The notes under the pieces: generated by a model | Seen by the model: only the letters and a program-made list of their open reading frames with translations | Told to the model about the DNA's origin: nothing | The model's database searches: none | NCBI GenBank assembly: GCA_016699245.1 | Contig: CP064968.1 | Span: 89,686 to 153,685 of the forward strand | Direction of reading: 5' to 3' | DNA: 64,000 nt | From: Candidatus Kaiserbacteria bacterium | GTDB taxonomy: Bacteria > Patescibacteriota > Minisyncoccia > Phycocordibacterales > UBA918 | Shown: in pieces, positions 1 to 64,000 of the stretch | How the letters are laid out: each line of letters starts with the position of its first letter | How positions within the stretch are numbered: the first letter of the stretch is position 1 | Position numbers and translations under genes: made by a program

Positions 1-206
1 TCGATTTTTTCTCCCCCCGGAGGAAAAATCGACGTCGTAAGTCGTTACAATAAGCCCCCCCCTCCAGAGAAAAAACAGGCGATCCAAGGATTAAAGGCGG
101 CTCAGTCGTAATTTTCGTTTCGCCTCGAACTCTACTCAATCTTGCAATTCTAACTTACTCAACACTTTCATTTCTAAATTATCAAAAGTATTTTAATCAC
201 ATCACT

Positions 207-527
207 ATGAACATCTTAAATGAATATCGTGCATACATGAAGGATAACCCAAAAGGTCTTTGGTTTAAACGAAAGTTGTATGGGTGGGGATGGACGCCGG
301 TCACGTGGCAAGGGTGGATGGCAATACTCGGCTTCATCGTCATACTCGTAACTGATTCCATACGTACTGCACAACCGCTCTCTTCCACCGACGTCCCCCC
401 AATCGCATTTCTTCTCCGCATCGTGCTCTACATAGGAGTGCTCATAGCAGTCTGTTACAAGAAAGGCGAAAAACCCAAATGGCAGTGGGGCCTCCCCAAA
501 GACAAAGACATCACCCCCAAGGAATAA
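207..527 (+). CDS. small hypothetical membrane protein (Trp/Gly-rich N-terminus, 2 predicted TM helices)
   Basis: 106-aa ORF with hydrophobic segments ILGFIVILV and IVLYIGVLIAV; no recognisable family. Confidence 0.3.
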   Translation: MNILNEYRAYMKDNPKGLWFKRKLYGWGWTPVTWQGWMAILGFIVILVTDSIRTAQPLSSTDVPPIAFLLRIVLYIGVLIAVCYKKGEKPKWQWGLPKDKDITPKE

Positions 528-627
528 CGTATCCTATTGCCGACATCGTAAGTCGGCAATAAAAATGGCTATCCCAGAGGGAGTGGGTAATTATTTTTTG
601 TGTTGTCGGGTGCTGTATACTTAAGAT

Positions 628-1218
628 ATGTTTCAAAATAAAACACTCTCATGGCTCCTTATGGGCTATGCAGTACTTTTTACCATCCTCGCATTTAACC
701 CCGTGGATCGCTCAATTTGGTTTGATGAGAATCTCACTATATGGATAGTTCTCTCGGCCATACTCATACTCTATGCACGAGGTATTCGTTTTTCTTCGGT
801 TGCATACATACTTATGTTTGTGCTCGTGTATCTGCATACGATTGGCGGTCACTGGACCTTTGCGCTTGTACCGTTTGACTACGTGACCAATTTTTTTGAT
901 TTCGAGCGTAATCACTTTGATCGTATTGCACACTTCTCCGTGGGCTTTTATGCATACCCAGTGGCTGAGTGGCTCTATACAAAGCGCTTGGTAGCCAATA
1001 AGTTTCTTCTCTTTACGTATCCCATCTTTGTGATTGCGACCGTGGCTATGAGTTATGAACTCATAGAGTGGATATATGCAGCAGTTGCTAATCCAGAAGC
1101 AGGCATTGCATACCTCGGAAGCCAAGGCGACATCTGGGATGCTCAAAAGGACATGCTCGCAGACACCCTCGGCGCCCTCCTCGCGACAACCGCATATGTA
1201 TGGCGAAAGCACCTATAG
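628..1218 (+). CDS. polytopic membrane protein, DUF2238/YjdF-like
   Basis: 196 aa with multiple TM helices; pattern (HTIGGHWTF...SYELIEW) resembles the YjdF family. Assignment from memory. Confidence 0.4.
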   Translation: MFQNKTLSWLLMGYAVLFTILAFNPVDRSIWFDENLTIWIVLSAILILYARGIRFSSVAYILMFVLVYLHTIGGHWTFALVPFDYVTNFFDFERNHFDRIAHFSVGFYAYPVAEWLYTKRLVANKFLLFTYPIFVIATVAMSYELIEWIYAAVANPEAGIAYLGSQGDIWDAQKDMLADTLGALLATTAYVWRKHL

Positions 1219-1273
1219 ATATAACAAACAAAATGACGGACATCCGATGTCCGTCATTTTTAATTTATGATTA

Positions 1274-1849
1274 CTAGAAGGGGAGGGAGAAGGTTGTGGA
1301 GCGGTCGGCTTCGGCGGTCCAATTAGAGGTGTTGAGGGGGATTTCGAGTTTTTTTGAGCCTTCTTTGTAGAAGACTTTATGATTTGTGAGAGCGTATTCA
1401 AAAATCTCTTTTGTCACTTTTACATCTTGTTTACAGTATTTTTTAATAGAGGCAATGTCGCCTTCGCGCCACCACTTGATAGCCATGAGGCCGTTGCCTG
1501 CCTTTTTTGTGCCGACAGTTGCCTGTGCTACGGAGTCGAGTTTCAGGCGTCTGCCAAGTGATTCTCGAATCGACGACATGATGTCGATGCTTTTCATCTT
1601 GGTGAGGTCACCGGGATAATATTTATTGAGGAGAGGAATATCAAAATGGTCGCTGTTGTATCCCACGAGTACATCCGCCTTTTCGATAATGGGCCAGAGC
1701 TTCTGAAGCTCATCAATGGCCACGGTGGTGTACTCATTCGTGAGTGAATCGTATGCACACCCTACCGATATCGAAAGGTCCTTAGGGTCATTACTTTCGA
1801 CATCAGCAAAAGTATTTTGAGTTTCTAGGTCAAAGACGACGTATCGCAT
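1274..1849 (-). CDS. RNase-H-like 3'-5' exonuclease (DEDD/YprB-like)
   Basis: N-terminal VVFDLETQ (Exo I DxE motif) and later YNSDHFDIPLL; lies immediately downstream of hisS on the same strand. Confidence 0.5.
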   Translation of the reverse strand: MRYVVFDLETQNTFADVESNDPKDLSISVGCAYDSLTNEYTTVAIDELQKLWPIIEKADVLVGYNSDHFDIPLLNKYYPGDLTKMKSIDIMSSIRESLGRRLKLDSVAQATVGTKKAGNGLMAIKWWREGDIASIKKYCKQDVKVTKEIFEYALTNHKVFYKEGSKKLEIPLNTSNWTAEADRSTTFSLPF

Positions 1850-1860
1850 ACAATTACATT

Positions 1861-3138
1861 TTAGGCATGATTCGCAGTAAGAGAAGTTACCAGGTCCTGA
1901 ATAATGCCCTTGGTCTCCTGCTTTGAGGAGAGCTGTTTAAGTATGAATGACTGTGATGCACATTCATCACTTCCAACGACAAGCACATACTGCGCACCTC
2001 CATCGCTTGCGGCGGAAATCTTTTTAGCAAGTTTTTTATCGCTGATGTCGACTGCAGTGCGGATGTCACTTGCACGGAAAGTCTGTGCTATTTTTTCACT
2101 TTCAAGATTGAATGCGGAGTCTGTAGGAATAACCATGAGTGTTGGAGCGGTGACATGGATGTCTTTGGGAAGAAGTTTGTGGGTGAGGAGGAAATCCTTC
2201 ATAACGACGTCTCCCATGCCAAAGCCAATACCCGAAACAGCATCACCTCCAAAGAGCCCCGTGAGATTGTTGTAGCGGCCACCACCGAGCATTGAACGAC
2301 TATTTTCGGGGGAAGTATCAAAGACTTCAAAAATAGTCCCCGTGTAGTAATCGAAGCCGCGCGCGAGGGATGCATCAAAGACGACATTGGCAATACCAAG
2401 TTCTTTGAGTGCGTCGATTATTTTTGAGAGCGTGGTTTCTTCACGAAGCGCTTCAGGTGTTGTCGCGTCGAGGCCTGCTATGAGTCTGTCGGTGTCAGGC
2501 ACGATTGCACCGAGCATCATTTTAAACTCCGCAGCGCTTACTTTATGTTTGCGGTCGACAATACGGGTGACTGCACGGATAGAGTCTGCGTCGAGATGGA
2601 AGATGTGCGCATACCATGCTTCCATGAGCGCACGATCGTTGAGGCGGATTTTGAATGTGTCAGGAGTAGCACCAAAGGCGGTGAGTGTGTGATAGGCGAG
2701 TGCAATCATTTCAATCTCAGCCGCGATATCATTGACCCCAAACATGTCGCAGTTCAATTGCCAGTGCTCACGAAGTCGGCCACGCTGAGGGCGTTCATAC
2801 CGAAAGAGATTAGGAATAGCATACCAGCGCACGGGGAAGGAAAGGTCCCGCTTCCGTGCGGCTATCATACGCGCTACCGTCGGGGTCATTTCTGGACGAA
2901 GCGTCACTTCTCGCTCGCCACGGTCGATAAAGGTGTATGTTTGTTCATTAACAATCTCTTCACTTGTTTTTGAACGATAGAGTTCTGCGGGTTCAAGTAT
3001 AGACGCATCGTAACGTGCAAAGCCAAATGACTCAGCAGTTTTTGACCAGGTATCAAAAATGTACCTTTGCACGGCCATGTCTTCTGGATAAAAGTCTCGG
3101 GTACCTTTGTAGGCCTCGGTGCTTAATTTATTGGTCAT
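1861..3138 (-). CDS. hisS: histidine--tRNA ligase (class II aaRS)
   Basis: 425 aa; GTRDFYPEDM and RYERPQRGRLREHWQ motifs typical of HisRS; C-terminal anticodon-binding region. Confidence 0.9.
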   Translation of the reverse strand: MTNKLSTEAYKGTRDFYPEDMAVQRYIFDTWSKTAESFGFARYDASILEPAELYRSKTSEEIVNEQTYTFIDRGEREVTLRPEMTPTVARMIAARKRDLSFPVRWYAIPNLFRYERPQRGRLREHWQLNCDMFGVNDIAAEIEMIALAYHTLTAFGATPDTFKIRLNDRALMEAWYAHIFHLDADSIRAVTRIVDRKHKVSAAEFKMMLGAIVPDTDRLIAGLDATTPEALREETTLSKIIDALKELGIANVVFDASLARGFDYYTGTIFEVFDTSPENSRSMLGGGRYNNLTGLFGGDAVSGIGFGMGDVVMKDFLLTHKLLPKDIHVTAPTLMVIPTDSAFNLESEKIAQTFRASDIRTAVDISDKKLAKKISAASDGGAQYVLVVGSDECASQSFILKQLSSKQETKGIIQDLVTSLTANHA

Positions 3139-3186
3139 AATGTAGTTTTATTGTATGTGAAAGTTGTGCTGAACACAAGAAAGAAT

Positions 3187-3738
3187 TTATACCTCGGATT
3201 GAGTCTGAGGGGAGCGATGTGGCATGAGATTATCAGACGAATTAACAATAAGCGCCTTGATATCTGCGGGGCATGGAATGCCCGTTACTTTAAAGAGGTT
3301 CTCCTCACCCGCTGTCTGGATTTCGAGGGTACCGTAGTCGAGGAATGTCGCAAGAATGCCATCGACACGGACGCTGATATCTTGCATACGTTCGAGGCGA
3401 AAACTCGACATAGTGCGCCTGAAGAAACCCTGCTGGTCGGTAGCAATGAGTCGCTTGTTGGTGACCGTCCACACATCGAGGTAGTAGTTGGTCCAAATAC
3501 TAAAGAGCACCATCCAGAGTATGATGAGCCATGCACAATAGAGTGTGACGACAAAGGCATCGTTTATCGGGATGAGTTTTGTGATGGTTGTACTACTTGT
3601 TGCAACACCAAAAAAAGGAAGGGGGAGGATAGCAAGTACAACTATACTAATCACATGCATACAAAGTACAAACCAGTGTTTCCGTACTTGGAGGAGAATT
3701 TCCTCATCATCATCGAGTTGAATCTTTTCAGTTTTCAT
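3187..3738 (-). CDS. membrane protein with bacterial PH (bPH_2/YdbS-like) domain
   Basis: Two N-terminal TM helices followed by a ~100-aa soluble domain; architecture typical of DUF304/bPH proteins. Confidence 0.4.
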   Translation of the reverse strand: MKTEKIQLDDDEEILLQVRKHWFVLCMHVISIVVLAILPLPFFGVATSSTTITKLIPINDAFVVTLYCAWLIILWMVLFSIWTNYYLDVWTVTNKRLIATDQQGFFRRTMSSFRLERMQDISVRVDGILATFLDYGTLEIQTAGEENLFKVTGIPCPADIKALIVNSSDNLMPHRSPQTQSEV

Positions 3739-3947
3739 AGCGTGTTGATGCCGAGAGAAAGCGTTAAGAAGAGGACTGCGCCTCCGGTGAGGTATGTCGC
3801 GAGTGCTATAAGAGATATCTGTTTACTCGTTCCGTAGGTGAACCAATGGTAACTAAGAATGATGCCGTGGATTGTAAAAAAAAGAATGAGAACAAAAAAA
3901 AGCATTTCACTTGTAAAATGCATATATTGCCAGAATGGTGACGTCAT
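3735..3947 (-). CDS. small hypothetical membrane protein
   Basis: 70 aa with two hydrophobic helices; 4-bp overlap with the downstream gene suggests co-transcription. Confidence 0.3.
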   Translation of the reverse strand: MTSPFWQYMHFTSEMLFFVLILFFTIHGIILSYHWFTYGTSKQISLIALATYLTGGAVLFLTLSLGINTL

Positions 3948-3970
3948 AGACAGTATTGTGACACAAATAT

Positions 3971-4735
3971 TTACGTATCGCGAGTAAATCGTGTGTACCG
4001 AAGAACTCCATATTGGTCGGGATGCGTGGTAGGAGTCAGGCCTGCCATACGAGCGAATGCATGAATGGCGGTCACTTGTTCGGGTTCGTGTTCGAGATAA
4101 AGTACACCAGTAGGGGAGAGATGCTCGGGCGCACTCACTATAATTGTTTCAATGAATATCATGCCATCCTTGCCACCATAGAGAGCGAGAGCGGGTTCAT
4201 GGGTTTCGACCTCGGGCGCTACGCGCCCGAGGTTTTTATCAATATACGGAGGGTTACTCAAAATATAATCATACGTGCCAGTGATTTCATCAAAGAGCGA
4301 ACCACCAAAGATACAGGAGCGAGATGGGTCAAGCGTATTTTCGGTGAGATTTTTGAAAATCGTAGGATGGTGGTGTTCGGCTATTTCTCCAAAATCAACG
4401 TGCGACTCGGGAAGAGCATGTAATACTGCAACGCCCACACAGCCTGAGCCAGCACAGAGGTCGAGTACGTGGAGCGACTTTTCTTTTTGCATTGACATTT
4501 CTGCTATCGCTTTTTCCACCCAAAACTCAGTTTCGGTGCGGGGAATGAGAGGGCGAGCGCCTGTGAGTCTCGTTGTAGGAATGTCGAGAAAAATGGTGGT
4601 TCCTAAAAAGGCAACTGAGCCAATTACATATGCAAGCGGCTCACCATTTTTCAGACGCATACAGTCGGTGGAAAAACCTTCGGATTTCTCACCGTGGTAT
4701 TTTTCCTTGAGTAGCCACTCTTCATCTTGATTCAT
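3971..4735 (-). CDS. prmC: release-factor glutamine N5-methyltransferase PrmC/HemK
   Basis: LSNPPYI (NPPY) catalytic motif and LDLCAGSG SAM-binding motif. Confidence 0.8.
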   Translation of the reverse strand: MNQDEEWLLKEKYHGEKSEGFSTDCMRLKNGEPLAYVIGSVAFLGTTIFLDIPTTRLTGARPLIPRTETEFWVEKAIAEMSMQKEKSLHVLDLCAGSGCVGVAVLHALPESHVDFGEIAEHHHPTIFKNLTENTLDPSRSCIFGGSLFDEITGTYDYILSNPPYIDKNLGRVAPEVETHEPALALYGGKDGMIFIETIIVSAPEHLSPTGVLYLEHEPEQVTAIHAFARMAGLTPTTHPDQYGVLRYTRFTRDT

Positions 4736-4826
4736 ATTGAGACTATACGTGTTTCGAATCTATTACTCAAGATTGATATACACAAGAGTACGGGACTGTT
4801 TGCTGGCACGTGGTACAATTTTTGAT

Positions 4827-5846
4827 ATGAGAAATAATACTGATTTATATAATACGGTTGCGCAATTGATGCAGCCAGGGAAAGGTCTGCTTGCTGCTGA
4901 CGAAAGTGATGCAACTGCAGGAAAGCGTCTTGAGATTGCAAAGTTACCCAACCAGCCAGGCAACCGCCAAGATTTTCGCGAAATGCTCTTTACAGCGCCA
5001 GCTATTGAGGAGTACCTGTCGGGCGTTATTCTCTATGACTCAACCATTAAAGAAAGTACCGACCAAGGTGTACCCTTTGTTGATATTCTTGTAGCACGAG
5101 GGATTGTTCCGGGTATTAAGGTGGATATGGGTGTAAAGCCATTTCCGGAATCAGCAGGAGAGGTGATAACGCGTGGACTTGATGGTCTTGAAGATAGACT
5201 TAAGGAATACTATGACATCGGCGCACGCTTCACCAAGTGGCGGGGAGTAATTACCATTGGTGACAATGTCCCCACTGATGAATGTATTGAACTCAATGCA
5301 GTTCAAATGGCTATGTATGCACTCAGTGTGCAAGCACAGGGCATGGTGCCTATCGTGGAACCTGAGGTGATGTTCCAAGGTGACCATTCTCTTGAAGAGG
5401 CAGAAGAGGTGACTACCCGTACACTCACGACACTTTTTGCGGTGCTGAAGAAATACCATGTTGACCTGAAAGGACTCATCCTCAAATCAAGTATGGTGCT
5501 TGCGGGCGACGCATACAAAGAGCAGTCCACGCCTGAAGAAGTAGCTGCATCAACACTTCGCACCTTTAAACTTTCTGTCCCACGAGAGGTGGGAGGAATC
5601 GTATTTCTCTCTGGAGGGCAAACCTCAAAGCGTGCTACGGAGAATCTCCAAGCTATTGCGGCCTTTGGTCCACAACCGTGGCCTATTACATTCTCGTACT
5701 CACGCGCGATTCAGGAACCGGTACTTGTAGCATGGCAGGGTAAATCAGAAAATATTCCACAAGCACAAAAGATGCTTCTCTTCCGCTCAAAGATGAACAG
5801 TCTTGCACAACAGGGCAAGTACAATCCCGCAGATGAGGGTAAATAA
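4827..5846 (+). CDS. fba: fructose-bisphosphate aldolase, class I
   Basis: KGLLAADES signature of class-I aldolases near the N-terminus; likely start at M (4827) inside the longer ORF 4737..5846. Confidence 0.85.
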   Translation: MRNNTDLYNTVAQLMQPGKGLLAADESDATAGKRLEIAKLPNQPGNRQDFREMLFTAPAIEEYLSGVILYDSTIKESTDQGVPFVDILVARGIVPGIKVDMGVKPFPESAGEVITRGLDGLEDRLKEYYDIGARFTKWRGVITIGDNVPTDECIELNAVQMAMYALSVQAQGMVPIVEPEVMFQGDHSLEEAEEVTTRTLTTLFAVLKKYHVDLKGLILKSSMVLAGDAYKEQSTPEEVAASTLRTFKLSVPREVGGIVFLSGGQTSKRATENLQAIAAFGPQPWPITFSYSRAIQEPVLVAWQGKSENIPQAQKMLLFRSKMNSLAQQGKYNPADEGK

Positions 5847-5850
5847 ATAA

Positions 5851-5880
5851 AAAGACGAGGTACTGACCCCGTCTTTTACT
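5851..5880. terminator. bidirectional hairpin terminator between convergent fba and rpmG
   Basis: aagacgagg-tactga-ccccgtctt stem (8/9 bp) flanked by A- and T-runs. Confidence 0.4.
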
Positions 5881-6054
5881 TTATTTTTTCTCTTTGTAAA
5901 CAGTGTGTTTTTGTGCGATTGGGTTGAATTTCTTGAACTCAAATTTCTTGTCAGCGAGCTTCTTTTTATTCTTTCTTGTGTAATACGTATGACCTTTTCC
6001 GACACCTTTTGAGTCGCCCTGAGAGACAAGTTTAATTAGTTTATCCTGTGACAT
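5881..6054 (-). CDS. rpmG: 50S ribosomal protein L33 (Cys-less form)
   Basis: 57-aa ORF missing from the supplied ORF track. MSQDKLIKLVSQGDSKGVGKGHTYYTRKNKKKLADKKFEFKKFNPIAQKHTVYKEKK aligns closely with E. coli L33 (IKLVS..GTGHFYTTTKNKR...KLELRKFDP..RQHVIYKE). Confidence 0.8.
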   Translation of the reverse strand: MSQDKLIKLVSQGDSKGVGKGHTYYTRKNKKKLADKKFEFKKFNPIAQKHTVYKEKK

Positions 6055-6117
6055 AGTGGGACGATAGTACCAAAAATAAGGATATTAGTCAACGAAGCGT
6101 GGTTGGGTGCTCCCGCC

Positions 6118-6933
6118 CTAAAACCGCTTGGTCCAAAGACCGGTCTTTGGACCAAAGGAGAAGTAGCGGCCGATTTTGGTGCGGTGGATAGAATATGCGA
6201 GTCCGCCTGTACCCAATTGTGCTCCCACATACCCCGCTAACGAGCGCATATACGTACCCGAAGAGGCGACAATGGTGACGGTGATGAGGGGGAGTACTGA
6301 AGGTGCTTCAGTTGCAAACTGGTTCCATGACGCGCGCACGTCGTCGCGTCTAAAGTCTGCTCCGAGTGCCTTGCTTTTCTCAGTGACTTTGGGAATAGTT
6401 TCGATTTTTGTACGGACGTTCTCAAGTACCTCCTCGCGTGTTACCATGCGCACACTTTGGAGTGTGACATGGTGAATAATGGAGTGCTTCATAGGGATTT
6501 CAATCTCATGAAGGCGTTTTTCAAGTGCCCAGGTATGGAGTGGTTTGCCACGTACTGTTTTAGATGAGAAGTGCGGATAGGGAAGTGAAATAGGTCCACG
6601 AAGCCGTGAGAGTGTTCCAGAGATGTCCATTCGTGTAAGGGGCGGGAGGAAACATGGCTCGATGAGTCCGAGCACATCACCTGTGTCTGATCGTGCACCA
6701 AGGAGTATTTCCACGCAGTATTCTTTATCAAATGAGTGATATTCTTTTTGCTTTTTGCACTCATCACCAATGAGAATAAGTAGTTTTCCTGACGCCATAG
6801 GGTCGAGTCGACCGGCGTAGGCAAAGGGAACGCTTGCGGGAATCCTGAGGGATTCCCGCAAGCGTTCCGCTGCCACAAGTGGCGTCTCGCCGACAGCTTT
6901 TTCTACAGTAGCCCATATAGGGTAGGGATTCAT
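6118..6933 (-). CDS. truB: tRNA pseudouridine(55) synthase TruB
   Basis: AYAGRLDPMASGKLLILIGDECK matches the TruB catalytic motif (GxLDPxAxGxL) and downstream KEY...GARSDTGD resembles E. coli TruB. The 3' end overlaps a perfect 28-bp palindrome (6127-6154), so the exact C-terminus is uncertain. Confidence 0.65.
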   Translation of the reverse strand: MNPYPIWATVEKAVGETPLVAAERLRESLRIPASVPFAYAGRLDPMASGKLLILIGDECKKQKEYHSFDKEYCVEILLGARSDTGDVLGLIEPCFLPPLTRMDISGTLSRLRGPISLPYPHFSSKTVRGKPLHTWALEKRLHEIEIPMKHSIIHHVTLQSVRMVTREEVLENVRTKIETIPKVTEKSKALGADFRRDDVRASWNQFATEAPSVLPLITVTIVASSGTYMRSLAGYVGAQLGTGGLAYSIHRTKIGRYFSFGPKTGLWTKRF

Positions 6934-7010
6934 ACATACAAATATAGCACTTTTAAGAAGTATGAAAAAAGGCGATTCCGAAGAATCGCCTCATGTGGCA
7001 CAGAGAGCGC

Positions 7011-7310
7011 CTAGGTCGTATAGACCGGGAGTTGGAAGTAGAGCACCAAACGTTGGGCCGCTCTCTCGATTTCCTTTACGACGAGATTGAACTTCTTCAA
7101 GAGAGTATCAAAAAAGTTTTGGATTTCGTCGAGATGCACCGAATTGAGCATCGGGGTTCGCGAGTTTGGCTTTGCGATACCGATTGCCAACTTGAAATGT
7201 TCACCTTCTTGCCTGAACTGGTAATCAAGTTCTTGGGCATGCTTCAGCCAATTTGCGACGGCCCTCTTGATGCTCCGTACATGGTCACAGTTGCGTTTCT
7301 TTCTAGCCAT
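7011..7310 (-). CDS. hypothetical protein
   Basis: 99-aa ORF; the opposite strand carries an equally long overlapping ORF (6993..7361). Which strand is coding, if either, is unresolved. Confidence 0.2.
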   Translation of the reverse strand: MARKKRNCDHVRSIKRAVANWLKHAQELDYQFRQEGEHFKLAIGIAKPNSRTPMLNSVHLDEIQNFFDTLLKKFNLVVKEIERAAQRLVLYFQLPVYTT

Positions 7311-7485
7311 TGCTTGCTCCCATTTGTTGAAAAAACACGTTTCGAACCATTCAAAACGTAAGGAAGACTATAACACTACACAACAATAAACACAAGATGC
7401 ACAGGGTATATACCTGTGTAAGGTATACTTACTAGATTCGTCACTAGAAGTACACATTACTATTTTATTATTTCCTTGAAAATTC

Positions 7486-8676
7486 ATGATATCTCGATTC
7501 CTTGTTATTTCTTGTCTTATGACGCTCATTGGAGCGCCAGCCTTAAGTAGCGCCGCTACTTCTTCAAACGATTTAGAAGTATCGGGTTGGATGCCCTATT
7601 GGCGTGATTCAGAGGCCATTAAAGATGCAAAAAAGCATCTGGGAAGTATTGATGCGGTGTACCCGTTTGCCTTTACGGTGACTACCAAAGGCGAACTTCG
7701 TGACCAGGCCGGGCTCACTGACAAAGAATGGAAAGATTTCATCAAACTTGCACAGAAAAAGAAAGTGGAAGTAATTCCCACTGTTATGTGGAGTGATGGG
7801 GCGAGCATTCATACGGTCTTGAGTGCAACCACCACTCGTACTGCACATATCAAAGAAATTACTACGATGGTGAAGAAAGGAAAGTTTGATGGCGTGGATA
7901 TCGACTATGAGGGTAAGAAGTCAGAGACGATTAACTATTTTTCACTCTTTCTCAAGGAACTAAACGATGCACTTGGTGAGAAATCTCTCCTCTGCACTAT
8001 AGAAGCACGTACACCCCCTTCGTCTCTGTACAAAGAAGTACCTGCTGTCATAAATTACGCTAATGACTACAAAGCAATCGCGAAATACTGCGATCAGGTA
8101 GAAATCATGGCATATGATCAACAACGCGCCGATATTAAACTCAATGAAGAACGCTCCGGTAAGCCATACATGCCTGTCGCTGATGCAGAATGGGTAGAAA
8201 AAGTAATACAGCAAACACTTAAAGATATTCCAAAAGAAAAAATTGTTGTTGGTATTTCTTCATATGGGCATCACTATGCGGTGATGGTGGCTCCCAATTG
8301 GTATCGTGACTATTGGAAACTTGGTGCAATGAATGTACCAAGCCTTCTTGATATAGCAAAGGAAAACAAAGTGACTCCAACACGCAATGACGCAGGCGAA
8401 ATGAGTTTTACCTATTTACCAGAGTCTTCTAAAGTGAAATTCCCAAGTTCACTCAAAATTCCTAAAAACACACCAAAAGGGCAATTAGTTGCCGCGAAAG
8501 CACTAGCATATGCCAATAAGACAGGGAAGGAAGTGTATTTTCAAATGGGATGGTATTCAGATGTGGGCGCAATGGAGGATAAAATCAACCTCGCAAAAAA
8601 GTATGGTCTCAAGGGTGTTGCATTCTTTAAGATTGATGGAGAAGAGGATCAGAAGGTGTGGAAGATTTTGAAGTAG
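7486..8676 (+). CDS. secreted glycoside hydrolase family 18 (chitinase/YaaH-like)
   Basis: N-terminal signal peptide; DGVDIDYEG matches the GH18 catalytic DxxDxDxE motif. Confidence 0.75.
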   Translation: MISRFLVISCLMTLIGAPALSSAATSSNDLEVSGWMPYWRDSEAIKDAKKHLGSIDAVYPFAFTVTTKGELRDQAGLTDKEWKDFIKLAQKKKVEVIPTVMWSDGASIHTVLSATTTRTAHIKEITTMVKKGKFDGVDIDYEGKKSETINYFSLFLKELNDALGEKSLLCTIEARTPPSSLYKEVPAVINYANDYKAIAKYCDQVEIMAYDQQRADIKLNEERSGKPYMPVADAEWVEKVIQQTLKDIPKEKIVVGISSYGHHYAVMVAPNWYRDYWKLGAMNVPSLLDIAKENKVTPTRNDAGEMSFTYLPESSKVKFPSSLKIPKNTPKGQLVAAKALAYANKTGKEVYFQMGWYSDVGAMEDKINLAKKYGLKGVAFFKIDGEEDQKVWKILK

Positions 8677-9193
8677 TACGGAAGAGCGCACGGTACTCAT
8701 CATGAATGAGGTAGAGAATCACAAGGTCAACGATAATGACTCCTGCGAGTACGAGTGAATGCGTAATGGTAAAGCGTACTATGCCATAGAAAATAAAAAG
8801 TGCGATGAGACCCATAGCAATAGGAAATGCCTTTTTTATATGTTTGAGGAGACAAAGGGAAAGTATGATGTCAACAGTCCCCCAAAAGATAAAATAAAAT
8901 GCTATGAAATAGGTGACGGTGATGTCGTGTGTATTTAAAAGTACGTATGCCTTTCCGAGGAGAATATCAGTTGTCTTTCCTGTGAGTTCATGAGACATGA
9001 GTGAATACATATACTCAGAAAGAGGTTGTCCTGTAATTTTAAGCAAAGAGGTTCCCAAAATAAGACGCAAAAACCCGTAGAAAATGCGCCACCACATACT
9101 CAGCTTAAAAAGAAAGGAAAGATGGAGTTGGATTTCTTCTTCAATAGATTCTACGATATGAGACATGTGAGAAATAGTATAGCAGACAAGCAC
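8627..9193 (-). CDS. hypothetical polytopic membrane protein
   Basis: 188 aa with 4-5 hydrophobic helices; no recognised family. Confidence 0.35.
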   Translation of the reverse strand: MLVCYTISHMSHIVESIEEEIQLHLSFLFKLSMWWRIFYGFLRLILGTSLLKITGQPLSEYMYSLMSHELTGKTTDILLGKAYVLLNTHDITVTYFIAFYFIFWGTVDIILSLCLLKHIKKAFPIAMGLIALFIFYGIVRFTITHSLVLAGVIIVDLVILYLIHDEYRALFRTTSKSSTPSDPLLHQS

Positions 9194-9228
9194 AAAAAAA
9201 GACCTAGCGTAGGTCTTTTTTGTGGCTA

Positions 9229-10704
9229 TTATCCCTGTACAAAGGTCAGCGCCATTCCTTTTTCAGAACCACGGCCGGTGCGGCCGATACGGTGGACATA
9301 ATCCTCGTAACTGGACGGAAGGTCGTAATTGATGACATGTGTCACATTATCGACGTGAATACCGCGCGCAGCCACATCGGTGGCTACAAGCACGCGTGCG
9401 TGACCATCTTTGAATCGCTTCAAAGAACGTTGACGTTGTGGGTGTGACTTGTTGCCGTGGATAGACTCAGCACTGACACCGTGAGCAATGAGTTGTTCAC
9501 TCAATTTCTCGACACTGTGCTTCATTGCACCAAAGATGAGTACACGCTTGAGGCTTTGATCACCAAGTAATTTGGTAAGTGTCTCAAACTTGTCGCTGTG
9601 ACCGTAGTGGACTACATCCTGATGGACGCTATTCGTAATGTCTTGCTTCTTTACCGACACCGTAACAGGGTCACGGAGAAAGTCGTGTACGAGGCGTTTG
9701 ATATCGTCAGACATTGTTGCCGAGAAGAAGAGTGTCTCACGGTCGGCCTTGATACCTGAGAGAATGAGACGCATGTCGTTGATGAATCCCATGTCGAGCA
9801 TACGGTCGGCTTCATCGAGCACCACCGTGCTTACACCGCTGTTTCTAAACGCACCACGCTCAATGAGGTCAATCACCCGTCCAGGTGTACCAATCACAAA
9901 GTGATTCTTGCGCTTGAGTCCCTGAATTTGTGGACGAATGTTCGTACCGCCCACACAGGTGGTGGAATACAGTTTAAAGCCCGCTGAAAGTTTGCGGAGT
10001 TCAGTTTCAATCTGAATCGCGAGTTCACGGGTAGGCGTAAGGATAAGTGTCTGGCGTGAGTATTCGCGAAGGGTCTTGTCGATAAGGGGAATCAGAAAGG
10101 CCGCAGTTTTCCCAGTGCCGGTGTTTGCAAGGCCAATTACGTCACGTCCTTCCATGATGTGTGGAATGATTTCATCCTGAATCGGGGTAGGGGTGGTAAG
10201 ACCTGATGAGGTTACCGTGAATGCAAGTTTTTTGTCCAAACCAAATTCAGTAAATTTGTGCTTTGGAGTAAAGACTTCGGTTTCAGTATCGACAACGGGA
10301 TTTTTGTTAATGAACTTTGATACGTCAAAGGTCTTGAGTACACGACCGCGACTGGTGCGCTGACCTCCACTATTGTTGTTGTGCGTAAAGGGACGACTTC
10401 CGCTACCACTTCGTCCGCGACTGCCGCCACTAAAGCTGCCACGTGCGTGGCCACTATCACGACCACCTTCACGACGTGGTTCATAAGAACGTTCAGAAGT
10501 GCGTGCATGTGAAGTGCGTGGGCGTTCACCTCCTGCATCACGGCCGCCTTCGCGACGATGTGATGGGGTGTGTGATGCGCTCCGCGGTGCACGTGAATCG
10601 CTCTGACGAGCGCCCTGTGTTGTTGTACGAGTAAAAGGAGTTCGTCCTCCGGCAGTACGCACAGAAGACGGACCCCGACGCGATGGTCGGTTTGATGTGT
10701 TCAT
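9229..10704 (-). CDS. DEAD-box ATP-dependent RNA helicase with N-terminal Arg/Gly/Ser-rich extension
   Basis: TPIQ (motif Ia), GTGKTAAF (Walker A), VLDEADRML (DEAD), SAT and HRIGRTGR motifs; the first ~135 residues are low-complexity R/G/S-rich. Confidence 0.85.
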   Translation of the reverse strand: MNTSNRPSRRGPSSVRTAGGRTPFTRTTTQGARQSDSRAPRSASHTPSHRREGGRDAGGERPRTSHARTSERSYEPRREGGRDSGHARGSFSGGSRGRSGSGSRPFTHNNNSGGQRTSRGRVLKTFDVSKFINKNPVVDTETEVFTPKHKFTEFGLDKKLAFTVTSSGLTTPTPIQDEIIPHIMEGRDVIGLANTGTGKTAAFLIPLIDKTLREYSRQTLILTPTRELAIQIETELRKLSAGFKLYSTTCVGGTNIRPQIQGLKRKNHFVIGTPGRVIDLIERGAFRNSGVSTVVLDEADRMLDMGFINDMRLILSGIKADRETLFFSATMSDDIKRLVHDFLRDPVTVSVKKQDITNSVHQDVVHYGHSDKFETLTKLLGDQSLKRVLIFGAMKHSVEKLSEQLIAHGVSAESIHGNKSHPQRQRSLKRFKDGHARVLVATDVAARGIHVDNVTHVINYDLPSSYEDYVHRIGRTGRGSEKGMALTFVQG

Positions 10705-10885
10705 AATTTTTTCTATTTGAGAGGGCTGTGCAGGTTATAAACCGAAATGGTATTCGAACCTAGAGAGCCCTACACGAGAATCTTAAGGTATCGTAAGAGT
10801 AATATACAAAACATAAACTGTCAATACTTTGATACTCATAGAGAGACACTTTATGCAGTATCATGCACTATGAAAAGTAACAATC

Positions 10886-11341
10886 GTGCCGTATAGTTTT
10901 TGTATGAATAGTTTTTTGTTGTTTACTGATCCAAATGTGGTGTTTGTATTTAATCTCGGTCTTTCGTTGCTTGTTGGGCTTGCAATCGGTATTGAGCGTG
11001 AATCACGCGGAAAAGACGCAGGCATTAGCACCCATTCATTGGTGATTTTGGGTTCTATGCTTTTTACCTATCTTTCAATGCAGGTTGATCCCGAGTCCAC
11101 TTCACGTATTGCTGCACAGGTGGTGACCGGTATTGGCTTCCTTGGTGCAGGACTCATTTTAAAAGAAGGAACCTCTGTGCGTAACCTCACGACAGCTGCG
11201 AGTCTTTGGTTTGCAGCCGCAATTGGTATGGCTATTGGATTCCAGTTTTATGTTGCCGCTATTCTCTCGACATTTGTTGCACTCCTTGCGCTTCGTATTC
11301 CGCATATCATCGAGCCAGAAAAGGATGTGATTCTTAAATAA
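10886..11341 (+). CDS. MgtC/SapB family membrane protein
   Basis: 151 aa; LLVGLAIGIERE...GIGFLGAGLI...AASLWFAAAIGMAIG is the conserved MgtC core. Confidence 0.7.
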   Translation: MPYSFCMNSFLLFTDPNVVFVFNLGLSLLVGLAIGIERESRGKDAGISTHSLVILGSMLFTYLSMQVDPESTSRIAAQVVTGIGFLGAGLILKEGTSVRNLTTAASLWFAAAIGMAIGFQFYVAAILSTFVALLALRIPHIIEPEKDVILK

Positions 11342-11526
11342 AATATCTGCTCTCCATGGTCTTACCTCCTCTATGGAGGGGTGCTGAGGATATTTTGCTA
11401 CAAAAATAATACTTATGCACTATTCAAGAATCATTGAGTACACAAAATAAAGTAAAGGCGTGATATTATGAATACGACTGTAGAAGTCTTCCTGTCTATT
11501 GACTTGCACAGTTATTTTAATACGTC

Positions 11527-12744
11527 ATGAGGGTTTTGACATTCGGGTGGGATTATCCACCCATGAAAAACGGCGGTCTTGGCGTTGCGTGCCACGGCCT
11601 TACGGAAGAACTTATCGAACTCGGACTCGATATTGTTTTTGTGTTACCTCGTGAGCAGCCCACAATCGGGGGGCAGCGATTTATTTTTGCAAACAGAACA
11701 CCAGGAACGATTCATGTGTTTCCCTCAGGACTTTTGCCGTACCAGCATGCGCAGTCATTTATAGAATATTTCACTCCTGAAGGGCGACGTTTACAGTTTT
11801 CGCGCCGTATCATTGACGAGGTGTATCGCTATGCAGATGCAGCGTATTGCATTGCAATGCGTGAACAATTTGATCTCATTCACGCTCATGATTGGACTTC
11901 GTACCTTGCGGGAGTGGCAGCGAAACTTGCAACAGGAAAACCGTTAGTGCTTCATGTACATGCTACGGCATTTGATCAAGCGGGAGGCAATAATGTTGAT
12001 CCTGATATTTATGCTATCGAGCGCCATGCATTTCAGACTGCCGATTCAGTGGTGGCCATCAGCAATTACACGAAAGGTATTGTCGTTAATAATTATGGTG
12101 TTGACCCAGAAAAGGTTTCGGTGGTGCATAATGGTATTAAGCCCCTTGTGCCACCAATTTTATCCCCCGTGCTCAGTGAACTCAAAGCCCAGGGAAAGAA
12201 AATAGTATTTTATAACGGACGCATTACCATCCAGAAAGGTGTAGACCATTTCATCCGGGCGGCACGCAAGGTGGTTGACTATGACCCGTCAGTTGTGTTT
12301 GTGATTTCAGGATGGGGAGATATGGAGCATCAAATCATGCATCTCGTCGGCTCACTTGGACTTTCTAAGAATGTCATTTTCGCAGGAGCACTCTGGGATG
12401 ATGATCGTGATCGCATGTATCAAGCAGCAGATTTACTCGTGATGCCTTCCGTTTCTGAACCCTTTGGCCTCGTACCCCTTGAAGCAATACAGCATGGTAC
12501 GCCGGTCCTTATTTCGAAACAGTCAGGCGTGGCAGAGGTACTCACGCATGCACTTAAGGTGGATTTTTGGGATATTGATGAGATGGCCAATAAGATTATT
12601 GCCGCCCTTCATTATAGGGTACTCAATAAACAGTTGGTAGAAGAAGGACGAAAGGAACTCCTCCGCCTTACCTGGCTAAGGGCGGCAGACAAAGTACACG
12701 CATTATACAAAAAGTTACTGGATTGGGCTCACACGAAAAGGTAG
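11527..12744 (+). CDS. glycogen(starch)-synthase-like retaining glycosyltransferase (GT5/GT4, archaeal-type)
   Basis: KNGGLG (KxGGL donor-binding motif), HAHDWTSYLAG (cf. Pyrococcus glycogen synthase HFHDWHTVFAG) and C-terminal E-x7-E GT-B motif (EPFGLVPLEA). Confidence 0.7.
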   Translation: MRVLTFGWDYPPMKNGGLGVACHGLTEELIELGLDIVFVLPREQPTIGGQRFIFANRTPGTIHVFPSGLLPYQHAQSFIEYFTPEGRRLQFSRRIIDEVYRYADAAYCIAMREQFDLIHAHDWTSYLAGVAAKLATGKPLVLHVHATAFDQAGGNNVDPDIYAIERHAFQTADSVVAISNYTKGIVVNNYGVDPEKVSVVHNGIKPLVPPILSPVLSELKAQGKKIVFYNGRITIQKGVDHFIRAARKVVDYDPSVVFVISGWGDMEHQIMHLVGSLGLSKNVIFAGALWDDDRDRMYQAADLLVMPSVSEPFGLVPLEAIQHGTPVLISKQSGVAEVLTHALKVDFWDIDEMANKIIAALHYRVLNKQLVEEGRKELLRLTWLRAADKVHALYKKLLDWAHTKR

Positions 12745-12752
12745 AATATCGT

Positions 12753-14093
12753 ATGCTTACTGTTTGCCCCTATTTTCATGTTCATCAGCCGTATCGTATC
12801 AAGAAATACAGTGTCTTTGATATCGGTAAAGATAATGAATACTTTAATGCAAACGATCAAACCGATTTAAATAACGAACGCATTTTACGTAAGGTGGCAG
12901 CGAAGTCATATATTCCAACGACTCGACTTCTTGGTGACTTGCTTGCACGCTATCCCGAGTTTCGTTTCTCACTTTCATTCTCCGGTACCGTACTCGATCA
13001 GTTTGAAGAGTACTTACCCGAGGTTCTTAAAGCATTTCAAGATTTGGTAGCAACGGGGAGAGTAGAGATTCTTGCTGATACATATTACCACTCACTCGCA
13101 TTTTTCTATTCACGTTCAGAATTTGAAGCACAGGTGGCTAAGCATAAAGCAAAAGTACAAAAACTCTTTGGGTATACACCACGCGTTTTTCGCAACACCG
13201 AACTTTCATACACCAACTCACTTGCGAAATGGTGTGAGGATAATGGCTATATCGGTATCATGGCTGAGGGATGGGACCCGATTCTCGGATGGCGCAGCCC
13301 CAACTATCTCTACACACCAAAAGATTGCTCATCGATTAAAGTACTTCTTAAAAATTATAAACTCTCTGACGACATTGCATTTCGTTTTGGTAATCAAGGG
13401 TGGGAAAGTTATCCACTTTCCTCAGAAACGTATGCTGAGTGGGTGCACGCTCATCATGGAGATGGTGAAACCATTAACCTCTTTATGGACTTTGAAACCT
13501 TTGGTGAGCACCAATGGGAAAATACGGGAATCTTTAATTTCTTGAATGCACTTCCAGAAAAAATACTTTCCCGTAGCGATACGAGTTTCAAAACTGCAAG
13601 TGAAACCGTTGAATCCTATGGCTCCGTAGGAGAAATTGATGTACCACACATCCTCACCTGGGCTGACACGGATCGCGACCTCACTGCATGGGTAGGGAAT
13701 GACATTCAGCGTGATGCCATTTCTACAATCTACCGTATGGAGGAAGATGTACTCAAGGCTGATGATGAAGATATCACCGAGAAGTGGCGACGCCTCCAAA
13801 CCTCCGATCATTTCTATTATATGTGTACAAAATATTTTCAAGATGGTGATGTGCACGCATACTTCAGCCCCTACCAATCCCCATATGACGCGTATATCGC
13901 TTTCATGAATGCCTTAAGTAATTTACAATTAAGGGTAACGCACGCATTGCGTCCGGAGGTAGTACCAGAAGTGGTACGAGCGCCGAAGAAAGGTTTCTGG
14001 TCTCGAGTATGGGAATTCATCCGTACTGGATTCAGACGCATAAGAGATGCAGTGCACCGTATTCGTCGAAAAGTTCATCCACGCACATTTTAA
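12753..14093 (+). CDS. glycoside hydrolase family 57 alpha-glucan-active enzyme (amylase/branching-enzyme-like)
   Basis: N-terminal YFHVHQPYR (GH57 region I HQP motif); ~450 aa. Start taken at the second Met to avoid overlap with the upstream gene. Confidence 0.6.
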   Translation: MLTVCPYFHVHQPYRIKKYSVFDIGKDNEYFNANDQTDLNNERILRKVAAKSYIPTTRLLGDLLARYPEFRFSLSFSGTVLDQFEEYLPEVLKAFQDLVATGRVEILADTYYHSLAFFYSRSEFEAQVAKHKAKVQKLFGYTPRVFRNTELSYTNSLAKWCEDNGYIGIMAEGWDPILGWRSPNYLYTPKDCSSIKVLLKNYKLSDDIAFRFGNQGWESYPLSSETYAEWVHAHHGDGETINLFMDFETFGEHQWENTGIFNFLNALPEKILSRSDTSFKTASETVESYGSVGEIDVPHILTWADTDRDLTAWVGNDIQRDAISTIYRMEEDVLKADDEDITEKWRRLQTSDHFYYMCTKYFQDGDVHAYFSPYQSPYDAYIAFMNALSNLQLRVTHALRPEVVPEVVRAPKKGFWSRVWEFIRTGFRRIRDAVHRIRRKVHPRTF

Positions 14094-14120
14094 TAAAAAG
14101 AGTTTAGTTCATTAGTTCTT

Positions 14121-14486
14121 ATGCCCACAAAAAAAGTAGCCACAAAGGCCGCACCAAAAGTTACCAAAACACCCGCAAAGAAAGTTACAAAGAAAGCATC
14201 CTCAAAAGTAAAGGCAAAGCCAGAGCTTGCCTATGCTCCAAGCGAGCAATGTTTCTGGACAACTGATGGTCGCGTTCTTTCAAGTCTTGTCGATTTAAAA
14301 GAAGCACTTGCTTCAATGTCCGATGACGTTTTTGCGTACCACGTTTCAAAAGGACGCAATGACTTTGCTGAGTGGATTCAACATGTCCTCGGTGACGCCG
14401 AGCTTGCTGAAACATTTCGCAAATCAAAAAAACTCAACACCGCACATGACGTAGTCGTGACTCGACTCCGCATCTACAGCATCTAG
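14121..14486 (+). CDS. hypothetical protein with Lys/Ala/Pro-rich histone-H1-like N-terminal tail
   Basis: The first ~45 residues, PTKKVATKAAPKVTKTPAKKVTKKASSKVKAKP, are followed by a ~75-aa globular part; embedded in the glucan cluster. Confidence 0.4.
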   Translation: MPTKKVATKAAPKVTKTPAKKVTKKASSKVKAKPELAYAPSEQCFWTTDGRVLSSLVDLKEALASMSDDVFAYHVSKGRNDFAEWIQHVLGDAELAETFRKSKKLNTAHDVVVTRLRIYSI

Positions 14487-14489
14487 TAT

Positions 14490-16454
14490 ATGTCACGCTC
14501 TATCACTATTGGAAACGGGAATCTTCTCGTCGGCCTCGATAGTCGTGGTTTGGTGCGTGACTTTTATTTCCCGTATGTGGGACATGCCAATCATGTGAGC
14601 GGCGCAAGTGGTTCCTATGTGCATCGTATTGGTGTGTGGGTGGATGGTGCTATCGCATGGCTTTCTGATCCATCATGGTCGGTTGAGGTTCGATATTCGG
14701 CGTATTCAGGCACGAGCGATATTCTTGCAAAAAATTCTTCACGGGGAGTGTCACTTCATATTACTGATGGTGTACACAATGAAAAAAATCTTTTCATTCG
14801 CAAGATTGTTATTACGAATGAACGAGATGCACACCGTACAATAAAACTCTTTTTCGGGCAGGAATTTCGTATTACTGAGTCAAGACGTGGCGATACCGCT
14901 TTTTACGACCCGCGTGTGCGCTCCGTTATGCACTACAAAGGACATAATGCATTCTTGGTACACGCCACACTTGCAGGTGAGAGTTTTCAGGATTACACAG
15001 TAGGACTTTTTGATATTGAGGGGAAGCGTGGCTCCTTTACTGATGCAGAGGACGGTATCCTTTCGCGTAACCCAATTGAACATGGCTCGGTTGACTCAGT
15101 GATTGGACTCACGTTCGACGCACCAGCACATGCGTCAGAGACTGCATGGTATTGGGTAACGGTGGGGCACTCGGTTCAGGAAGCTCATGCGCTCCATCAT
15201 CATATACTCGAGGAAACCCCTCTGTCTCTCCTCGAGTCTACCGAGCGCTACTGGCAAGCGTGGACCGAAAAAGATTCACGCGTCTTCGATACCCTCGATG
15301 CGCGCATTGTGTCGGAGTACAAGCGCTCCCTTGCGGTGATTCGCACACACACCGACAACCGTGGCGGTATTATTGCATCATCTGATTCCGATATGCTCAA
15401 TCAGGGGCGTGATACGTATGCGTACGTCTGGCCTCGCGATGCGGCTGTTATAGCGAGCGCTCTCGATGGAGCAGGACATATTGATGTCACGCAACGCTTT
15501 TATAAATTTATGGCAGAGTGCATGGAGCCAGACGGATACCTCATGCATAAATACCGTGTTGATGGAGTGTTGGGGAGTTCATGGCATCCATGGGTGCAAA
15601 ATGGTGTTTTCAAATTACCGATTCAAGAAGATGAAACCGCAACGGTACTTCGCATGCTCGCCGACCATTATCGGTATGCAAAAGATTTAGAATTCATCGA
15701 GTCTTTGTATAATTCTTTTATTGAGCCCTGTGCAAACTTTATGGATGGCTATCTCGAGGAGGAGACCGGCTTACCCATAGACTCATACGACCTCTGGGAA
15801 GAGAAGTATGGTTCATCAACCTATACTGCTGCATCGGTGTATGCGGGGCTTACGGGAGCCGCAGAACTTTCAGCACTTCTCGGAAAGCGTGACAATGCAA
15901 CTCGCTATCGTAATACTGCAGAGGGTATCAAGCGAGCAATGCTTACCTATCTCTATGATGTTTCGTCCGGAACATTTATAAAGTCTGTACGGCATGAGCA
16001 GGGGAAAATTTCCTACGATAAAACACTCGATATGAGTAGCCTCTTTGGCATTATCTTTTTTGGGGTACTTGAGGTGACGGATAGACGTGTACAATCAGCA
16101 TTTGCCCGTTCGATAGAGCGGCTTAAAGTACCCGGAAAATTTGGCGGCTTCATGCGTTATGAGGGAGACAGGTACTACAAAACAAGCGAGAGCGCACCAC
16201 CGAATGCGTGGTGTATTACGACACTCTGGGTAGCACGCTACTACATTCGTATCGCAAAGAGTAAAGCGGATTTGGAACGAGCGGTAGAAATACTTCATTG
16301 GACGTGTGATAGAGCAACGCTTAGTGGTATTTTGCCTGAGCAGATACACCCCTACACCGGTGAACACCTCTCCACCGCACCCCTCGTCTGGAGCCATGCC
16401 GAGTACGTCATCACCGTCGACGAATACTTAAAAAAAGTCGCAACATTTAAATGA
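14490..16454 (+). CDS. glycoside hydrolase family 15 (glucoamylase/glucodextranase/trehalase-like)
   Basis: 654 aa; N-terminal beta-sandwich plus C-terminal (alpha/alpha)6 region with GH15-like segments (WPRDAA, LWEE...G). Confidence 0.65.
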   Translation: MSRSITIGNGNLLVGLDSRGLVRDFYFPYVGHANHVSGASGSYVHRIGVWVDGAIAWLSDPSWSVEVRYSAYSGTSDILAKNSSRGVSLHITDGVHNEKNLFIRKIVITNERDAHRTIKLFFGQEFRITESRRGDTAFYDPRVRSVMHYKGHNAFLVHATLAGESFQDYTVGLFDIEGKRGSFTDAEDGILSRNPIEHGSVDSVIGLTFDAPAHASETAWYWVTVGHSVQEAHALHHHILEETPLSLLESTERYWQAWTEKDSRVFDTLDARIVSEYKRSLAVIRTHTDNRGGIIASSDSDMLNQGRDTYAYVWPRDAAVIASALDGAGHIDVTQRFYKFMAECMEPDGYLMHKYRVDGVLGSSWHPWVQNGVFKLPIQEDETATVLRMLADHYRYAKDLEFIESLYNSFIEPCANFMDGYLEEETGLPIDSYDLWEEKYGSSTYTAASVYAGLTGAAELSALLGKRDNATRYRNTAEGIKRAMLTYLYDVSSGTFIKSVRHEQGKISYDKTLDMSSLFGIIFFGVLEVTDRRVQSAFARSIERLKVPGKFGGFMRYEGDRYYKTSESAPPNAWCITTLWVARYYIRIAKSKADLERAVEILHWTCDRATLSGILPEQIHPYTGEHLSTAPLVWSHAEYVITVDEYLKKVATFK

Positions 16455-16465
16455 GTGTAGTGTAT

Positions 16466-16540
16466 TAAAAAACAGCATCTATTGTTTTTAAACCCAGTCC
16501 TACCCCCGCCTTTTAAAAACAATAGATGCTGTTTTTTACG
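16466..16540. terminator. long hairpin between convergent GH15 and antiporter genes
   Basis: Perfect 18-bp inverted repeat acagcatctattgttttt / aaaaacaatagatgctgt separated by ~27 nt, followed by a T-run. Confidence 0.4.
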
Positions 16541-16548
16541 TGGAGTAC

Positions 16549-17496
16549 TTATATATTTACAATGCACTCTATGAGTATAAAGGTAAGCCAGAAAACAATG
16601 AGCACGAACGCTTCTTTGCTTGTTACCATTCTGCCTGAACGCATGAAACTGAAGAGGATGAATGCTGCAGAAACCATAAAGACTCCTGCAACATAAATGA
16701 TGGTGGTAGGGAAGGTGAATGGACTTAGAAGCGCCAGAAGGCCTACGACGATTGTGGCGTCGGCGAGTACGGTACCGAGTATGTCACCAAGGGCGAGTGA
16801 GTCGTGTGCATGCTTGACGGCATGAATAGAAAATGAAAGTTCAGGAATGGTGGTACCTAAGCCAACGATAAGCATACCAATAAGCACCGGGCTCACACCC
16901 CACATGCCTGCAAGTGAAGACGCAGCAGACACCGTGAAGTGTGCACCAATGAGGAGGAGTGCAATACCAAGGATGAGGAGGAGTATGTCGCGTACTCTCC
17001 GCGCACGTGGCTCACTTTTTGCCTCCGTACCACTTGTGTGTTTCAAGGTAAGTATATAAAAGACAAGTCCTGCAATAATAAGTGCGCCCCCATCTACACG
17101 GGAGAGATGTCCGTCGAGCCCGAGCACAATAGGGATAAGGAGCAGGAATGGGTAGAGTGCATGACTTACGAGAATCTTACTCTCCACACGAAGTGGACGC
17201 CTCGCATAGAGTGTCACAAGTGCCACAATAAGCGTGAGGTCGGCCACATTGGAGCCGATGAGCATGCCAAAGCCAAACTCGGGAATGCCCTCAAGCGCAG
17301 CATTGAACGCAATAAAGGTTTCCGGAAGGATAGAAATAATTGCAACAACAATGAAGCCCACTGTGTACTGTGAAAGATGAAAACTCCGCGCGAGGAGTGC
17401 TGCGTATTTTGTGGAGAGCATCGCTCCCCGCATCACAATAAGTATCGCAACCGTGAATATAAATATCTGAGTGAGCATGGCAATATTGTACACCAT
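16549..17496 (-). CDS. Ca2+/Na+ antiporter family (CaCA, YrbG-like) membrane protein
   Basis: Two alpha-repeat regions (ILPETFIAFNAALEG...GSNVADL and GLGTTIPELSFS...GDILG) in a ~10-TM protein. Confidence 0.65.
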   Translation of the reverse strand: MVYNIAMLTQIFIFTVAILIVMRGAMLSTKYAALLARSFHLSQYTVGFIVVAIISILPETFIAFNAALEGIPEFGFGMLIGSNVADLTLIVALVTLYARRPLRVESKILVSHALYPFLLLIPIVLGLDGHLSRVDGGALIIAGLVFYILTLKHTSGTEAKSEPRARRVRDILLLILGIALLLIGAHFTVSAASSLAGMWGVSPVLIGMLIVGLGTTIPELSFSIHAVKHAHDSLALGDILGTVLADATIVVGLLALLSPFTFPTTIIYVAGVFMVSAAFILFSFMRSGRMVTSKEAFVLIVFWLTFILIECIVNI

Positions 17497-17538
17497 ACAC
17501 TTCTTCGCTGAATTACCATATATACTTCTGATATACTT

Positions 17539-17706
17539 ATGCCTATGACTGGTTCCAATACATGGACATTTATGGCACTCGGATCTGTAGTTGGTGGATA
17601 CATTCCTGCACTGTGGGGAGCTGGCTTTTTCTCTTTTTCATCATTGATTTTTAGTACACTCGGTGCACTCGTCGGTATTTGGTTGGCCTACCGCATGAAC
17701 TCGTAA
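17539..17706 (+). CDS. small hypothetical membrane protein (55 aa)
   Basis: ATG-initiated ORF below the ORF-track cutoff, encoding two hydrophobic helices; sits between convergent genes. Confidence 0.25.
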   Translation: MPMTGSNTWTFMALGSVVGGYIPALWGAGFFSFSSLIFSTLGALVGIWLAYRMNS

Positions 17707-17827
17707 TATATACGTATCAAGGCGTCACCTTGCTACGTATATATAATTGTTTATAAGAAAACCCTCGGTATGCACTATATGCCGAGGGATTTCTTGAGTT
17801 CTTGCTACTATTTATTAATGGATTGGT

Positions 17828-18295
17828 TTACCGAGTAACTTCAATGATTGGTGTAACGTTATCAATTTTTTCAGCATCGGGTGCAGATACAACGACTCTA
17901 TTATTTGTATCTGCTAAAACTTCATAACCAACAGCACCGGGGGCAACATCGTTGCAGTCTTTTATTGGAGCACCCTTTTTAGTTGATTTTGGATCAGTGG
18001 GTAAAGCAGAAAGGTATTTTGGTATCAAATTATCACACAGTGCATCAGTAATCTCCTCTGCACCGGCGTCGACATTACTTGGTAGAGTCCCTTTATTATC
18101 TAACGTGTACTGTCCAACTGCATTTAAGATAGCATTTATATTACTTGCCCTTTGTGTATTGTTTGCTTGTGCAAATTGGCGTGAAGGATTAATCGCCACG
18201 AGCACGGTTGCAGCCAAGACTGCAATGATACCAATAACGATAAGGACCTCAATAAGTGTGAAGCCCCCATGTCTACTTTTTGTACGTTTGTTCAT
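17828..18295 (-). CDS. type IV (major) pilin
   Basis: Class III signal peptide, ...SRHGG|FTLIEVLIVIGIIAVLAA, with Glu+5; 155 aa. Confidence 0.8.
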   Translation of the reverse strand: MNKRTKSRHGGFTLIEVLIVIGIIAVLAATVLVAINPSRQFAQANNTQRASNINAILNAVGQYTLDNKGTLPSNVDAGAEEITDALCDNLIPKYLSALPTDPKSTKKGAPIKDCNDVAPGAVGYEVLADTNNRVVVSAPDAEKIDNVTPIIEVTR

Positions 18296-18415
18296 TGTAC
18301 ATTCAATTAATTTTTATAATCAATCAAAAAGGTGTACAAAAATGGTACTCCTGCTGCACTATCTCAGCAAGATACTTTTTGCGTATAAGTGGAAACAATT
18401 TTTCGCTCTCAGAAA

Positions 18416-18856
18416 TTACAGTTCAGTCCATGAGACGAAATCACCATTAGCATTATGTATCACGACACGGTACGTGGTTTGTGCGCTACCGCGATTGGCA
18501 GTTGCATCAACAATGCTTTCATTATTCTGGGGAGTGATGCTGAGAATGGTGCAGGATTCTTCACCCACAGGTATTATTCGATTTGAAATATCAGCCAAGG
18601 GATTATTGTACGTAGCGATGCGTGCTATATGAACACACGCCTCAGCAAGATGTTCGCTTGCACTTTTATTTTCCAGTTCGAGCATGAAGAAACGACTCGC
18701 AATACCAAATTGTGCAAGCGAAAGTGTTGTTACAAAAAACATTATCGACAAAATAGTGATAGACATGAGTGCAATGAAACCCTTTTGTGATGTGTAGTTT
18801 TTCATATTAGAAATGAAGGTAATAACGAATAGGTCCAACAGGAATATCACCCACAC
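18416..18856 (-). CDS. pilin-like (minor pilin/pseudopilin) protein
   Basis: N-terminal hydrophobic helix with KG|FIALMSITIL prepilin-like motif (lacks Glu+5). Confidence 0.4.
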   Translation of the reverse strand: MWVIFLLDLFVITFISNMKNYTSQKGFIALMSITILSIMFFVTTLSLAQFGIASRFFMLELENKSASEHLAEACVHIARIATYNNPLADISNRIIPVGEESCTILSITPQNNESIVDATANRGSAQTTYRVVIHNANGDFVSWTEL

Positions 18857-19331
18857 GAAAAGATACTTCGAGGGAACGTGGCGCGTCGCCCACAGGCGCG
18901 TGATGGGTGAAGGTTATGTTGTCTATAGTGACACGAGAAGCATTCAGTGGAAGAGGGTCCTTCCCATGGTCCATGAGCGTTACTTGACTACAAATGAGTG
19001 GTGGCGTACAGAAGGCATTTCCCGTATCGAGAGTGAATATGTACGCGACATGCCTGTCTTGCTCAAGTACAAGGGTGTCGCTTGTTTCTCCTTCGCCAGG
19101 CGTGGTGATGACACCCTGAGGGGTAGTGATGGTGTTGATCAGTGCATATCGGATTTTTGCAAGAATAAAGGAAGACTCATCTTCGTTTGTAATATTGCGG
19201 GAAAGCCGCTCGGCGCCGGTGAAGAATGGGTAAATACTGACGAAAATACCTGAGCATATAATTCCAAAAAGCCCCACATAGATTATGGTTTCAATGAGTG
19301 TGAAGCCGTTTTTATTATGGAGTACACACAT
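18807..19331 (-). CDS. minor pilin with prepilin N-terminal methylation motif
   Basis: NKNG|FTLIETIIYVGL motif; start chosen at the Met giving a 9-aa leader (ORF extends to 19412). Confidence 0.55.
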   Translation of the reverse strand: MCVLHNKNGFTLIETIIYVGLFGIICSGIFVSIYPFFTGAERLSRNITNEDESSFILAKIRYALINTITTPQGVITTPGEGETSDTLVLEQDRHVAYIFTLDTGNAFCTPPLICSQVTLMDHGKDPLPLNASRVTIDNITFTHHAPVGDAPRSLEVSFRVGDIPVGPIRYYLHF

Positions 19332-20913
19332 GTGGTTGGTCGCGTATAATGTCGAGCTTTGCATCTTTTTCATTTGCAACAAGAATATAACTTTGATAGT
19401 AGGCAAGCGCAACAGATTTTGAGTGACTCAAAGTATTGTCACAGGTGCTTATAGGGGAAATGATGGTGTCATTATCATTTTTTACATCCCATACATGAAA
19501 TGTTTGACTCGGGTCGGAGGTTATCAAAAACGCAACATCACTCTGCACGATAATATCAAGCACCTTAGTATTTGTTCCCAGACCAAGTTTTTTCCATTTT
19601 GTAGGTATGGGTATGTTTGAGTCACTGACATCAATTTTATATAAATCAGAATCACTGTTCGTGGTACGAGCACGCCCAAGATACACATATGAGCCAAGCG
19701 CATACACGCTTATACCATCAGCATTACCACTTGGATCGAATTTCATACCCGAGTCATCAGGAAGAACCATTGTCGCAGGTAAACGTATGTCAACTATCTG
19801 TAATTCTCCTGTGTTGTCTGAGGTGGCGAGATATGCGTGTGTCCCGCTCACCATAATATCGTTAATGTTGTGGTTGATGTTAAGGCTTTTAATATGTATA
19901 GGAGAAGTGCGAGCAGTTACGTCGTATACATGGAACTCATTATTCTGTGTCACAGCGCAACTTGAAGGACACGCAAGGTACTGCGTTCCCACATAGAGAC
20001 TATCGTCATAATAAAAAAGGCTTCGACCAACTGCAGTGTTTGTGTGGGGAATAGTGACGGCACCCACAAATGTTGGATATTCAGGATTTGATACATCGAG
20101 TATGTGAATCTGATTTGTTGTATCATTTTGAAGTGCATACGCCGTCTGATCAACCACAATAATTTTATTATACCCATATGGGGTAAAATCGACCTCAGCG
20201 ACAACTGTAGGATATTCTAAATTGGTGATGTCAATAACCATGAGGTCAGGCTCATTTGTGGTATCAGATTTCCCACTTATAAACACGTACGAAGTACCAT
20301 TAAGTATCGCAACATCCATATCGGTAGTGGTACCAGTAAAAGAACTTGGTGTAACGCTCCACCCAGTAACTTCTGGATTATCCCAATCGCCAGGAGGAAA
20401 TGGATCACAGGCGCCGCGGCCGTAGGACGCGGCAATATTGACATTACTGAGCGCAGTCCCGAATGAAATTTGGTGTTGACGCTCACGAAGTGACGTCCAG
20501 GTTGTTTTTCCCAGCACTTCCTTTACGCAGGGAGAAATATCGGTAACCTCGGGTGAAGCGTATGTGTAGATATCCACGGAGTCCGATGTATCAGTAGTGG
20601 GGATGAGTGCGCTCCAGTTTTCGGTGATGCTTCCCATGAGCGCGCCAAATTTATTGGAACTACTTGCAAGACCCTGACTGTCGAGGAGTGCATCAAGCGC
20701 TGCAGCTTGGCCACTTTCAAGTGATATTTGGCGGGCGAGTGTGGGGTCACTAAAGACAACCATTATTGCTGCAGAGAGAAAAATTATGCCGACACTAAAT
20801 GCAATAAGTATTTCGATAGTGGAAAATCCGGAAGTGAAGGTGTGTGGGGACGAGGTACGGCCTCGTCCCCACACACCTTTCTCAAATAACTTTGCGATGT
20901 GGAAAAATATCAT
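19315..20913 (-). CDS. large pilin-like protein: prepilin N-terminus fused to LVIVD-repeat beta-propeller
   Basis: N-terminal TSG|FSTIEILIAFSVGIIF, followed by repeated x-[LIV]-x-[IV]-x-D-[IV]-[ST]-N/D-P motifs (LMVIDITNLEYP, IHILDVSNPEYP, FHVYDVTARTSP, LQIVDIRLP, LYKIDVSDSNIP, FHVWDVKND) typical of LVIVD repeats. Confidence 0.6.
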   Translation of the reverse strand: MIFFHIAKLFEKGVWGRGRTSSPHTFTSGFSTIEILIAFSVGIIFLSAAIMVVFSDPTLARQISLESGQAAALDALLDSQGLASSSNKFGALMGSITENWSALIPTTDTSDSVDIYTYASPEVTDISPCVKEVLGKTTWTSLRERQHQISFGTALSNVNIAASYGRGACDPFPPGDWDNPEVTGWSVTPSSFTGTTTDMDVAILNGTSYVFISGKSDTTNEPDLMVIDITNLEYPTVVAEVDFTPYGYNKIIVVDQTAYALQNDTTNQIHILDVSNPEYPTFVGAVTIPHTNTAVGRSLFYYDDSLYVGTQYLACPSSCAVTQNNEFHVYDVTARTSPIHIKSLNINHNINDIMVSGTHAYLATSDNTGELQIVDIRLPATMVLPDDSGMKFDPSGNADGISVYALGSYVYLGRARTTNSDSDLYKIDVSDSNIPIPTKWKKLGLGTNTKVLDIIVQSDVAFLITSDPSQTFHVWDVKNDNDTIISPISTCDNTLSHSKSVALAYYQSYILVANEKDAKLDIIRDQPHVCTP

Positions 20914-20919
20914 AGTGTC

Positions 20920-21381
20920 TTACCAATCAATTTGACCCACATCGTTAATGGTGATTTGTTGCTCCTTACCATTGCCTGAAATGGTAAGTATTCCTGCGCC
21001 TTCAGATACACTTCCGGAAAGCCGTTCAAAGATAATATTTTCATGAGCAGCGCTGTGTGTGATGGTGATGTGTTCGCTCGTGAAAGGAGTAATACGATTA
21101 CTCGCTGTCCCTTCGATAAAGATCTCTCCTTCAAAAAGTACATACCGATGATTTGTGGTATCGACATGAACGCCGTAAGATACATTACCTGCATTTGCGA
21201 GAGCCTTCGCCCGCGCGCCAGAGAGAAGAAGAGATACAAAAAGATCGCGTTCCTGGAGAACACTCGCGCGTGCAATAGAGTCCATGTTCATGACTATGCC
21301 AAAGGAAAGGATGATACCGGTGAGCCCTACAACCATGAGGAGTTCGATGTATGTAAATCCTCTTTGCAGAATTTCTCTCAT
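20920..21381 (-). CDS. pseudopilin (GspH/FimT-like minor pilin)
   Basis: QRG|FTYIELLMVVGLTGIILSF prepilin motif; start at Met-23 of ORF 20920..21447. Confidence 0.6.
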   Translation of the reverse strand: MREILQRGFTYIELLMVVGLTGIILSFGIVMNMDSIARASVLQERDLFVSLLLSGARAKALANAGNVSYGVHVDTTNHRYVLFEGEIFIEGTASNRITPFTSEHITITHSAAHENIIFERLSGSVSEGAGILTISGNGKEQQITINDVGQIDW

Positions 21382-21391
21382 ACTATTCGTG

Positions 21392-22552
21392 TTAATTACT
21401 GAGGTGCTTTGTGACTTCGTAGATAGGAGTAATGACTGACACCGCAATGAGCCCTACCAAAATACCCATAGTCATAAGAAGTATAGGCTCAATTGAATTA
21501 GAAAGACTTTTTGTACTTTCATCTACTTCAGTCTCATAGAGACTCGACAGATAACTAAGCGTAACAGAAAGACTCCCTGTCGTTTCGCCAATAAGAAGCA
21601 TGTGGGGAAGCATATCAGGGAAGATGGAGAGATAGTGCATCATCCTGGTAGAAATTTTTTCACCTTTTTCAATATGCTCTGCAATATCGAGATATGCATT
21701 TTTGTATATGGTGTTTTTGGTAACACGGGCAGTGATGCGCATTGCTTCCACGACACCCACACCAGCAGAAATGTTGAGCCCTACTGTACGGCAGAAATTG
21801 GCGCAGTTGTACGCGCGAGCTATGTTGCCGATGATGGGAAGTCGTAAAAGAATCCAGTCAGAGATAGTGCGAAGCCGGGGGAACACGTTCCGTGAAATAA
21901 TGAAGACGAGTACGGCACCAATCAAGCCAAAAAAAGTTACTAGCCCCCATGTTTCTAGATATACGCTTATCGCAAGGAGGATACGTGTGGTAAGAGGGAG
22001 GGCGATATTGAGAGATATAAAGATAGGCATAATCTTCGGGAAAATGAACATCACCAACAGACTCGTTACGCCGAGTGTTGCAATGGTGATGAAAACTGGG
22101 TAAACGAGTGCGCTCTGCACCTTACGCTTTAATGCTTGTTTTTTAGCGAGTTCATCAGCGAGGTATATAAGGTTTTCTGAGAGAATGCCATTGTTTTCGC
22201 CAATGCGAATTATGTTAATGGTGAATTCACCAAATAGATGTTCATACCTTGCAAGACTTGTGGAAAGAAATTGTCCCGCAGAAACGTCCTGAATGATTGT
22301 ATAAAAAATAATTCGCTTTCGTTTTGATTTGGTTTGCGCATGAATCATGGTCATACTTTCGAGTATGGAGACACCTGCTTTCACCAAGAATGAAAGTCGC
22401 TTTGCAAAGAGGACTTGTTCTTGAATTGAAAAATGAAGAAAAAGAGTTGAAGCAGTAGGGAAGGAGGTTGTGTGTGAAGTGATTGTATTATTCACTTGGT
22501 CACGAGATGGTCCACGAAATCGTGCAACAAGATTTTGCAGTTTTGAGTGCAT
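21392..22552 (-). CDS. pilC: type IV pilus assembly platform protein PilC (GspF family)
   Basis: 386 aa with two GspF repeats and 3 TM segments. Confidence 0.8.
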   Translation of the reverse strand: MHSKLQNLVARFRGPSRDQVNNTITSHTTSFPTASTLFLHFSIQEQVLFAKRLSFLVKAGVSILESMTMIHAQTKSKRKRIIFYTIIQDVSAGQFLSTSLARYEHLFGEFTINIIRIGENNGILSENLIYLADELAKKQALKRKVQSALVYPVFITIATLGVTSLLVMFIFPKIMPIFISLNIALPLTTRILLAISVYLETWGLVTFFGLIGAVLVFIISRNVFPRLRTISDWILLRLPIIGNIARAYNCANFCRTVGLNISAGVGVVEAMRITARVTKNTIYKNAYLDIAEHIEKGEKISTRMMHYLSIFPDMLPHMLLIGETTGSLSVTLSYLSSLYETEVDESTKSLSNSIEPILLMTMGILVGLIAVSVITPIYEVTKHLSN

Positions 22553-22648
22553 AGTGTGATGTAAATGATGTGCCTGTCATGGGGTCAGTGTCAAGAGACA
22601 GAGGTGTCTTAAAAAAAGTAACAAGGCGACGTCTTGATACTTTGATAC

Positions 22649-22692
22649 GAAAATCCCCACGGCGTGCGGAGCACGCCGTGGGGATTTTCTTG
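22649..22692. terminator. hairpin terminator downstream of the SGNH hydrolase gene
   Basis: aaatccccacggcgtgc-ggag-cacgccgtggggatttt (17-bp stem) with flanking T-run on the minus strand. Confidence 0.45.
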
Positions 22693-22702
22693 ATTTCCAA
22701 TA

Positions 22703-24487
22703 TTATCTGTTCAAGAGGGCTCGCAGGTATGGCTCTACGCGGTCGGCGATGAGGTCGTGGCCGTTGTCGCGGGGGTGGACGAGGTCGGTTGTTCGGAATG
22801 GATTTCCGAGGATAGCTTCCATCACATTGGGGGTGTACGCTGCACCATTGTCCCAAGCGAGATTTCGGTACTGTGAGTCATAGTTAATCAAGAAGTAGTT
22901 TTTGTATCCGAGAATAAGCACTGCGGAGCCATCATCCGTGATACGCTCCACAATCGTGTCGAGATTTGAAAAGATTGTTGCGGTATTCACTTTTTGCAAG
23001 AAGTCGTTTCCTCCGAGGAATACAATAACGAGTGAAGGATTCTTTGAAAGCACATCAGCATCGAGACGGGCGAGTGCTTCAGTGGTGGTATCTCCATTTA
23101 CTCCCGCATTAATGATAGGCACGCTCAGTCTTTCACTGAGGAGAGAAACATAGTCATTGCCAATCGTCGCATCGCGTCCAAAGGTGATACTGTCACCGAG
23201 TGCAATGACTGGTCCATTTCGAAGTGGATAGTTTTCAATTCGTTCGAGGTTTACATACACCACACTAATCTCCGCACTTTTTACAATTACTGGATATCCC
23301 GTAGTAGAGATTCTGTACCCAAAGTAGTATGTGCCTGCCTTTGGTATTCTTATTGTTTTAGTTCCTGAGGGTGAGGAGCCTACCGTCACAGAGGAAACCT
23401 GTCTATCGGTCTCAGCATCATAGAGAATAATGTCGTCACCAGATTGGTGAGCATACGCCGGTGCAGCGTAGGTTATCGTAATCGGCTGGTCAATTTCTGC
23501 TGTAGTTATATTTGTCGAGAGGGTATAGAGAGATGCATCGGGAAGTTGTACGATGACTGGTCCTGCTGTTTTTACCACGGGCCTCCCTGTGATATTTATG
23601 CGGTATCCTATAGTGTAGTTACCGGGTGTGCGGAGGATGAATGTCTTCGTCCCAGTGTTCGTTTTGCCTATTGATTGAGAAGAAACCACACGGTTTGTAA
23701 CGGTATCAAACACGATGATACTGTCAGAAGACTGATAGGTAGTTGCTGGACTCCTGTAGGTTACGATAAGTGGCTCACCCATGCGTAGGGTTGTTGCATT
23801 GGTGGTAAGTGTATATTGTGATGCATCGGGGAGGCTCACGGTCACTGGCCCCACGGTTTTGATGATGGGTCTGCCGGTAATTCCCAGACGGTATCCTACG
23901 GTGTATATGCCGGGATTACGTACTACAAGGGTCTTTGTGCCAGAAGAGATTTTTCCGAGTGACCCAGAAGTCACCACTCTGTTTGTTGCCGTATCAATAA
24001 GCACAATACTGTCCGAAGATTGGTGCGCGCCCGTAGGTGCTGCGTAGGTTATTACGAGGGATTCACCACTCTGGAGCGATGTCTTATTGACCGAGAGTGT
24101 GTAGAGGGATGCACTCGGGACGTTGACCGTAACGCTTTCTGAAGTAGCAAGTATGGGGTATTTTGAAATACTTGCACGATACTTAAAAACATAGGTACCC
24201 GGCTTAAAGGTGGAAAATGTTTTGGTTCCACTTTGCGCATCACCGACACGCTGTGTTGCCACGATGTAGTTAGTATCCGCGTTCACCATGAGAATACTGT
24301 CGCTCGATCTATATGAGGTTGGAGCAACACTGTATGAGACAGTAATAGACTGACCAATAGACACCGAGGTAGGGGAGGCGGTAAGGGTTACATCTGCTGC
24401 ATGTGCGGACAGGCTAAACCCAAATAAAATGACTAAAAATATAGCGATACTAAAAGCGCATTTTGGGAGCGCATAAAGAAAATTCAT
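22703..24487 (-). CDS. secreted SGNH/GDSL hydrolase with four N-terminal ~100-aa tandem Ig-like repeats
   Basis: Signal peptide; four tandem repeats (each ...Y/A-x-PT/ATxYxSSDSIxLxDTxTNRVVxSxSxGKxxxGTKT...); C-terminal VIALGDSITFG (GDS block I), GVNGDTT (block II), FLGGNDF (block III) and DLVHPRDNGH (block V DxxH). Confidence 0.7.
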   Translation of the reverse strand: MNFLYALPKCAFSIAIFLVILFGFSLSAHAADVTLTASPTSVSIGQSITVSYSVAPTSYRSSDSILMVNADTNYIVATQRVGDAQSGTKTFSTFKPGTYVFKYRASISKYPILATSESVTVNVPSASLYTLSVNKTSLQSGESLVITYAAPTGAHQSSDSIVLIDTATNRVVTSGSLGKISSGTKTLVVRNPGIYTVGYRLGITGRPIIKTVGPVTVSLPDASQYTLTTNATTLRMGEPLIVTYRSPATTYQSSDSIIVFDTVTNRVVSSQSIGKTNTGTKTFILRTPGNYTIGYRINITGRPVVKTAGPVIVQLPDASLYTLSTNITTAEIDQPITITYAAPAYAHQSGDDIILYDAETDRQVSSVTVGSSPSGTKTIRIPKAGTYYFGYRISTTGYPVIVKSAEISVVYVNLERIENYPLRNGPVIALGDSITFGRDATIGNDYVSLLSERLSVPIINAGVNGDTTTEALARLDADVLSKNPSLVIVFLGGNDFLQKVNTATIFSNLDTIVERITDDGSAVLILGYKNYFLINYDSQYRNLAWDNGAAYTPNVMEAILGNPFRTTDLVHPRDNGHDLIADRVEPYLRALLNR

Positions 24488-24544
24488 ATGAGTATATTGT
24501 ACATCTTTTTTGACAAAATGTCAATAATATGAAGTTTTCATAAG

Positions 24545-25900
24545 TTACTCACTTATGGTACGAAGAATTTCCGCGAGGGTGGTTTTGCCTGCGACTGCTT
24601 TACGTAATCCATCTTCAAACATGGTAGTCATGCCTTCCTCAATCGCAATATTTTTAAGCACGACAGAAGATTTGCGTTCAAGAATTGCTTCGCGCACACG
24701 AGGGGAAGTAACAAGTACTTCGTATATTCCGATACGCCCCGAAAATCCAGTACGATCACACGCTTCACAGCCTTTACCTTTATAAAAAGTATTCGGAATG
24801 TTTTTAAGATTTTGTTTGAGGCGGTCGGGGAGTATGCGAAGGAGATTATGGCGCTCTGCCTCAGTGAGTGCGTGTGCTTCGGTACAATGTGGACATATTT
24901 TGCGAACAAGACGCTGACCGATGGCGATATTGATTGTTGATGCCACAAGGTATGCGTCGATTCCCATATCAAGAAGACGGGGAAGTGTGGTGGCTGCGTC
25001 ATTCGTATGAAGTGTGGAGAGAAGAAGGTGACCGGTGAGTGCAGTGTTGATTGCAATGCCTGCCGTCTCTGTATCACGTATTTCACCCACCATAATGATG
25101 TTGGGGTCCTGGCGCAAAATTGAGCGAAGTCCTTGTGCAAACGTGAGATTGGTACGAGTATTAATTTGAATTTGTGTGATACCCGGAATTGCGTACTCGA
25201 TGGGGTCTTCAATAGTGATAATCGATACCTCTTTTTTATTGAGCATTTTAATAAGCGTATAGAGGGATGTAGTTTTTCCGGAGCCTGTGGGGCCTGTGGC
25301 GAGAATCATTCCGTGGGGTTGCGCTATGGCGCGTTCAATTTTTTCTTGATCTTGAGGACTAAAGCCAAGCATCTCAAGTGTAAAATTGGATGAGTGATCG
25401 GCAAGGAGACGCAAGACGGCATTTTCCCCATAGTAGGTGGGAGTGATAGAAACACGAATATCGATAGGCTTGGTGTCGTTGGTGCCGGTTTGCATACGAA
25501 AGCGCCCGTCTTGCGCTGCCTGGTGCTCATCAGTGCGGAGCCCAGAAAGCACTTTGATGCGTGAAATGACTTCAGAGAGAATATTTTTTGGGAACGTACA
25601 CTTATCTTGTAATACACCATCAATGCGTAAACGCACGACCGCATCTTGTTCGGTGGGGTCAATGTGTATATCGGATGCACGAAGTGCGTATGCTTCTTCA
25701 ATACACGTTTGTACAAACTCAATAATAGGAATTGGTCCTGGGCGTGAAAGTATTTCCCGCACACTACCAGTTGTCGTTGGTGTTTGGCCCTGGTCTTTTA
25801 TGTCGATACTTTTCTCACCTTGAGACTGGTTCATGGTTTTGTGATTATGTGCTTCAGTGTGGGCCTTGTCTAGAGAGTCGGCTGGACAAGTGTTGGACAC
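24545..25900 (-). CDS. pilB: type IV pilus assembly ATPase PilB (GspE family)
   Basis: GPTGSGKTT Walker A, GEIRD Walker B/Asp box, His box, and tetracysteine motif CPHC...CEAC. Confidence 0.85.
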   Translation of the reverse strand: MSNTCPADSLDKAHTEAHNHKTMNQSQGEKSIDIKDQGQTPTTTGSVREILSRPGPIPIIEFVQTCIEEAYALRASDIHIDPTEQDAVVRLRIDGVLQDKCTFPKNILSEVISRIKVLSGLRTDEHQAAQDGRFRMQTGTNDTKPIDIRVSITPTYYGENAVLRLLADHSSNFTLEMLGFSPQDQEKIERAIAQPHGMILATGPTGSGKTTSLYTLIKMLNKKEVSIITIEDPIEYAIPGITQIQINTRTNLTFAQGLRSILRQDPNIIMVGEIRDTETAGIAINTALTGHLLLSTLHTNDAATTLPRLLDMGIDAYLVASTINIAIGQRLVRKICPHCTEAHALTEAERHNLLRILPDRLKQNLKNIPNTFYKGKGCEACDRTGFSGRIGIYEVLVTSPRVREAILERKSSVVLKNIAIEEGMTTMFEDGLRKAVAGKTTLAEILRTISE

Positions 25901-25967
25901 ATATAATATCCGTGGCAGAATATGGTGCAGTTTTTTGAGTATATTTCATATTCCTGAGGAGGAAAAG

Positions 25968-26345
25968 ATGGGAGATTCTGAGAGAAGTACTGTGTCATCC
26001 AGTCAAGAAGTTCTGGTAGCGCTGGCGCAGAAGGCTTGTGCGCTTGTTGATGCAGACATTAAGAAGCCTGAAGACGTCAAGATATGCTTTGGTGCAAGTT
26101 TTGAATTCGGGGTTATTACTTGCATCTGGAGCAAATTGTATCGCGATGGTAGTCAAACTGATGTGTTCTCGTATTTCTACCACCCGGAGTGCTGCTCAGG
26201 CCTCAAAAACGAAGGGGGTATACCTAGGTTGTGTGTGCAGACAGTGATGAGTTCATCTCCTCCGTATGTCACTACACCAAACGAATGGTACGAGATTCAA
26301 GGAATCTCTACCGAAAACCCAGTAGCAAAACGCATCGAAGTATGA
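25968..26345 (+). CDS. hypothetical protein
   Basis: GAGGAGG RBS 7 nt upstream of ATG at 25968; 125 aa, Cys-containing; no family recognised. Confidence 0.3.
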   Translation: MGDSERSTVSSSQEVLVALAQKACALVDADIKKPEDVKICFGASFEFGVITCIWSKLYRDGSQTDVFSYFYHPECCSGLKNEGGIPRLCVQTVMSSSPPYVTTPNEWYEIQGISTENPVAKRIEV

Positions 26346-26350
26346 TGTGC

Positions 26351-26392
26351 AAAGCCGCCAGAAAGCCCCTAGGGTTTTCGGCGGCTTTTTTA
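26351..26392 (+). terminator. rho-independent terminator
   Basis: aagccgcc...ggcggctt stem followed by TTTTTT. Confidence 0.5.
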
Positions 26393-26561
26393 ATTGAACT
26401 GGTTTTATTTAATAAAAATTATTTCAAATTATTTTTATAGTATCATTCTCTGAAAACTAATAAGATATCCATATTTTTATTGCTTTTTTCATAAATACCT
26501 GTATAACAGGCGTAGTAATTCCCCTCGTTCTTCAACAATTTAACACACCAGGAGGTGTATC

Positions 26562-28136
26562 GTGGCTGAAAGAAGAAATGGCACTCGCTTAAAGACTGCT
26601 ACCGGTCGTAAATCAATAAGACAAGAACCACCTCGTGAACTTCCCATCGTGCGCGCAATTCGCAAATTTGCCAATCGTGCGTGCGACGTATCAAGTATTG
26701 GTGAAGGCATGAGAAAGATTTTTGTGCTCGATACCAATGTGCTCATGCATGACCCCACGTGTATCTTCCGCTTTGAAGAACACGACGTCTTCATTCCGTT
26801 GATGACGCTTGATGAACTCGATAACCACAAGAAGGGAAAAGAGGAAATAAACCGAAATGTGCGTCAAGTTTTACGCGCAATCAAGGAACTTGCGGATGTA
26901 AAGGGATGCAAAATTACTGAAGGCATCGATCTTACTGGTCCATCAGAAGGACTTGCGACGGGCCGTCTCTTTTTGCAGAGCAAAAATATGGAAGGCGCAC
27001 TTCCTACATCCCTTCCAATGACCAAGGTTGATCATCAAATTCTCTCGGTGATCACCCACATGCAAGACAGTGAAGTGTATAAGGGTTGCATGATTATCTT
27101 GGTCACCAAAGATATCAATATGTATATCAAGGCGAAAGCGCTTGGCTACATGGTTGAAGACTATCTGAATGACAAGGTAATTGAAGATTCAGATTTGCTC
27201 TACTCGGGCGCTCTGGAACTTCCTGATGATTTTTGGTCAAATCATTCAGACGGTATGGTGGCCAAGAAAGATAGGCAGAGTGGGATATCAACATATCGTG
27301 TTACCGGTCCACTCTGTTCTACTTTTTACGTCAATCAGTTGCTTTGGTCGGAGTCACTCGATCTCGAATGTATCGTTCGTGAAGTGTCAGGGGATCATGC
27401 AGTGCTCCAGACGCTCGTGAATTACCGGAATCAAAAACACTCTGTCTTCGGTATTCACCCGAGAAATCGTGAGCAGAACTTCGCGTGTAATTTGCTCCTT
27501 GATCCGGACATTGATTTTGTATCTTTGCTTGGGCAGGCAGGTACCGGTAAAACCCTTCTCGCTATCGCCGCCGGTCTTCACCAGACGATTGATGGAAATA
27601 GGTTTGGTGACATCATCATGACCCGAGTCACCGTTTCAGTTGGCGAGGACATCGGCTTTCTTCCGGGTACCGAGGAAGAAAAGATGGGGGCATGGATGGG
27701 TGCACTCGAAGATAATCTTGAAGTGCTCGTATCAGTGGATGGGAATCATTCCAAGGATGACGGTGCATACGGTATCAATCATATTCCTTCGGACATAGCA
27801 CGAAAGGAGACACATCAACTGATAAGGAATCGTATCAAAGTGAAGTCACTCAACTTCATGCGTGGCCGTACATTTTTCAGGAGATACCTTATCATCGACG
27901 AGGCTCAAAATCTTACACCGAAGCAGATGAAAACTCTCATCACGCGAGCCGGTCCCGGCACCAAGGTGATTTGTCTTGGCAACATAGGGCAGATTGATTC
28001 ACCCTACCTTACGGAAGGGTCGTCGGGTCTTACCTATGTCGTTGATCGGTTCAAAGGTCAAAAACATGTGGGACACATCATCTTGCAGCGTGGTGAGCGT
28101 TCACGCCTTGCCGATTTGGCCAATGAATCACTCTGA
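26562..28136 (+). CDS. PhoH2-type protein (N-terminal PIN domain + PhoH ATPase, YlaK-like)
   Basis: GTG start 7 nt after AGGAGG; FVLDTNVLMHDP PIN motif; GQAGTGKT Walker A; IIDEAQN Walker B. Confidence 0.75.
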   Translation: MAERRNGTRLKTATGRKSIRQEPPRELPIVRAIRKFANRACDVSSIGEGMRKIFVLDTNVLMHDPTCIFRFEEHDVFIPLMTLDELDNHKKGKEEINRNVRQVLRAIKELADVKGCKITEGIDLTGPSEGLATGRLFLQSKNMEGALPTSLPMTKVDHQILSVITHMQDSEVYKGCMIILVTKDINMYIKAKALGYMVEDYLNDKVIEDSDLLYSGALELPDDFWSNHSDGMVAKKDRQSGISTYRVTGPLCSTFYVNQLLWSESLDLECIVREVSGDHAVLQTLVNYRNQKHSVFGIHPRNREQNFACNLLLDPDIDFVSLLGQAGTGKTLLAIAAGLHQTIDGNRFGDIIMTRVTVSVGEDIGFLPGTEEEKMGAWMGALEDNLEVLVSVDGNHSKDDGAYGINHIPSDIARKETHQLIRNRIKVKSLNFMRGRTFFRRYLIIDEAQNLTPKQMKTLITRAGPGTKVICLGNIGQIDSPYLTEGSSGLTYVVDRFKGQKHVGHIILQRGERSRLADLANESL

Positions 28137-28155
28137 AACCTGTTCTTAACCCCGT

Positions 28156-28186
28156 AACCCCGCGCGAAGCGCGGGGTTCTTTTTAT
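28156..28186 (+). terminator. rho-independent terminator after PhoH2
   Basis: ccccgcgc-gaa-gcgcgggg stem followed by ttctttttat. Confidence 0.5.
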
Positions 28187-28305
28187 CTCACTTTTGTGTA
28201 CATGTGTTCACAATGTGCGTCATGCTGTGAAGACAAGGAAATAGTCATCATATAAAGATCCCCGACAGCACAATTGCGCTGTCGGGGATTCATGGTGCGG
28301 AGACT

Positions 28306-28776
28306 TTATATCGTCACGGGTTGTCGCAGGGTATCAAACTGTTTCACAGGGTCAATAATAATCTTGCACATATACCTGAATTGAGTAGTAAATGTCCTCT
28401 GCATGAAGTTTTCATAAGCAATTAAGATGTCCTTAAACAGCTCAGTATACATTTCTGCTTCTGCATTCTGTCGATCAAAGTCTGTGCGACTGATATGACT
28501 ACTTCGATATGCGTCGATTAAGTTTTCTTGAATAGACTCATAGGTTTTCATCATGAAGTGTAGCTCTTTCGTTACGGCATCTAGTTCGTCTCCAGACCAT
28601 TGATTTTCGACCTGTTCAAGTACCTTGAGTAATTCAAGCGCTATTTTTCTTGAGGAGTGAAAAAGTTCGTGAAACAAGGGGTCTTTTGTATCAAGACGGG
28701 AAAGTGTGGTAAGTTGCAATATAAGCAGATTGCAAAAATGCTCAACCACTGTTGTGAAATAGATTATGGGGTGCAT
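28306..28776 (-). CDS. hypothetical protein
   Basis: 156-aa ORF, predicted helical; followed by a 10-bp perfect hairpin (28262-28293). Confidence 0.3.
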   Translation of the reverse strand: MHPIIYFTTVVEHFCNLLILQLTTLSRLDTKDPLFHELFHSSRKIALELLKVLEQVENQWSGDELDAVTKELHFMMKTYESIQENLIDAYRSSHISRTDFDRQNAEAEMYTELFKDILIAYENFMQRTFTTQFRYMCKIIIDPVKQFDTLRQPVTI

Positions 28777-28905
28777 GGCGCCTTCTCCTTAAAAATGAAC
28801 AAAGTTTGAAAATTCAATAACCCTTATATCACAACTTAGGAAAGTGAGCGAGCCGTGTACGAAAAACCCCCCGAAAATGCAGGGGGATTTTTGCACCGTT
28901 GGTGC

Positions 28906-29211
28906 CTATGCAATGGAGGCGTGACCTTTTGCAATGAGATCGTCCAAAGTCGATTTTTCGACACCGGCGTCGGTGTTATCAATGAGAAGTACTGTAAGTT
29001 CTTCTCCCCTGGATCGAAGTTTCGTCCACGTCGCTGGATAGTATCCCGCTTGGTATTCTTTCTTCGAACGTTTATTGGAGCTAAATACAGTTAATTCGAT
29101 TAGCTTATCGATTGGTTTAATAAGCTCGAGCCAGACTCTTTCCCCTAATTTAGGGGTAATAATTGGGGGGTTATTATGCGTAGACGACATTTGCTTCTCC
29201 TTCAAGTACAA
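28906..29211 (-). CDS. hypothetical protein
   Basis: 101-aa ORF; no family recognised. Confidence 0.25.
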   Translation of the reverse strand: MYLKEKQMSSTHNNPPIITPKLGERVWLELIKPIDKLIELTVFSSNKRSKKEYQAGYYPATWTKLRSRGEELTVLLIDNTDAGVEKSTLDDLIAKGHASIA

Positions 29212-29432
29212 GTGGTAGTAGGTGCTTCCTCGTGATTCCTCAGGGAGTATATTAGAAACACTCTGCTTTTGTCAACGTCTTGTATTTTGTGTGCCGAGAG
29301 GTTGCGAAGTAATGTGATGATACTCATTCATCCAGAATGCTACGGTGAAATATACAGTATCTTGTCGAGTATGAATTCAATTCGTGTATAGAATCATTTT
29401 TTATTCATTTGATTTGATACAATAGGATTGTA

Positions 29433-30866
29433 ATGAGGGATATAAAATACAGAGATCACGCGGTTGCACCTATGTTATGGTCACGATACGCTACCTATTT
29501 TTTTGTGATGCTCGCTATTCTTCTTATCCCAGTCTTATTAGCATTCAAAGTAGAAGCAGACGTTGCTATTTTTCATTCAGACACGTATCTCGAGCAGGGC
29601 GTTGAGATGACGCATGAGTCAGGAACTGAAAAATATATACAGTATGAACACTTTTGGAGTGATTTTGAAGGAGTTGTTCCCGAAGATGCTCTTGTAAACA
29701 ATATTACACTCCATCTTACGTGGTCACCGGTGACGCGCGTGGTCTCTGATGGGGCAGTGGAAGATTCTCCAAAAGAGGTGACTCCAGAAAGTACTCATGA
29801 AGAGGTGATGAATGAACTACCTACGCCTGAAGAGCAATTAGGGGAATCATTGCATGAGGAACTCCCTGTAGAGCCAGACGTTGCTATTCCTGAAGAAACA
29901 GAACCTTCTTCAGAGGCGGTTATTCCTGTAGACAGTATTGATGAGCCTGAAGAAGTAATTATAGAAGAATCCACCTCTGATTCGCCTCCCGAAGCGAGTG
30001 ATAATTCATCGGAGACTGTGGGATTTGAGGAGGTTTCATGGAATCATTTGTATTCATTAGTTAATGCGCAGATTGAAGAGGAAGTTGCAACAAATACAAT
30101 AGTAATAACTGAAGGAAGTGAACCTGAAGTGATAATTACTGAGTCTATTTCGACCACTTCAGGATTTGTCTCGGAAGATATTTTGATTGAAAATCAGGCT
30201 GAGAAGTTCTTTGAAGTGCGGTATACGATTGATGGGGTGACATGGCAAGAGCTTGGGAATGTTGGATTTGATGATGCACAGGATACAGTATTTGATCTTT
30301 CACCTATAGGTATTGATGCAATACCAAACCTACGCGTTGCTATTCGATACACCGTTCGTGATGGAGAAACGACGAAGATTATTTTTGATTCAATGCGACT
30401 CGAAGTCGGATATGGAGCACCGGTCATAGAGGAAGTCGCTCCGCCCACCCTACAAAATGATAGCGAACCAAATTTTGACGTTGGTGCAATTAAGGCTGAT
30501 GTCCAATCGGAAAATATTCGAGCGGTTGTACTCGAAAGAGGAGGAGTCTTTGAGTTTTGGTACTCCGTCACTGACCCGCAATCAGGTGCAGTTTTTTGGA
30601 ATAAAATTCTTGGAGGAGGGGCTGTTGATGAGAATGCACCGATCGGTATTAAAAAACGGACGATATTTTGGCTTGATCGCAATCAACAAACACTCTTTGG
30701 GTTTGCTGTTGATGAAGAATCAATATTTGCAACTCCATTTCAAGATGACCAGGAAAGTAAAGTCTTTCTCCTTCCATTTACAGATGAAAATGGCAAGCCG
30801 TGGGAAGCACTATTTAATTCCTCAGAGAACGTACTTGAGTTCAGTAAAGTAAAAAGTGAATCATGA
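29433..30866 (+). CDS. membrane-anchored surface protein with E/P/S-rich acidic linker
   Basis: N-terminal TM (FFVMLAILLIPVLLAF), ~120-aa acidic low-complexity region, then a ~250-aa globular region; stop overlaps the start of the giant gene (ATGA). Confidence 0.5.
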   Translation: MRDIKYRDHAVAPMLWSRYATYFFVMLAILLIPVLLAFKVEADVAIFHSDTYLEQGVEMTHESGTEKYIQYEHFWSDFEGVVPEDALVNNITLHLTWSPVTRVVSDGAVEDSPKEVTPESTHEEVMNELPTPEEQLGESLHEELPVEPDVAIPEETEPSSEAVIPVDSIDEPEEVIIEESTSDSPPEASDNSSETVGFEEVSWNHLYSLVNAQIEEEVATNTIVITEGSEPEVIITESISTTSGFVSEDILIENQAEKFFEVRYTIDGVTWQELGNVGFDDAQDTVFDLSPIGIDAIPNLRVAIRYTVRDGETTKIIFDSMRLEVGYGAPVIEEVAPPTLQNDSEPNFDVGAIKADVQSENIRAVVLERGGVFEFWYSVTDPQSGAVFWNKILGGGAVDENAPIGIKKRTIFWLDRNQQTLFGFAVDEESIFATPFQDDQESKVFLLPFTDENGKPWEALFNSSENVLEFSKVKSES

Positions 30867-33800
30867 TGCGAGAGCGGCTCTTTCCATACATACGAGCGTT
30901 GTCGAAAAGACACATACTCATGGTGGGTGTTAGTTTTTTTATTATGGGCGTGTGTATTCTTGGCACACGACACCTTCTCGTTGGTGAAAAAGTTGGGCAG
31001 TTTATAAGGACGAATCGGGCGCTTGCACACTACCAATTCACCCCCACGCATGGCACCATCGTCACCGGCGCATCCACCACCATCACCTCAGCTACCGGAA
31101 ATACTACTGAAGGAGTCAATGTGGGTTCATGGAAGGGAACACTCTCCGACGATAACTATCACTGGGTCGTCGCTGGGGCAGGAGCAAGCGGACTTGATGT
31201 CAACCTCACCATGGGTGGGGTACAGTTAAACGGCGCCAACAAACTCATTGTCCAAACAGAATTTGACCTCGATGCGACCATTCTTGCAACTGAGGTACAG
31301 ATTTGTGACTGGACGTCATCAACTGATGTGGACGATGCCGCAGACAGTGAATGTACGGGTGGCGGGTGGCGTACCCTCAACACAAAAAATGAACTGCAAG
31401 GCCCGCAACGCCTCGTACACAGCACCGGTATCCCATTTCAGTGGCACCTTTATAACGGGTATTGGTCTACCGGCACGACCGGGGGAGCAGCGGTTGATAC
31501 GCCACTCACGAACTTCCTCAACGGTGCCGATCAGATGAAATTCCGATACTTCTCTGCCTCATCGAGCGTGTCCGAAATCGCCATTGACTACCTTCGTGTG
31601 TACGCGGTCGTCGACCCGGTCTATCACGCGGGAGGATTTGTACAGGAATCAGGCGGCACGCCGAGTGGCCACTATGGCAACACCTTTAGCGTCGGCCATT
31701 CCGTGACCGCACAATTCGCGGTGACTACCGGTGATAATATCTACCTCGGTGTCCCCGGTACGGTTGCGACTACATCAAACTTCTACCTCACCTTCAAGAA
31801 CGTGAAGACATACACCGGCATGAATACCATTCTCGTGAACGCCGAGACACTCTGTTCTCTCGCAACGGCTGGTCTCCAGTACCGATTCAAGATTCGCAAT
31901 TTTAATACCAGTATCTGGGAAGATATTTCACAACCACTCGACTGTTCTACCAACGGGTTTTTCAACAACTTTGCCTTAAACAACATCGTCATTGATGACT
32001 ACATCAATGCGTCAAACGAAATATGGGTGGGTGTCTCTGCGCTCTCAAACTCGACGACACAAATTCGCATCGACTCCATCTACCTCATGCTCGGCACTAC
32101 CAACACCGACACGAACAGTTGTGAAATATCATTTGGATCAAACACTGCAGGACGCATTGCCTCAAACCCCTCTGCGCCAGGAGCGGATCGTATCCAAGCA
32201 CTCACCTCAGATGGTACGTATATGTACGCTTCGGGATACGACAGTGCGGGAATCGATAATGAGTGGCGCATAGAGAAGCGCAATCTTTCCGACGGAGACC
32301 TCGTCTCGGCATTTGGTGTTGGTGGCGCAACCTCAACCGATCCCTCAGTTGGTGCCGACCAAATTTTCGCCATCGCCACAACCTCGGGTGCGATATTTGT
32401 TGCGGGGTATGACACAGCAGCGGGCACGGGGCAGTGGCGTATCGAGAAGCGCGATAGTACCGATGGTACGCTCGAAACCGCGTTTGATACGGATGGCATT
32501 ATCACCACAAATCCTTCAGCAAGCCTCGATCACATCAATGCGATTGCCACTGATGCGAGTTACCTCTACGTGGCAGGAGTTGAAAATACTACGAGTGGTA
32601 CGTGGCGCATTCATAAGTATGACATCACCACCGGTGCACTCGTTACCGCATTTGATGGAGATGGTATCGCGACGAGCACGCTTGCTGCCTCGGGCGACGA
32701 ACGACCGCAGGCGCTCAAGGTGGATGGCGACTATCTGTACATCGGGGGATACGACAACCTCTCCGGGAACATCGAGTGGCGTCTCGAGAAGCGCAACAAG
32801 ACCACCGGTGCACTTTGTGCGGGTGGAGGGGAGTGTGCCGCAGGTGCATTTGATACCGATGGTGTGGTGCAGACAAACCCCTCTTCGGGTATTGATGCAA
32901 TACGTGCACTCGCCATTACCGACGCACACGTGTTCCTTGCAGGATACGACTCATCAACCACAAACAACCAGTGGCGCATCGAAAAGCGCGATATCGCGAC
33001 CGGCGCACTCGATACTGCATTCGATACCGATGGTATTATGCAATATAACCCAAGTACCGGTGCTGACTGGATAACCGCACTCGCACTCGATGACACCACA
33101 CTCTACGCGATTGGAAATGTGAGCAACGGTGCGTGGCGTGTTGATGCTCGCGATATCACGACCGGTGCCTCGACGACGTTCTCCGGTAACGGTACGACAC
33201 TCTCTGAAGATGGTGGTGATGACCAGCCACTTGCCGTCGTACAGGAGGGTGGGTATCTCTATGTTGCAGGATACGGCACTGCTCCAGGAGACAACCAATG
33301 GCTCATCGAAAAACTTGCGACGAACACAGGGCTGCGGAGCACCGACAGCTTTGGTGCAAATGATTGCACCGGAACACGAAACATTGATATCACCGGCGGG
33401 AACAGAGATGCATGGACAATCCAGACACAAGATGAATCAACGAATCACAGTACTCCATACTATGCACTCGATACCGACGGTGATGCAGCAATTGAGGAAG
33501 CGGGATCAGCAACCATCGGGTTTTCGGTTGCGGTACCGGGAAACAGTGCTGTCACCGGTATCTACTGGGCAGGACGCGCAATGAACGGTGCAGGAGCGGG
33601 TACGGTGCGCCTTGCCGTGAAGGACTACTCAGGATTCACCGGCCTTACAGGAGGCAGAAGTCTCGTCGGTTCCTCACCAGGAATTGCTATGACATACACT
33701 GATCCCTTGATAGTTGGTGGTATTACCTCAGGAGGTATGGCAGGGTACCTCACAAACCCTGAGGATTATATTGATACCTTAAATAATGAGATGTCACTCA

Positions 33801-34270
33801 GTCTCGTGACCAACTCGGATGGTGCGAGTACCACGAATGCCGTGAACGTATGGGACTTTGCGATGGTGAGTTTTAGTTGGGTGGAGGATCCTGATCATGA
33901 AAGCGCCACGTATCAATTCACCCCCACGCATGGCACCATCGTCACCGGCGCATCCACCACCATCACCTCAGCTACCGGAAATACTACTGAAGGAGTCAAT
34001 GTGGGTTCATGGAAGGGAACACTCTCCGACGATAACTATCACTGGGTCGTCGCTGGGGCAGGAGCAAGCGGACTTGATGTCAACCTCACCATGGGTGGGG
34101 TACAGTTAAACGGCGCCAACAAACTCATTGTCCAAACAGAATTTGACCTCGATGCGACCATTCTTGCAACTGAGGTACAGATTTGTGACTGGACGTCATC
34201 AACTGATGTGGACGATGCCGCAGACAGTGAATGTACGGGTGGCGGGTGGCGTACCCTCAACACAAAATGA
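30863..34270 (+). CDS. giant surface beta-propeller protein, part 1 (N-terminal TM + repeat unit 1 + start of unit 2; truncated by TGA created by an A4 tract)
   Basis: N-terminal TM; ~60-aa repeats of form AGYD...WRIEKRDxxDGTLxTAFDTDGI resembling delta-60-type beta-propeller repeats; terminates at 34268 where copy 2 has A4 instead of A6. Confidence 0.6.
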   Translation: MMRERLFPYIRALSKRHILMVGVSFFIMGVCILGTRHLLVGEKVGQFIRTNRALAHYQFTPTHGTIVTGASTTITSATGNTTEGVNVGSWKGTLSDDNYHWVVAGAGASGLDVNLTMGGVQLNGANKLIVQTEFDLDATILATEVQICDWTSSTDVDDAADSECTGGGWRTLNTKNELQGPQRLVHSTGIPFQWHLYNGYWSTGTTGGAAVDTPLTNFLNGADQMKFRYFSASSSVSEIAIDYLRVYAVVDPVYHAGGFVQESGGTPSGHYGNTFSVGHSVTAQFAVTTGDNIYLGVPGTVATTSNFYLTFKNVKTYTGMNTILVNAETLCSLATAGLQYRFKIRNFNTSIWEDISQPLDCSTNGFFNNFALNNIVIDDYINASNEIWVGVSALSNSTTQIRIDSIYLMLGTTNTDTNSCEISFGSNTAGRIASNPSAPGADRIQALTSDGTYMYASGYDSAGIDNEWRIEKRNLSDGDLVSAFGVGGATSTDPSVGADQIFAIATTSGAIFVAGYDTAAGTGQWRIEKRDSTDGTLETAFDTDGIITTNPSASLDHINAIATDASYLYVAGVENTTSGTWRIHKYDITTGALVTAFDGDGIATSTLAASGDERPQALKVDGDYLYIGGYDNLSGNIEWRLEKRNKTTGALCAGGGECAAGAFDTDGVVQTNPSSGIDAIRALAITDAHVFLAGYDSSTTNNQWRIEKRDIATGALDTAFDTDGIMQYNPSTGADWITALALDDTTLYAIGNVSNGAWRVDARDITTGASTTFSGNGTTLSEDGGDDQPLAVVQEGGYLYVAGYGTAPGDNQWLIEKLATNTGLRSTDSFGANDCTGTRNIDITGGNRDAWTIQTQDESTNHSTPYYALDTDGDAAIEEAGSATIGFSVAVPGNSAVTGIYWAGRAMNGAGAGTVRLAVKDYSGFTGLTGGRSLVGSSPGIAMTYTDPLIVGGITSGGMAGYLTNPEDYIDTLNNEMSLSLVTNSDGASTTNAVNVWDFAMVSFSWVEDPDHESATYQFTPTHGTIVTGASTTITSATGNTTEGVNVGSWKGTLSDDNYHWVVAGAGASGLDVNLTMGGVQLNGANKLIVQTEFDLDATILATEVQICDWTSSTDVDDAADSECTGGGWRTLNTK

Positions 34271-36770
34271 ACTGCAAGGCCCGCAACGCCTCGTACACAG
34301 CACCGGTATCCCATTTCAGTGGCACCTTTATAACGGGTATTGGTCTACCGGCACGACCGGGGGAGCAGCGGTTGATACGCCACTCACGAACTTCCTCAAC
34401 GGTGCCGATCAGATGAAATTCCGATACTTCTCTGCCTCATCGAGCGTGTCCGAAATCGCCATTGACTACCTTCGTGTGTACGCGGTCGTCGACCCGGTCT
34501 ATCACGCGGGAGGATTTGTACAGGAATCAGGCGGCACGCCGAGTGGCCACTATGGCAACACCTTTAGCGTCGGCCATTCCGTGACCGCACAATTCGCGGT
34601 GACTACCGGTGATAATATCTACCTCGGTGTCCCCGGTACGGTTGCGACTACATCAAACTTCTACCTCACCTTCAAGAACGTGAAGACATACACCGGCATG
34701 AATACCATTCTCGTGAACGCCGAGACACTCTGTTCTCTCGCAACGGCTGGTCTCCAGTACCGATTCAAGATTCGCAATTTTAATACCAGTATCTGGGAAG
34801 ATATTTCACAACCACTCGACTGTTCTACCAACGGGTTTTTCAACAACTTTGCCTTAAACAACATCGTCATTGATGACTACATCAATGCGTCAAACGAAAT
34901 ATGGGTGGGTGTCTCTGCGCTCTCAAACTCGACGACACAAATTCGCATCGACTCCATCTACCTCATGCTCGGCACTACCAACACCGACACGAACAGTTGT
35001 GAAATATCATTTGGATCAAACACTGCAGGACGCATTGCCTCAAACCCCTCTGCGCCAGGAGCGGATCGTATCCAAGCACTCACCTCAGATGGTACGTATA
35101 TGTACGCTTCGGGATACGACAGTGCGGGAATCGATAATGAGTGGCGCATAGAGAAGCGCAATCTTTCCGACGGAGACCTCGTCTCGGCATTTGGTGTTGG
35201 TGGCGCAACCTCAACCGATCCCTCAGTTGGTGCCGACCAAATTTTCGCCATCGCCACAACCTCGGGTGCGATATTTGTTGCGGGGTATGACACAGCAGCG
35301 GGCACGGGGCAGTGGCGTATCGAGAAGCGCGATAGTACCGATGGTACGCTCGAAACCGCGTTTGATACGGATGGCATTATCACCACAAATCCTTCAGCAA
35401 GCCTCGATCACATCAATGCGATTGCCACTGATGCGAGTTACCTCTACGTGGCAGGAGTTGAAAATACTACGAGTGGTACGTGGCGCATTCATAAGTATGA
35501 CATCACCACCGGTGCACTCGTTACCGCATTTGATGGAGATGGTATCGCGACGAGCACGCTTGCTGCCTCGGGCGACGAACGACCGCAGGCGCTCAAGGTG
35601 GATGGCGACTATCTGTACATCGGGGGATACGACAACCTCTCCGGGAACATCGAGTGGCGTCTCGAGAAGCGCAACAAGACCACCGGTGCACTTTGTGCGG
35701 GTGGAGGGGAGTGTGCCGCAGGTGCATTTGATACCGATGGAGTGGTGCAGACAAACCCCTCTGCTGGTGTCGATACAATACGCGCACTCGCCATTACCGA
35801 CACACATGTTTTCGTTGCAGGATACGACTCCTCAACCACGAACAACCAGTGGCGCATCGAAAAGCGCGATATCGCGACCGGCGCACTTGAAACTGCATTC
35901 GATACCGATGGTATTATGCAATATAACCCAAGTACCGGTGCTGACTGGATAACCGCACTCGCACTCGATGACACCACACTCTACGCGATTGGAAATGTGA
36001 GCAACGGTGCGTGGCGTGTTGATGCCCGTGACATAACAACAGGTGCCTCGACGACGTTCTCCGGTAACGGTACGACACTCTCTGAAGATGGTGGTGATGA
36101 CCAGCCACTTGCCGTCGTACAGGAGGGTGGGTATCTCTATGTTGCAGGATACGGCACTGCTCCAGGAGACAACCAATGGCTCATCGAAAAACTTGCGACG
36201 AACACAGGGCTGCGGAGCACCGACAGCTTTGGTGCAAATGATTGCACCGGAACACGAAACATTGATATCACCGGCGGGAACAGAGATGCATGGACAATCC
36301 AGACACAAGATGAATCAACGAATCACAGTACTCCATACTATGCACTCGATACCGACGGTGATGCAGCAATTGAGGAAGCGGGATCAGCAACCATCGGGTT
36401 TTCGGTTGCGGTACCGGGAAACAGTGCTGTCACCGGTATCTACTGGGCAGGACGCGCAATGAACGGTGCAGGAGCGGGTACGGTGCGCCTTGCCGTGAAG
36501 GACTACTCAGGATTCACCGGCCTTACAGGAGGCAGAAGTCTCGTCGGTTCCTCACCAGGAATTGCTATGACATACACTGATCCCTTGATAGTTGGTGGTA
36601 TTACCTCAGGAGGTATGGCAGGGTACCTCACAAACCCTGAGGATTATATTGATACCTTAAATAATGAGATGTCACTCAGTCTCGTAACGAACTCGGATGG
36701 TGCAAGTACCACGAATGCCGTGAACGTATGGGACTTTGCGATGGTGAGTTTTAGTTGGGTGGAGCCGGAA
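31023..36770 (+). repeat. 2 x 2,874-bp near-identical tandem duplication inside the giant surface gene
   Basis: Copy 1 31023-33896 and copy 2 33897-36770; the 5' ~1.85 kb is identical apart from the A-tract, with clustered substitutions in the 3' third. Confidence 0.9.
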
Positions 36771-37172
36771 CCCGTGCCAGTCTATTCGATATCAATTACC
36801 AGTGATGGAACAATACAGTATGGGTTTGTAGACCTGAGTGTAGCGAGTTCGACCGTTGGTGGGGATACACAGGCAGCAGAAAATACGGGAAGCCTTAATG
36901 AAAAAATAAATATTCGTTCAAGTAACGCTCTTGGCGGGACGAGCTGGCTTCTTGCATCAGTAATTGGAAGTAATCAGTATACTCATGAATTTTCGACAAC
37001 GACGGGAGTAACGTGGAAAACAATGCCCGATAGCAGTACATACGTGGTTGCAGATCCGTCTGTGACACCAAGTGGTACGGTAGATTTTGATTTTAGACTC
37101 ACGATGCCAAGCGGCACCACTGATTTTGTTGAAAAATCAATTACTATTACAGTCCAGGCCGTCGCCCCATAG
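34266..37172 (+). CDS. giant surface beta-propeller protein, part 2 (remainder of repeat unit 2 + unique C-terminal ~130-aa domain)
   Basis: Frame continuing copy 2 after the A-tract shift (ORF-track 34128..37172; the first ~45 residues of that ORF are out-of-frame read-through). Confidence 0.6.
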   Translation, partial: NELQGPQRLVHSTGIPFQWHLYNGYWSTGTTGGAAVDTPLTNFLNGADQMKFRYFSASSSVSEIAIDYLRVYAVVDPVYHAGGFVQESGGTPSGHYGNTFSVGHSVTAQFAVTTGDNIYLGVPGTVATTSNFYLTFKNVKTYTGMNTILVNAETLCSLATAGLQYRFKIRNFNTSIWEDISQPLDCSTNGFFNNFALNNIVIDDYINASNEIWVGVSALSNSTTQIRIDSIYLMLGTTNTDTNSCEISFGSNTAGRIASNPSAPGADRIQALTSDGTYMYASGYDSAGIDNEWRIEKRNLSDGDLVSAFGVGGATSTDPSVGADQIFAIATTSGAIFVAGYDTAAGTGQWRIEKRDSTDGTLETAFDTDGIITTNPSASLDHINAIATDASYLYVAGVENTTSGTWRIHKYDITTGALVTAFDGDGIATSTLAASGDERPQALKVDGDYLYIGGYDNLSGNIEWRLEKRNKTTGALCAGGGECAAGAFDTDGVVQTNPSAGVDTIRALAITDTHVFVAGYDSSTTNNQWRIEKRDIATGALETAFDTDGIMQYNPSTGADWITALALDDTTLYAIGNVSNGAWRVDARDITTGASTTFSGNGTTLSEDGGDDQPLAVVQEGGYLYVAGYGTAPGDNQWLIEKLATNTGLRSTDSFGANDCTGTRNIDITGGNRDAWTIQTQDESTNHSTPYYALDTDGDAAIEEAGSATIGFSVAVPGNSAVTGIYWAGRAMNGAGAGTVRLAVKDYSGFTGLTGGRSLVGSSPGIAMTYTDPLIVGGITSGGMAGYLTNPEDYIDTLNNEMSLSLVTNSDGASTTNAVNVWDFAMVSFSWVEPEPVPVYSISITSDGTIQYGFVDLSVASSTVGGDTQAAENTGSLNEKINIRSSNALGGTSWLLASVIGSNQYTHEFSTTTGVTWKTMPDSSTYVVADPSVTPSGTVDFDFRLTMPSGTTDFVEKSITITVQAVAP

Positions 37173-37255
37173 TTTTAGAAAGTATAAAAAATGTTGATAA
37201 GCGTGAAGTAATCATGATGTTACTTGATACAATATAATAGAATTAATTAAATACT

Positions 37256-37807
37256 ATGTACCATCTTAATCACCACCAACTTTTTGGAGTAATAGAAAAA
37301 GCACGACACCAACTTTTTTTCATTGTAGTAAGTATGCTTTCGATCGCGATTGTTTTTGGTGGTATGAATGCTTTTGCACAGAGTACTGATACGGTGACTG
37401 CTACCGTGACCGCAACGAATCTTGCAGTCTCTGTTTCTGATGGTACTATCGCCTTTGGCTCAGTGGCGCTCAATACCGCAACAACGACCGTTGGCACCGC
37501 GCAAACACAAACCGTTTCTAATGATGGTTCGGCTGCAGTGCTTAATGTTAAATCGAGCAATGCAACAAATGGTACATTGTGGACTCTCGGCACAAGTCCT
37601 GGTTCGGATATTTTTAAACTCGAAGTATCAACAACGACGGGATCAACATACGGGACGCTTCAGGCTACTGACGTATATCTCACCGCATCATCAACGTTTG
37701 CCTCACTCACAAATCAAAACGTTGATTTCCGCTTCACGACACCAACTGTCTCCACAGACTTCGTCCAAAAGTCACTCACTATTACCGTGCAGGTGACGAC
37801 ACCATAA
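37256..37807 (+). CDS. small secreted protein paralogous to the C-terminal domain of the giant protein
   Basis: TM/signal, then a domain aligning with 36771..37172 (LWTLGTS vs SWLLASV; EVSTTTGSTYG vs EFSTTTGVTWK; DFRFTTP vs DFDFRLTMP; KSLTITVQV vs KSITITVQA). Confidence 0.5.
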   Translation: MYHLNHHQLFGVIEKARHQLFFIVVSMLSIAIVFGGMNAFAQSTDTVTATVTATNLAVSVSDGTIAFGSVALNTATTTVGTAQTQTVSNDGSAAVLNVKSSNATNGTLWTLGTSPGSDIFKLEVSTTTGSTYGTLQATDVYLTASSTFASLTNQNVDFRFTTPTVSTDFVQKSLTITVQVTTP

Positions 37808-37819
37808 TTACCTATTTAG

Positions 37820-38479
37820 ATGAAATATGGTATACCTATCTACATGCGATTAGCCACATACTCAGTTTTAGTAAAAATTCTGTTTGTCTTTGGGATTGTT
37901 TCTGTACTATTTTTACTCTCCTCAGAGGAGATGTTTGCGAAAGTTGGTGTGGGGATGGGTGCAGGTGAGATTCGAGTAACAGAATCCATAAAGCCAGGGG
38001 GGATTTACTCACTTCCCAGCCTTCGTGTGTTTAATACCGGAGATGAAACGACTACGTATGGAATGAATATTGCGTATCATCAGGACAATCCACAACTACG
38101 ACCAGGAAAATCATGGTTTTCTTTTACTCCTGCAACGTTCACGATAGAACCAGGTGAAAGTCAGGAAGTTCAGATATCGATGTCAGTCCCGGTGAAAACT
38201 GATCCGGGAGAATATTTTGCTTTTCTCGAAAGCGGACCAGTTGCGGAGGGTGGCCCAGGAACATCGGTAGGTGTTGCTGTTGCTACAAAACTCTATTTTG
38301 ATGTTGTACATGCAAATCTTTGGAGCGCACTGACGTACAGAGTTTCTACATTTCTCACGATATATGCACCGTGGTCATGGATTGGCTTAGGGCTTCTCGT
38401 GTGTGGTGCCGTTGCTTTTATCTTTGCGCGATTCTTTTCCCTGGACGTTTCCTTACGAAAAAAGAAAACACAAGAGTAA
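37820..38479 (+). CDS. membrane-anchored beta-sandwich surface protein (DUF916/DUF3324-like architecture)
   Basis: N-terminal signal/TM, Ig-like segment (FTIEPGESQEVQISMSVPVKTDPGEYFAFLE), C-terminal TM + basic tail RKKKTQE. Confidence 0.4.
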   Translation: MKYGIPIYMRLATYSVLVKILFVFGIVSVLFLLSSEEMFAKVGVGMGAGEIRVTESIKPGGIYSLPSLRVFNTGDETTTYGMNIAYHQDNPQLRPGKSWFSFTPATFTIEPGESQEVQISMSVPVKTDPGEYFAFLESGPVAEGGPGTSVGVAVATKLYFDVVHANLWSALTYRVSTFLTIYAPWSWIGLGLLVCGAVAFIFARFFSLDVSLRKKKTQE

Positions 38480-38484
38480 TTTTA

Positions 38485-39462
38485 ATGGTCTCAAAATCTT
38501 ACGTTTTTGTTTTTTCTATACTCATCCTGTGCGCTACTGCTTTTCTCAGTTATTTTGTGGTGAGTTATGCAGCAGATATTAATGCAACCATAACAACGGG
38601 CTTATTTACTCCACTCAGCCCTCTCAATCTCGCAGTCTCTATTTCTGACAGAAGTGTCGATCTTTCATGGTCGCCACCAGCATCGAATGGGGGATCGGTA
38701 CTTATTGATTATGTGATTGAATATAAGCTCACAACTGGGGGCGTTTGGGCTGTTTTTGTTGACTCCGTTTCAACAAGTACATCAGTAACAGTAACGGGTC
38801 TTACCAATGATACCTCCTATGATTTTAGGGTTTCTGGAGTGAATGCGATTGGTCAAGGCCCCGCTTCTACACCGGTGAGCGCAACACCGGGTGCTCCCGC
38901 TCAGGTACTCGTCACTGGTATGAGCGATGTAACCATTCCAACTATCAGTACATCGGTGAGAATTACCAACGAAGGTGCGGTTGCATACGAGTACCAGTAC
39001 ACGTGGTGTGTGACGAATTCTGACGTTAATCTGTGTGGAGGAGGGGATGATATTTTTAATTCCACCGCAGCAAAACTTATTCTTCCGGGAGAGAGTTGGG
39101 ATACGAGCCTTAGTTCTACGGTACCAATAATCGGCAACTACTGGTTTCATGTGCAAGTCCTGTTTGGCTCTGATTCTTCGTATGCAAGCCAATCATTTAC
39201 GACACTGAGTGAACCCAGTGGTGGTGGGGGAGGAGGGGGAAGCAGTGGGTCAAAAAGTAAGTCTCGGTCTTGCTCGGGCGGTGACTTTAACCGAGATAAG
39301 ATTGTGAACTTGGTCGACTTTTCAATTTTCCTCATGTCGTATAACAAACCTGCACCATTCCCCAATCCTTGTGTGGATATCAATAGTGACACAAAAGTAA
39401 ACGTGGTTGATTTTTCTATTCTTCTGACACAATGGGGTAAAAAGCCGATTCTCTATAAATAA
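38485..39462 (+). CDS. secreted FN3-domain protein with Gly-rich linker and C-terminal type-I dockerin
   Basis: Signal peptide; FN3 (LSWSPPASNGGSVLIDYVIEY...TSYDFRVSGVNAIG); GGGGGGSSGS linker; two Ca-binding dockerin loops exactly matching D1-x-N3-x-D5-x-x-V8-N9-x-x-D12 (DFNRDKIVNLVD, DINSDTKVNVVD) each followed by FSI(F/L)L helix. Confidence 0.65.
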   Translation: MVSKSYVFVFSILILCATAFLSYFVVSYAADINATITTGLFTPLSPLNLAVSISDRSVDLSWSPPASNGGSVLIDYVIEYKLTTGGVWAVFVDSVSTSTSVTVTGLTNDTSYDFRVSGVNAIGQGPASTPVSATPGAPAQVLVTGMSDVTIPTISTSVRITNEGAVAYEYQYTWCVTNSDVNLCGGGDDIFNSTAAKLILPGESWDTSLSSTVPIIGNYWFHVQVLFGSDSSYASQSFTTLSEPSGGGGGGGSSGSKSKSRSCSGGDFNRDKIVNLVDFSIFLMSYNKPAPFPNPCVDINSDTKVNVVDFSILLTQWGKKPILYK

Positions 39463-39467
39463 ATTGT

Positions 39468-40340
39468 ATGACACTCACGCATCTTTCTCATTTTTATAAA
39501 ATCAGTGTGGTTATCATATTGTTTTTTTGTGCGCAAATCACCTTTGCAGCGCACGTGACATTTGAAGTGGTTCCGGCACTTGTGCCCGATGATACGGCAA
39601 CAATTATTGAAGTGCGGATGAATCCGGATGGGGTACCCATTAATGCGGTTGAGGGTACGATAGGGCTCTTTGGTGCAGGACTATCAGCCGTCTCCTCAAT
39701 TATTGTTGAAACCGGTGGTTCCGCACTGACACTCTGGCCAAGTATCCCTGAGTACTCACCTTTAGAAAAGGTGATTCGATTCACCGGCGGCACTCCCGAA
39801 ACATTTTCCGGAGACGTATTACTATTTCGCATGAGAATCTTTTCAAAAAAACCAGGAGAAATTACCACGTCGTGGCTCGGAGGCTCAGCATATCAGAGTG
39901 ATGGAATCGGTACTAAAGAAGGTGTTTCCTCACGTTCACTCACCGTATCACTTGCTCAGAATGAACCAAATCAAATAAACGCAGCATCGATCGATTCAAC
40001 ACCGCCTCGCTTTGAAGATATTCTAATCTCACAAGATATAGATGCGTATGATGGAAAGCATTTTTTGAGTTGGAATGCAATTGATGATATCTCTGGAATC
40101 GCGAGGTATGAAGTTGTGGAAGGCACCACGACCACAGAAGTGAATAATGGTGTGTATGTATTACATGATCAAGAACGAAAGACGAAGATAATTGTTATTG
40201 CATATGACCATGCAGGAAATAGTACGTCAATCAAAGTTTCGACACGATACAATACACTCGGTATCATCGTCGTCGGTGTCGTAATTGCGCTCACGCTCCT
40301 TGGGGTTTTCATTGTTCGAAGAAGATACCTCAAGCAATAA
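39468..40340 (+). CDS. membrane-anchored cohesin-like domain protein (putative dockerin receptor)
   Basis: Signal peptide; ~140-aa N-terminal beta-sandwich with cohesin-like segments (VTFEVVPALVPDDTATIIEVRMNPDGVPINAVEGTIGL...LEKVIRFTGG); C-terminal TM LGIIVVGVVIALTLLGVFIV + RRRYLKQ. Confidence 0.4.
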   Translation: MTLTHLSHFYKISVVIILFFCAQITFAAHVTFEVVPALVPDDTATIIEVRMNPDGVPINAVEGTIGLFGAGLSAVSSIIVETGGSALTLWPSIPEYSPLEKVIRFTGGTPETFSGDVLLFRMRIFSKKPGEITTSWLGGSAYQSDGIGTKEGVSSRSLTVSLAQNEPNQINAASIDSTPPRFEDILISQDIDAYDGKHFLSWNAIDDISGIARYEVVEGTTTTEVNNGVYVLHDQERKTKIIVIAYDHAGNSTSIKVSTRYNTLGIIVVGVVIALTLLGVFIVRRRYLKQ

Positions 40341-40416
40341 ACGAAAACACACGATATGCGTCGAAGCCGAAAATATCGAGACTTGGTGTTGGAGGATTAA
40401 TTGGGGATGGTATGAG

Positions 40417-43400
40417 TTATACCACGCGTCTTTTTTCTTCGATTTTCTTTTCGTTTCTGTAGAAGAGAGCAGGCACGAGAACGAGGGTGAGAATCATTGC
40501 AAAGGAAAGTCCAAACATAATGGCGAATGCGAGCGGGCTCCAGAAATCAGAGATGGTTGAAAGTGGAATCATACCAACTACGGTGGTGATGGTGGTAAGG
40601 AATATTGGTCGAAGGCGAGATACGGACGCGTCAGCAACCACCTCAATGAGTGAATCCCCAGGCTTCATTGCATTGTGGTAGTGGATCATTGAGTCGAGCA
40701 GGATAATGGCGTGATTGATGATAACGCCCGCAAGTGCGATGACTCCAAGGAGTGATGTGAAGGACAGTGCTTGGCCAGTGATAGTAAGCCCCACAAAGAC
40801 GCCAATGAGTGAGAGCGGTACAGCAAGCAATAGGTAGATAGAGTAACGGATAGAGTTGAAGGAAAGTACCAAAATTGCAAGCATGAGGACAAGTCCTGCT
40901 ACGAAGGCAAGCCCCATTTCGGTAAATGACTTGTTGATGTCTTCTGTTTCTCCACCGTAGGAGATGCGTACCGAGGAGGGAAGTGTGAGTTCCGCCTCTT
41001 TCGCCTTAAATGTTGCAACAATCTCTGCGGCGGTCACACCATCTTTGGTATACGCGGAGACTGTTTCAATACGCTCTTCGTCTTCATGTGCAATATTTGA
41101 GTTTGCGGGTGCAAGTCGGTCGCGTACTACAGAACCGACGAGCACCGGCTTGCCCGTCACACTTATGACGGTGAGGTTCCTTAGGGTATCGAGGGTGACT
41201 TTTGGTGATGCGGCAAAATCAGTTTCATTCGCATCAGTTTCAATTTTTACTATGACATCGGTATCGTCACCGTCTTCGGTGATAGTCGTCGCAGTGACGC
41301 CGAATACTGCAGAACGAAGCACTTCGCCTATCATTCCTGGTGAGACACCTGCAGCACTTGCTTTGCTTCTATCAACTTCGAGGATGAGCTCGGTAGCGCT
41401 ATTGTTGGTGCTCAGTGTTACATCGCGTGTCCCATTAATGGATTCAAGAAGTCTCCCTGCGTTTTCCACCGCGAGCGCAAGTTCGTTTAAGTCTGACCCA
41501 ATAAATTTAAGCGTCACTGGTGCACCCGTTGGCGGGCCGTTTTGTTGTTCGGCAACCTTTACATCAATATTTGGTATTACGTCGAGTGTGTCACGAAGGT
41601 CTGTCGCAATTTCTTCACTTGACTCAGTACGTTCTGGTTTCAGCGTAAGTGTGATGTTAGCAAATTTTTGCCCACTTTTTCCCTCACCCGTGAAGGAAGA
41701 CCCCGCACCTGCAGTCGAGGTAAATGACTCAATGTATCCTTTGTCATAGAGTAATTCTTCAGCAGTACGAAGTGAAAGGTCGGTCTCCGCGAGTGTGGTT
41801 CCCTGACGCGTCTCTAATTCCACAAAAACAAAGTCCACGTTTTCAGGCGGGAAGAAGATAACCTTAAGGAGTCCGCTTATGGGAAGGATAAAGACGAGAA
41901 GGAAGCCAACACCCAAGGAAATGAAGAAGTATCGTTGTGCGCGTGCATTCTTAAGAAACGTGATGAGATGACTGCGATACCATGCCTGTGCGCGCCTTGT
42001 ATATTCTTCTTGCTTTGCTTCGAAACGGTTGGCATGCGAGTGCTTGGTGAGGTACACCGCAATGAGTGGTACCATGCCGAGCGCGACAATAATGGAGGCA
42101 AGAAGTACAAAGATAATGGTGAAGGGAATTGACTTAATGAATTCACCTACAATTCCCGAGAGAAAAAAGAGTGGTGCAAAAACTGCAATGGTGGTCATGG
42201 TGCCTCCGATAAGTGGCCATGCGTATTCCTTGATTGCAGCTTTTGCCGCTTCATCCGCATTGCCGTACTTTTGCATGCGTGTATGAATCGCTTCGGTAAT
42301 CACAATACCTGAGTCCACCAAGATACCCACTGCAAGGATAAGTGAAAAAAGAGAAATGAAGTTAATAGTGTTACCCGACGCGTAGAGTCCGATAAATGCA
42401 ATGACAAAAGAAAGTGGAATAGAAAGCGCTGCTACAAGGGATTCGCGCCATCCAATCGTGAGGAGGAGGCAGATGATGACGAGCGCGACAGTCTCAAAAC
42501 CCGTAGTAACTAGTTCAGAAAGGTCGGTGCGCACGGTTTCTCCCTGGTCATAGACTACAAGAACTTGTGAAGAGGCGAGGAGACCACCTTCTTTTTGCAT
42601 GGATTCCATTCTTTCAAGTGCAGCAGCCGACATTTCGGTTACGTCCACACCCGCACGCTTAAAGATTGAGAGTGTGAATGCAGACTCTGCCGGAGCACCC
42701 GCTACGGAAACGCGAGAAATACTCGTCTCACGCTCAACTCCGTTTTTCACTGTTGCAACGTCACGTACGTACACTGGTACGCCGCTACCCATACTCACGG
42801 GAATGTTTTCAATTTCACTCACTTCTTTGAGTTTGCCTTCGTAGCGTACTGCATACTCAATGTCATCAGTCACCACGGTACCTATGGGTAACGTGAGGTT
42901 GGCGAGTCCGAGTGAACGTGAGACATCACTGAGGGTGAGTCCGTATGCATTCAGTGCCGATTCACGTACTGATACTTGTACTTGATGTGCACGAACACCT
43001 TCAATGGTGACTTCTGAAACACCACGGACATTTTTAAATTCATCAGCCACGGTCTCAGCGAGTGCAGTAAATTCAAGCGCCGGCAAATCAGATGATACGG
43101 AGAGTTGAAGTATCGGTTGGTTGGCAAAATCTACTTTGTTTACCTGTGGATCGGTGGCATCAGTAGGAAGGTCTTGTTTACCTCTATCTACTGCATCTTT
43201 TAAATCTTGAATAGATTTGTCGATATCTGCACTCGCATCAAAGTTGACTACAATAATAGACGCACCATCGCGCGATGTTGAGGTAAGTGAGTCGAGGTTA
43301 TCGACATTGCTTATCTCTCGCTCGAGTTTGTTGGTGATGAGTTCTTCAATATCAAGTGCAGATGCACCAGGATATATCGTGCTCACAATACCAATCGGTA

Positions 43401-43527
43401 CAATGATTTCTGGCGCTGATTCCTTAGGAATCGCAAAGAGGGAATAGAGTCCAATACCAACGAGCGCTGCAATGAGAAGCAGACTAAATTCGCGTTTTCG
43501 AAGAAAGAAAAACCAAAGTGCATGCAT
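40417..43527 (-). CDS. RND superfamily efflux transporter (AcrB/HAE-like)
   Basis: 1036 aa, 12-TM topology with two large periplasmic loops and AcrB-like N-terminus. Confidence 0.8.
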   Translation of the reverse strand: MHALWFFFLRKREFSLLLIAALVGIGLYSLFAIPKESAPEIIVPIGIVSTIYPGASALDIEELITNKLEREISNVDNLDSLTSTSRDGASIIVVNFDASADIDKSIQDLKDAVDRGKQDLPTDATDPQVNKVDFANQPILQLSVSSDLPALEFTALAETVADEFKNVRGVSEVTIEGVRAHQVQVSVRESALNAYGLTLSDVSRSLGLANLTLPIGTVVTDDIEYAVRYEGKLKEVSEIENIPVSMGSGVPVYVRDVATVKNGVERETSISRVSVAGAPAESAFTLSIFKRAGVDVTEMSAAALERMESMQKEGGLLASSQVLVVYDQGETVRTDLSELVTTGFETVALVIICLLLTIGWRESLVAALSIPLSFVIAFIGLYASGNTINFISLFSLILAVGILVDSGIVITEAIHTRMQKYGNADEAAKAAIKEYAWPLIGGTMTTIAVFAPLFFLSGIVGEFIKSIPFTIIFVLLASIIVALGMVPLIAVYLTKHSHANRFEAKQEEYTRRAQAWYRSHLITFLKNARAQRYFFISLGVGFLLVFILPISGLLKVIFFPPENVDFVFVELETRQGTTLAETDLSLRTAEELLYDKGYIESFTSTAGAGSSFTGEGKSGQKFANITLTLKPERTESSEEIATDLRDTLDVIPNIDVKVAEQQNGPPTGAPVTLKFIGSDLNELALAVENAGRLLESINGTRDVTLSTNNSATELILEVDRSKASAAGVSPGMIGEVLRSAVFGVTATTITEDGDDTDVIVKIETDANETDFAASPKVTLDTLRNLTVISVTGKPVLVGSVVRDRLAPANSNIAHEDEERIETVSAYTKDGVTAAEIVATFKAKEAELTLPSSVRISYGGETEDINKSFTEMGLAFVAGLVLMLAILVLSFNSIRYSIYLLLAVPLSLIGVFVGLTITGQALSFTSLLGVIALAGVIINHAIILLDSMIHYHNAMKPGDSLIEVVADASVSRLRPIFLTTITTVVGMIPLSTISDFWSPLAFAIMFGLSFAMILTLVLVPALFYRNEKKIEEKRRVV

Positions 43528-43531
43528 ATTA

Positions 43532-45004
43532 TTATTTGGTTACTGATACAAGGTCACCTTCTTTGCGTCCACGGGCGTCAGTAATGATGCGACTTTCGCG
43601 AGTAATACCCTCTGTTACCTCGACTGAATCTCCGAGTATTGCACCAAGTATCACAGGATACGCTTCAAGGGTATTCGTGTCACTTACACCAAAGACCACT
43701 GAGCCTGAGGCGAGCATTTTAATTGCCTTTAAGGGTACTACTATTACTGTTGATTCCTTCTTTGTACTTTCAGAAAATACGACTGATACCGTACTACCAT
43801 TCTTGAGTGAAAGAGATTCATCGACACTAATTTTCACCTCACTCTTTCCCGTTGTGGGGTCAATAGCAGGAGCGATTTGACCGTTGTTTGCAACAATTGC
43901 GGTCTGTGCACCAATACTGATGTATTCACCTTGTGTGATGTTAAGCGCGTTCACGATGCCCGATATAGGTGTTCGCACCAATGTTTTCTCGTAGTTTACC
44001 TGTGCACTTCTGAGTCCGCCGAGTGCTTGCTTCACCTGTGCATTTGCGAGTGATGCTGTGGGATTCTCGGTGCCGCCAATTTGCGCACGACGCACATTCT
44101 CGCGAGCATTGGTGAGAGCTGTTTTTGCATTTGCAAGTGCACTGAGGGTACCGTTAAGGGAGGTCCGTGCACTATTGAGTCCGGGCATATATTCGCTGAC
44201 AAGCTTGTCTTTGAGAGAATCATTATTTTCTGCCTTGCCTACAGCATAGACGAGTGCATCTAAAATACTAATAAGATCTTTTGTACGTTCCTCTGCATCA
44301 CGAAGTGCATCATCAAGGTCACTTGACGTCGTGAGTGACGTACTTTCTTTTTGCCAAAGTATAAGCGTCTTTCCGAATGCATAGCGTGACGTATTGAGGT
44401 AGTCGCTTTTACCCTCAGAACTAATACGAACACCAGGAGTGGGTGACTCAGGATTCCCAAAGAATACATCAACCGTGTCGAGCGTGATGTCGTGTACAGA
44501 GATATACGCATTGCGGTAGGTAGTGACGGCACTGTTTTCAGCAGAGAGGAGTGCGCTCTCTGCGTCCCCCACAGAAATTTCACTTACCGCTGCACTCGCG
44601 AGTGCAGATTCATATCCAGCTTCTGCTTGAAGGAGTTGTGCACGCTCACTGCCATTCTCAATCGAGCCGAGAATGCTGCCTGCCGTGACGCGGTCACCAA
44701 TTTTTGTATTGACGGTGGTGATACGCCCACCAGCCTCTGCTTGGAGTCTTGCTTCGGAGATAGCACGCACGGTACCCACTACAGAAAAGGTGCTTTCACT
44801 ACCAAAATTCCCTACGGTCGCAAGAGTGACGGAAGGAAGGGAGGGCTCTGCTACATCAGTAGTTGTGTCATCACCAGTAACGAGGATAACGAGTATCACA
44901 AGCACCAACATGAGTCCTCCAATACGAAAGACCTTAGCACGAGTGCTTTGAGGCATAAAGAAAGCGACTGTTTTCCGAAGAAAACCAGTTATTGATTGAA
45001 TCAT
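43532..45004 (-). CDS. efflux periplasmic adaptor (membrane fusion protein, HlyD/AcrA family)
   Basis: N-terminal TM, long coiled-coil, beta-barrel/lipoyl-like segments; immediately upstream of the RND gene with 5-bp spacing. Confidence 0.6.
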   Translation of the reverse strand: MIQSITGFLRKTVAFFMPQSTRAKVFRIGGLMLVLVILVILVTGDDTTTDVAEPSLPSVTLATVGNFGSESTFSVVGTVRAISEARLQAEAGGRITTVNTKIGDRVTAGSILGSIENGSERAQLLQAEAGYESALASAAVSEISVGDAESALLSAENSAVTTYRNAYISVHDITLDTVDVFFGNPESPTPGVRISSEGKSDYLNTSRYAFGKTLILWQKESTSLTTSSDLDDALRDAEERTKDLISILDALVYAVGKAENNDSLKDKLVSEYMPGLNSARTSLNGTLSALANAKTALTNARENVRRAQIGGTENPTASLANAQVKQALGGLRSAQVNYEKTLVRTPISGIVNALNITQGEYISIGAQTAIVANNGQIAPAIDPTTGKSEVKISVDESLSLKNGSTVSVVFSESTKKESTVIVVPLKAIKMLASGSVVFGVSDTNTLEAYPVILGAILGDSVEVTEGITRESRIITDARGRKEGDLVSVTK

Positions 45005-45225
45005 ACGGTAAAAAATATAAAGAAACTAAGACCAAAACTCTACATGATTATTTCAAGAAAGTCAATGCTTGCGCTGTGGTTCTGTGATGGAATAGAAATA
45101 AATAATGGGCCTGTATTCTCCCAATTTAATACAAAAAAGAGCCACCGTGCTAAGATGCAGTGGAAAAGGCACAAAAATATTTGAGTTTATAAAGAAGTAT
45201 TCCCCTACAATAATCAATCTATCTT

Positions 45226-45756
45226 ATGAAAAACGTGTATCACATCGTCACACATCCAAATCTCGATAAGTCTCGCGTGAATAAAGAAGTATTAAAGGCA
45301 TTTGAGGGAAAAGAAGGTGTGGAAACTCGAAAGCTCTATGAAACGTACCCTGATTGGGAGATTGATGTTGCGAGAGAAAAAGAAAGTCTTTTGAAAGCAG
45401 ATATTATCGTAGTGCAGACTCCATTTTATTGGTATTCAACTCCAGGTCTTTTTAAGGAGTGGGAAGACCGTGCTCTCGAATACGGATTTGCCTATGGTGA
45501 AGGGGGCGATAAATTAAAAGACAAAAAGTTGCAGATTGTACTTTCAGCATTTGGTCCCGAGGAAGCGTATCAGCATGGAGGATACAACAGATTTACTATT
45601 GAGGAACTACTCCGCCCTCTTGAACAGACTGCTTTCTTGTGCAAAATGAGTTTTCTGAAACCTCTCGCACTCCTTGGAGTTGCACACAAGACTGATGTGG
45701 AATTGGTCGCCTTCAAGGACCTTGTTGAAAAAACAATCGAGAATCTCCGAATATAA
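45226..45756 (+). CDS. flavodoxin-like NAD(P)H dehydrogenase (quinone), Flavodoxin_2/KefG/MdaB family
   Basis: 176 aa; HPNLDKSRVNKEVL...ADIIVVQTPFYWYSTPGLFKEWEDR matches the family. Confidence 0.6.
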   Translation: MKNVYHIVTHPNLDKSRVNKEVLKAFEGKEGVETRKLYETYPDWEIDVAREKESLLKADIIVVQTPFYWYSTPGLFKEWEDRALEYGFAYGEGGDKLKDKKLQIVLSAFGPEEAYQHGGYNRFTIEELLRPLEQTAFLCKMSFLKPLALLGVAHKTDVELVAFKDLVEKTIENLRI

Positions 45757-45810
45757 ATTCACGGACAAAAGAAAAGCCACCCGAGGGAAAGCTTTTCCCT
45801 GGGGTGGCTA

Positions 45811-46323
45811 CTATGCAAGACTGATGATGACGCGTCGATCTACTTTCTGCTCAATCGGTACTTGAAGCAGGTCGTCGGTGGTAACTTTAGTCCAGCCCCG
45901 TTCTGGATCAGCTGTCTCATAGTCAGTGATTGCGAAAACGAATGAATGATTTCCCACCGTTACCGTCACGCGGTCATTCACTTCGCCTGTATCTGCGCCC
46001 GGCTTGAAAGCATTGTACAGCTTAGTCGCCAGTGTGAACATGTCAATACTTTCATCTTTGATGACTTCAGCCGCTTGCGCTGTCACACCTACATACCCGC
46101 CATCGAAAGCACAGTGACAAAAGTCTTCCGGGCCAGGTTCGCGCTTGTCGATCCTGATGTCTTGCATGAGGAAGTATGCGTCATTGAACGTCATTTGAAA
46201 ACATTCAGAAAACAAGCAAGCTGGAACTTTTACTACAAGGAACAAATGATTTTCTCGTGCTATCTCCTCTTTTTTCACTTTGTATCTCCTTTGATAAAAT
46301 GTGCCGGAACTGCAACTATGCAA
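45811..46323 (-). CDS. hypothetical protein
   Basis: 170-aa ORF; an internal Met at 46194 would give a 128-aa product. Confidence 0.25.
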   Translation of the reverse strand: MHSCSSGTFYQRRYKVKKEEIARENHLFLVVKVPACLFSECFQMTFNDAYFLMQDIRIDKREPGPEDFCHCAFDGGYVGVTAQAAEVIKDESIDMFTLATKLYNAFKPGADTGEVNDRVTVTVGNHSFVFAITDYETADPERGWTKVTTDDLLQVPIEQKVDRRVIISLA

Positions 46324-46368
46324 TAACTCTCAGTAAATTGCAAATTTATAACTGATACATGAAACATT

Positions 46369-46437
46369 AATTTAAACAGGAAAGACCTGTTTAGTTAGGA
46401 AGGACCTTAGTTTAAACAGGAAGGACCTGTTTAGTTA
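46369..46437. repeat. two tandem copies of a 28-bp palindromic motif gtttaaacaggaaRgacctgtttagttag
   Basis: Inverted core AAACAGG-N6-CCTGTTT; a third copy lies at 47146-47175 on the other side of hicAB. Confidence 0.7.
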
Positions 46438-46455
46438 GATGCCTGTCGACAAAAA

Positions 46456-46504
46456 TTAAAACCCCAACAACCCGGAATGTGAATTCTGTTTGTTGGGGTT
46501 TTGT
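46456..46504. terminator. bidirectional rho-independent terminator
   Basis: aaccccaacaa...ttgttggggtt 11-bp stem flanked by an A-run and a T-run; downstream of hicA. Confidence 0.55.
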
Positions 46505-46540
46505 AGAGAGGTAATGGGGTCAGCTACCATTTCTCCATAT

Positions 46541-46765
46541 CTACTTAAAAGATTCTCTTGCAATTCCACTCATGCGAATAATGGAAAGTAATGTTCCCTT
46601 CGGTAAGTCCTTTGAATGATATGGCAGAGTCACACGCTTTTTTGAAATTGAGTGATACATAATGTGATGACTTCCTGTTGTATGATCTATCTCAAAACCA
46701 TTCTCTTGCAGAATTGTGAGAACGTTTTTAGACGTCAATGCAGGCAACTTAGGCATGTCACACAT
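46541..46765 (-). CDS. hicA: HicA toxin (mRNA interferase, YcfA-like)
   Basis: 74 aa; LTSKNVLTILQENGFEIDHTTGSHHIMYH resembles HicA; 8-bp overlap with upstream hicB. Confidence 0.7.
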   Translation of the reverse strand: MCDMPKLPALTSKNVLTILQENGFEIDHTTGSHHIMYHSISKKRVTLPYHSKDLPKGTLLSIIRMSGIARESFK

Positions 46766-47018
46766 TCATTACCCTCGGGAGAGAAATGAGGCTTACGTAG
46801 TTTTCTTTATCTGAAGGTATTGGTTCGTTGTGTTTTGCAAGCGAGGCAACATATCCTTCTATGGCATCGAGTATCATTTTTTTTGCCTCAGCAATGTCTT
46901 TACCATAACTAACACAACCCGGTAGCGACGGGACTTGAGCCGTAAACCCCCCTTCCGGTTCGTGGGTAAATATGACGTTATATTGTAGGGTTTCTTCTTT
47001 CATATATATAGGATACAT
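46758..47018 (-). CDS. hicB: HicB antitoxin (UPF0150/RNase-H-like fold)
   Basis: 86 aa; YNVIFTHEPEGGFTAQVPSLPGCVSYGKDIAEAKKMILDAIEGYV matches HicB. Confidence 0.65.
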   Translation of the reverse strand: MYPIYMKEETLQYNVIFTHEPEGGFTAQVPSLPGCVSYGKDIAEAKKMILDAIEGYVASLAKHNEPIPSDKENYVSLISLPRVMNV

Positions 47019-47145
47019 GAAAACAATAATTTCATCAACAAAAATTATTGTTTCGGTGAGTACTTTTTGCCAATCAGTACAATCTATCCATCACTTCGTA
47101 TCAAAATGACACGATGCTAACTGCTAAATGATACGATACAACTTT

Positions 47146-47175
47146 TTTGTTTAAACAGGAAGGATCTGTTTAGAT
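47146..47175. repeat. third copy of the AAACAGG/CCTGTTT palindromic motif upstream of hicB
   Basis: tgtttaaacaggaaggatctgtttagatgtttag. Confidence 0.6.
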
Positions 47176-47182
47176 GTTTAGA

Positions 47183-48024
47183 TTACGAAACGAAAAATTC
47201 TATGTATCGCTTTTTCCAGGATGATTTGAATTGAGCAACAGGAATAGAACCATTGCCTCTTGGCTCCGCGGGGTCATTATAGAAAAGCGTATCATCCTTG
47301 ATACCATTTACAATTACTAAATGCGGAATGGGGTTGGTGGGAGTGAAGGTGTAATGCACCGATGCCATCACTGGTCCTACGATGAGTGCTTTTTCAAATG
47401 CAGCAAATGCGACATCCATGCTCGAACCTCCAAAATCGTGCGTGGTGCCGTCGAGACCATATTTGTGTGAGACTTCTATAAGTCCTGCGTAGGTCCATCC
47501 TGCACTCGAGTATGCATCTATAGCAATACCTTCCTTGAGAAGTGTGTCGACTGAGGTGAATGAATCGGGATTATAAAACTTAATGAGCATTGCAAGACTT
47601 GCAATACCACAACCTATTTTCTTCCACGCAGGCGCTGTGATGTCGGTGAGTTGAGAATAGAAGGGAACGGAGAAGACATCTGTCTTTTGTGTAACATCAG
47701 CCTTCGGTTGTTGCACTTTTCTTTCACTTCTATAACCACTTCTGGGGTGGGCTCTGGCTCAGGAAGTATTTCTGGTAGCGACTGTTCTTCAGTCATTACT
47801 TCTTCTTCTGTATCTATTTCTGCAATAGTCTGAGACGAGGAAGTAGCAACCTCGGTAATAGGTGCACTAATGGTGGTAGCAGGGATAGGAGCGCTGTACG
47901 TAATGGTAGTGCTTGGTATAAGCCCAAGTGCGATAAAAATCGCACTTGCGCACACAACACCAACAATGAACTTTGTATTCAGCAAAACGTTATCAGTGTA
48001 CCGTGTGAGTACCCTTGCCAACAA
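47183..48024 (-). CDS. membrane-anchored C39-like (papain-fold) cysteine peptidase, apparently frameshifted
   Basis: ORF 47614..48024 gives a TM segment plus Thr/Pro/Glu-rich linker; ORF 47183..47716 gives GCGIASLAMLIKFY (C39_2-type catalytic Cys) and a later His; the two frames overlap by ~100 nt. Confidence 0.5.
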
Positions 48025-48039
48025 TACACATTACGTGGT

Positions 48040-48957
48040 CTAGTCCCGCACGGTTACTTTCATGCCCAACTCAGCCCATGCGTAAAGTTTTCCTGCATCA
48101 CTCGGAAGTAGATTTACACAACCATGCGAGTAGGGTATACCAAAACTATCATGCCAGTATGCACCGTGTATCACTGCGCCTTCATTAGTAAAGTAGAGAT
48201 TCCAAGGTACTCCGGGCAAATCATACACATCGGTATACCCAGGAAGTGGACCTTGCATATATCGTGTCGGGGTCATTTTAAATACGGTAAATGTACCGCG
48301 CGGAGTAGGGGATAGTTCAAGTCCCGTAGAAATACTTATTTCCATAAAAGGTGTCTCGCCCTCGTACGCATAGAGCTTTTGCTCACTCCTGTCGACAATG
48401 ACACGCTTTGTGGTGGTAGCACTCTCGTTTTCCCAGATTGTTTTATTACCTTCATCAGTAAAAATATCAACAAAGTCTCCCGCCACATACCATTTGCTTG
48501 CAACACGCTCAGGATAGGCGAGTGATTCATCAAAGACAATCTGATACCACGTATGACCGTCAGCCTCAACAGTAGTCGTGCTCACCATAAGGAGAATATT
48601 ATTGCGCAGTTTCGTGACTACGGGGAAGGAGACACCGGGGCCCCCGCGCACACGCACACACTCGCCCAAAAAATGAACATCACAACTATCTTTGATAGTG
48701 ATAAATGTAAAAAGTTTCTTGGGAGGTGGAACCTCTGTTCCTTCGTCTATTTTCGCTTTTGGAGTCGATGGAGTAATCACTGCCTCAATGCTTCCGGGAA
48801 CAGTACCTTGATTACTATTTCGAGAACCTTGATAAAAAATCCATAGTGCATATAAACATGCAAGAATACATAAGAAAGAGAACATACGTAAAAGTATGCG
48901 TTTTACCTGCTTTTCAGTGCTTCGGTCCATATACTCAAGTATATGCTTATTTTGCAC
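48040..48957 (-). CDS. L,D-transpeptidase (YkuD/ErfK family) with N-terminal TM
   Basis: Catalytic HGAYWHDSFGIPYSHGCVNL motif. Confidence 0.75.
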   Translation of the reverse strand: MQNKHILEYMDRSTEKQVKRILLRMFSFLCILACLYALWIFYQGSRNSNQGTVPGSIEAVITPSTPKAKIDEGTEVPPPKKLFTFITIKDSCDVHFLGECVRVRGGPGVSFPVVTKLRNNILLMVSTTTVEADGHTWYQIVFDESLAYPERVASKWYVAGDFVDIFTDEGNKTIWENESATTTKRVIVDRSEQKLYAYEGETPFMEISISTGLELSPTPRGTFTVFKMTPTRYMQGPLPGYTDVYDLPGVPWNLYFTNEGAVIHGAYWHDSFGIPYSHGCVNLLPSDAGKLYAWAELGMKVTVRD

Positions 48958-49050
48958 ACTGTGTAACAGGTGTACGTGCGGAGATGATTACATAGTATAC
49001 AAAAAACAACTATCGAATATGCTTCGATAGTTGTTTTTGATGTATGCGTA

Positions 49051-49482
49051 TTATACTTCTCCTCCTATGTTTGCTGAATCGTCAACACCTCTTTCAGTAC
49101 GACATTCCTTACGGTCTGTTTTGAATTCTGCCCACGCGCCCTTCTTTGCATTTTTCCAGGCTGTGCGCGCATCCTTTATATCTTTCTTGAAGGCTCCCCA
49201 CACTTCTTTGACTGAGGATTTAATATTTTTGCTATTTTCTTGCGAATACGCATCTTCGAGCCCCTCTCCGCGCTCTGTGTACGCTTTAAGGATTGAAGTG
49301 TTGTAAGTTGTTACTGCTGTCTTGAGTGTTGCTTCTCGAGTCTTTACCGTAGCCTTAAGACAAGAAACACTATTATTTGTGGTTGTACCAGGTACTCCAT
49401 CAACTTCCACTTGTGCTTGAGCCATAGGGGTAGCAACGAGCATAAATGCAACGATGCTGAAAGTAGTAATTAATTTTTGCAT
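49051..49482 (-). CDS. secreted Lys-rich hypothetical protein
   Basis: Signal peptide ending AQAQ; charged helical remainder; unknown family. Confidence 0.35.
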   Translation of the reverse strand: MQKLITTFSIVAFMLVATPMAQAQVEVDGVPGTTTNNSVSCLKATVKTREATLKTAVTTYNTSILKAYTERGEGLEDAYSQENSKNIKSSVKEVWGAFKKDIKDARTAWKNAKKGAWAEFKTDRKECRTERGVDDSANIGGEV

Positions 49483-49609
49483 AGATCTAAAATAGATGTG
49501 TTTGAAACTATTATTGATTAAAAGAGTATTGCACTGGTTAATTATATATTATATACATATAAAAATAATACTTTAATCCTCATTATGTGGATTATTGATA
49601 GTAACAATT

Positions 49610-50209
49610 CTAGTTATTATATAGCTTCCGTAGGCCGATAGCGTCTGCTTCGGGTAGGCGATGTTTCATACTGACGCGGAATTGGTAGAGGCCAAAACCA
49701 AGGAAGACAAATACAATAGCTTGCTTATATAGCACCCATTCATCGGCCGAGAGAAACATACGTACTAATTCATTCGAAACAGCAGAGAATACAAAAAAAA
49801 TAAACCACCGCCCTTCGAGTATGCGCCAGCCCTCCTCAGTAATAGCAAAGATATGACCAAAAAAAGTCTTGAAAAGAGACTTCTTCTGCCATAGGCTGAC
49901 GCCTAAAAACAGAGCAAAAAGTCCATAGTACACAGAATCTTTTATGATAAGTATCCAGGGGGCAGTGAATATGTACGTGAGCAGGGCAGTGAGGATAGTG
50001 ATAGAGCCAGAAAAAATCGCAAACCACGGTACTCGCTTGTTCACAAACTGTGAAAGCACAAGCGCTACGAGCGTTGCCGCACCGAGGGCTAGGGCTGCCT
50101 TAAGAAAATCAAAGAGATAATACGCAACAAAGAATACACCCACTGGGCCAAACTCAATCACAAACATATCAAATATGAGTATCTTCCAAATATGGCTATG
50201 TTTTTTCAT
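49610..50209 (-). CDS. inner-membrane protein, YciB/septation-protein-A-like
   Basis: 199 aa, 5 TM helices; N-terminal EFGPVGVFFVAYY resembles YciB (LDFLPLVVFFAFY). Assignment tentative. Confidence 0.4.
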   Translation of the reverse strand: MKKHSHIWKILIFDMFVIEFGPVGVFFVAYYLFDFLKAALALGAATLVALVLSQFVNKRVPWFAIFSGSITILTALLTYIFTAPWILIIKDSVYYGLFALFLGVSLWQKKSLFKTFFGHIFAITEEGWRILEGRWFIFFVFSAVSNELVRMFLSADEWVLYKQAIVFVFLGFGLYQFRVSMKHRLPEADAIGLRKLYNN

Positions 50210-50453
50210 TTTACATAGTATACAGGATTTGAATGAGAATCTTTGTACGAGGGTACATAAAATTTGATGGGGGAGTCTAAAAGATTTTGCTATTTATGAA
50301 TGACAAATAAATCATGCAAGAAAGAAATTATGGAAACGCACAGTGGTATACTACGACGATACAGAGCAGACGATTACATGCACAGGGTCGCGCATTGTCC
50401 GTATTAGAAAAAATATTTTCTTATTTTCATCTTAATCTATTTATACTCAATTT

Positions 50454-50744
50454 ATGATAACTCTCTATGTAAAAACAGGATGCCCATATTGCGCTCGAGT
50501 GCTTGGGGTACTTGATTCACAAAGTGTTCCGTATGAAATGAAGAATATTGCAGATGATGCTGTTATGAATGAACTCATTACCCTTGGAGGGAAACGACAA
50601 GTCCCGTTTCTCATTGATGAAGATGTGTCCCTATATGAATCACAGAATATTATCGACCATATTAATGCGAAGTATCAGGTAGTACAAGGCGAGGACTCTT
50701 CTCCAGATTCAGAAAAGAGCAGTGGTGTGTGTCCCATAGAGTAA
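50454..50744 (+). CDS. glutaredoxin
   Basis: CPYC active site at residues 10-13; thioredoxin-fold length with C-terminal extension. Confidence 0.7.
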   Translation: MITLYVKTGCPYCARVLGVLDSQSVPYEMKNIADDAVMNELITLGGKRQVPFLIDEDVSLYESQNIIDHINAKYQVVQGEDSSPDSEKSSGVCPIE

Positions 50745-50995
50745 TTATCTCGTGTAATTCCTAAAAGAATTCTAAAGATTATATTTGCGCAATGAGTAAC
50801 TGCGACACTTTATTTATTGTCCATACTAGTAATGATCTCAGACAATGGAGTTGCTCATGTCTTAATCAAATACGTTTGATTTTATATCTATTTTCGGATA
50901 AGGTATCTTTGGAGTCGATTCAGTTCGTAAAGCCAACAGCACGGCTTAATGTGCTCTTTTGAACATTGAAACAACCAAAACTGGAGGATTTTCTC

Positions 50996-51910
50996 ATGAT
51001 TACTCTCACAAATGGACATGCTTTCGAACACATGGTCGCAAGCGGATCTCTTGCCTTCGATGGCAGGGGCTGGCCTTGGGAACGACCATTCGTGTGGCTC
51101 GGTCTCATCAAACCCCAACTCTTCACTACCGTCATCAAGTCTCTGACGCGCAACCCGCGTCCTGGGAATTTGCGATGGTGGAAGCCATGGACGTGTGTCC
51201 GCCTGATTCCAGGCGGAGCGGTCAACAAGGTTGGGCTCACCAACCCTGGTGTCGAGTGGTGGTGCCGTGAAGTCGGTCCCACAATCGATTTCCAAAAGTT
51301 CCCGACTGCCGGATCTATCTTTGGCGAGGAGAAGGAACTGGTGGAAATGGCGGAGATGCTCAATTGCTTTGATCTTGTTGCGCTTAAAGTGAACGTCTCA
51401 TGTCCGAATAGCGGCCACGCAATCGAGCAAGCAGAGATGGTGGTGAATAGTGTGAAGGCGGTCAAACGCGCTTCGCGTCATCCCATCATCGTCAAACTCT
51501 CAGCCGATCAAGACTATCTCGCCATTGCGCGCGGACTTGTTGGTATCGCTGAAGCGATTGCTCTCAACAGCGTACCGTGGAAGACAGTCTTCACTAACGG
51601 TGAGCTGACTCCTTTGGCAAAGCTCGAGAAGCAAGTCGGTGGCGGAGGCGGAGGCGTCTCCGGCAAGCCTGCACAGAAACATAACTGGGTGGCAGTTGAA
51701 GCCCTTGCAAAACAAGGATTAATCCCCGTGATTGGTCCAAGTGTCATGGAATTCGAAGACATGGAAAAACTCCGGAAACTCGGCGCGAAAGCGATTAGTT
51801 TCGGAGCAATTCATCTGCGGACTCCGTGGAAACCAACCTCGTTCGTCAACAAAGAAATGAAGGAGAAAACTCATGAAAGAAACCTCGGTAACAATCCCTC
51901 GGTGGTTTGA
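50996..51910 (+). CDS. pyrD: dihydroorotate dehydrogenase family TIM-barrel protein (PyrD-like)
   Basis: NKVGLTNPG, LKVNVSCPN, PIIVKLS, GGGGGGVSG and IPVIGPSVM motifs parallel DHODH signature regions; GC content clearly above the window average. Confidence 0.55.
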   Translation: MITLTNGHAFEHMVASGSLAFDGRGWPWERPFVWLGLIKPQLFTTVIKSLTRNPRPGNLRWWKPWTCVRLIPGGAVNKVGLTNPGVEWWCREVGPTIDFQKFPTAGSIFGEEKELVEMAEMLNCFDLVALKVNVSCPNSGHAIEQAEMVVNSVKAVKRASRHPIIVKLSADQDYLAIARGLVGIAEAIALNSVPWKTVFTNGELTPLAKLEKQVGGGGGGVSGKPAQKHNWVAVEALAKQGLIPVIGPSVMEFEDMEKLRKLGAKAISFGAIHLRTPWKPTSFVNKEMKEKTHERNLGNNPSVV

Positions 51911-52958
51911 TCGCCACATTCACATCCGCGATAACGACATGATGGAAGCCGTTCTTCCGTCTACGCTCAGGCAGCGTGCGACGGGAGCGGTCATCATGCC
52001 TAACCTAGCAGATCCGATTTCCACGATCGAGAAAGCGAAAGCCTATCGTCACCGGATTAGTGAAGTGCGTGGAAATTACTTCATGAATCGCGTTCCTTTT
52101 ATCGGGAATGCAAAAGATCAATTCGAACCGTGTATGACGCTCTATCTAACGGATCACATCGATCCCGAGGAAGTTGTGCGTGGTTTCGAAGAAGGTGTCT
52201 GGCGTGCGGTAAAACTCTATATGGCCAATCAAAAAGGCCAAGGTGGAACTACCGGGTCTGCACACGGCGTGAAGAATCTTCTCGGCCGCTATAAGGTGTT
52301 CGAGGCAATGGAGAAACACAGGATTCCGCTCCTCGGGCACTTCGAAGCGGTCGAAGATGATGTTGATGAGTTTGATCGCGAAATCGTTTCTGCTGAGCGC
52401 GACCTCGAGCCCATTCTCAAGTCCTTCCCAGGACTGCCGGTGGTTTTCGAACATCTCACGGATGGACGCGCGGCTGACTTCGTAGCACAAGCAAGTCATG
52501 ACATTTATGCGACGGTGACTGCTCATCATCTGATGATTAATCGCAACGATATGTTCTCGGGTGGCATGAACCCAGGCAACTATTGCAAGCCTGTGCCGAA
52601 GCGCGAAGAACATCGCGTAAGGGTCCGGCAGTATGTGACATCGGGCAATCGCCGCTTTGGTGCAGGAACCGATTCAGCTCCGCATGATGAAAGTGTGAAG
52701 TCTCGTTGCTACGGCTGCGCGGCAGGCATCTTCACCGCACCGATAGCAGTCGAGCTCTACACAGGTATCTTCGACGAAGACAACGCCCTCCAACATCTCG
52801 GTCCGTTCATGTCCGAGAACTTTCTCGCGCTGTATGGCATGAAGGTGAGTTCGGAGACAATGACCATCAAACGAATGGCACATGTCGTTCCGCAGAAGAT
52901 CGGAGGCGTTCAGGTCTTCAAAGGAGGCTCCGAGATTCCGTGGAAACTCGTTGGTTGA
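51873..52958 (+). CDS. pyrC: dihydroorotase, class II (E. coli PyrC type)
   Basis: DRHIHIRD (cf. DDWHLHLRDG), AVIMPNL, LYLTD, PLLGH, VVFEHLT, HHLM.NRN, GTDSAPH and CYGCAAG all align with E. coli PyrC; overlaps pyrD-like stop by 38 nt. Confidence 0.85.
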   Translation: MKETSVTIPRWFDRHIHIRDNDMMEAVLPSTLRQRATGAVIMPNLADPISTIEKAKAYRHRISEVRGNYFMNRVPFIGNAKDQFEPCMTLYLTDHIDPEEVVRGFEEGVWRAVKLYMANQKGQGGTTGSAHGVKNLLGRYKVFEAMEKHRIPLLGHFEAVEDDVDEFDREIVSAERDLEPILKSFPGLPVVFEHLTDGRAADFVAQASHDIYATVTAHHLMINRNDMFSGGMNPGNYCKPVPKREEHRVRVRQYVTSGNRRFGAGTDSAPHDESVKSRCYGCAAGIFTAPIAVELYTGIFDEDNALQHLGPFMSENFLALYGMKVSSETMTIKRMAHVVPQKIGGVQVFKGGSEIPWKLVG

Positions 52959-53206
52959 ATCAAAAGCGAGAACGTTAACCCAACCCTGACACTTAATTGT
53001 TGTCAGGGTTGTTTTTTATTAACTGCTACTTCCGAGATACATTATTCCAGAGTAGTTCAAACAGTGATTGCCTAAATTCAATAAGTACGCGTGTTTTGAC
53101 AAACTGTTAAAAAGTAAGTTTATTGTGTTATTCTTGCTAATTATTATCTATTTTATAATAACTATGTATACTATTAATATAGTTTAGGTAGTAATTATAT
53201 TAATTT

Positions 53207-54649
53207 ATGAATAATTTATATAAATCAGAACTCAAGAACTTTTTAGAGTTAAGTTACGCAGAACTTGAAGCGCTCAATCTAAAAGCAAAAGAGGATGCAG
53301 AGAAGCTTTCGCCCGAGGTACTCCAAAAGCAGTACACAGAATACCTCACGAAAGAGAAGCGTATCAAGGCAGTCACTATATGTTTTAGTGACGTTGAAGG
53401 AAGACTCCATATGCTTGACTATGATAAGAACTTTCTTTTGAGTTCACTTTCAAATCTCACCTTCGATGGTTCATCAATCAGAGGATTCACACAACAACAT
53501 GAATCAGACTTGCGTATTGAAGTAGATTGGGCAAGTATTAGATTTTTCCCCGCAGATGTATTCGGACCTGGAAAGGTCATTTTTTTTGCCACCGTACTCA
53601 ATCGTGACCGAACTCCGTATGTAAATGATTTCAGAGGGAGACTCAAAGAGTACACAACGGAGATAAAAAAGAAGCAGGGTCTCACTGCGTATTCTGCAGG
53701 TGAGATTGAGGGATTCCTTGTCGACGGGGTGGAAGCTGAGCAACACTTTACCTCACGAGAGGGATTTAAACTGGTGAGCTCAGGTGGATATTTCCACTCG
53801 CTTCCCATGGACAAACTCCGCATCTTTATTGATCAGTGTGCTGAAGCACAACGAGCGATGGGATTCCAAAATGAGAAGGATCACCCCGAAGTAGCACCGT
53901 CGCAGTTTGAAATGAATTTCTCATATGCGGAAGTGATGCGTGCTGCTGACAATGTGCAACTCTATAAACTCATTTGCAGACAAGTTGCTCGAAACCTCGG
54001 TATGACGGCAACATTTCTGCCCAAGCCCTTTACCGGTATCAATGGCTCCGGCATGCATACGAATTTTTCACTCAAAAAAAATGGGAAGAACATTTTCCAT
54101 GAAGCAAAGGGTCAAGATGGTCTTTCAAAAATTGCATGGGAGTTTATTTCACGATTGCTCAATCACGCACCGGAGATATGTCTTATCTTCAATCCATCAG
54201 TCAATAGTTATAGACGTCTTGACCCGCATTTTGAAGCGCCCAATCAAATTAAAGTGTCGGCACTCGACAGAGGTTCAATGATTCGTATTCCTGTAGGAAA
54301 TGAAAAAACAGCTCGTATTGAAGTGCGCTCAGTAGCACCGGATGCAAATCCATACCTCGTTCTCTTTACGATTCTCAAAATTGGGCTTGAGGGAGAATCA
54401 CTCAAGAAGGATGAAAATAAACGTGACCGACTTCGCTTCTTGCCCGACAATATCAACGATGCGATTGCTCTTTTTAAGTCGAGTAAGTTCATTGGCAAAA
54501 TATTAGGTGAGGAAAGTAAAGAGCGCATCGCGTTATTCAAGCAAATTGCAGCCGATAGATCGCCGAAGGCACTCGGAAGCTACATTAAGGCATCCGAGGT
54601 GCTCTATCACCATGAGGTGACCAACCAGTTCCTTTGGACAAAATTCTAA
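53207..54649 (+). CDS. glnA: glutamine synthetase
   Basis: KPFTGINGSGMHTNFS, NSYRRL and RIP signature regions; 480 aa; preceded by a very AT-rich ~170-bp region. Confidence 0.8.
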   Translation: MNNLYKSELKNFLELSYAELEALNLKAKEDAEKLSPEVLQKQYTEYLTKEKRIKAVTICFSDVEGRLHMLDYDKNFLLSSLSNLTFDGSSIRGFTQQHESDLRIEVDWASIRFFPADVFGPGKVIFFATVLNRDRTPYVNDFRGRLKEYTTEIKKKQGLTAYSAGEIEGFLVDGVEAEQHFTSREGFKLVSSGGYFHSLPMDKLRIFIDQCAEAQRAMGFQNEKDHPEVAPSQFEMNFSYAEVMRAADNVQLYKLICRQVARNLGMTATFLPKPFTGINGSGMHTNFSLKKNGKNIFHEAKGQDGLSKIAWEFISRLLNHAPEICLIFNPSVNSYRRLDPHFEAPNQIKVSALDRGSMIRIPVGNEKTARIEVRSVAPDANPYLVLFTILKIGLEGESLKKDENKRDRLRFLPDNINDAIALFKSSKFIGKILGEESKERIALFKQIAADRSPKALGSYIKASEVLYHHEVTNQFLWTKF

Positions 54650-54752
54650 GCGTCTCGGACTCACCCCTATGGATACATTTTGAGGTGTGCATAAAGAAAT
54701 GTGATATAGGGGTGAGTCTTAGAAAGACCATTTTATTAGTCACAAAAGTAAT

Positions 54753-56090
54753 ATGAACTCATTAAAAAAATATTCACTCTGGCTACTTATTCTCGGGGGC
54801 TTTGTAAGTCTCCTTGCAATGGGGTATGCCGGAAGTTCTGCGGGCGATTTTGATCCTGCAAGTATTAATTCGGGGGATACCGCGTGGATGCTCATGGCTA
54901 CTGCGCTCGTGATGCTTATGACACCTGCTGTCGGTTTCTTTTATGGTGGCATGGTATCTGCAAAGAACGTGGTGAGTGTCCTTAAACAATCGTTTATTAT
55001 TCTTGCACTTGTGAGTATTCAATGGGTGATTGTAGGGTACAGTCTTGTGTTTGGTACAGATATTAAAGGAATTATTGGTGGCATGGATTACTTCGCACTT
55101 CAGGGTGTCGGGTATGCCCCGAATGCTGATTACGCAGCGACAATTCCACACCTTATGTTCATGATGTTCCAAGGAATGTTTGCCATTATTACACCTGCAC
55201 TCATTATTGGTGCGTTTGTAGGGCGTATGAAGTTTAAAGCACTTGTCGCCTTTACTTTACTTTGGACCACACTCGTCTATGACCCGATTGCACACTGGGT
55301 GTGGGGGATTGGAGGATGGCTCAGAGACTCGGGAGCGCTCGACTTTGCAGGAGGTACTGTCGTACACATGAGTGCAGGTTTTTCTGCACTTGCAGCAGCA
55401 CTCCTCATTGGTAAGCGTATTACCTCAGGACATCCATCCTCAAATGCAAACAACGTGCCGTTTGTTATTCTCGGTGCTGTATTGCTGTGGTTTGGGTGGT
55501 TTGGCTTTAATGCGGGTTCTGCACTTGGTGCAGGAGCACTTGCGTCGGGAGTATTTGTTGTAACGAATATTGCAGCAGCGGCGTCAGCCCTTGCGTGGGT
55601 CATTCTCTCATATGCGGAAAATGGAAAGCCTTCTGCGATGGCAGCGGCTATTGGTGCAGTCTGTGGACTCGTTTCGATTACTCCTGCATCAGGCTACGTT
55701 GGTCCTGTATCAGCAATTGCTATTGGACTCATCGGGGGAGTCGTCACCTATCTCGCGGTGTACTGGCGCATGCATAAGTCGAGTATTGATGACAGTCTCG
55801 ATGTGTGGGCAGCACATGGTATGGGAGGACTCGTGGGAGCAATACTCACGGGAGTTTTTGCTGAGAAAGCCGTGAACTCATTTGGGAACGACGGATTACT
55901 CTTTGGAAATGCAGGACTCGTATGGACACAAATTGTTGCTGTACTATGTACCGCACTCTATGCGTTCGTCGCGACCTACATCATTCTCAAAGTGCTCTCG
56001 ATGTTTACACCACTCCGTGTAACCTCAAAGCAAGAGGAAGAGGGACTCGACATAGCGAGCCACGGTGAAATGGGCTACCGTCTCCAATAA
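54753..56090 (+). CDS. amt: ammonium transporter (Amt/MEP family)
   Basis: 445 aa, 11 TM; DFAGGTVVHMSAGF signature and conserved twin-His region. Confidence 0.85.
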   Translation: MNSLKKYSLWLLILGGFVSLLAMGYAGSSAGDFDPASINSGDTAWMLMATALVMLMTPAVGFFYGGMVSAKNVVSVLKQSFIILALVSIQWVIVGYSLVFGTDIKGIIGGMDYFALQGVGYAPNADYAATIPHLMFMMFQGMFAIITPALIIGAFVGRMKFKALVAFTLLWTTLVYDPIAHWVWGIGGWLRDSGALDFAGGTVVHMSAGFSALAAALLIGKRITSGHPSSNANNVPFVILGAVLLWFGWFGFNAGSALGAGALASGVFVVTNIAAAASALAWVILSYAENGKPSAMAAAIGAVCGLVSITPASGYVGPVSAIAIGLIGGVVTYLAVYWRMHKSSIDDSLDVWAAHGMGGLVGAILTGVFAEKAVNSFGNDGLLFGNAGLVWTQIVAVLCTALYAFVATYIILKVLSMFTPLRVTSKQEEEGLDIASHGEMGYRLQ

Positions 56091-56181
56091 TAAAAACAAG
56101 AAATCACCCATACACAAAATCACCCAGTAATGGGTGATTTTGAGTTATCTGCTCAAATTGGAAGTAATCCCTAGGGGAACC

Positions 56182-57489
56182 TTAGGGATTAGAAATTTCG
56201 GACTCGATGGCGAGGAGGCGGTTGTATTTTGCGAGGCGTTCACCGCGTGAGAGGGAGCCTGTTTTAATACACTCTGCACCGGTACCTACGGCGAGGTCGG
56301 CGATGAAGTCGTCAACGGTTTCTCCTGAACGGTGTGACACGACAACACGGATATCATGTGTCTGTGCGAGTCGAATACACTCGAGAGTCTCTGAGAGGGT
56401 GCCGATTTGATTTACCTTAATCAAAATTGCGTTGCATGACTTTCCCTCAATTGCTTGCTGTAGGCGCTTTGGATTGGTGACGAGCAAATCATCCCCAACG
56501 AGCATAAATGCTGTTTCAAGTTTTTCTGGGTGTGACGCAAATACGAAACGCTTCTTTGATTCAAGTGTTTCTTTCATCGTTGCCCATCCAGTCCAATCAT
56601 CTTCTTGAAGTCCGTCCTCAATGGAAACGAGGTGATACTTTTGAATCCAACTTTCGTAGAGTGCAATCATTGCTTCGGTACTGAGGTTTTTATTTTCTGG
56701 CTTGAGGAGATACTGGTTGAGACCCGTGTCATAGAATGAAGTTGATGCGGTATCGAGTGCAATAGATACCTGTTCACCAGGGACGTACCCCGCTGTTTCA
56801 ATCGCTTTAATGAGGTACTCAAATGCCTCATCATGGCTCGTGAGACGTGGTGCAAAACCTCCTTCATCTCCAACACTGGTGACAAAGCCCTTGGCTTCAA
56901 GTAATTTTTTGAGTGCGTGAAATATTTCACTTCCAGCTCGGAGTTGTTCGCTGTATGTTGCTATGCCCGTAGGGACGAGCATAAACTCTTGGAAAGAAAG
57001 TCCCGAGTCACTATGCATACCACCATTGAGGACATTAAACATAGGGACGGGAAGCGCGACTTTTTTATCAGTGTGCAACAGTGTATTGATATGCGCATAG
57101 AGGGGAATTGATTGCTCGAGTGCAGATGCACGAGCGGTTGCAAGTGAAATACCCAAGATTGCATTTGCTCCAAGGCGTCCCTTATTTTCTGTACCATCAA
57201 GTGCAATCATGGCATCATCGAGTGCCTTTTGGTCGCTTGCTTCCATACCGATAACAGCCTCTTTGAGTTCGGTGTTTACATGAGCGACCGCGTTCAAAAC
57301 TCCTTTTCCGTTGTAGCGAGCCTTATCACCATCGCGGAGTTCTATTGCTTCGTGTGCACCGGTGGATGCGCCCGAGGGGACCATTGCTACTCCCTCCGTT
57401 CCACTTTCAAGAGTTACCAAAACTTCGATGGTTGGGTTGCCGCGTGAATCAAGAATTTCTCGTCCTTGTACGTTTACAATTTTAGACAT
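56182..57489 (-). CDS. eno: enolase (phosphopyruvate hydratase)
   Basis: REILDSRGNPTIEV N-terminus; SHRSGETED; 435 aa. Confidence 0.95.
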   Translation of the reverse strand: MSKIVNVQGREILDSRGNPTIEVLVTLESGTEGVAMVPSGASTGAHEAIELRDGDKARYNGKGVLNAVAHVNTELKEAVIGMEASDQKALDDAMIALDGTENKGRLGANAILGISLATARASALEQSIPLYAHINTLLHTDKKVALPVPMFNVLNGGMHSDSGLSFQEFMLVPTGIATYSEQLRAGSEIFHALKKLLEAKGFVTSVGDEGGFAPRLTSHDEAFEYLIKAIETAGYVPGEQVSIALDTASTSFYDTGLNQYLLKPENKNLSTEAMIALYESWIQKYHLVSIEDGLQEDDWTGWATMKETLESKKRFVFASHPEKLETAFMLVGDDLLVTNPKRLQQAIEGKSCNAILIKVNQIGTLSETLECIRLAQTHDIRVVVSHRSGETVDDFIADLAVGTGAECIKTGSLSRGERLAKYNRLLAIESEISNP

Positions 57490-57567
57490 GCTGATTATTT
57501 AATACGTTAATAAATATAAAGTGCAAGTGCACAGTATACAGGGAAGTTATTTTTCGTCACACCCTTG

Positions 57568-59086
57568 TTATGGGTGTACGAGGCATCTGCCGGTCATTAC
57601 TGCCGGCTGTGGAAGATTCATTAAGTGAAGGATAGTGGGCGCCACATCAGCGAGTGTCCCGTTTTCAATTTTTTCTTCATGGGAGGTCACAATAACGGGG
57701 ACGTGGTTGGTGGTGTGTGCGGTATGCATTTCACCCGTCTCATGGTTGATATTTTCTTCTGCATTGCCATGATCTGCGGTAATGAGCACAACCCCATCGT
57801 GTGAAAGTGCCGCCTCCACCACACGCTTCAATTGCGTATCCACTTCTGTAAGTGCAATGTGGAGCGCTTCTGTATTGCCGGTGTGTCCCACCATGTCGGC
57901 ATTAGCGAAATTGATAAAAATGAAGTCAGTTCCTTTCTCTATGGATTCGAGCGCCTTATCAGCAATTTCTTTTGCACGCATTTTTGGCGCGAGGTCATGC
58001 GTGAGTACGTCTTTGCGACTCGGTACGAGAATGTGCTCCTCACCAGGGTAGGGAAGTTCATGGCAGCAATTGAGAAAGAATGTTGCATGCGCATACTTTT
58101 CTGTTTCGGCAATGTGTGCCTGTGAAAGTCCGGCATCAGAAACTTCTTTTGCGAGCGTTGTCGTAATTTCTATTGGAGGGAATGCAACATGCGCAGGAAT
58201 TCCTTTCTCGTACTCGGTAAGTGTCACAAAACACAAATCCTTCTTCTCTGCATGCGTCACAATTTTACTCGAGAGCATGCGCGCTCGATCAGAGCGGAAA
58301 TTAAAAAAAGAAAATTCCATCATGATCCATCACCGTGTACTGGTGCCCCTCTTCATCAAGGAAAACGGTGGGTTTCACATGCTCATCAAAGACACCCTCT
58401 GCATACAACTTCTCCATTATCTCAGATGGTCTGCATGTATGCTCAGTGTTATCACATCGTCCATGGAAAATTGCATCCTCAACACGCTCGAGCCTGTCCC
58501 AGTTGTTGTCTCTATCCATTGCATAGAAACGTCCGGCGGTGGTGGCAATAAATCCGATGCCTAAATCATCGATGACGTCCTCAAGTTCCTTGAGATACTG
58601 TGCTGCACTTCGTGGCCCTGTGTCGCGTCCGTCGGTAAATGCGTGAATGGCTATTTTTGTTACACCCGCCTCTTTTGCCGCCTTCATAAAAGCGTACAGA
58701 TGGCTACTGTGACTATGGATTCCTCCCGGGGAGAGGAGCCCTTTGATATGCAACACCGAATCGTGCTTTTTTACATGGTCAAATAGTTTTATAAAAGCAG
58801 GATTCGTCGCAAACTCATTATTTTTTACCGCCTTTGATATGCGGAGTAAGTCGGTATCAATAATTTTACCTGCACCGATGGTCATGTGTCCCACTTCACT
58901 ATTTCCCATCTGGCCAGAGGGAAGACCGACACTCTCCGAACTTGCTTCAAGAAGCGCATGAGGATAGGTATTCCACAAGGAATCAAAAAATGGTGTCGGC
59001 GCTTCTGCTATGGCATTATCGCGCGTCTCTTCGCGATGCCCCCATCCATCGAGAACAATGAGAACCGTTGGTTTTTTATCGTGCAT
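57568..59086 (-). CDS. gpmI: 2,3-bisphosphoglycerate-independent phosphoglycerate mutase, split by a -1/+1 frameshift at a T7/A7 tract near 58294-58325
   Basis: N-terminal half (58301..59086: VLDGWGH, catalytic Ser region) and C-terminal half (57568..58323: FNFRSDRAR...DHGN) together equal a full ~510-aa iPGM; junction ...IFF|FNFR falls in a homopolymer run. Confidence 0.8.
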
Positions 59087-59150
59087 ATCAATATTTTAAA
59101 TAAGTTCCAAGTATACTACATAATTTGTGTGTATCTATAGATATGTATAT
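58950..59150. repeat. copy A of a ~190-bp diverged direct repeat (gpmI 5' end + upstream region)
   Basis: Roughly 80-85% identical to 60740-60900. Confidence 0.6.
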
Positions 59151-59206
59151 GTTAAAAAAAGATAGAAAGTTGTGTCCTGTTGCTCTTGAGGTCAGACATC
59201 AAAAAC

Positions 59207-60673
59207 CTATAGCGAGAGTCTATATTGTGTATAATTTAAGAAATCATTGATACTTACTAAATTACCTTGACAACTGGAACAAGAGTAAATATGAATATCT
59301 TTTGGGATAGTTCCACCATGTATGTCGAATAGTGGTACCAGGCAGTGAGGACACATATAAGGTTGCTGCGTATTGCTCCGTTGTGTACCAGAGTCTAGAT
59401 ATTTTACAAAATAATCCTTGGTGTCAATACTCGATAGTGAATAGAATGAACCTTTATCAAACCAGATGTTAATACATACACCACATACCCAGGCCTTTCT
59501 CTGTATGTCGTGTGGCCCTAATGCATCAATCTGTGTAAGTGTATGGCCGCACACGCTGCAGGCTAATAATTTTATTGGGCTATACGACTCGGTAACTGTA
59601 GGGTCAAAACTTTTTATTAGTCGTAACCTTTCTTCAATGAGTTGTTCTTCGAAAGATTGATCTTTTTCTGACGTACTTGCTAAAAAGAAAGGTGAGTAGT
59701 AGGCAAATTCCTGATATGTCTCATCTTGTACAATCATTAATACTTTGTTCAATGCAGAATAGAGTGCTTGTGGATGACGAGTAAGTTCAAGTGCTTTAAG
59801 GTCTGCATAAATTGCCTCACCATAATTCATGGTGTAGTAAATGAATCCCGTGATCAGTACGATAATCAAATGAATCGGGTTCATCACTAAAAAGACTAAA
59901 CCAGCCCCAATAGTGTTGTTTAATGATTTATGCTCATCTAAAAATATCCCGACGACAATTGCGACATACATTCCAAGCCATATGAGTGGTAAAAACGGGT
60001 GTATGGTTCCAAGGAGAAGTAAGAATGAGAGTAGCCCAACAACTTTAGTTATAGTAATTAACCATTCAACAGTCCTTCTCGTTGATATCTCATCGGAAAG
60101 ATAGTGGCCAATTTCATGTGCAATGTATGCTTCTGCTTCACTCACACTAAAATATTGAAGTAAACTCGTACTGACATGTAGTTGTGGGGCACCAATAGTC
60201 CTTAGGTGTAAGAAGAGTTTTGGCATATTTCCTGCATACATAATCAGTTGTGGCGTTTCGATGCCTGCCGTTTTTGATAAGTTTTCTAGAATTTTTTGTA
60301 TCGTAACTCTGTCGACGTGTTTTGTGTGATCAGTATGTGTTCCGTTTTGGACAATGAATTCTTGAGCAAAATATGCAACAACAAGAAGTATTATGCTAAA
60401 CCACACGTCATTATAAATATACGTGTCGTGCAGGTACGTCGTATGTACAAAGAGTTGATATGCCAGATACGATATGCCAAGTATCAGGAATATAAGTGCC
60501 AGAATAATATATGCGCGTTTTCTTTTTACACGATCAACAACCGTCCAATAGGTCTCATTCTTTTTATTAGAAAAAATTGTCTGACTGAATAGTTTTCCCA
60601 AATACCTCGCAATTACATCATTTTTGAATGCTAGGGGAAAGACAATTATGATATATATAAAAACAGATGACAT
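59207..60673 (-). CDS. membrane M48-family zinc metallopeptidase (HtpX-like) with C-terminal double Zn-ribbon
   Basis: AHEIGHYL (HExxH) with flanking TM helices; C-terminal CSVCGH...CGVC and CPHC...CSSC pairs. Confidence 0.65.
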   Translation of the reverse strand: MSSVFIYIIIVFPLAFKNDVIARYLGKLFSQTIFSNKKNETYWTVVDRVKRKRAYIILALIFLILGISYLAYQLFVHTTYLHDTYIYNDVWFSIILLVVAYFAQEFIVQNGTHTDHTKHVDRVTIQKILENLSKTAGIETPQLIMYAGNMPKLFLHLRTIGAPQLHVSTSLLQYFSVSEAEAYIAHEIGHYLSDEISTRRTVEWLITITKVVGLLSFLLLLGTIHPFLPLIWLGMYVAIVVGIFLDEHKSLNNTIGAGLVFLVMNPIHLIIVLITGFIYYTMNYGEAIYADLKALELTRHPQALYSALNKVLMIVQDETYQEFAYYSPFFLASTSEKDQSFEEQLIEERLRLIKSFDPTVTESYSPIKLLACSVCGHTLTQIDALGPHDIQRKAWVCGVCINIWFDKGSFYSLSSIDTKDYFVKYLDSGTQRSNTQQPYMCPHCLVPLFDIHGGTIPKDIHIYSCSSCQGNLVSINDFLNYTQYRLSL

Positions 60674-60750
60674 ACACTTTATTATACTTCACTGTATATG
60701 TTAGAAGTGTATATTATCCTTGTTCTCAAGGTCCGACTCCGGGAATCGTA

Positions 60751-60852
60751 TCAAAAAAGTGCAAGAGTTTCCGCAATGGCACTATCGAGAGTTTCCTCGC
60801 GATGCTCCCACTCGTCGAGAACAATAAAAATCGTTGGTTTTTTATCGTGCAT
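60751..60852 (-). pseudogene. duplicated 5' fragment of gpmI (33 codons: MHDKKPTIFIVLDEWEHREETLDSAIAETLALF*)
   Basis: Copy B of the direct repeat; cf. authentic [33 protein letters not shown]. Confidence 0.55.
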
Positions 60853-61017
60853 ATCAATGTGTTACATAAGTCCCAAGTATACTACATAATCAACATGCAT
60901 ATAAAAATGTATGTATGCAAAGAAAGAGTAAGGGACTGTAATTTGCTCACCGTATGAGGTGTGATTTTTATTTATTTCCTGAACGCGGACTGGTGTATAA
61001 TGAAAAACCGTTCGCAA

Positions 61018-61467
61018 TTATCTAACCATAATTGTATTTTCATCTGATGGGGCATTTGAATTAAGGGTTCCTTTGAAGACCTCAATACTACTCACAGACA
61101 AAGAACCTTCCCCTTGGTGTTCCCAGAAAACAATACTTTCATCTGCATTAGCATACCGAGCACCACTAGCAGAGATGGCTTGAGGCAAAGTTATTGTTCC
61201 GGTTTTTGGGTGTGTAAAAGTAACTGTATTATGTGAATTGTTAAAATTGACAGCGAGAGACTCTTGTCCAGAATGATATATGACAGAAACAATAGACGAC
61301 TCATCCTGTTCTTGTGTGTTTATTTCACGTTCATATTTATTCCAGCCATCAGTCGTCATAAAGAAAGGAAGGTAATTATTGAGTGAACCGTTTTTCCATA
61401 CGACAGCAAAAAATACAAATAGGATAATAGCAATAATAATATAAATATTTTTTTGAGTTGTTTGCAT
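61018..61467 (-). CDS. membrane-anchored MliC/PliC-like lysozyme inhibitor
   Basis: N-terminal TM; ISASGARYANADESIVFWEHQGEGSL resembles the MliC SxSGAxY...W.KG.E block. Confidence 0.45.
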   Translation of the reverse strand: MQTTQKNIYIIIAIILFVFFAVVWKNGSLNNYLPFFMTTDGWNKYEREINTQEQDESSIVSVIYHSGQESLAVNFNNSHNTVTFTHPKTGTITLPQAISASGARYANADESIVFWEHQGEGSLSVSSIEVFKGTLNSNAPSDENTIMVR

Positions 61468-61832
61468 ATCTCATACGATACCACAAGTTCGAACTTACTA
61501 CATGAAAAGTGAAAAGGAGAGTGAAAAGAAAAGTAAAAAAGTATCAAGGTTTTGAAAATCTCTGGCAGGGAAGGATTGATAAAAGTTACCGTTTCTACTT
61601 TCACGTAGTTGAACCTTATTACATTATTGTTTCAGCCATTATTCATTCCAAGTGATGTACTCTTATTGGTGTCTATTAAGTGAGACACGGATTAGGAGGG
61701 GTTTTTTCAAGGTTCCCGAGGACCGACCTCGGGAAACTTTTAATAAGCTCCGTCGACAGGAGGATTCTTCCATTACATGGACTGTTTAGGTCGTATGACA
61801 ATTTAAGTTCCCTAGGGCTCCCCTGGGAACAA

Positions 61833-61866
61833 AGAAAATCGCCTGACCAAGGTCAGGCGATTTTGG
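61833..61866. terminator. bidirectional rho-independent terminator
   Basis: aatcgcctgacc-aa-ggtcaggcgatt perfect 12-bp stem with flanking T-runs on both strands. Confidence 0.55.
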
Positions 61867-61886
61867 TGGATTGTGGGTAGGGAAAA

Positions 61887-62177
61887 TCAACTGAGAAGTG
61901 TACCAACGGCGACAAGGAAGTTGCCCACTGTGCCGGTCCCAAAAAGGAAGCCGAGTAGAGTGCAAACAGCAACCGCAGGCCATAAGATATAAAAACCCAA
62001 ACGGTGATCATGCCAGCGATGGCCAAACCCCCAATGTCCCACAGCCTCGGAAACGATAACAATCCCAAGTGCTCCAAAAAGAACAATCATCCATGCGGTT
62101 ACGAGTATGGGAGAAAATATACCCAACCCAAGACCGACGATAAAACCAACAAAATACAGAAACAGTAACTCTAACAT
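61887..62177 (-). CDS. small hypothetical membrane protein (His-rich C-terminal half)
   Basis: 96 aa, 3 TM helices; a truncated paralog lies at 63367..63570. Confidence 0.4.
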   Translation of the reverse strand: MLELLFLYFVGFIVGLGLGIFSPILVTAWMIVLFGALGIVIVSEAVGHWGFGHRWHDHRLGFYILWPAVAVCTLLGFLFGTGTVGNFLVAVGTLLS

Positions 62178-62260
62178 CAGGATTCTCCTTTAAATAACAC
62201 GAAAGCAAAGCAGATTCTATCACTCGTATTGACTACTGTATAGAGACACTCTTTCCTTTG
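62031..62260. repeat. copy A of a ~225-bp direct repeat (~93% identical) flanking the fic gene
   Basis: Matches 63424-63650; covers the 5' half and upstream region of the small membrane-protein gene. Confidence 0.8.
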
Positions 62261-62448
62261 CATACTGTTTCTAAAATATTATCATTTAGAAACTGCCTAT
62301 GGATTTTCTGATGTATGTATATCACTATGCTACTCGTCTCTCATAGTAAATATTAGTGAATAAGTGTCTATTTTAACTACCTATTCACTAAACTTTGACA
62401 ATAAGGTGTGAAAACACTATAATATTAAAGGTTAATTAACTAAACATT

Positions 62449-63342
62449 ATGGCTATCACCAAACCAATCATAACGAGACTCCAAAATCTCAAGATTGCCT
62501 TTGAGACTCTCAAAAAAGGCAAAGAATCACTCTTGGTACTAGTAGATGAGGCTGAAGTGGCTGAGGCAGTCTACAACTCTAATGCTATCGAAAACTCGAC
62601 ACTCACACTCAAAGAGACAGAGAAGATTCTTTTGGAAATGGCTGTGGCTCGAGAGGTATCTGTTCGAGAAGTTTTTGAAGCAAAGAATCTCGCTCGAGTA
62701 GTTGCGTACATTAGGAACAAATCGCAAGAGCTCGAAATAAATAAAGAAGTAATTCTTTTTCTCCATCAGATGCTTATTAGTGGTATCAACGATGAGATTG
62801 CAGGCCGTTTTCGAAAGACAGGTGAATACGTTCGGGTTGGTACACATGTCGCTCCCGCACCAGAACATGTTGAAAGAATGATTGACTCATTACTTTCCGA
62901 ATATACAGGTAATCTCTCAAACTTTTTTTTGGATAAAATTGCAAAATTTCACCTCGAGTTTGAGACGATTCATCCGTTCTGTGATGGTAATGGTCGTATT
63001 GGTCGTGTCCTTATAAACTATCAATTACAAAGACTTGGGTTTCCAGGTATTATTATTCGTGATAAAGAAAAGAAAGAGTATTACAGCACCTTTACTGAAT
63101 ATCGAGACAAAAAGACAGCGAAGAAAATGGAAAAGATACTCGCTCTTGCTCTCACGGAATCACTCCATAAAAGAATCACGTATCTTAAGGGTGATAAAAT
63201 TGTGACTCTTTCTGATTATGCAAAAACTAGTCATGCATCAGCATCTGCAATCTCTAATGCTGCGCGCCGACAAAACATTCCTGCCTTCAGAGAGAAAGGT
63301 GTTTGGAAAATTGCGGAAGGATTTGTTTATAATCCAAGTTAG
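62449..63342 (+). CDS. fic: Fic/Doc family protein (AMPylase-like) with C-terminal wHTH
   Basis: HPFCDGNGRIGR matches the Fic motif HPFx(D/E)GNGRxxR. Confidence 0.8.
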   Translation: MAITKPIITRLQNLKIAFETLKKGKESLLVLVDEAEVAEAVYNSNAIENSTLTLKETEKILLEMAVAREVSVREVFEAKNLARVVAYIRNKSQELEINKEVILFLHQMLISGINDEIAGRFRKTGEYVRVGTHVAPAPEHVERMIDSLLSEYTGNLSNFFLDKIAKFHLEFETIHPFCDGNGRIGRVLINYQLQRLGFPGIIIRDKEKKEYYSTFTEYRDKKTAKKMEKILALALTESLHKRITYLKGDKIVTLSDYAKTSHASASAISNAARRQNIPAFREKGVWKIAEGFVYNPS

Positions 63343-63366
63343 AAAATTCAATATACTCTCATTCGT

Positions 63367-63570
63367 CTATGAGTACTCAGCGGTACACACCAACATTCGT
63401 GAATAGAGATACTTCAATCGAACCCAATGTCCCACAGCCTCGGAAACGATAGCAATCCCAAGTCCCCCAAAAAGAACAATCATCCATGCAGGTACGAGTA
63501 TGGGAGAAAATATACCCAACACAAGACCAACGATAAAACCAACAAGATACAGAAACAGTAATTCTAACAT
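63367..63570 (-). CDS. truncated/diverged duplicate of the small membrane protein gene
   Basis: The first 48 residues are nearly identical to the 61887..62177 product; the C-terminus differs. Confidence 0.35.
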   Translation of the reverse strand: MLELLFLYLVGFIVGLVLGIFSPILVPAWMIVLFGGLGIAIVSEAVGHWVRLKYLYSRMLVCTAEYS

Positions 63571-63650
63571 CAGGATTCTCCTTTAAATAACAAGAAATCA
63601 AAGCAGATTCTATCACTCGTATTGACTACTGTATAGAGAACTCACGGAAA
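63424..63650. repeat. copy B of the ~225-bp direct repeat flanking fic
   Basis: See copy A. Confidence 0.8.
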
Positions 63651-63770
63651 AATTTTTCTCACTCAACAATCCCGAGGAAAGACTGTACATTTTTGGATGT
63701 AAGTACCTATTGAGTATAAAAAGAAACCGCCCAACTAAAGCCAGACGGCTTCGGTAGGGTGGTTGGTTAG

Positions 63771-63995
63771 TCAGTACTGATGAGATTTTGCAGCTTTATG
63801 CTCGTCAATTACCAAACGTCTAGATGCTAGTTTCTTCACACCAAGTTTACTCAGGAGTTCGAGACTTTCGATCCGGATGTCTTGCAGGCGGATGGGAAAG
63901 CATTCGGTTGGCGTCTTGTCGACTATCTCGAGAAAGAGTCGTTTTGCTAACCGCTTCTTTCTCATCTTAAGCGCTAATAAGCCAAATCGATACAA
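63771..63995 (-). CDS. hypothetical protein (possibly truncated at window edge)
   Basis: 74-aa basic ORF; no family recognised. Confidence 0.15.
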   Translation of the reverse strand: MYRFGLLALKMRKKRLAKRLFLEIVDKTPTECFPIRLQDIRIESLELLSKLGVKKLASRRLVIDEHKAAKSHQY

Positions 63996-64000
63996 ACCTT

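Follow-up and report, generated by a model that had tools for sequence, protein, structure and literature searches.

A modular type IV pilin with a predicted seven-bladed LVIVD beta-propeller in a conserved pilus gene cassette of Candidatus Kaiserbacteria

The pilus gene cassette and the LVIVD pilin

The stretch of DNA that was analysed (64 kb of the Candidatus Kaiserbacteria contig CP064968.1, hereafter the window) carries a cassette of type IV pilus genes on its minus strand. From pilB to the major pilin gene, the features are as follows.

24545-25900, minus strand: assembly ATPase PilB/GspE (Pfam T2SSE, 2.7e-122; NCBIfam)
22703-24487, minus strand: 594-aa repeat-plus-SGNH hydrolase gene, between pilB and pilC
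21392-22552, minus strand: platform protein PilC/GspF (Pfam T2SSF, 5.5e-48; NCBIfam)
20920-21447, minus strand: GspH/ComGD-like minor pilin, G/FTYIE (NCBIfam ComGD 2.5e-5, GspH 1e-4); true start probably the ATG at 21381
19315-20913, minus strand: LVIVD-propeller minor pilin gene, whole (532 aa plus stop)
20830-20913, minus strand: its leader peptide, about aa 1-28, up to Gly-1 of the class III signal
20380-20829, minus strand: its pilin module, aa 29-178 (alpha1N with GFSTIEILIAF, long alpha1, four-stranded antiparallel sheet, Cys129 and Cys169, linker)
19318-20379, minus strand: its predicted LVIVD beta-propeller of seven blades, aa 179-532 (six clear copies of the motif plus a degenerate seventh; Cys491 and Cys530)
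18807-19412, minus strand: third minor pilin, G/FTLIE (Pfam N_methyl 22.5 bits; Glu+5 in 24 of 24 orthologues); start probably the ATG at 19331
18416-18856, minus strand: fourth minor pilin, 146 aa, without Glu+5 (G/FIALM), at a fixed cassette position; start probably the ATG at 18805
17828-18295, minus strand: major pilin, G/FTLIEVLIVIGIIAVLAA, GspG/ComGC-like (Pfam N_methyl 32.7 bits; NCBIfam GspG 4.9e-9)

The ORF at 19315-20913 that an earlier note on this DNA had reported is present and lies on the minus strand, and its product, which we refer to as the LVIVD pilin, is 100% identical to the NCBI entry 'hypothetical protein IPH92_00455 [Candidatus Kaiserbacteria bacterium]'. The protein carries this name because the pilin HMM misses it. 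The same note counted four other minor pilins between pilC and the major pilin, but only three are encoded there (20920-21447, 18807-19412 and 18416-18856). The major pilin gene itself is the fourth other pilin gene. The profile of the third minor pilin weakly matches pilin N-termini in the PDB, and the fourth, Glu5-less pilin had no Pfam or PDB sequence match. When read from its probable start, the third pilin gene shares ~14 nt with the end of the LVIVD pilin gene, which suggests translational coupling of the two; coupling within the cassette is likewise suggested because adjacent genes overlap or abut. No PilD (peptidase A24), PilT or PilMNO gene was found among the ORFs scanned in the window, tRNA and Rfam scans of the 64 kb gave no matches, and TRF run on the neighbouring repeat-protein gene detected no repeats at the DNA level.

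Residues 28-34 of the LVIVD pilin read S-G-F-S-T-I-E and are followed by the hydrophobic stretch ILIAFSVGIIFLSAAIMVVF. The N-terminus is a canonical class III prepilin signal with Gly-1, Phe+1 and Glu+5, as the earlier note had recognised. In an alignment of 73 full-length homologues, Glu34 was invariant and Gly29 was 98% conserved, and G-F-S-T-I-E was invariant in the 20 closest homologues. The leader of the closest homologue (81% identity) is of similar length. Across related loci, an automatic scan found the signal motif in 21 of 24, the remaining three being mis-picks of the scan. Searches with Pfam and NCBIfam gave no match of N_methyl (PF07963) or TIGR02532 to the LVIVD pilin at E <= 1. 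Since the HMM is short and weak while the motif itself is present, this is a failure of sensitivity and not an absence of the feature.

The LVIVD core was found by regular expression in six copies, at residues 224, 269, 327, 371, 424 and 472 with a spacing of 44-58 aa; shuffling the sequence 2000 times gave 0.05 copies on average and never more than 2. The earlier count of at least six repeats is borne out. A degenerate seventh copy (KLDIIRD, residue ~519) coincides with the seventh blade of the structural model. Pfam LVIVD (PF08309) matched at E = 5e-11 with 42.2 bits, above its gathering cutoff of 20.2, and weak Beta_propel and WD40-like matches were also obtained. Judged by the score above the gathering threshold, the tandem repeats and the predicted propeller fold, the protein belongs to the LVIVD family (PF08309/IPR013211). 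We know of no established function for LVIVD repeats.

The structure of the LVIVD pilin was predicted with AlphaFold2 using the family alignment as input (mean pLDDT 87.3, pTM 0.82). In the model, a helix at the N-terminus (31-53) is separated by a low-confidence break (58-65) from a long helix (66-98), after which come a four-stranded antiparallel sheet at 116-156 and 28 strands at 180-525 that form seven four-stranded blades, mostly with pLDDT > 90. The propeller that the earlier note had expected is thus predicted with confidence, and it is joined to what the model presents as a genuine pilin head, with a hydrophobic alpha1N followed by an alpha/beta head in which the helix packs on an antiparallel sheet. 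The closest resemblance of this small predicted head is to GspI/PilV-type minor pilins. In sequence-profile searches of the PDB, the whole family gave weak N-terminal pilin matches alone (geopilin, E 0.0055) and the pilin module by itself gave no useful match. Head and propeller are connected by a short, conserved, proline-rich linker (G-x-C-D-P-x-P-P-G-x-W-D-N-P-E). The Cys129/Cys169 pair, which brackets the last part of the pilin head and the linker, is 90% and 93% conserved, and the Cys491/Cys530 pair in the last blade is 82% and 81% conserved; both pairs may form disulfides.

Conservation of the cassette and size of the family

We compared three related loci obtained by exact protein look-up and 22 from GTDB species representatives. 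The GTDB locus scan, which was run with 20 close sequences, relied on the motif GFSTIE[IL]LI, and the taxonomic range that it returned (Patescibacteria only) is biased by this. The labels of the loci are Kaiserbacteria, Paceibacterota, Parcubacteria, 'Patescibacteria group', 'uncultured Saccharibacteria' or no more than 'bacterium', and one contig stops inside the LVIVD pilin gene. Using phmmer with the window proteins, the order pilB, pilC, GspH-like pilin, LVIVD pilin, pilin, Glu5-less pilin, major pilin was recovered in all 24 gene-carrying loci as far as the contigs extend. A comparison of operons in related genomes was one of the checks that the earlier note had proposed. In every locus that reaches that far, the LVIVD pilin gene has the GspH-like pilin gene immediately upstream of it. 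In the one apparent exception (L018), the LVIVD slot is taken by an LVIVD pilin of 671 aa that carries an insert of ~170 aa, and another locus (L014) encodes an LVIVD pilin variant of 812 aa. The cassette is therefore conserved across Paceibacteria/Kaiserbacteria-type Patescibacteria. Because its order is kept in all 24 gene-carrying loci, the LVIVD pilin is a core minor pilin of this cassette, and it is probably part of a tip or priming complex.

Glu+5 is present in the GspH-like, LVIVD, third and major pilins, and in none of the 24 orthologues of the fourth pilin (G/F-[IV]-A-L-x). Absence of Glu5 is a hallmark of the filament-capping GspK/PilX/ComGG-type subunit in the tip complexes of type II secretion systems and type IV pili. 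By this analogy, the fourth pilin is a candidate GspK/PilX/ComGG-like cap subunit, the GspJ and GspK assignments being based on gene order and Glu5 status alone.

Evolutionary rates were compared as mean pairwise identities over the 18 genomes with complete cassettes, excluding the alpha1N value of the GspH-like pilin as a trimming artefact. Identity was 61% for PilB, 47% for PilC, 42% for the head of the major pilin, 31% for the head of the fourth pilin, 28% for the LVIVD propeller, 27% for the head of the LVIVD pilin and 24% for the head of the third pilin. The major pilin, with 84% identity in alpha1N, is the most conserved pilin of the cassette. The propeller evolves at the rate of the other minor-pilin heads in the same 18 genomes (28% vs 24-33%) and is neither hypervariable nor unusually conserved.

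When 1.84 billion representative sequences were searched with a profile of the pilin module, 791 proteins were matched at E <= 1e-3 and 510 at E <= 1e-10, the 510 members being clusters at 50% identity. Almost all of the best 150 matches were 480-560 aa long. Among 59 sampled family representatives, the LVIVD HMM matched 47 and Pfam N_methyl matched two; in our first search, a precomputed N_methyl match was present in 3 of 113 homologues. The family is thus large, constant in architecture and mostly invisible to domain-based pilin censuses. Since Pfam N_methyl misses ~97% of its members, a census based on that model greatly undercounts it.

Possible function of the propeller

Patescibacteria make up a large share of environmental bacteria, and few of their surface machines are as conserved as type IV pili. 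Cultivated Saccharibacteria depend on these pili for motility and attach to their hosts partly by means of them. Paceibacteria are the largest class of Patescibacteria and are very largely uncultured; we know of no cultivated representative of Paceibacteria or Kaiserbacteria.

We regard it as highly probable that the LVIVD pilin is a bona fide pilin that carries a propeller. We put at about 60% the joint reading that it is cleaved by a prepilin peptidase, assembles with the minor pilins into a tip complex and binds an extracellular ligand through its propeller. The leader would be cut after Gly-1 by a prepilin peptidase encoded outside the window. On the PilC platform, the LVIVD pilin and the three other minor pilins would form a priming complex, analogous to GspH-I-J-K, FimU-PilVWX and ComGD-G, that would become the filament tip. 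The Glu5-less subunit would sit on top, with the LVIVD pilin just beneath it and its alpha1N buried in the filament core. Because the LVIVD pilin retains Glu+5, it is probably not the top-most subunit, and the analogy to GspK/PilX makes the Glu5-less 146-aa pilin the better candidate for the very top. The acidic propeller of ~350 aa, which the conserved Cys491-Cys530 pair may stabilise, would project from the tip and bind an extracellular ligand. Cultivated Patescibacteria are episymbionts that make contact with their hosts by type IV pili, and for this reason the putative ligand is most likely a glycan or protein on the surface of a host or partner cell.

The earlier note had proposed a pilus-tip adhesin. 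The pilin-plus-propeller architecture behind that proposal stands: the note would have counted as refuted had no propeller been predicted and no LVIVD HMM matched, and both were obtained. The adhesin role, which we infer from synteny and published analogues, has in our estimate a slightly better than even chance of being right. With its conserved propeller and its hundreds of sequence clusters, the LVIVD pilin is a candidate host-contact molecule and a useful marker of the cassette. A stronger version, in which the LVIVD pilin would be a fixed ancestral tip module of a Paceibacteria-specific seven-gene cassette, would combine GspI-like and PilY1-like roles and would be the primary host-recognition determinant, is tentative and on present evidence doubtful. 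If true, the propeller could serve as a bait protein, or its gene as a marker, for finding the hosts of Paceibacteria.

The best-conserved part of the propeller in the 73-sequence alignment is blade 4 (aa 339-375, NINHNINDI...ATSDNTGEL; 44%). The concentration of the most conserved residues in this one blade (NxNHNxNDI, ATSDNTGEL) is as expected for an inter-subunit interface, and together with a propeller that is not hypervariable it could indicate a protein-protein interface instead of a host-specific site. On this basis the propeller may have a structural or priming role, as a built-in plug like the PilY1 C-terminal domain that docks on the minor pilins and has no specific external ligand; it would prime assembly, stabilise the tip or block full retraction through the wall or S-layer. 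The presence of the gene in every cassette examined and at a fixed position, a propeller variability not above that of the pilin heads, and the description of the PilY1 propeller as a 'carrier' module contacting minor pilins (PMC8179133) are all consistent with such a role. However, the LVIVD protein is already a pilin and would have no need of a docking domain, and in TM7x the deletion of the propeller pilin PilX2 approximately halved host binding while filaments were kept and their extrusion continued (PMC11623550). The extra-domain variants of 812 aa and 671 aa also look like the elaboration of an effector module. We therefore consider a purely structural role unlikely.

Since YncE was among the propellers matched and the layout of the cassette is Com-like, we also considered a DNA receptor of a competence-type pseudopilus, with a propeller that captures extracellular DNA. 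Against this, the propeller is acidic both here (pI 4.46) and family-wide (median 4.58, range 4.05-6.92), and the structural score of YncE was no better than those of ~800 other propellers. The ATPase and platform protein are nearer to GspE/PilB and GspF/PilC, whose models outscore ComGA/ComGB, and no comEA, comEC or dprA gene was seen among the ORFs scanned in the window. DNA capture is accordingly an improbable function.

Slightly less probable still is a pilus-borne enzyme, a catalytic propeller (hydrolase or lyase) delivered to the host envelope. Peptidase modules occur among the catalogued modular pilins (PMC8179133), and Glu326, Glu370 and His348 of the propeller are strongly conserved; the conserved Glu occupies the same repeat position, before the LVIVD strand, as Asp or Gln elsewhere, and is probably structural. 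The structural matches include virginiamycin B lyase and, at Foldseek rank 3, the Sphingobium phosphotriesterase 5hrm, but these enzyme matches reflect the generic fold at 8-11% identity, the profile match of 5hrm was weak (E 0.42) and no HMM of a catalytic family matched in Pfam or NCBIfam. Finally, a non-filament surface protein whose uncleaved N-terminal helix serves as its anchor and only mimics a pilin signal, a reading that would agree with the Pfam N_methyl miss and with a window in which no prepilin peptidase gene was found, is hardly credible given the invariant Glu+5 and nearly invariant Gly-1 in 73 sequences, a head with the predicted pilin fold, an obligatory slot, downstream of pilB and pilC and flanked by pilin genes, in 24 of 24 gene-carrying loci and the overlap with the next pilin gene.

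Comparison with known pilins

The tip-displayed binding module that we favour has precedents among modular pilins as defined by Raynaud et al. 2021 (PMC8179133), a class that the LVIVD pilin fits, with CDPxPPGxWDNPE as its linker. There, the Streptococcus sanguinis modular pilin PilB was shown to be an adhesin, and a tip-exposed position was argued for modular pilins. PilB (PDB 7b7p), the prototype, carries a vWA domain with a MIDAS, whereas the Kaiserbacteria pilin carries a seven-bladed LVIVD propeller; the adhesin function is shown for PilB and putative for the Kaiserbacteria pilin, which comes from an uncultured, ultrasmall Patescibacterium (CPR). Dataset S1 of the same paper lists the combination of IPR012902 (N-methyl) with 1-13 copies of IPR013211 in ~30 proteins. 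A database look-up identified IPR013211 as LVIVD, so this architecture is exactly that of the LVIVD pilin. An 860-aa pilin of Candidatus Falkowbacteria with 12 LVIVD copies is named in the text of the paper, which calls LVIVD a 'motif of unknown function'; LVIVD pilins are counted there without structure, synteny or family analysis. Our literature search found no paper analysing LVIVD pilins, their structure or their synteny. LVIVD repeats were first described in surface proteins of Methanosarcina acetivorans and in some other archaeal and bacterial genomes (PMC2447325).

Collectively, these results make the LVIVD pilin a well-supported modular type IV pilin whose architecture had already been catalogued, and the idea of effector domains grafted onto pilins is not new. 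New are the conservation of the seven-gene cassette, the putatively GspI-like head, the partner pilin without Glu5 and the undercounting by N_methyl surveys.

A close known system is GspI/EpsI/XcpV within the GspH-I-J-K pseudopilus tip complex (PDB 2ret, 3ci0, 5bw0); in the cassette, the LVIVD pilin gene follows the GspH-like gene. A functional precedent in Patescibacteria is PilX2, a minor pilin of the Saccharibacteria T4P-2 system in Nanosynbacter lyticus TM7x. It carries a heptabladed RCC1 propeller, is required for efficient host binding and was proposed to be the tip adhesin (Grossman et al., PMC11623550). PilX2 is built from RCC1 repeats and lacks a predicted PilD signal, whereas the Kaiserbacteria pilin has LVIVD repeats, no RCC1 match listed in Pfam and a canonical signal. 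Lineage and locus layout also differ. Membership of the PilY1/PilC family was considered and rejected: there was no PF05567 match, and the LVIVD pilin has a class III signal, whereas PilY1 is a non-pilin protein with a Sec signal. The earlier note had compared the LVIVD pilin in role to PilY1 but attributed a different fold to it, which is incorrect, as the conserved C-terminal domain of PilY1 is itself a beta-propeller (PMC8179133). In the PilY1/PilC tip adhesins of T4aP (IPR008707/PF05567), as is proposed for the cassette described here, a seven-bladed propeller goes together with a set of four core minor pilins at the tip and is presumed to act in adhesion. The two differ in the propeller family, and in the LVIVD pilin the propeller is covalently fused to the pilin.

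The cassette and its flanks

The T4P cassette of the window, which runs from pilB and pilC through the minor pilins to the major pilin, is interrupted by one gene of another kind. That gene, with its own signals, and the features at the two ends of the cassette are as follows.

22703-24487 (-): secreted SGNH/GDSL protein, 594 aa, between pilB and pilC
24524-24496: sigma70-like promoter, 11/12 match, upstream of the SGNH gene
22649-22689: perfect 19-bp hairpin directly past the stop of the SGNH gene
17762-17788: hairpin with an 11-bp stem, ~40 nt beyond the stop codon of the major pilin gene
25857-26345: short unannotated ORF between pilB and the PIN-PhoH fusion gene
26562-28136 (+): PIN-domain and PhoH-like ATPase fusion, 524 aa

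The 594-aa protein carries about four diverged repeats of ~90 aa, and its SGNH/GDSL hydrolase domain (Pfam 1.9e-19) is at the C-terminus. Since its gene is preceded by a promoter-like site and followed by a hairpin, it looks like a transcription unit of its own. An orthologue is located upstream of pilB in the related Patescibacteria locus L009, and all cassettes other than these two lack the gene. The hairpin beyond the major pilin is a candidate operon terminator. At the other end, ~660 bp separate pilB from the PIN-PhoH fusion gene, which lies upstream of it and is encoded on the opposite strand.

Scanning of ORFs in the 64-kb window revealed neither a prepilin peptidase gene nor pilT or pilM/N/O, and the whole 64 kb gave zero tRNA and Rfam matches. 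The T4P cassette is compact, apparently with no gene for a retraction ATPase nearby.

Other genes of the window

29433-37172 (+): three successive large ORFs, 477, 1135 and 1014 aa
57568-58323 and 58301-59086 (-): 2,3-bisphosphoglycerate-independent phosphoglycerate mutase, two overlapping ORFs

None of the three large ORFs had a Pfam match at E <= 1e-3. Small ORFs and the gene of an Fn3-domain protein (38320-39462) come next, and the group may be a surface-protein cluster. The phosphoglycerate mutase gene appears to be split in two: one ORF encodes iPGM_N and the initial part of the Metalloenzyme domain, and the other encodes the remainder of that domain. The split is due to a frameshift or to an error in sequencing.

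Recognition of the LVIVD pilins and further grafting

The LVIVD pilin, a minor pilin fused to a beta-propeller (19315-20913), is labelled hypothetical by NCBI. Neither it nor about 97% of its relatives matched the Pfam N_methyl HMM, even though Glu+5 of the prepilin signal is invariant in the family and Gly-1 nearly so. Modular-pilin censuses based on domains therefore undercount this family. Three related loci show that additional modules have been grafted onto cassette pilins.

L017 9089-11272 (+): candidate cap pilin lacking Glu+5, 727 aa, weak vWA match (E 7e-4)
L014 6971-9409 (+): LVIVD pilin, 812 aa, additional C-terminal sequence with a weak Big_3 match
L018 6608-8623 (+): LVIVD pilin, 671 aa, ~170-aa insert close to blade 1

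What the first reader, a model, noticed from the sequence alone, without database searches (positions are those of the whole stretch)
22649..24487. Secreted SGNH/GDSL hydrolase with four tandem Ig-like repeats embedded between pilB and pilC
pilB and pilC are normally adjacent. Here a 594-aa exported esterase, with GDS, GxND and DxxH blocks and a fourfold ~100-aa repeat, is inserted between them. A strong hairpin terminator (22651-22688) insulates it. The placement suggests a pilus-associated deacetylase or lipase, for example one that modifies host or self envelope polymers at the contact site.
Basis: partly seen in the sequence, partly recalled or inferred. Interest (0 to 1): 0.55.

Follow-up and report, generated by a model that had tools for sequence, protein, structure and literature searches.

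The report
Secreted esterase gene splitting a pilus cluster
A gene for an exported TesA-like esterase on a stalk of four beta-sandwich modules really does sit between the pilus genes pilB and pilC in this Kaiserbacteria (CPR) genome, but it has its own promoter and terminator and lies elsewhere in most relatives, so the placement looks like a local gene-order change, not evidence of a pilus enzyme.

Summary
ORF 22703-24487 (-) encodes a 594-aa protein, NCBI hypothetical IPH92_00470 from a Candidatus Kaiserbacteria MAG. It has a Sec-type signal peptide, four 96-aa tandem repeats and a C-terminal SGNH domain. All four SGNH blocks are invariant across 24 homologs. It lies between a PilB/GspE-type ATPase gene and a PilC/GspF gene. 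A perfect 19-bp hairpin follows it (dG -38 kcal/mol).

The catalytic domain is closest in sequence and fold to the TesA/PpEST lysophospholipase-L1-like esterases (TM 0.86-0.87). Carbohydrate and sialate esterases match far more weakly in sequence. The repeats are diverged SKICH/HECW_N-like beta-sandwiches, and orthologs carry 3-5 copies.

The gene is an autonomous unit. A promoter, TTGAC-N5-GTCAA-N6-TGTAYAAT, sits 7-8 nt before the ATG in the window and in all 8 close-ortholog loci (6 distinct genomic contexts), whatever lies upstream. This implies a leaderless mRNA.

Synteny argues against a dedicated pilus role. Only one relative shares pilB-SGNH-pilC. A sister lineage has SGNH-pilB-pilC. 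Ten other ortholog contexts have no intact pilus gene. None of 80 other patescibacterial pilB loci carries the gene, and only pilT ever separates pilB from pilC there.

Verdict: an ordinary secreted esterase of an uncharacterised CPR family. A link to the pilus is possible but weakly supported.

The parts
22703..24487 (-). CDS of the 594-aa exported SKICH-like-repeat + SGNH esterase (stop codon 22703-22705)
   Evidence: dN/dS about 0.14 against orthologs
24398..24487 (-). Signal peptide, aa 1-30, predicted cleavage after AHA
   Evidence: Sequence inspection. The AxAADVTLT junction is conserved in the ortholog consensus. Pfam N_methyl (prepilin motif) was not among the matches at E <= 0.01.
23255..24400 (-). 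Four tandem 96-aa beta-sandwich repeats (24119-24400, 23831-24118, 23543-23830, 23255-23542), diverged SKICH/HECW_N-like
   Evidence: repeat HMM 140-156 bits each; AF2 pLDDT 94.1; Foldseek hits to MG, FN3 and adhesin-extender domains; profile hits to SKICH-bearing proteins
22706..23245 (-). SGNH catalytic domain (aa 415-594): Ser433, Gly462, Asn494, Asp568, His571
   Evidence: Pfam; invariant columns; AF2 pLDDT 96.7; Foldseek TM 0.86-0.87 to TesA-type esterases; phmmer against PDB
24496..24524 (-). Gene-specific promoter TTGACA-17-TACAAT (11 of 12). The -10 box ends 8 nt before the ATG, which implies a leaderless or nearly leaderless mRNA. It contains the palindrome TTGAC-N5-GTCAA (24510-24524).
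   Evidence: The motif occurs once in the window and once in each of 8 close-ortholog loci, always directly before the SGNH gene. It is the best of 43 ORFs in the window.
22649..22689 (-). Intrinsic-terminator-like hairpin, 19-bp perfect stem with a 3-nt loop, 14 nt after the stop codon
   Evidence: Hairpins of unrelated sequence occupy the same place in L008, L007, L011 and L001. There is none in L012, where pilB follows.
24545..25900 (-). pilB (GspE/PilB-type assembly ATPase). The true start is probably ATG 25834 (429 aa, as in L008), with its own promoter TAGACA-17-CATAAT at 25844-25872.
21392..22552 (-). pilC (GspF/PilC platform protein) with its own promoter TTGACA-18-CATCAT at 22565-22594
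   Evidence: The promoter is conserved in L008, and a similar one precedes pilC in L012.
17828..21447 (-). Prepilin-like genes directly downstream of pilC: 175-aa, 532-aa LVIVD beta-propeller pilin, 201-aa, 146-aa and the 155-aa pilin
   Evidence: GFTxIE-type N-termini by inspection. Pfam N_methyl is detected in the 201-aa and 155-aa proteins only, and LVIVD in the 532-aa protein. The same gene order is found in L012.

Best explanation
This is a free-standing gene for a secreted esterase and not a component of the pilus machine.

Shown:
- It is flanked by its own sigma-70-type promoter. The -10 box ends 7-8 nt before the ATG in every close ortholog.
- It is followed by its own strong hairpin.
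- The product has a Sec-type signal, four SKICH-like beta-sandwich modules (3-5 in orthologs) and a C-terminal compact SGNH domain.
- The full Ser-Gly-Asn-Asp/His catalytic set is under strong purifying selection.
- The domain is closest in sequence and fold to the TesA/PpEST (lysophospholipase L1-like) esterases.

Inferred:
- The mRNA is leaderless.
- The signal peptide is cleaved after AHA30.
- The four beta-sandwich modules form an extended stalk that holds the esterase away from the cell surface.
- The enzyme hydrolyses carboxyl-ester bonds of acyl esters outside the cell. Lysophospholipids or other lipid esters of neighbouring or host cells are the most likely substrates, given the TesA-like fold and the inability of CPR bacteria to make lipids.

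Its position between pilB and pilC results from a lineage-specific local rearrangement. The sister lineage has PhoH-ATPase-SGNH-pilB-pilC, and the window has PhoH-pilB-SGNH-pilC. This was tolerated because pilB, the esterase gene and pilC each have their own start-proximal promoter.
For: Gene, domains and motifs.

TesA-type assignment: by phmmer against PDB, 9otv scores 6e-15 and P. aeruginosa TesA 1.7e-14, against acetyl-xylan esterase about 5e-4 and sialate O-acetylesterase 1e-3. By Foldseek, TM is 0.87 (9otv), 0.86 (4jgg) and about 0.8 (E. coli TesA). The AF2 model has pLDDT 96.7. 9otv and PpEST are characterised pNP-ester and polyester hydrolases related to TesA (PMC12720421).

Repeats.

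Autonomy: the promoter motif is present once per locus, directly upstream of the gene, in the window and in 8 loci with 6 different upstream contexts. Hairpins sit after the stop codon in 5 of the 6 loci folded (window, L008, L007, L011, L001; not L012). pilB, SGNH and pilC have the three best start-proximal promoters of 43 ORFs.

Synteny: L008 is like the window. L012/L009 have SGNH-pilB-pilC-pseudopilins. L011, L007, L001, L005, L006, L010 and L171-L176 have no pilus gene. None of 80 patescibacterial pilB loci carries the gene, and only pilT is ever found between pilB and pilC.

Purifying selection: dN/dS is about 0.14 overall and about 0.075 in the SGNH domain.
Against: Within the closest clade (>=70% identity) the gene is next to an intact pilB in 3 of 6 contexts and next to a pilB fragment in a fourth. 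Some functional linkage therefore cannot be excluded.

Substrate specificity of SGNH enzymes cannot be read from 25-30% identity to TesA. Several distant orthologs sit next to cell-wall enzymes (VanY, Peptidase_M15_4, GH26+PG_binding, polysaccharide deacetylase), which hints at a glycan or cell-wall substrate instead.

The leaderless transcript, termination at the hairpin, signal cleavage and enzyme activity are all unmeasured. dS is near saturation (1.0-1.4), so the dN/dS values are approximate.
Confidence: 0.7

Rival explanations
1. Pilus-associated enzyme. The esterase is deployed together with the type IV pilus at the contact site with a host cell, where it modifies or harvests host envelope lipids or polymers. 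The linkage to pilB/pilC would reflect co-regulation or co-function.
For: The gene is adjacent to an intact pilB in the window, L008 and L012/L009, and to a truncated T2SSE in L002. In L012 there is no terminator between the SGNH gene and pilB. Type IV pili mediate the episymbiotic host interaction in cultivated Saccharibacteria (PMC9894109, PMC11623550). CPR bacteria must obtain lipids from other cells, and no lipid uptake or breakdown mechanism has been identified (PMC7242380, PMC11665869).
Against: The position relative to pilB is not conserved even among close relatives: upstream in one lineage, downstream in another, convergent with a fragment in a third. Ten of 14 ortholog contexts have no T2SSE, T2SSF or pilin gene among the neighbours recovered. 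None of 80 other patescibacterial pilB loci has the gene. In the window it has its own promoter and terminator. It has no prepilin signal and no recognisable pilin-binding module.
Confidence: 0.15
2. Cell-wall or glycan O-acetylesterase. The enzyme removes O-acetyl groups from peptidoglycan or another envelope or extracellular polysaccharide, its own or a neighbour's, as part of wall remodelling or glycan foraging. The beta-sandwich repeats would act as a wall-spanning spacer.
For: Neighbours of more distant orthologs include VanY two genes upstream, plus MliC and an M23 peptidase with PG_binding (L001); Peptidase_M15_4 directly downstream and GH18 (L005); and GH26+PG_binding directly downstream, plus a polysaccharide deacetylase with PG_binding (L011). 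Carbohydrate esterases of the SGNH fold (6hfz, 7ddy) are also significant fold matches, TM 0.77-0.79.
Against: Sequence matches to the TesA/PpEST group are about 10 orders of magnitude better than to acetyl-xylan or sialate esterases. The best TM-scores are to TesA-type enzymes. No PG-binding or carbohydrate-binding module was detected. Cell-wall genes are frequent in these small genomes, so the neighbour evidence is weak.
Confidence: 0.25
3. A mobile cassette or recent horizontal insertion that happened to land in the pilus cluster, with no relation to the host's biology.
For: The gene travels with its own promoter and terminator and is found in at least 6 different contexts among relatives with 70-76% identity.
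Against: There are no flanking direct or inverted repeats and no integrase or transposase nearby. GC content is like the surroundings, 0.44-0.47. The PhoH side and the pilC-pseudopilin side are both conserved with L012, so the change is a local swap and not an import. The family is restricted to close patescibacterial lineages.
Confidence: 0.05

Closest known systems
TesA / PpEST subfamily of SGNH hydrolases (E. coli thioesterase I/protease I/lysophospholipase L1, PDB 1ivn; P. aeruginosa TesA, 4jgg; Chloracidobacterium Ct_EST, 9otv)
   Same: A compact SGNH domain of about 180 aa with GDS, G, GGND and DxxH blocks. These are the best sequence matches (E 6e-15 to 4e-10) and the best fold matches (TM 0.80-0.87). 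The protein is exported, as the periplasmic TesA is.
   Different: Identity is only 25-30%. The NCBIfam TesA equivalog scores 52 bits against a cutoff of 270. TesA enzymes are single-domain, whereas this protein carries four N-terminal beta-sandwich modules. The organism is a CPR bacterium presumed to lack an outer membrane, so the enzyme would be extracellular and not periplasmic.
Multidomain secreted SGNH esterases with beta-sandwich accessory domains (for example the two-domain acetyl-mannan esterase, PDB 6hfz)
   Same: An SGNH catalytic domain combined with beta-sandwich modules in an exported protein, and a significant fold match (TM 0.77).
   Different: In those enzymes the accessory domain is a carbohydrate-binding module next to the active site. 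Here the modules are four tandem SKICH-like repeats of variable number (3-5), which looks more like a spacer or stalk. The sequence is closer to TesA than to carbohydrate esterases.
Bacterial secreted proteins with tandem SKICH/HECW_N-like domains
   Same: The repeat profile finds 115 representative proteins. Of 64 examined, 45 carry Pfam SKICH and 41 HECW_N over the same stretches. Partner domains include SGNH (10), subtilase (6), trypsin-like peptidase and beta-helix.
   Different: The window's own repeats do not reach Pfam SKICH at E <= 0.01. They replace the DWIGLY-type motif with SSDSI. The homology is indirect, established through intermediate sequences.
pilB-pilT-pilC arrangement of type IV pilus clusters
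   Same: A gene lies between pilB and pilC.
   Different: In the 4 patescibacterial loci with a gap, the intervening gene is the retraction ATPase pilT (TIGR01420, 432-457 bits), which is a pilus component. Here it is an unrelated exported esterase with its own promoter and terminator.
Modular type IV pilins (for example S. sanguinis PilB; PMC8179133)
   Same: The idea of presenting a functional module in connection with a pilus. This same cluster does contain such a pilin, the 532-aa LVIVD beta-propeller pilin.
   Different: The esterase has no class III (prepilin) signal or N-methylation motif. It has an ordinary Sec signal, so it cannot be polymerised into a pilus.

Membership tests
SGNH/GDSL hydrolase superfamily | Block I GDS(x) with the nucleophilic Ser near the N-terminus of the domain | tested here: met
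   ALGDSITFG, Ser433. G, D and S are invariant in 24 homologs.
SGNH/GDSL hydrolase superfamily | Block II Gly and block III GxND Asn (oxyanion hole) | tested here: met
   NAGVNG (G462) and GGND (N494), invariant
SGNH/GDSL hydrolase superfamily | Block V DxxH (catalytic Asp and His) | tested here: met
   D568-L-V-H571, invariant
SGNH/GDSL hydrolase superfamily | Profile match above the curated threshold, and the three-layer alpha/beta/alpha fold | tested here: met
   Pfam Lipase_GDSL_2 71.3 bits (cutoff 32.9) and Lipase_GDSL 49.3 bits (cutoff 23.6). AF2 pLDDT 96.7, with 99 PDB matches at E <= 1e-3; all 50 listed are SGNH/GDSL-type esterases or scaffolds designed on that fold.
TesA (acyl-CoA thioesterase I / protease I / lysophospholipase L1) equivalog, NCBIfam NF007819 | Score at or above the curated equivalog cutoff (270 bits) | tested here: not met
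   52 bits, E 7e-14. It is related but not an ortholog.
TesA (acyl-CoA thioesterase I / protease I / lysophospholipase L1) equivalog, NCBIfam NF007819 | Single-domain architecture of about 180-210 aa | tested here: not met
   594 aa, with four N-terminal repeats
TesA (acyl-CoA thioesterase I / protease I / lysophospholipase L1) equivalog, NCBIfam NF007819 | Thioesterase, lysophospholipase or arylesterase activity | not testable with these tools
   Needs an enzyme assay.
Peptidoglycan O-acetylesterase (Ape1 type) | Sequence or fold match to solved Ape-type enzymes, and the beta-sandwich domain inserted in the SGNH fold (the family definition is from my own knowledge) | tested here: not met
   No peptidoglycan O-acetylesterase entry appears among the 36 PDB sequence matches at E <= 0.01 or the top 50 fold matches. 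The catalytic domain is an uninterrupted 180 aa. Caveat: this is absence from hit lists, not a direct pairwise comparison.
Type IV pilin / modular pilin | Class III signal peptide with the G|F-T-L-I-E N-methylation motif (Pfam N_methyl) | tested here: not met
   No PF07963 hit, whereas two of the prepilin-like genes of the same cluster do hit it. The N-terminus is Sec-type with AHA|A.
Type IV pilus gene cluster (conserved accessory component) | Conserved co-occurrence and position with pilB/pilC across relatives | tested here: not met
   None of 80 patescibacterial pilB loci has the gene. It is adjacent to an intact pilB in 3 of 14 ortholog contexts, and its position differs between them.
Type IV pilus gene cluster (conserved accessory component) | Co-transcription with the pilus genes | not testable with these tools
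   Sequence signals point the other way: the gene has its own promoter and its own hairpin. No transcript data are available.
SKICH / HECW_N-like beta-sandwich domain | Pfam SKICH (PF17751) match above threshold in this protein | tested here: not met
   No SKICH hit at E <= 0.01.
SKICH / HECW_N-like beta-sandwich domain | Remote homology through intermediate sequences, and a beta-sandwich fold | tested here: met
   The repeat profile hits proteins whose matched stretches are Pfam SKICH/HECW_N (45 and 41 of 64). Examples are P0035 441-534 against SKICH 466-504, and P0018 325-404 against SKICH 335-413. The AF2 model has four beta-sandwiches.

The most novel reading that the evidence does not exclude
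In this Kaiserbacteria clade, a TesA-like (lyso)phospholipase held on a long SKICH-like stalk is released or displayed next to the type IV pilus machinery. It strips acyl chains or lysolipids from the envelope of the host cell that the pilus has captured. That would be a first concrete candidate for the lipid-scavenging step that CPR bacteria need, for which no mechanism has been identified (PMC11665869, PMC7242380).
Probability: 0.1. Interest if true: 0.6.

Novelty: new member of a known kind. Interest (0 to 1): 0.25.

Why it matters
As it stands, this is a correct annotation upgrade. A 'hypothetical protein' becomes a secreted TesA-like SGNH esterase with SKICH-like repeats. The case also shows that gene order inside a pilus cluster can be misleading when each gene has its own promoter.

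It would matter more if the enzyme proved to act on host lipids. Patescibacteria cannot synthesise membrane lipids, and how they obtain them is an open question. An abundant, conserved, exported lysophospholipase-like enzyme is a testable candidate whether or not it is linked to the pilus.

The conserved promoter placed 7-8 nt from the ATG is also a clean example for studying leaderless expression in CPR bacteria.

Tried and rejected
Searches that led nowhere:
- The Rfam gathering scan and the ARAGORN scan of the whole window gave 0 hits, so there is no RNA element here.
- The PDB sequence search with the repeat region gave only chance-level hits, E >= 0.006, to ATP synthase delta.
The rerun on genome contigs was dominated by generic SGNH domains and gave only 2 full-length orthologs.
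- The literature search for Patescibacteria + type IV pili + lipase found 0 papers. CPR + SGNH found 2, neither of which names the topic in its title or abstract (not read).
- One NCBIfam call failed because of my coordinate offset and was redone with plain sequences.

Ideas considered and rejected:
- Modular pilin: the protein has a Sec signal and no N_methyl motif.
- Ape1-type peptidoglycan O-acetylesterase: absent from the sequence and fold hit lists.
- Mobile element: no flanking repeats or recombinase, and the GC content is ordinary.
- Second copy or paralog in the window: none found.
- The + strand ORFs inside the gene (22902-23153, 23781-24047) and the 118-aa ORF 22500-22856 (-) that spans the terminator: I treat these as shadow ORFs. 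They lie within or overlap a CDS under purifying selection.
- A regulon defined by the palindrome TTGAC-N5-GTCAA: there is only one copy in the window, and 13 of 100 shuffles also give at least one. Its conservation across orthologs may simply reflect the overlap with the -35 box.
Full report
**What is there**

The ORF at 22703-24487 on the minus strand is real and encodes 594 aa. It is identical to NCBI hypothetical protein IPH92_00470 of a Candidatus Kaiserbacteria (CPR/Patescibacteria) MAG on a 1.05-Mb contig.

Pfam places a GDSL/SGNH domain at aa 429-578: Lipase_GDSL_2, E 1.9e-19, 71 bits against a cutoff of 32.9. All four defining blocks can be read from the sequence:
- block I: GDS at 431-433;
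- block II: NAGVNG, with G462;
- block III: GGND at 492-495;
- block V: D568-x-x-H571.

These residues are invariant across 24 homologs down to about 28% identity.

The N-terminal 30 residues look like a standard Sec signal ending AHA|A. This is by inspection, because no predictor was available. Pfam found no prepilin N-methylation motif in this protein, although it found one in two of the neighbouring prepilin-like genes.

Between the signal and the catalytic domain lie four tandem repeats with a period of 96 aa. They are 36-58% identical to repeat 2, and each scores 140-156 bits against the repeat HMM.

**Flanks**

The upstream gene (24545-25900, minus) is a GspE/PilB-type assembly ATPase. 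Pfam T2SSE gives E 2.7e-122. NCBIfam gives GspE 495 bits and PilB 470 bits, but PilT only 178 bits.

The downstream gene (21392-22552, minus) is PilC/GspF. After it come five prepilin-like genes, including a 532-aa LVIVD beta-propeller pilin.

Its dG is -38 kcal/mol and z = -8.15, and 0 of 200 shuffles fold as well.

**What kind of SGNH enzyme**

A sequence search of the catalytic domain against PDB finds the TesA/PpEST group first:
- 9otv (Chloracidobacterium lysophospholipase-L1-like esterase): 6e-15;
- P. aeruginosa TesA 4jgg: 1.7e-14;
- E. coli TesA: about 4e-10.

Acetyl-xylan esterases (about 5e-4) and sialate O-acetylesterase (1e-3) are much weaker. No peptidoglycan O-acetylesterase appears in the list.

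An AlphaFold2 model of the domain is very confident, with pLDDT 96.7. Its best solved-structure matches are the same enzymes: TM 0.87 to 9otv, 0.86 to 4jgg and about 0.8 to E. coli TesA. 9otv and its relatives are TesA-related esterases characterised on pNP esters and polyesters (PMC12720421).

The protein is not a TesA ortholog. The NCBIfam equivalog scores 52 bits against a cutoff of 270. Substrate specificity cannot be fixed at 25-30% identity.

**What the repeats are**

AlphaFold2 gives four beta-sandwich domains with pLDDT 94.1. Foldseek matches them to macroglobulin domains of complement proteins and alpha-2-macroglobulin, to FN3 arrays and to adhesin extender domains. These are generic Ig-like sandwiches.

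A profile of the four repeats was searched against 1.84 billion representative proteins. It found only 115 proteins at E <= 1e-3. Of 64 examined, 45 carry Pfam SKICH and 41 HECW_N over the matched stretches. Their partner domains include SGNH (10), subtilase (6), trypsin-like peptidase and beta-helix.

The repeats are therefore diverged SKICH-like modules of the sort attached to various secreted hydrolases. Orthologs have 3, 4 or 5 copies, which fits a spacer or stalk better than a specific binding site. No other ORF in the window contains the repeat or a second SGNH domain.

The gene is under purifying selection. dN/dS is about 0.14 overall and about 0.075 in the catalytic domain, with dS near saturation.

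**The gene is its own transcription unit**

Directly upstream of the ATG lies TTGACA-17-TACAAT, an 11 of 12 match, with the -10 box ending 8 nt before the start codon.

The extended motif TTGAC-N5-GTCAA-N6-TGTAYAAT occurs exactly once in the window. It also occurs exactly once in each of the eight close-ortholog loci. In every case it sits immediately before the SGNH gene, with 7-8 nt between the -10 box and the ATG. This holds whether the upstream neighbour is pilB, a small divergent gene or something else.

That spacing leaves no room for a Shine-Dalgarno sequence and implies a leaderless or nearly leaderless mRNA. This is an inference.

Strong hairpins of unrelated sequence follow the stop codon in L008, L007, L011 and L001. 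There is none in L012, where pilB follows directly.

In the window, pilB (probable true start ATG 25834, giving 429 aa as in L008) and pilC each have their own start-proximal promoter. pilB, SGNH and pilC have the three best such promoters among 43 ORFs. Nine of the 43 reach 9 of 12 matches, against 0 of 578 internal control codons.

The cluster is therefore transcriptionally modular: pilB, then the esterase, then pilC with the minor pilins. This explains why an insertion between pilB and pilC is tolerated.

Fourteen independent ortholog contexts were recovered.
- Same order as the window, pilB-SGNH-pilC: only L008, at 75% identity.
- Sister lineage L012/L009, at 70% identity: PhoH(-), P-type ATPase, small gene, SGNH, pilB, pilC, then the same pseudopilin series. 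Here pilB and pilC are adjacent and the esterase gene is upstream of pilB.
- L002, at 71% identity: PhoH nearby, the SGNH gene, and a convergent truncated T2SSE comprising only the N-terminal half.
- L011, at 71% identity: the ATPase side is kept, but GH26+PG_binding, a GT2 and a polysaccharide deacetylase follow the gene.
- L007, at 76% identity: a convergent Ig/cadherin surface protein follows.
- Eight more distant contexts, at 30-60% identity: no pilus gene. Their neighbours include VanY, Peptidase_M15_4, ClpP and a DEAD helicase.

From the other direction, 80 patescibacterial pilB loci (45-68% identity) were examined.
- In 69 a pilC was found downstream. In 65 of these it starts within about 330 nt.
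- The other 4 have a bona fide pilT between pilB and pilC (TIGR01420, 432-457 bits).
- None has an SGNH homolog within +-7 kb.

There are no flanking repeats or recombinase genes around the window's gene, and its GC content is ordinary.

The simplest history is a local swap of two neighbouring, independently transcribed genes in the window/L008 lineage. The starting point would be an ancestral PhoH ... SGNH-pilB-pilC neighbourhood.

**Mechanism and rivals**

My best reading (confidence about 0.7) has three parts:
- it is a secreted, active esterase of the TesA-like clade;
- the enzyme is held on a stalk of SKICH-like modules;
- it is expressed from its own leaderless unit, and its position inside the pilus cluster is incidental.

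The most likely substrates are acyl esters such as lysophospholipids. This rests on the TesA-like fold. It also rests on the fact that CPR bacteria cannot make lipids and appear enriched in lysolipids taken from other cells (PMC7242380), and that no uptake or breakdown mechanism is known (PMC11665869). This step is inference.

Rivals:
- A cell-wall or glycan O-acetylesterase (about 0.25). It is suggested by cell-wall enzymes next to some distant orthologs and weakened by the much stronger TesA similarity.
- A true pilus-associated function (about 0.15). It is kept alive by adjacency to pilB in 3-4 of 6 close contexts and by the known role of type IV pili in Saccharibacteria episymbiosis (PMC9894109, PMC11623550).
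- A mobile cassette (about 0.05).

**Novelty and score**

The protein belongs to an uncharacterised, narrowly distributed patescibacterial family. It is built from well-known parts and is a new member of a known kind. The pilB-X-pilC arrangement is unusual but shallow in evolutionary terms, being shared by only two sampled genomes. Interest is 0.25. If the enzyme turned out to be the lipid-scavenging tool of these episymbionts, whether or not it is linked to the pilus, it would deserve about 0.6.

Noticed in passing
window 19315-20913 (-): A 532-aa protein with a prepilin-like N-terminus (GFSTIEILIAF) and LVIVD beta-propeller repeats (Pfam LVIVD E 5e-11). It is a modular pilin and probably a tip adhesin. 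It is conserved at 35% identity in L012. The modular-pilin survey in PMC8179133 records a CPR (Falkowbacteria) pilin with 12 copies of motif IPR013211, which from my own knowledge is the LVIVD repeat.
   Followed up: partly
window, whole (43 ORFs); e.g. 4735, 6933, 10904, 48930, 53207: Sigma-70-like promoters whose -10 box ends 4-13 nt before the start codon are frequent. Nine of 43 ORFs reach at least 9 of 12 matches, against 0 of 578 internal control codons. Shine-Dalgarno motifs were seen at only 2 of the 43 chosen starts. This suggests that leaderless mRNAs are common in this genome.
   Followed up: partly
window 24545-25900 (-): The longest pilB ORF starts at GTG 25900. The promoter TAGACA-17-CATAAT (25872-25844) and the 429-aa ortholog in L008 point to ATG 25834 as the real start. 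The 162-aa + strand ORF 25857-26345, which overlaps the longer version, was not examined.
   Followed up: partly
window 30860-34270 (+) and 29433-30866 (+); GC-rich block 31000-37000: A 1136-aa ORF and a 477-aa acidic ORF have no Pfam match. The 1136-aa ORF and the sequence after it lie in a block of GC 0.50-0.54, against about 0.44 elsewhere; the 477-aa ORF sits just upstream at ordinary GC. A second GC-rich block lies at 51000-53000. The 64 kb contain no rRNA, tRNA or Rfam hit.
   Followed up: no
window 40417-45025 (-): An AcrB-type RND transporter (E 2e-178) sits next to a protein with weak, sub-threshold HlyD-type membrane-fusion matches, in a CPR genome presumed to lack an outer membrane. 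The RND gene is 91% identical over a 709-aa alignment to an incomplete ORF at the end of L012.
   Followed up: no
L002 8620-9459 (-) (also L004): A 279-aa T2SSE fragment comprising only the N-terminal half of the profile, 57% identical to the window's PilB. It lies convergent to the SGNH ortholog and is probably a decayed or rearranged pilB.
   Followed up: partly
window 24510-24524: A perfect palindrome, TTGAC-N5-GTCAA, overlaps the -35 box of the esterase promoter. It is conserved in all 8 close-ortholog loci and could be an operator. There is only one copy in the window, and 13 of 100 shuffles also give at least one.
   Followed up: partly
window 26562-28136 (+): A PIN-PhoH fusion gene is the conserved neighbour on the far side of the locus in the window, L002, L009 and L012 (60-76% identity). 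It anchors the comparison of gene orders.
   Followed up: yes

Follow-up and report, generated by a model that had tools for sequence, protein, structure and literature searches.

Among described systems, the locus reported here is closest to the WxL clusters, which are defined by the presence of both a small and a large WxL protein, along with a WxLIP (PMC9772566, PMC10599100). The WxL sandwich is predicted to gain its missing strand from the WxLIP (PMC9772566, PMC10599100), and the WxLIP of the WxL/Csc clusters of Lactobacillales and Bacillales has the architecture DUF916-DUF3324-TM (PMC9772566, PMC10599100, PMC1534035). The second point of comparison is the cohesin-dockerin systems, both cellulosomal (type I and II cohesins; the scaffoldins and anchoring proteins of Clostridium, Acetivibrio and Ruminococcus) and non-cellulosomal (the C. 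perfringens GH84C cohesin-FN3, 2w1n, and GH33 cohesin, 2vo8, and that of Archaeoglobus fulgidus, 2xdh).

We analyzed a 64-kb stretch of DNA (64,000 nucleotides, hereafter the window) from Candidatus Kaiserbacteria, a tiny, probably host-dependent bacterium. One region of it appears to bring together a dockerin-cohesin "plug and socket" of the cellulosome style and a system related to Gram-positive WxL/DUF916 anchoring. A sequence-only reading had regarded this combination as undescribed, and our literature searches found no published description of the cassette, which is apparently an undescribed, conserved kit for surface display. We consider it fairly probable that the region is one operon for a modular cell-surface display or adhesion complex of Parcubacteria-type Patescibacteria.

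Gene content and the giant cargo gene

The region (29433–40340, 11 kb) contains six genes that all run in the same direction and all encode products with export signals. The sequence-only reading had described a co-directional set of exported genes here, and every gene was found on the plus strand where it had been placed:

29433–30866, + strand: g1, 477 aa; N-terminal TM (residues ~20–38), acidic linker
30863–37172, + strand: giant cargo gene, 2,103 aa after repair of a 2-nt frameshift
37256–37807, + strand: g3, 183 aa; signal peptide and one g3-like domain
37844–38479, + strand: g4, 211 aa, or 219 aa from an alternative start at 37820
38485–39462, + strand: g5, 325 aa; 38485 is the real start
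39468–40340, + strand: g6, 290 aa; type-I membrane protein

The gaps between consecutive genes were −4 (the g1 stop and giant start overlap by 4 nt), 83, 12 or 36 (depending on the g4 start), 5 and 5 nt. All six products had N-terminal hydrophobic signals, and g4 and g6 had C-terminal TM helices in addition. Pfam and NCBIfam searches of the window proteins gave no cohesin, DUF916, DUF3324 or WxL match; the resemblances to cohesin and to DUF916/WxL emerged by structure and profile-profile methods.

The acidic linker of g1 is extreme (41 D/E and 1 K/R in residues 106–250) and is followed by a C-terminal domain with no assigned fold; g1 belongs to no Pfam or NCBIfam family. Its orthologues were found only beside giants of the "unit" type (L003, L007, L009, L012, L016 and L017), and therefore g1 is an accessory of the "unit"-type cargo, outside the universal core.

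The giant gene reads as two ORFs, 30863–34270 and about 34264–37172, and adding back 2 nt restored an uninterrupted protein of 2,103 aa. A length of ~2,100 aa had been proposed on the proviso of contiguity, and this is indeed one gene, with its two ORFs split where a poly-A run has lost 2 bp. Its layout is an N-terminal TM/signal, two units of ~951 aa and a C-terminal g3-like domain:

31034–33886, + strand: unit copy 1; N-terminal beta-rich domains and seven repeats
33914–36764, + strand: unit copy 2; 99.4% protein identity to copy 1
34264–34270, + strand: frameshift site; A4 run (34264–34267), then TGA
36765–37169, + strand: C-terminal g3-like domain, ~135 aa

At the equivalent site in unit copy 1 (31384–31389) the run is A6, compared with A4 in copy 2. 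The giant orthologues, close and distant, were intact (2,104–2,136 aa, 61–77% identity end to end), and for this reason the frameshift is probably a homopolymer error of sequencing or polishing, or else a very recent inactivation. A frameshift in the window's own cargo gene is an observation that counts against a display function.

The tandem duplication spans 2.85 kb, and its copies differ by 24 mismatches and the 2-nt indel, with 21 of the 24 mismatches falling in 35741–36041. Each of the seven repeats in unit copy 1 is ~54–65 aa long with the motif W-R-[IVL]-E-K, and together they may form a 7-bladed beta-propeller. The delta-60 repeat model TIGR02608 scored 19.9 bits on unit copy 1 (cut-off 76.5), and the unit had no sequence relative in the PDB.

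The g3-like domain and g4

The C-terminal ~135 aa of the giant and g3 are 37% identical, and an HMM of the g3 family itself matched the giant C-terminal domain with an E-value of 2e-61, in line with the earlier proposal that g3 is a small paralog of that domain. The family comprised 849 representative clusters, in which the domain always either stood alone (~165–180 aa) or formed the extreme C-terminal end of a 300–2,100-aa protein. The N-terminal parts of these large members carried Laminin_G_3, MAM, FG-GAP, BNR, DUF2341 and DUF7483, with CHB_HEX_C_1 and BNR_2 among the other cargo domains. The domain itself had no Pfam match in the 146 family members scanned, and g3 had no sequence match in the PDB. 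A tryptophan of g3, W109, is invariant and part of a W-T-L motif; the W-x-L motif is likewise invariant and lies ~67 residues ahead of a C-terminal strand, [YF]xxx-[ST]-[LI]-T-[IL]-x-[VL]. By analogy, g3 would take the position of the "small" partner in a WxL-type cluster.

The g4 protein consists of a signal/TM, a conserved Gly-rich N-terminal segment, one Ig domain of DUF916-like, PapD/ASH type and a C-terminal TM helix. A tblastn search of plasmids with g4 gave best matches annotated as "DUF916 domain-containing protein", and it was these actinobacterial plasmid sequences that linked g4 to DUF916. Aligned with five of the actinobacterial DUF916 proteins, g4 had an hhalign probability of 94.5% (E 7.8e-8, 111 columns), and with a single DUF916 protein 84%; the alignment spanned the whole DUF916 (WxLIP_PGBD) domain, and PGD[YH] and G-x-SVGV motifs were common to both sides. 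Together, these profile comparisons support g4 as a remote DUF916/WxLIP homologue. The protein gave no Pfam DUF916 match and does not carry the NQIDKxxxYFDLK motif of Firmicutes WxLIP. Of the DUF916/DUF3324-like character first attributed to it, the DUF916 part is supported and the DUF3324 part is not: g4 has a single Ig domain and lacks a DUF3324 domain.

An unlikely alternative is that the locus encodes a fiber or pilus, with g3 as the major subunit of a donor-strand fiber, the g3-like "pilin" domain joining the large protein as tip adhesin, g4 acting as a membrane-bound PapD-like chaperone or base, and the dockerin-cohesin pair fixing the base to the membrane. Two-domain chaperone-usher adhesins and TasA-type fibers offer parallels. 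For a secreted protein g3 is unusually conserved (226 homologous clusters at 65–100% identity; 58–87% across loci versus 24–53% for g6), half of the g4 family members matched Pfam PapD_N (best E 2e-5) and other PapD/ASH-clan Ig families, and an invariant alternating K-V-G-V-G-M-G-A-G directly after the g4 signal peptide could serve as a donor strand. However, the PapD_N matches are marginal and common to many Ig families, and the published WxLIP-WxL model accounts for strand donation without polymerization. The AF2 model of the g3 monomer had low confidence (pLDDT 46.6), as is possible for strand-deficient subunits, but this is equally explained by the shallow alignment of 34 close sequences from which it was built. 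The N-terminus of g3 had a weak Peptidase_M73/TasA-family match (E 0.42), and there was no significant similarity of g3 to pilin, TasA, camelysin or SCPU families or to PDB sequences.

The dockerin-cohesin pair and conservation of the cassette

The g5 protein consists of a signal peptide, an FN3 domain, a second beta domain, a Gly/Ser linker and a dockerin, and its gene was called as 325 aa in independent assemblies. The domains of g5 and g6 that bear on docking are:

about 38617–38883, + strand: FN3 of g5; Pfam fn3, E 5e-16
39268–39459, + strand: dockerin of g5; two F-hand calcium loops, DFNRDKIVNLVD and DINSDTKVNVVD
39549–39962, + strand: cohesin-fold domain of g6, residues ~28–165

Both dockerin loops are canonical DxNxDxxxxxxD, and each is followed by an FSI[FL]L helix. 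The window dockerin scored 18.7 bits in Pfam, under the cut-off of 22.9, and the orthologues in L003 and L007 passed Dockerin_1 with 35.6 and 44.9 bits. Both loops were kept in 18 of 20 complete tails of g5 orthologues. The FN3 and canonical dockerin initially read in g5 were both borne out.

Downstream, g6 consists of a signal peptide, the cohesin-fold domain, an FN3/Ig-like domain (residues ~178–260; weak DUF7743 match) and a C-terminal TM (residues 263–289). The description of g6 as cohesin-like stands as regards the cohesin fold, which g6 carries, and does not extend to a Pfam Cohesin match on g6 itself. A paralogous cohesin protein of related loci passed Pfam Cohesin and matched the g6 HMM.

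Cohesin-dockerin pairs classically assemble polysaccharide-degrading complexes, which raises the improbable reading that the cassette is a cellulosome- or Csc-like display of carbohydrate-binding or -degrading modules for scavenging polymers. Such a role was reportedly first proposed for the Lactobacillus Csc clusters. The actinobacterial DUF916 genes neighbor GH43, RICIN and LamG proteins, and Laminin_G_3, CHB_HEX_C_1 and BNR_2 occur in the cargo of the family. However, Pfam found no glycoside hydrolase or other catalytic domain in the window cassette, and the genes checked in the L030 locus had no Pfam matches. The whole 64-kb window contains one dockerin and one cohesin, in adjacent genes, and this sole dockerin is on the non-enzymatic FN3 protein g5; with one dockerin only, there is no sign of a dockable enzyme repertoire.

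In every related locus with enough flank, the cassette ran from the large protein through g3, g4 and the dockerin protein to the cohesin protein. These loci came from MAGs named Kaiser-, Zambryski-, Campbell-, Nealson- and Pacebacteria, and the genes flanking the cassette were unrelated. The synteny that the sequence-only reading had proposed to look for in relatives is thus kept across about 20 independent Patescibacteria loci, which rules out chance adjacency of the genes. Conservation decreased from g3, g4 and the giant C-terminus, which were similar, through g5 and g6 to g1, with g3 and g4 the two most conserved cassette proteins. The length and domain content of the large partner varied strongly between loci.

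The high conservation of g3 and g4 would fit a polymer or a lattice as well. A constitutive S-layer-like or wall-associated lattice, serving envelope integrity and not cell binding, is nevertheless improbable. These two proteins are widespread, all components are membrane- or surface-directed, and in two distant genomes the cassette adjoins ribosomal-protein and translation-factor genes. However, the large partner is variable and has domains of the lectin, propeller and adhesin types, as ligand-binding cargo typically does and a lattice protein does not, and two strict peptide patterns found the locus in only 19 GTDB species representatives. The cargo is also not obviously essential, as its gene is frameshifted in the window and fragmented in L009.

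Proposed arrangement and comparison with known systems

A modular surface-display complex, our preferred reading, would consist of two interlocking sub-modules. In the first, a WxL/DUF916-type anchoring triad, the membrane-anchored, single-domain g4 would hold a g3-like domain of ~135 aa at the envelope, either alone in g3 or as the extreme C-terminus of a large cargo, here the 2,103-aa protein with two near-identical lectin/propeller-like units. As WxLIP is predicted to do for WxL, g4 may supply the strand needed to complete its partner's beta-sandwich. In the second, g6, anchored in the membrane, would receive in its cohesin domain the Ca2+-type dockerin of the secreted g5. The two sub-modules would jointly tether a platform, with the variable N-terminal cargo projecting outward from it and binding a ligand that could be on a host cell, on a partner cell or on a substrate, the anchor parts being constant and the cargo exchangeable between lineages.

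This proposal builds on the demonstrated gene content, export signals, cohesin fold, dockerin motifs and DUF916 profile link, and on the equally demonstrated small/large domain architecture, conserved synteny and pairwise co-variation. Distance matrices co-varied inside each pair (r 0.68 and partial 0.63 for dockerin and cohesin; r 0.81 and partial 0.78 for g3 and g4) and only at 0.30–0.44 from one pair to the other, in mirror-tree correlations that are phylogeny-dependent and dominated by two locus subtypes. From these data we infer the physical interactions, stoichiometry and adhesion role of the cassette, and attachment to a host is a role that it might serve.

Like the WxL/Csc clusters, the cassette has a small secreted single-domain protein (g3) and a large protein in which variable binding domains precede that same domain, itself at the extreme C-terminus. 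A further shared feature is an Ig-fold protein that is conserved and has a TM helix at its C-terminus (g4). The resemblance to WxL loci noticed at the outset holds family-wide as a logic of small, large and TM-anchored Ig proteins, and no significant sequence link to WxL emerged for the g3-like domain (hhalign 1.8% against WxL-like actinobacterial domains). Unlike WxL proteins, g3 is missing the second WxL motif; unlike WxLIP, with two Ig domains in 337–365 aa, g4 has one in 211 aa. The cassette has no LPxTG protein, always has the dockerin-cohesin pair, and belongs to Patescibacteria, whereas Bacilli account for >90% of known WxL proteins.

In the actinobacterial DUF916 clusters, on plasmids of Clavibacter, Cellulosimicrobium, Arthrobacter and Streptomyces, the DUF916 protein likewise has a C-terminal TM. 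Its neighbor is either a small, secreted beta protein or a large GH43-RICIN protein that has the same WxL-like domain at its end. The DUF916 proteins of these clusters keep a second Ig domain (~320–350 aa) and pass Pfam WxLIP_PGBD, neither of which is true of g4. Their partner domains have sub-threshold Pfam WxL scores (19.5–20.4 bits), whereas the g3 family has none, and the neighborhood has no gene annotated as a cohesin or dockerin.

By analogy only, the cassette resembles chaperone-usher pili (FimH/PapG, PapD-like chaperones) in having a large adhesin with a C-terminal copy of the small-subunit domain and a PapD/ASH-clan Ig protein, g4, in the operon. Strand complementation is a plausible assembly principle common to the cassette, chaperone-usher fibers and TasA/archaeal bundling-pilus fibers. 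Unlike chaperone-usher pili, the cassette has no usher and no outer membrane, and the putative "chaperone" g4 is membrane-anchored.

Compared with known cohesins, g6 has only 10–16% sequence identity, and its anchor is a C-terminal TM helix in place of SLH domains or sortase. Unlike the cellulosome, the cassette combines a single cohesin with a single dockerin and lacks both a scaffoldin and enzymes, and, unlike known cohesin-dockerin systems, its putative pair sits within a DUF916/WxL-like cassette.

Layout, synteny and neighbourhood of the cassette

The best-supported reading of the cassette is a modular surface-display complex, whose physical contacts and function we infer. Its genes are, in order, g1 (an acidic-linker membrane protein), the giant gene (a large cargo protein), g3 (a small secreted protein), g4 (a doubly anchored DUF916-like Ig protein), g5 (an FN3-dockerin protein) and g6 (a membrane-anchored cohesin-fold protein).

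29433-40340, + strand, cassette of six co-directional genes (ORF reading)

The gaps between these genes are -4, 83, 12/36, 5 and 5 nt; a 656-bp intergenic region lies upstream of the cassette and a convergent AcrB gene is situated 76 bp downstream of it. Operon status was assigned because of the gene spacing together with the synteny. A consensus scan for promoters and terminators gave nothing informative, promoter-like sites being rarer than in shuffles. All six products have a hydrophobic signal or anchor segment at the N-terminus, and g4 and g6 have a C-terminal TM helix in addition. Exact-sequence matches identified g3 as IPH92_00515 and g4 as IPH92_00520.

Our own HMMs for g3, g4, g6 and the dockerin were run on the six-frame ORFs of 29 fetched comparison loci. 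Synteny in relatives, which the sequence-only reading had proposed as a check, held in every locus with enough flank: a large protein with a g3-like C-terminus was followed by g3, then g4, then the dockerin-bearing and cohesin-bearing proteins in that order; a further cohesin protein of 575-615 aa often came after g6. The named sources of the cassette were Kaiser-, Zambryski-, Campbell-, Nealson- and Pacebacteria, and Parcubacteria, Paceibacterota and Minisyncoccia MAGs. This synteny rules out that unrelated surface genes lie together by chance.

The genes flanking the cassette vary among loci. Two loci from distant genomes (L030 and L037) have a common neighbourhood, in which RF-1, ribosomal protein L31, S2 and EF-Ts precede the cassette; this position is a stable chromosomal site in that lineage, unlike the variable flanks elsewhere.

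Conservation falls from g3, g4 and the giant C-terminus, which are about equal, through g5 and g6 to g1, with g3 and g4 the two most conserved cassette proteins. In one locus subtype the similarity of g5 is limited to the dockerin, and g1 was found only alongside the propeller-unit type of giant. Distance matrices were correlated for g3 and g4 (r 0.81, partial 0.78) and for dockerin and cohesin (r 0.68, partial 0.63), and weakly between the two pairs (0.30-0.44). As the signal comes mainly from two locus subtypes, these correlations are suggestive without being decisive.

The neighbours of the cassette in the window included an upstream group (19315-25900, - strand) with type IV pilus/T2SS genes (T2SSE and T2SSF) among others, and a transporter locus downstream:

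19315-20913, - strand, LVIVD-repeat propeller protein
21392-22552, - strand, T2SSF
22703-24487, - strand, GDSL-lipase protein of 594 aa with a BclA_C-like region
24545-25900, - strand, T2SSE
40417-45004, - strand, AcrB-type RND transporter and HlyD-like membrane-fusion protein

Pilus genes adjoin the cassette in a second locus (L009) too, and their proximity may be coincidence or may reflect a surface-structure neighbourhood. The RND transporter is full-length (1,036 aa, E 2e-178) and was unexpected, the Patescibacteria lineage usually being described as without an outer membrane.

The giant gene and its duplicated units

The two long ORFs that follow g1 (30863-34270 and 34128-37172) are a single gene. 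A 2.85-kb tandem duplication within it (31034-33886 and 33914-36764) shows 24 mismatches between its copies and a single 2-nt indel, A6 at 31384-31389 in copy 1 versus A4 at 34264-34267 in copy 2, and this indel creates the stop at 34268-34270. When the two bases were put back, an open frame of 2,103 aa resulted, in agreement with the length of about 2,100 aa that had been predicted for a contiguous gene. Because the giant orthologues are intact (2,104-2,136 aa) and align end to end at 61-77% identity, we read the frameshift as probably a homopolymer (long-read) error in a hard-to-polish repeat, or else a very recent lesion; pseudogenisation may be an alternative reading. Two separate giant genes were ruled out, and programmed phase variation at the A-run was not preferred, given the short tract, the 2-nt shift and the intact orthologues.

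In each unit of about 951 aa, beta-rich domains at the N-terminus are combined with seven W-R-[IVL]-E-K repeats of 54-65 aa, which are predicted to form a seven-bladed propeller. The giant scored 19.9 bits against the delta-60 repeat profile (TIGR02608; cut-off 76.5), and phmmer and hmmsearch found no relative of the unit among PDB sequences.

The units were compared in the window and in L003, L007, L016, L017, L012 and L014. Within one protein, the units of the window were 99.4% identical, those of three other species (L003, L016 and L017) 100% and those of a fifth species 82%; two species had a single unit. Where the repeats are perfect, the copy number may be unreliable, as short-read assemblies can mis-count them. 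Between species the units were only 62-73% identical; set against the near-identity within species, such divergence suggests concerted evolution (gene conversion) or recurrent recent duplication.

The mismatches between the window copies were clustered, with 21 of the 24 in one 300-bp patch (32863-33163 versus 35741-36041) and the other three in a 19-bp patch (33808-33826). Such a mosaic is typical of conversion tracts or of assembly-merged strain variants. In L009 the giant gene (1346-7725) is broken into about 11 ORFs, every one matching the unit, beside intact g1, g3, g4, g5 and g6; there, either the cargo gene is decaying or the repeat was assembled wrongly.

The dockerin protein and the cohesin-fold protein

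The 64-kb window has a single dockerin and a single cohesin, in adjacent genes:

38485-39462, + strand, g5: signal peptide, FN3, second beta domain, Gly/Ser linker, dockerin
39468-40340, + strand, g6: signal, cohesin-fold N-domain, C-terminal TM

The description of g5 as an FN3 protein with a canonical dockerin was supported. Its FN3 domain matched Pfam (E 5e-16), and its tail has two tandem segments of about 22 residues, each a Ca2+-loop (DxNxDxxxxxxD) plus helix (DFNRDKIVNLVD...FSIFL and DINSDTKVNVVD...FSILL). Both loops were kept in 18 of the 20 complete orthologue tails examined and were present also in L030 and L037. Against Pfam Dockerin (PF00404) the window g5 scored 18.7 bits, just under the cut-off of 22.9, and its orthologues in L003 and L007 scored 35.6 and 44.9 bits.

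The identification of g6 as a membrane-anchored cohesin-like protein was upheld by structure prediction and by the C-terminal TM, though g6 had no match to Pfam Cohesin (PF00963) even at E<=1. There was no precomputed Cohesin match among 61 g6 homologues, and the N-domain had no Pfam, NCBIfam or PDB-sequence match. The AlphaFold2 model of g6 (pLDDT 90.4, from a 55-sequence alignment) has a predicted nine-stranded jelly-roll cohesin fold, and its best Foldseek match was the cohesin+FN3 double module of C. perfringens GH84C. A g6-paralogous protein of 567 aa in L030 passed Pfam Cohesin (33.5 bits versus 24.1), and its N-domain matched the g6 HMM (E 4.5e-19). A second downstream cohesin protein that matches both Pfam Cohesin and the g6 HMM was identified in two more remote loci (Nealsonbacteria CP061210.1 and a JGI contig), and precomputed Cohesin matches, weak or strong, occurred in L037 and one further locus. 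Putative binding of the g5 dockerin by the g6 cohesin has indirect support in their adjacency, in their being the sole such pair of the window and in their co-variation (r 0.68).

Second cohesin proteins of 567-615 aa followed g6 in L015, L019-L024, L028, L030 (13602-15305) and L037 (14949-16694). They pass Pfam Cohesin and consist of a cohesin, DUF7743/Big_13 Ig domains, a TM and a charged cytoplasmic tail rich in lysine and glutamate; the window cassette is without such a protein. In L005 (1-12329; GCA_964453075.1) a 5,297-aa giant itself ends in an FN3-dockerin module and is directly followed by g6-like cohesin proteins of 205 and then 588 aa. The cargo of L005 would be docked via its dockerin, not via a g3-like domain.

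Proposed anchor domains and surface display, and comparison with WxL clusters

The small protein g3 consists, in 183 aa, of a signal peptide and a single domain of about 135 aa. As the sequence-only reading had proposed, it is a paralog of the giant's C-terminal domain, with 37% identity to the extreme C-terminus of the giant and an HMM E of 2e-61. A profile search of 1.84 billion representative proteins identified this g3-like domain in 849 clusters. Among the matches listed it was either a stand-alone secreted protein of about 165-180 aa or formed the last 135 or so residues of a protein of 300-2,100 aa. In these larger forms, the region before it carries Laminin_G_3, MAM, FG-GAP, BNR, DUF2341, DUF7483, Gly_rich_2, FN3 and further domains of binding type. 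The g3-like domain had no match in Pfam or among PDB sequences, including when the g3-family profile was searched against PDB.

In the complex that we propose, g6 would anchor g5 to the membrane via the cohesin-dockerin pair, and g4 would anchor or stabilise the g3-like domains, both of free g3 and of the cargo C-terminus. In view of how cultivated Patescibacteria live, the ligand bound by the variable, outward-projecting cargo would most plausibly belong to a host or a partner cell. Glycan capture and a housekeeping lattice are rival explanations of the same genes. A donor-strand fibre with a tip adhesin is a further rival and is retained because the AlphaFold2 model of g3 was unreliable (pLDDT 46.6, from a 34-sequence alignment).

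A central open question about ultrasmall Patescibacteria is by what means they recognise their hosts and stay attached to them. To our knowledge, no more than type IV pili and a few proteins of Saccharibacteria have so far been implicated in host attachment, and we know of nothing on the subject for the very large Parcubacteria branch. The cassette is a concrete, testable candidate for this role. A joint reading, which we offer tentatively and consider doubtful, is that Parcubacteria/Paceibacteria-type Patescibacteria use it as their main apparatus, other than pili, for attaching to hosts. It would then be a phylum-specific machine in which an ancient DUF916/WxL-type anchor was fused with a cohesin-dockerin lock, and an unrecognised C-terminal "address" domain of about 135 aa (849 representative clusters) would let lineages swap adhesin cargo. 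Gene conversion would keep the two 950-aa units of the giant identical, so that host-binding specificity could be changed in one step. On the same doubtful reading, g3 could polymerise, as the subunit of a surface fibre of a new kind.

Within the cassette the proposed anchor set is conserved (g3, g4 and the dockerin and cohesin proteins), and the lineage-specific cargo could serve to predict or compare host range. With the g3-like domain family defined, hundreds of large surface proteins now labelled "hypothetical" in metagenomes would also be better annotated.

Non-cellulosomal cohesin-dockerin pairs are known, as are WxL clusters. Searches of the literature on cohesin or dockerin in Patescibacteria, CPR or Parcubacteria, and on WxL in Patescibacteria, found no such system described, in line with the earlier statement that no description of the combination was known. 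The obligatory combination of a cohesin-dockerin pair with a WxL-like cluster appears to be new, as do the single-domain DUF916 relative and the unannotated anchor-domain family in Patescibacteria. The cassette would be a new way of using the cohesin-dockerin pair, membrane-anchored and free of enzymes, and would extend the DUF916/WxL paradigm far outside Bacilli.

Of the proposed DUF916/DUF3324 relationship of g4, the DUF916 part is probable from profile-profile comparison. This 211-aa protein has a single PapD/ASH-type Ig domain between its signal peptide and C-terminal TM helix, and was 57-100% identical over 120 listed of 238 clusters. Pfam PF06030 (DUF916) matched neither g4 nor 36 relatives, and DUF3324 (PF11797) had no match on g4. 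More generally, Pfam/NCBIfam searches placed fn3 above threshold on window proteins, but not cohesin, DUF916, DUF3324, WxL or delta-60. A tblastn search of g4 against 7.3 Gb of plasmids gave only weak matches, to Clavibacter genes for a "DUF916 domain-containing protein", which passes Pfam WxLIP_PGBD, and to one Deinococcus hypothetical protein. In hhalign, the g4 family matched five actinobacterial DUF916 proteins along the entire domain (111 columns; 94.5% probability, E 7.8e-8). Both groups have PGD[YH] and G-x-SVGV motifs, and the Firmicutes motif NQIDKxxxYFDLK was absent from the g4 consensus.

On actinobacterial plasmids (L032-L036; Clavibacter, Cellulosimicrobium, Streptomyces and Arthrobacter), DUF916 genes adjoin either small secreted proteins or a GH43-RICIN protein whose C-terminal domain is homologous (E ~1e-7). 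Two of these partner domains, that of the GH43-RICIN protein and the small Arthrobacter protein, have Pfam WxL matches below threshold. Since these DUF916 neighbours have such matches, WxL-type clusters seem to extend in divergent form beyond Firmicutes.

In the definition of Hassan & Williamson, a WxL cluster has small and large forms of an always C-terminal domain and a TM-anchored Ig protein. For such clusters it is predicted that the WxL sandwich is completed with a strand of WxLIP (PMC9772566, PMC10599100). The cassette has this architecture, with the g3-like domain in place of WxL. The suggested likeness to WxL loci held for the small, large and TM-anchored Ig proteins, but WxL sequence homology of the g3 domain was not demonstrated. 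Pfam WxL (PF13731) gave no match at E<=1 for g3 and 33 relatives, at E<=0.1 among 48 diverse g3-like family members, or at E<=0.001 among 64 large members. The hhalign comparison of the g3-like family with the WxL-like actinobacterial DUF916-adjacent domains was not significant (1.8% probability), and tblastn of g3 against the plasmids found no match. Similar spacing (about 67 residues) and similar flanking residues in g3 and WxL are a lead to possible kinship.

Compared with the known systems, the g3 domain has one W-x-L motif, with an invariant Trp in W-T-L (W109 of g3) and a C-terminal strand L-T-I-T-V without Trp, whereas the WxL domain has two such motifs. Similarly, g4 has one Ig domain and is without the second of the DUF916-DUF3324 WxLIP proteins, and the C-terminal TM helix is common to both.

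Follow-up and report, generated by a model that had tools for sequence, protein, structure and literature searches.

A conserved tandem duplication within a giant surface-protein gene of Candidatus Kaiserbacteria, and a frame-breaking A tract that is probably a residual sequencing error

Comparable repeat proteins, contingency loci and consensus errors

Among Gram-positive surface proteins, long, DNA-identical tandem repeats that vary in number are known from group B Streptococcus alpha C/Rib, Enterococcus Esp and Staphylococcus Bap/Aap/SasG. Homopolymer contingency loci are known from Neisseria pilC and opc, the Campylobacter poly-G genes and the poly-C tract of Bordetella fim, and such tracts are typically at least 7–8 nt long, conserved as tracts, and polymorphic in length both between and within strains. 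In Nanopore consensus sequences, homopolymer indels are a known source of false frameshifts (PMC9262707). The gene evaluated here, which lies in a window of 64,000 nt (the whole stretch of contig CP064968 that was analysed), can be set beside each of these.

Like the alpha C/Rib, Esp and Bap/Aap/SasG proteins, our gene encodes a predicted exported and anchored protein with in-frame units that are near-identical via recombination or conversion, a parallel drawn from general knowledge of those proteins and not from homology. It also shows an apparent difference in unit number among relatives, with one unit in contigs L001 and L002 versus two in L024 and L025. Unlike them, it has no sequence or Pfam relationship to these families and no LPXTG anchor, it has only two units, each a huge multi-domain stretch of 952 aa that includes an inserted propeller, with a conserved 8-aa linker between them, and its host is an episymbiont-type member of the Patescibacteria. 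The resemblance to contingency loci lies in a mononucleotide-run frameshift that truncates the product of a surface-protein gene, whereas the run here is 6 nt long (4 as found), non-conserved, and A6 in every relative that bears it. The resemblance to residual (R9-era) Nanopore indels in hybrid-polished assemblies (Sereika et al. 2022, PMC9262707) lies in an indel confined to a homopolymer with a split gene call, with the differences that the change here is 2 nt rather than the typical 1 and that the site falls within a 2.9-kb near-identical tandem repeat, which explains why polishing would miss it.

With respect to fold, WRIEKR-type repeats and a predicted seven-bladed beta-propeller recall delta-60 proteins (TIGR02608) and the PilY1 C-terminal domain, the likeness to PilY1 consisting of a weak Foldseek match to 3hx6 (rank 43) and of the adjoining T2SSE, T2SSF and pilin-like (type-IV-pilus-like) genes. 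The TIGR02608 match scored 19.9 bits (E = 4.8e-4), far under the curated NCBIfam cut-off of 76.5, and the fold search returned only generic propellers (WD40, clathrin N-terminal domain), at low TM-scores. Fold search, profile match and gene neighbourhood yielded no evidence tying the protein to the pilus.

Gene layout and predicted product

The whole two-unit surface-protein gene occupies 30863–37172 on the forward strand, to which the parts of the gene described below also belong, and it reads as a single 2103-aa ORF provided that the tract at 34264 has six A's. As assembled, the first ORF spans 30863–34270 (1135 aa) and ends at a TGA at 34268–34270, with the later frame open to 37172, so that the ~6.3-kb frame split in two that a sequence-only reading had described is indeed present. 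Adding two A's at the tract gave a single 2103-aa translation with no internal stop. GenBank splits the gene into two CDS, IPH92_00505 (QQR65049.1, 30920–34270) and IPH92_00510 (QQR65050.1, 34152–37172), with products (P0122 and P0121, respectively) that are exact substrings of the two window ORFs, while an intact orthologue (P0123) is 2103 aa long and 92.8% identical.

To describe the protein we relied on an AlphaFold2 model of a 92%-identical orthologue (P0001), in which a helix at residues 2–39 is followed by all-beta domains. The helix, a predicted membrane anchor with the hydrophobic core ILMVGVSFFIMGVCILG, corresponds to 30866–30979. Model and fold search together place in unit 1 a beta-sandwich region, an inserted seven-bladed beta-propeller (~32120–33322) built of the WRIEKR-type repeats, and a second beta-sandwich; the unit 2 propeller lies at ~34998–36200, and a direct-repeat family (D1) corresponds to five propeller-blade copies per unit. 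A 135-aa C-terminal tail domain plus stop (36765–37172) is present in single copy after unit 2; it is modelled at low confidence, and its conserved PEPVPVYSISITSDG is also found in homologues. The 1135-aa truncated product would be without this tail. Taken as a prediction from the N-terminal helix and the beta-sandwich and propeller that follow it, the product looks like a large, membrane-anchored, all-beta extracellular protein, which supports the earlier designation of a giant surface gene.

Tandem units and the two-unit design across homologues

Alignment of the copies placed unit 1 at 31031–33886 (2856 nt, 952 codons) and unit 2 at 33911–36764 (2854 nt in the assembly, or 952 codons with an A6 tract), with a repeat period of 2880 nt (960 codons, in frame) 5' of the tract and 2878 nt 3' of it. 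The two differ by 25 substitutions and a single 2-nt indel (A6 versus A4), an identity of 99.1% over ~2.85 kb that is far above chance and that confirms the near-perfect tandem duplication proposed from sequence, at ~2.86 kb. The boundaries proposed with it (31023–33896 and 33897–36770, period 2874) are out of register, as the ungapped identity between those intervals is only 24.8%. Apart from the A tract, the copies are identical as far as 32862, in agreement with the ~1.85 kb of initial identity reported earlier, except for one further substitution (31033 C / 33913 T). The main divergence patch, at 32863–33163 (unit 2 counterpart 35741–36041), holds 21 of the 25 substitutions, and together with a small second patch (33808–33826 / 36686–36704) it looks like a remnant that escaped gene conversion. 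The codon changes between units, 17 synonymous versus 6 non-synonymous, indicate that purifying selection has acted on both units. At the 25 differing sites the outgroup L001 matches unit 1 at 14, unit 2 at 8, and neither at 3.

Between the units lies a linker of 24 nt (33887–33910, GATCCTGATCATGAAAGCGCCACG, encoding DPDHESAT) that occurs once and that neither flank matches. It is identical in L024 and L025, has homologous counterparts in L004 (DVDHPSSV) and L006 (EPSHSSVS), and belongs to a motif, E-D-x-[DN]-H-x-S-x-T-YQF, that is kept in distant homologues such as P0038 and P0040 (WVEDPDHASATYQF). The two-unit ORF is intact in L004, where its length is 2116 aa, and in L024 and L025, where it has 2103 aa and both tracts are A6; the partial L006 opens with the last 128 nt of one unit, then the linker, then a complete unit, and P0002 and P0027 likewise begin within a preceding unit. 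The majority of homologues have two units, the closest relative contigs, L001 and L002, having one. Because independent assemblies carry the two-unit gene with a homologous linker, the tandem duplication is genuine and conserved, and it is not an assembly artefact; comparison of the homologous sequences further indicates that the two-unit architecture is ancestral to the protein family.

Among distant homologues, the units of a single protein share between 42% and 84% identity, and some clades show unit 1/unit 2 orthology; this identity reaches 99–100% in the present clade, where the 100% seen in L024 and L025 (and likewise in L004) may partly stem from short-read graph traversal. With an identity of 99%, the window units resemble each other more closely than they do the L004 units (71%) or L001 and L024 (~91%, nt). 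Such greater similarity of units inside one genome than across orthologues, in a duplication that is itself shared, is a pattern of concerted evolution which indicates that the two units of this clade are kept near-identical by gene conversion or unequal recombination.

Origin of the shortened A tract

In unit 1 the A run at 31384–31389 is A6 and in frame (ACA AAA AAT = Thr-Lys-Asn), and in unit 2 it is A4 (34264–34267), which creates the TGA at 34268–34270, just as the sequence-only reading had noticed. This is the sole indel between units, and no other indel breaks the reading frame when ~13 kb of coding DNA is aligned to the relative L001. Among relatives, all seven other unit copies that bear the run (in L001, L002, L024, L025 and L005) have A6 and an intact ORF, A6 being the ancestral in-frame state. 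The run is not conserved as a tract, with L006 having ACC AAG AAC (again Thr-Lys-Asn), L004 ACG CGG AAT, L008 ACG CGC AAC, and L009 ACC AAA GAC. It is an ordinary by-product of the codons used.

The contig is the circular, 1,054,716-bp MAG Damh_18-Q3-R51-60_MAXAC.235_fly (PMC8012365, Supplementary Data 3), at 33x Illumina and 32x Nanopore coverage (PMC8012365). MAGs with the 'fly' suffix were assembled by Flye --nano-raw, followed by Racon with ONT reads, medaka, and one Racon round with Illumina reads (PMC8012365). Its host is a tiny wastewater bacterium of the Patescibacteria (Paceibacteria, 'Ca. Kaiserbacteria'). The source MAG has a polymorphic rate of 0.0126 and a CheckM strain heterogeneity of 50 (PMC8012365), so that a genuine variant, whether of a minority or of the majority, could exist.

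The same window offers a control for homopolymer accuracy, in that an A7 run (58303–58309) splits the housekeeping gene iPGM. Removing one A restored a protein of 505 aa that matches P0250 at 100% identity, and the short-read contig L026 (SRR11674051), compared with window 56483–59105 over 2.6 kb, differs only by that one extra base and two terminal mismatches, having A6 at the run and an intact gene. The iPGM A7 is a proven homopolymer error, 24 kb from the tract, and since short reads of the same population show A6 there, CP064968 carries uncorrected homopolymer errors.

We consider that the A6-to-A4 frameshift is probably a residual Nanopore homopolymer error, and that a biological change is unlikely. 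What the sequence-only reading had kept as a fallback thereby becomes the favoured explanation, given the Nanopore/Flye source, the second window frameshift contradicted by short reads, and a multi-mapping context. An Oxford Nanopore under-call would have left A4 in the Flye assembly; short reads carrying A6 would align perfectly to unit 1, and hence never to the erroneous unit 2, so that one Racon round with Illumina reads would have been unable to mend the unit 2 tract. Such a polishing blind spot is the presumed cause of the uncorrected A4, because perfect inter-copy identity surrounds the tract, for 350 nt on its upstream side and 1473 nt on its downstream side; public short-read contigs likewise do not resolve unit 1 from unit 2. 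Under this explanation the organism would make the full 2103-aa protein. Counted against it are the size and direction of the change (−2 nt at the tract, +1 in the proven iPGM error), with single-base under-calls being a commoner consensus error than 2-nt ones, and the result that, beyond the tract and iPGM, no broken gene was detected in the window, so that the assembly is otherwise well polished.

One rival is a real, non-adaptive event, namely a very recent 2-nt slippage or deletion, fixed or polymorphic in the wastewater population, which we regard as improbable though deserving of consideration. The deletion is present in the deposited sequence, comparison with L001 over 13 kb shows an otherwise clean assembly, a −2 change is atypical of consensus error, the source population is polymorphic, and surface proteins often acquire inactivating mutations; moreover, the occurrence of one unit (L001/L002) or two (L024/L025) in near-identical populations suggests a structurally plastic locus. 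If real, it would end the product 118 residues into unit 2, with the tail gone, and would mark either a strain variant or the onset of pseudogenisation in unit 2. Against this, perfect identity surrounds the deletion over 1.8 kb, so that it would have to post-date the last conversion event, the 17:6 ratio of synonymous to non-synonymous changes shows that unit 2 was translated until very recently, and a homopolymer artefact is proven in the same window. Nor has the A4 allele been sighted independently: a search of JGI metagenome contigs for its 27-mer found nothing, and there is no record of the A4 product predicted for short-read data.

Far less probable is the slipped-strand phase-variation switch that the sequence-only reading put forward, in which the run would be a contingency tract toggling between the 1135-aa truncated and the 2103-aa full-length adhesin, with reversion by slippage or by conversion from unit 1. 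A homopolymer frameshift in a surface-protein gene adjoining type-IV-pilus-like genes invites such a reading, and an A6 donor copy 2.9 kb upstream, together with evident unit conversion, makes reversion mechanistically possible. The tract is nonetheless only 6 nt long (4 as found), one of 108 A/T runs of at least 6 nt in the 64 kb (eight runs are 8 nt long), and it is absent from relatives whose residues there are the same or similar; the seven unit copies that do carry it show no length variation. Two repeat units would have to change in one step, and neither product would be sensible, the truncated form stopping mid beta-sandwich, 118 residues into unit 2 and without the conserved tail, and the ORF2 product starting with ~38 out-of-frame residues and lacking an export signal. 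The proven artefact of the same type nearby weighs against this switch as well.

It is highly improbable that the duplication itself is artefactual, as an expanded repeat or as two strain haplotypes stitched in tandem, even given a metagenome source with strain heterogeneity and single-unit contigs among the closest relatives. Joining flanks cannot yield the unique 24-nt linker, the period is exactly 960 codons, and linker and two-unit ORF recur in independent assemblies of other studies, the linker also as a family-wide motif. The short-read contig L003 (SRR11674051), which is 100% identical to window 36735–37938, starts exactly 30 nt (k−1, k=31) ahead of the repeat end, as a graph branch there predicts, and with independent assemblies sharing the junction we reject the collapsed or expanded repeat raised earlier. 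The chance that the stop is bypassed in expression, by programmed +1 ribosomal frameshifting at AAA-UGA-A (a shift that would restore frame at a site superficially like the CUU UGA C of prfB) or by transcriptional slippage, so that A4 still gives full-length protein, is close to nil, as no Shine-Dalgarno-like stimulator lies just upstream, the orthologous and paralogous positions, having A6, read in frame and hence carry no conserved frameshift signal, polymerase slippage requires ~9 A or more, far beyond the length of A4, and TGA serves as an ordinary stop in the window.

Geometry and age of the tandem units

Repeat finding, offset scanning and pairwise alignment recovered the tandem duplication that the sequence-only reading had reported inside the large surface gene (window 30863..37172, + strand), while the intervals it had assigned to the two copies (31023-33896 and 33897-36770) are out of register, being 24.8% identical base by base. 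Scanned by offset and aligned with gaps, 31031-31383 corresponds to 33911-34263 (offset 2880) and 31386-33886 to 34264-36764 (offset 2878), such that unit 1 occupies 31031-33886 and unit 2 occupies 33911-36764. The repeated unit is 2856 nt (952 codons), and the period, including a 24-nt junction (33887-33910) that occurs a single time, is 2880 nt (960 codons); Tandem Repeats Finder reported no repeat because its period was limited to 500. Between the units there are 25 substitutions, located at 31033 (n = 1), within 32863-33163 (n = 21) and within 33808-33826 (n = 3), and a sole indel, A6 at 31384-31389 versus A4 at 34264-34267. This shortening does create a stop, as had been proposed, with TGA at 34268-34270 entering the frame at the A4. 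ORF1 spans 30863-34270 (1135 aa), the second frame is open to 37172, and restoring two A's yields a single ORF of 2103 aa.

Compared across independent assemblies, in which the architecture recurs, the duplication is both genuine and old. Its junction encodes DPDHESAT and is unlike both the sequence before unit 1 and the sequence after unit 2, and is therefore not a simple joining artefact. Two syntenic contigs of relatives at ~91% nucleotide identity to the window (L024 and L025; ENA ERZ28653834 and ERZ28653779) encode an intact 2103-aa protein whose two units are joined by an identical linker and have A6 at each tract position, and another relative (L004, CAYMIV010000008.1, ~70% amino acid identity) has an intact two-unit ORF of 2116 aa with the linker DVDHPSSV. 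In the related contig L006 the last 128 nt of a unit lead through the linker EPSHSSVS into a full unit, and the homologous proteins P0002 and P0027 likewise start within a preceding unit. A Logan short-read contig of run SRR11674051 (L003) is 100% identical to window 36735-37938 and lends the duplication short-read support: its first base falls exactly 30 nt short of the end of the repeat, the signature of a graph with k=31 branching there. Most of 120 homologues possess two units, and the linker motif E-D-x-[DN]-H-x-S-x-T-YQF is kept even in proteins only 40-50% identical to the window protein (e.g., WVEDPDHASATYQF in P0038 and P0040).

Origin of the frameshift in unit 2

We interpret the locus as a real, conserved two-unit gene that evolves in concert and whose frameshift is probably a residual Nanopore homopolymer error. 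CP064968 is the MAG Damh_18-Q3-R51-60_MAXAC.235_fly (Singleton et al. 2021, PMC8012365, Supplementary Data 3), circular, 1,054,716 bp long, assigned to GTDB Paceibacteria; UBA9983_A; UBA2163, and covered 33x by Illumina and 32x by Nanopore reads with a polymorphic rate of 0.0126 (PMC8012365). The "fly" genomes were reassembled with Flye --nano-raw and polished with Racon (Nanopore), medaka and then a single Racon round with minimap2-mapped Illumina reads (PMC8012365), and false frameshifts from homopolymer indels in Nanopore consensus are a recognised problem (PMC9262707). The A4 tract lies 354 nt downstream of the unique linker, flanked by perfect identity to unit 1 over 350 nt upstream and 1473 nt downstream. 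Short reads carrying A6 would match unit 1 perfectly and fit an A4 draft of unit 2 less well, so that an under-call in unit 2 would presumably be invisible to polishing. Across ~13 kb of coding DNA compared with the related contig L001, the tract indel is the only one that breaks a frame.

When every window homopolymer of at least 4 nt was lengthened or shortened in silico by 1 or 2 nt, truly split genes were rejoined at 2 sites only, one at 34264 and the other in an A7 run (58303-58309). The A7 run lies in a split gene for 2,3-bisphosphoglycerate-independent phosphoglycerate mutase (iPGM; 57568-59086, - strand), of which one ORF (58301-59086) covers Metalloenzyme positions 1-62 and iPGM_N positions 1-177, and the other (57568-58323) covers iPGM_N positions 176-217 and Metalloenzyme positions 64-251, with the break falling precisely in the conserved FFNFRSDRAR motif. 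Removing one A gives a 505-aa protein 100% identical to the homologous protein P0250, whose short-read contig (L026) comes from the same run as L003 and matches window 56483-59105, differing by one extra base (A7 in the window versus A6) and two contig-end mismatches. Since L026, which comes from the same population, has A6 and an intact iPGM, a minimum of one homopolymer error mimicking a frameshift has escaped correction in CP064968, even where the sequence is unique. L003 and L026 being 100% identical to the window, we infer that SRR11674051 belongs to PRJNA629478, the BioProject of sample Damh_18-Q3-R51-60; a literature search for the run gave no match.

The remaining simulated split candidates (9259, 12709, 19366, 38416 and 51866) were rejected as adjacent distinct genes, either of different Pfam families or separate in relatives. 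Near iPGM, window 60750-60871 (- strand), just upstream of ORF 59207-60673, holds ~124 nt that repeat, in degenerate form and at ~80% identity, the region upstream of iPGM and its first ~33 codons (MHDKKPTIFIVLDEWEHREE...stop); this copy looks like the remnant of a partial duplication.

The size of the tract indel, -2, counts against certainty in the artefact call, and a real, non-adaptive recent mutation or strain variant is an unlikely but not negligible alternative. All other unit copies with the run carry A6. Scans of JGI metagenomes with a junction 25-mer returned no match. Three weakly informative searches were also negative: a JGI metagenome scan with an A4-allele 27-mer gave no match, look-up of the predicted 118-aa partial product of a short-read A4 contig did not find it, and a 150-aa protein query around the tract retrieved no fragment of the window's population. 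That query matched only P0124 and P0125, frameshifted 145-149-aa fragments of distant homologues on JGI contigs of 100 kb and 234 kb with multiple local frame changes. Such changes are typical of error-prone long-read assemblies, and false frameshifts in the family are therefore not unique to the window's genome.

The slipped-strand phase-variation switch that the sequence-only reading had raised is unsupported, and we regard it as improbable. The tract is an ordinary by-product of the codons ACA AAA AAT, among 108 A/T runs of at least 6 nt in the window, and it is not conserved as a tract: L006 encodes the same residues by ACC AAG AAC, and the L004 codons are ACG CGG AAT. Were the A4 allele real, one could envisage an expression switch with two states in a host-interaction protein of Patescibacteria, in which the unit-2 frameshift would give a one-unit, tail-less form, gene conversion from unit 1 would restore the frame or spread the lesion, and unequal crossing-over would toggle between one and two units (as in L001 and its fellow contig L002 versus L024/L025); we likewise give this scheme little credence. 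The truncated product would, on the structural model, break off partway through a beta-sandwich domain and lack the conserved tail, and the annotated ORF2 begins with ~38 out-of-frame residues and is without an export signal. A true switch would have been a rare case of phase variation among Candidate Phyla Radiation organisms, but the evidence points to a sequencing artefact, and the switch is of low interest, as what the locus most likely shows is a problem of annotation or assembly. That the duplication itself was made by assembly is very improbable, given the distinct junction and the two-unit relatives. Least credible is a stop bypassed by programmed +1 frameshifting or transcriptional slippage, both of which were rejected from the sequence context. 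An alternative code in which TGA is sense was also ruled out, as TGA ends ordinary window genes and Paceibacteria orthologues are without in-frame TGA.

The deposited proteins QQR65049.1 (IPH92_00505, 1116 aa), an exact substring of ORF1 from Met20, and QQR65050.1 (IPH92_00510, 1006 aa), an exact substring of ORF2 from Met9, both fall within the 90% cluster of the one-unit orthologue P0001, and the two CDS probably represent a single gene. A frameshift in a Nanopore-era "complete" MAG should be checked at read level before it is interpreted, above all in long identical repeats.

Probable homogenisation and number of units

Some clades have a unit 1 and a unit 2 that are each clearly orthologous between species and only ~42% identical to one another, in other clades the two units share 73-84% identity, and in the window's clade inter-unit identity is 99-100% though divergence among lineages reaches 30%. 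Most simply read, the gene had two units ancestrally, and gene conversion would homogenise them in the window's clade. On these comparisons the two 952-aa units appear to be a clean case of concerted evolution in one clade, of modest biological interest in an uncharacterised Patescibacteria surface-protein family. Residual differences between the window's units lie in short patches of ~10% local divergence, the same as the divergence from L001; as outgroup, L001 shares the unit 1 base at 14 sites and the unit 2 base at 8, and differs from both at 3. Codon changes between units are 17 synonymous and 6 non-synonymous, and both units have therefore evolved as coding sequence.

The contigs L001 and L002, from sister-sample assemblies, are 99.99% identical to L024 in shared sequence, yet hold a single unit (L001 6782-10213, 1143 aa, versus L024 5547-11858, two units, 2103 aa), with no contig break at the unit borders. 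Either this is true polymorphism by unequal recombination, possibly amounting to unit-number variation beside type-IV-pilus-like genes, or it is short-read collapse. In related MAGs, short-read contigs stop or start at unit borders or close to them (L006 1-128, the end of L018, the start of L023), and L006 opens with 128 nt that match the final 128 nt of its own unit; short-read assemblies are evidently broken up by the repeated unit. Some of the many ~1143-aa "single-unit" database homologues may be collapsed two-unit genes.

Protein family and gene neighbourhood

Apart from a sub-threshold delta-60 repeat hit, Pfam and NCBIfam assigned no significant family to the protein, which belongs to a large surface-protein family, widespread in Patescibacteria, unannotated (no Pfam domain) and two-unit in ancestral design. 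An AlphaFold2 model of P0001 (92% identical; mean pLDDT 77.6, pTM 0.75) predicts an N-terminal helix (residues 2-39), a beta-sandwich region (~57-415), a seven-bladed beta-propeller (~420-820) and a second beta-sandwich (~830-1007), the tail (1011-1143) being unmodelled. Foldseek matches were to generic propellers and to sandwiches of reelin-repeat and CBM-like type, PilY1 appearing only at rank 43, and the protein is best described, on this model, as a putative membrane-anchored extracellular binding protein. Among genome contigs of species representatives, the closest match was 77% identical, and exact look-ups of ORF1, the 477-aa protein encoded upstream and QQR65049.1 gave no match.

The gene neighbourhood (window 18807-25900 and 37256-40340) is kept in L001, L004 and L024. 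Upstream lie genes for a pilin-like N_methyl protein, an LVIVD beta-propeller protein, T2SSF and T2SSE, and directly upstream a translationally coupled 477-aa gene; downstream are four small ORFs, of which one has an fn3 domain and a weak match to dockerin. The neighbourhood may be a pilus-associated surface module, and linking the large protein to the pilus is conjectural. In the 64-kb window, Rfam and tRNA scans gave no match.

Beside the pilus-like genes, a 594-aa ORF (22703-24487) and a PIN+PhoH "PhoH2" gene (26562-28136) are absent from L001 and L024; they are lineage-specific insertions or deletions, corresponding to window segments 22640-24555 and 26458-28122 in otherwise syntenic sequence. 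An in-frame, Gly-rich 9-nt insertion relative to L001 (GGTGGGGGA, window 39223-39231) in an fn3/dockerin-like gene is a minor length polymorphism.
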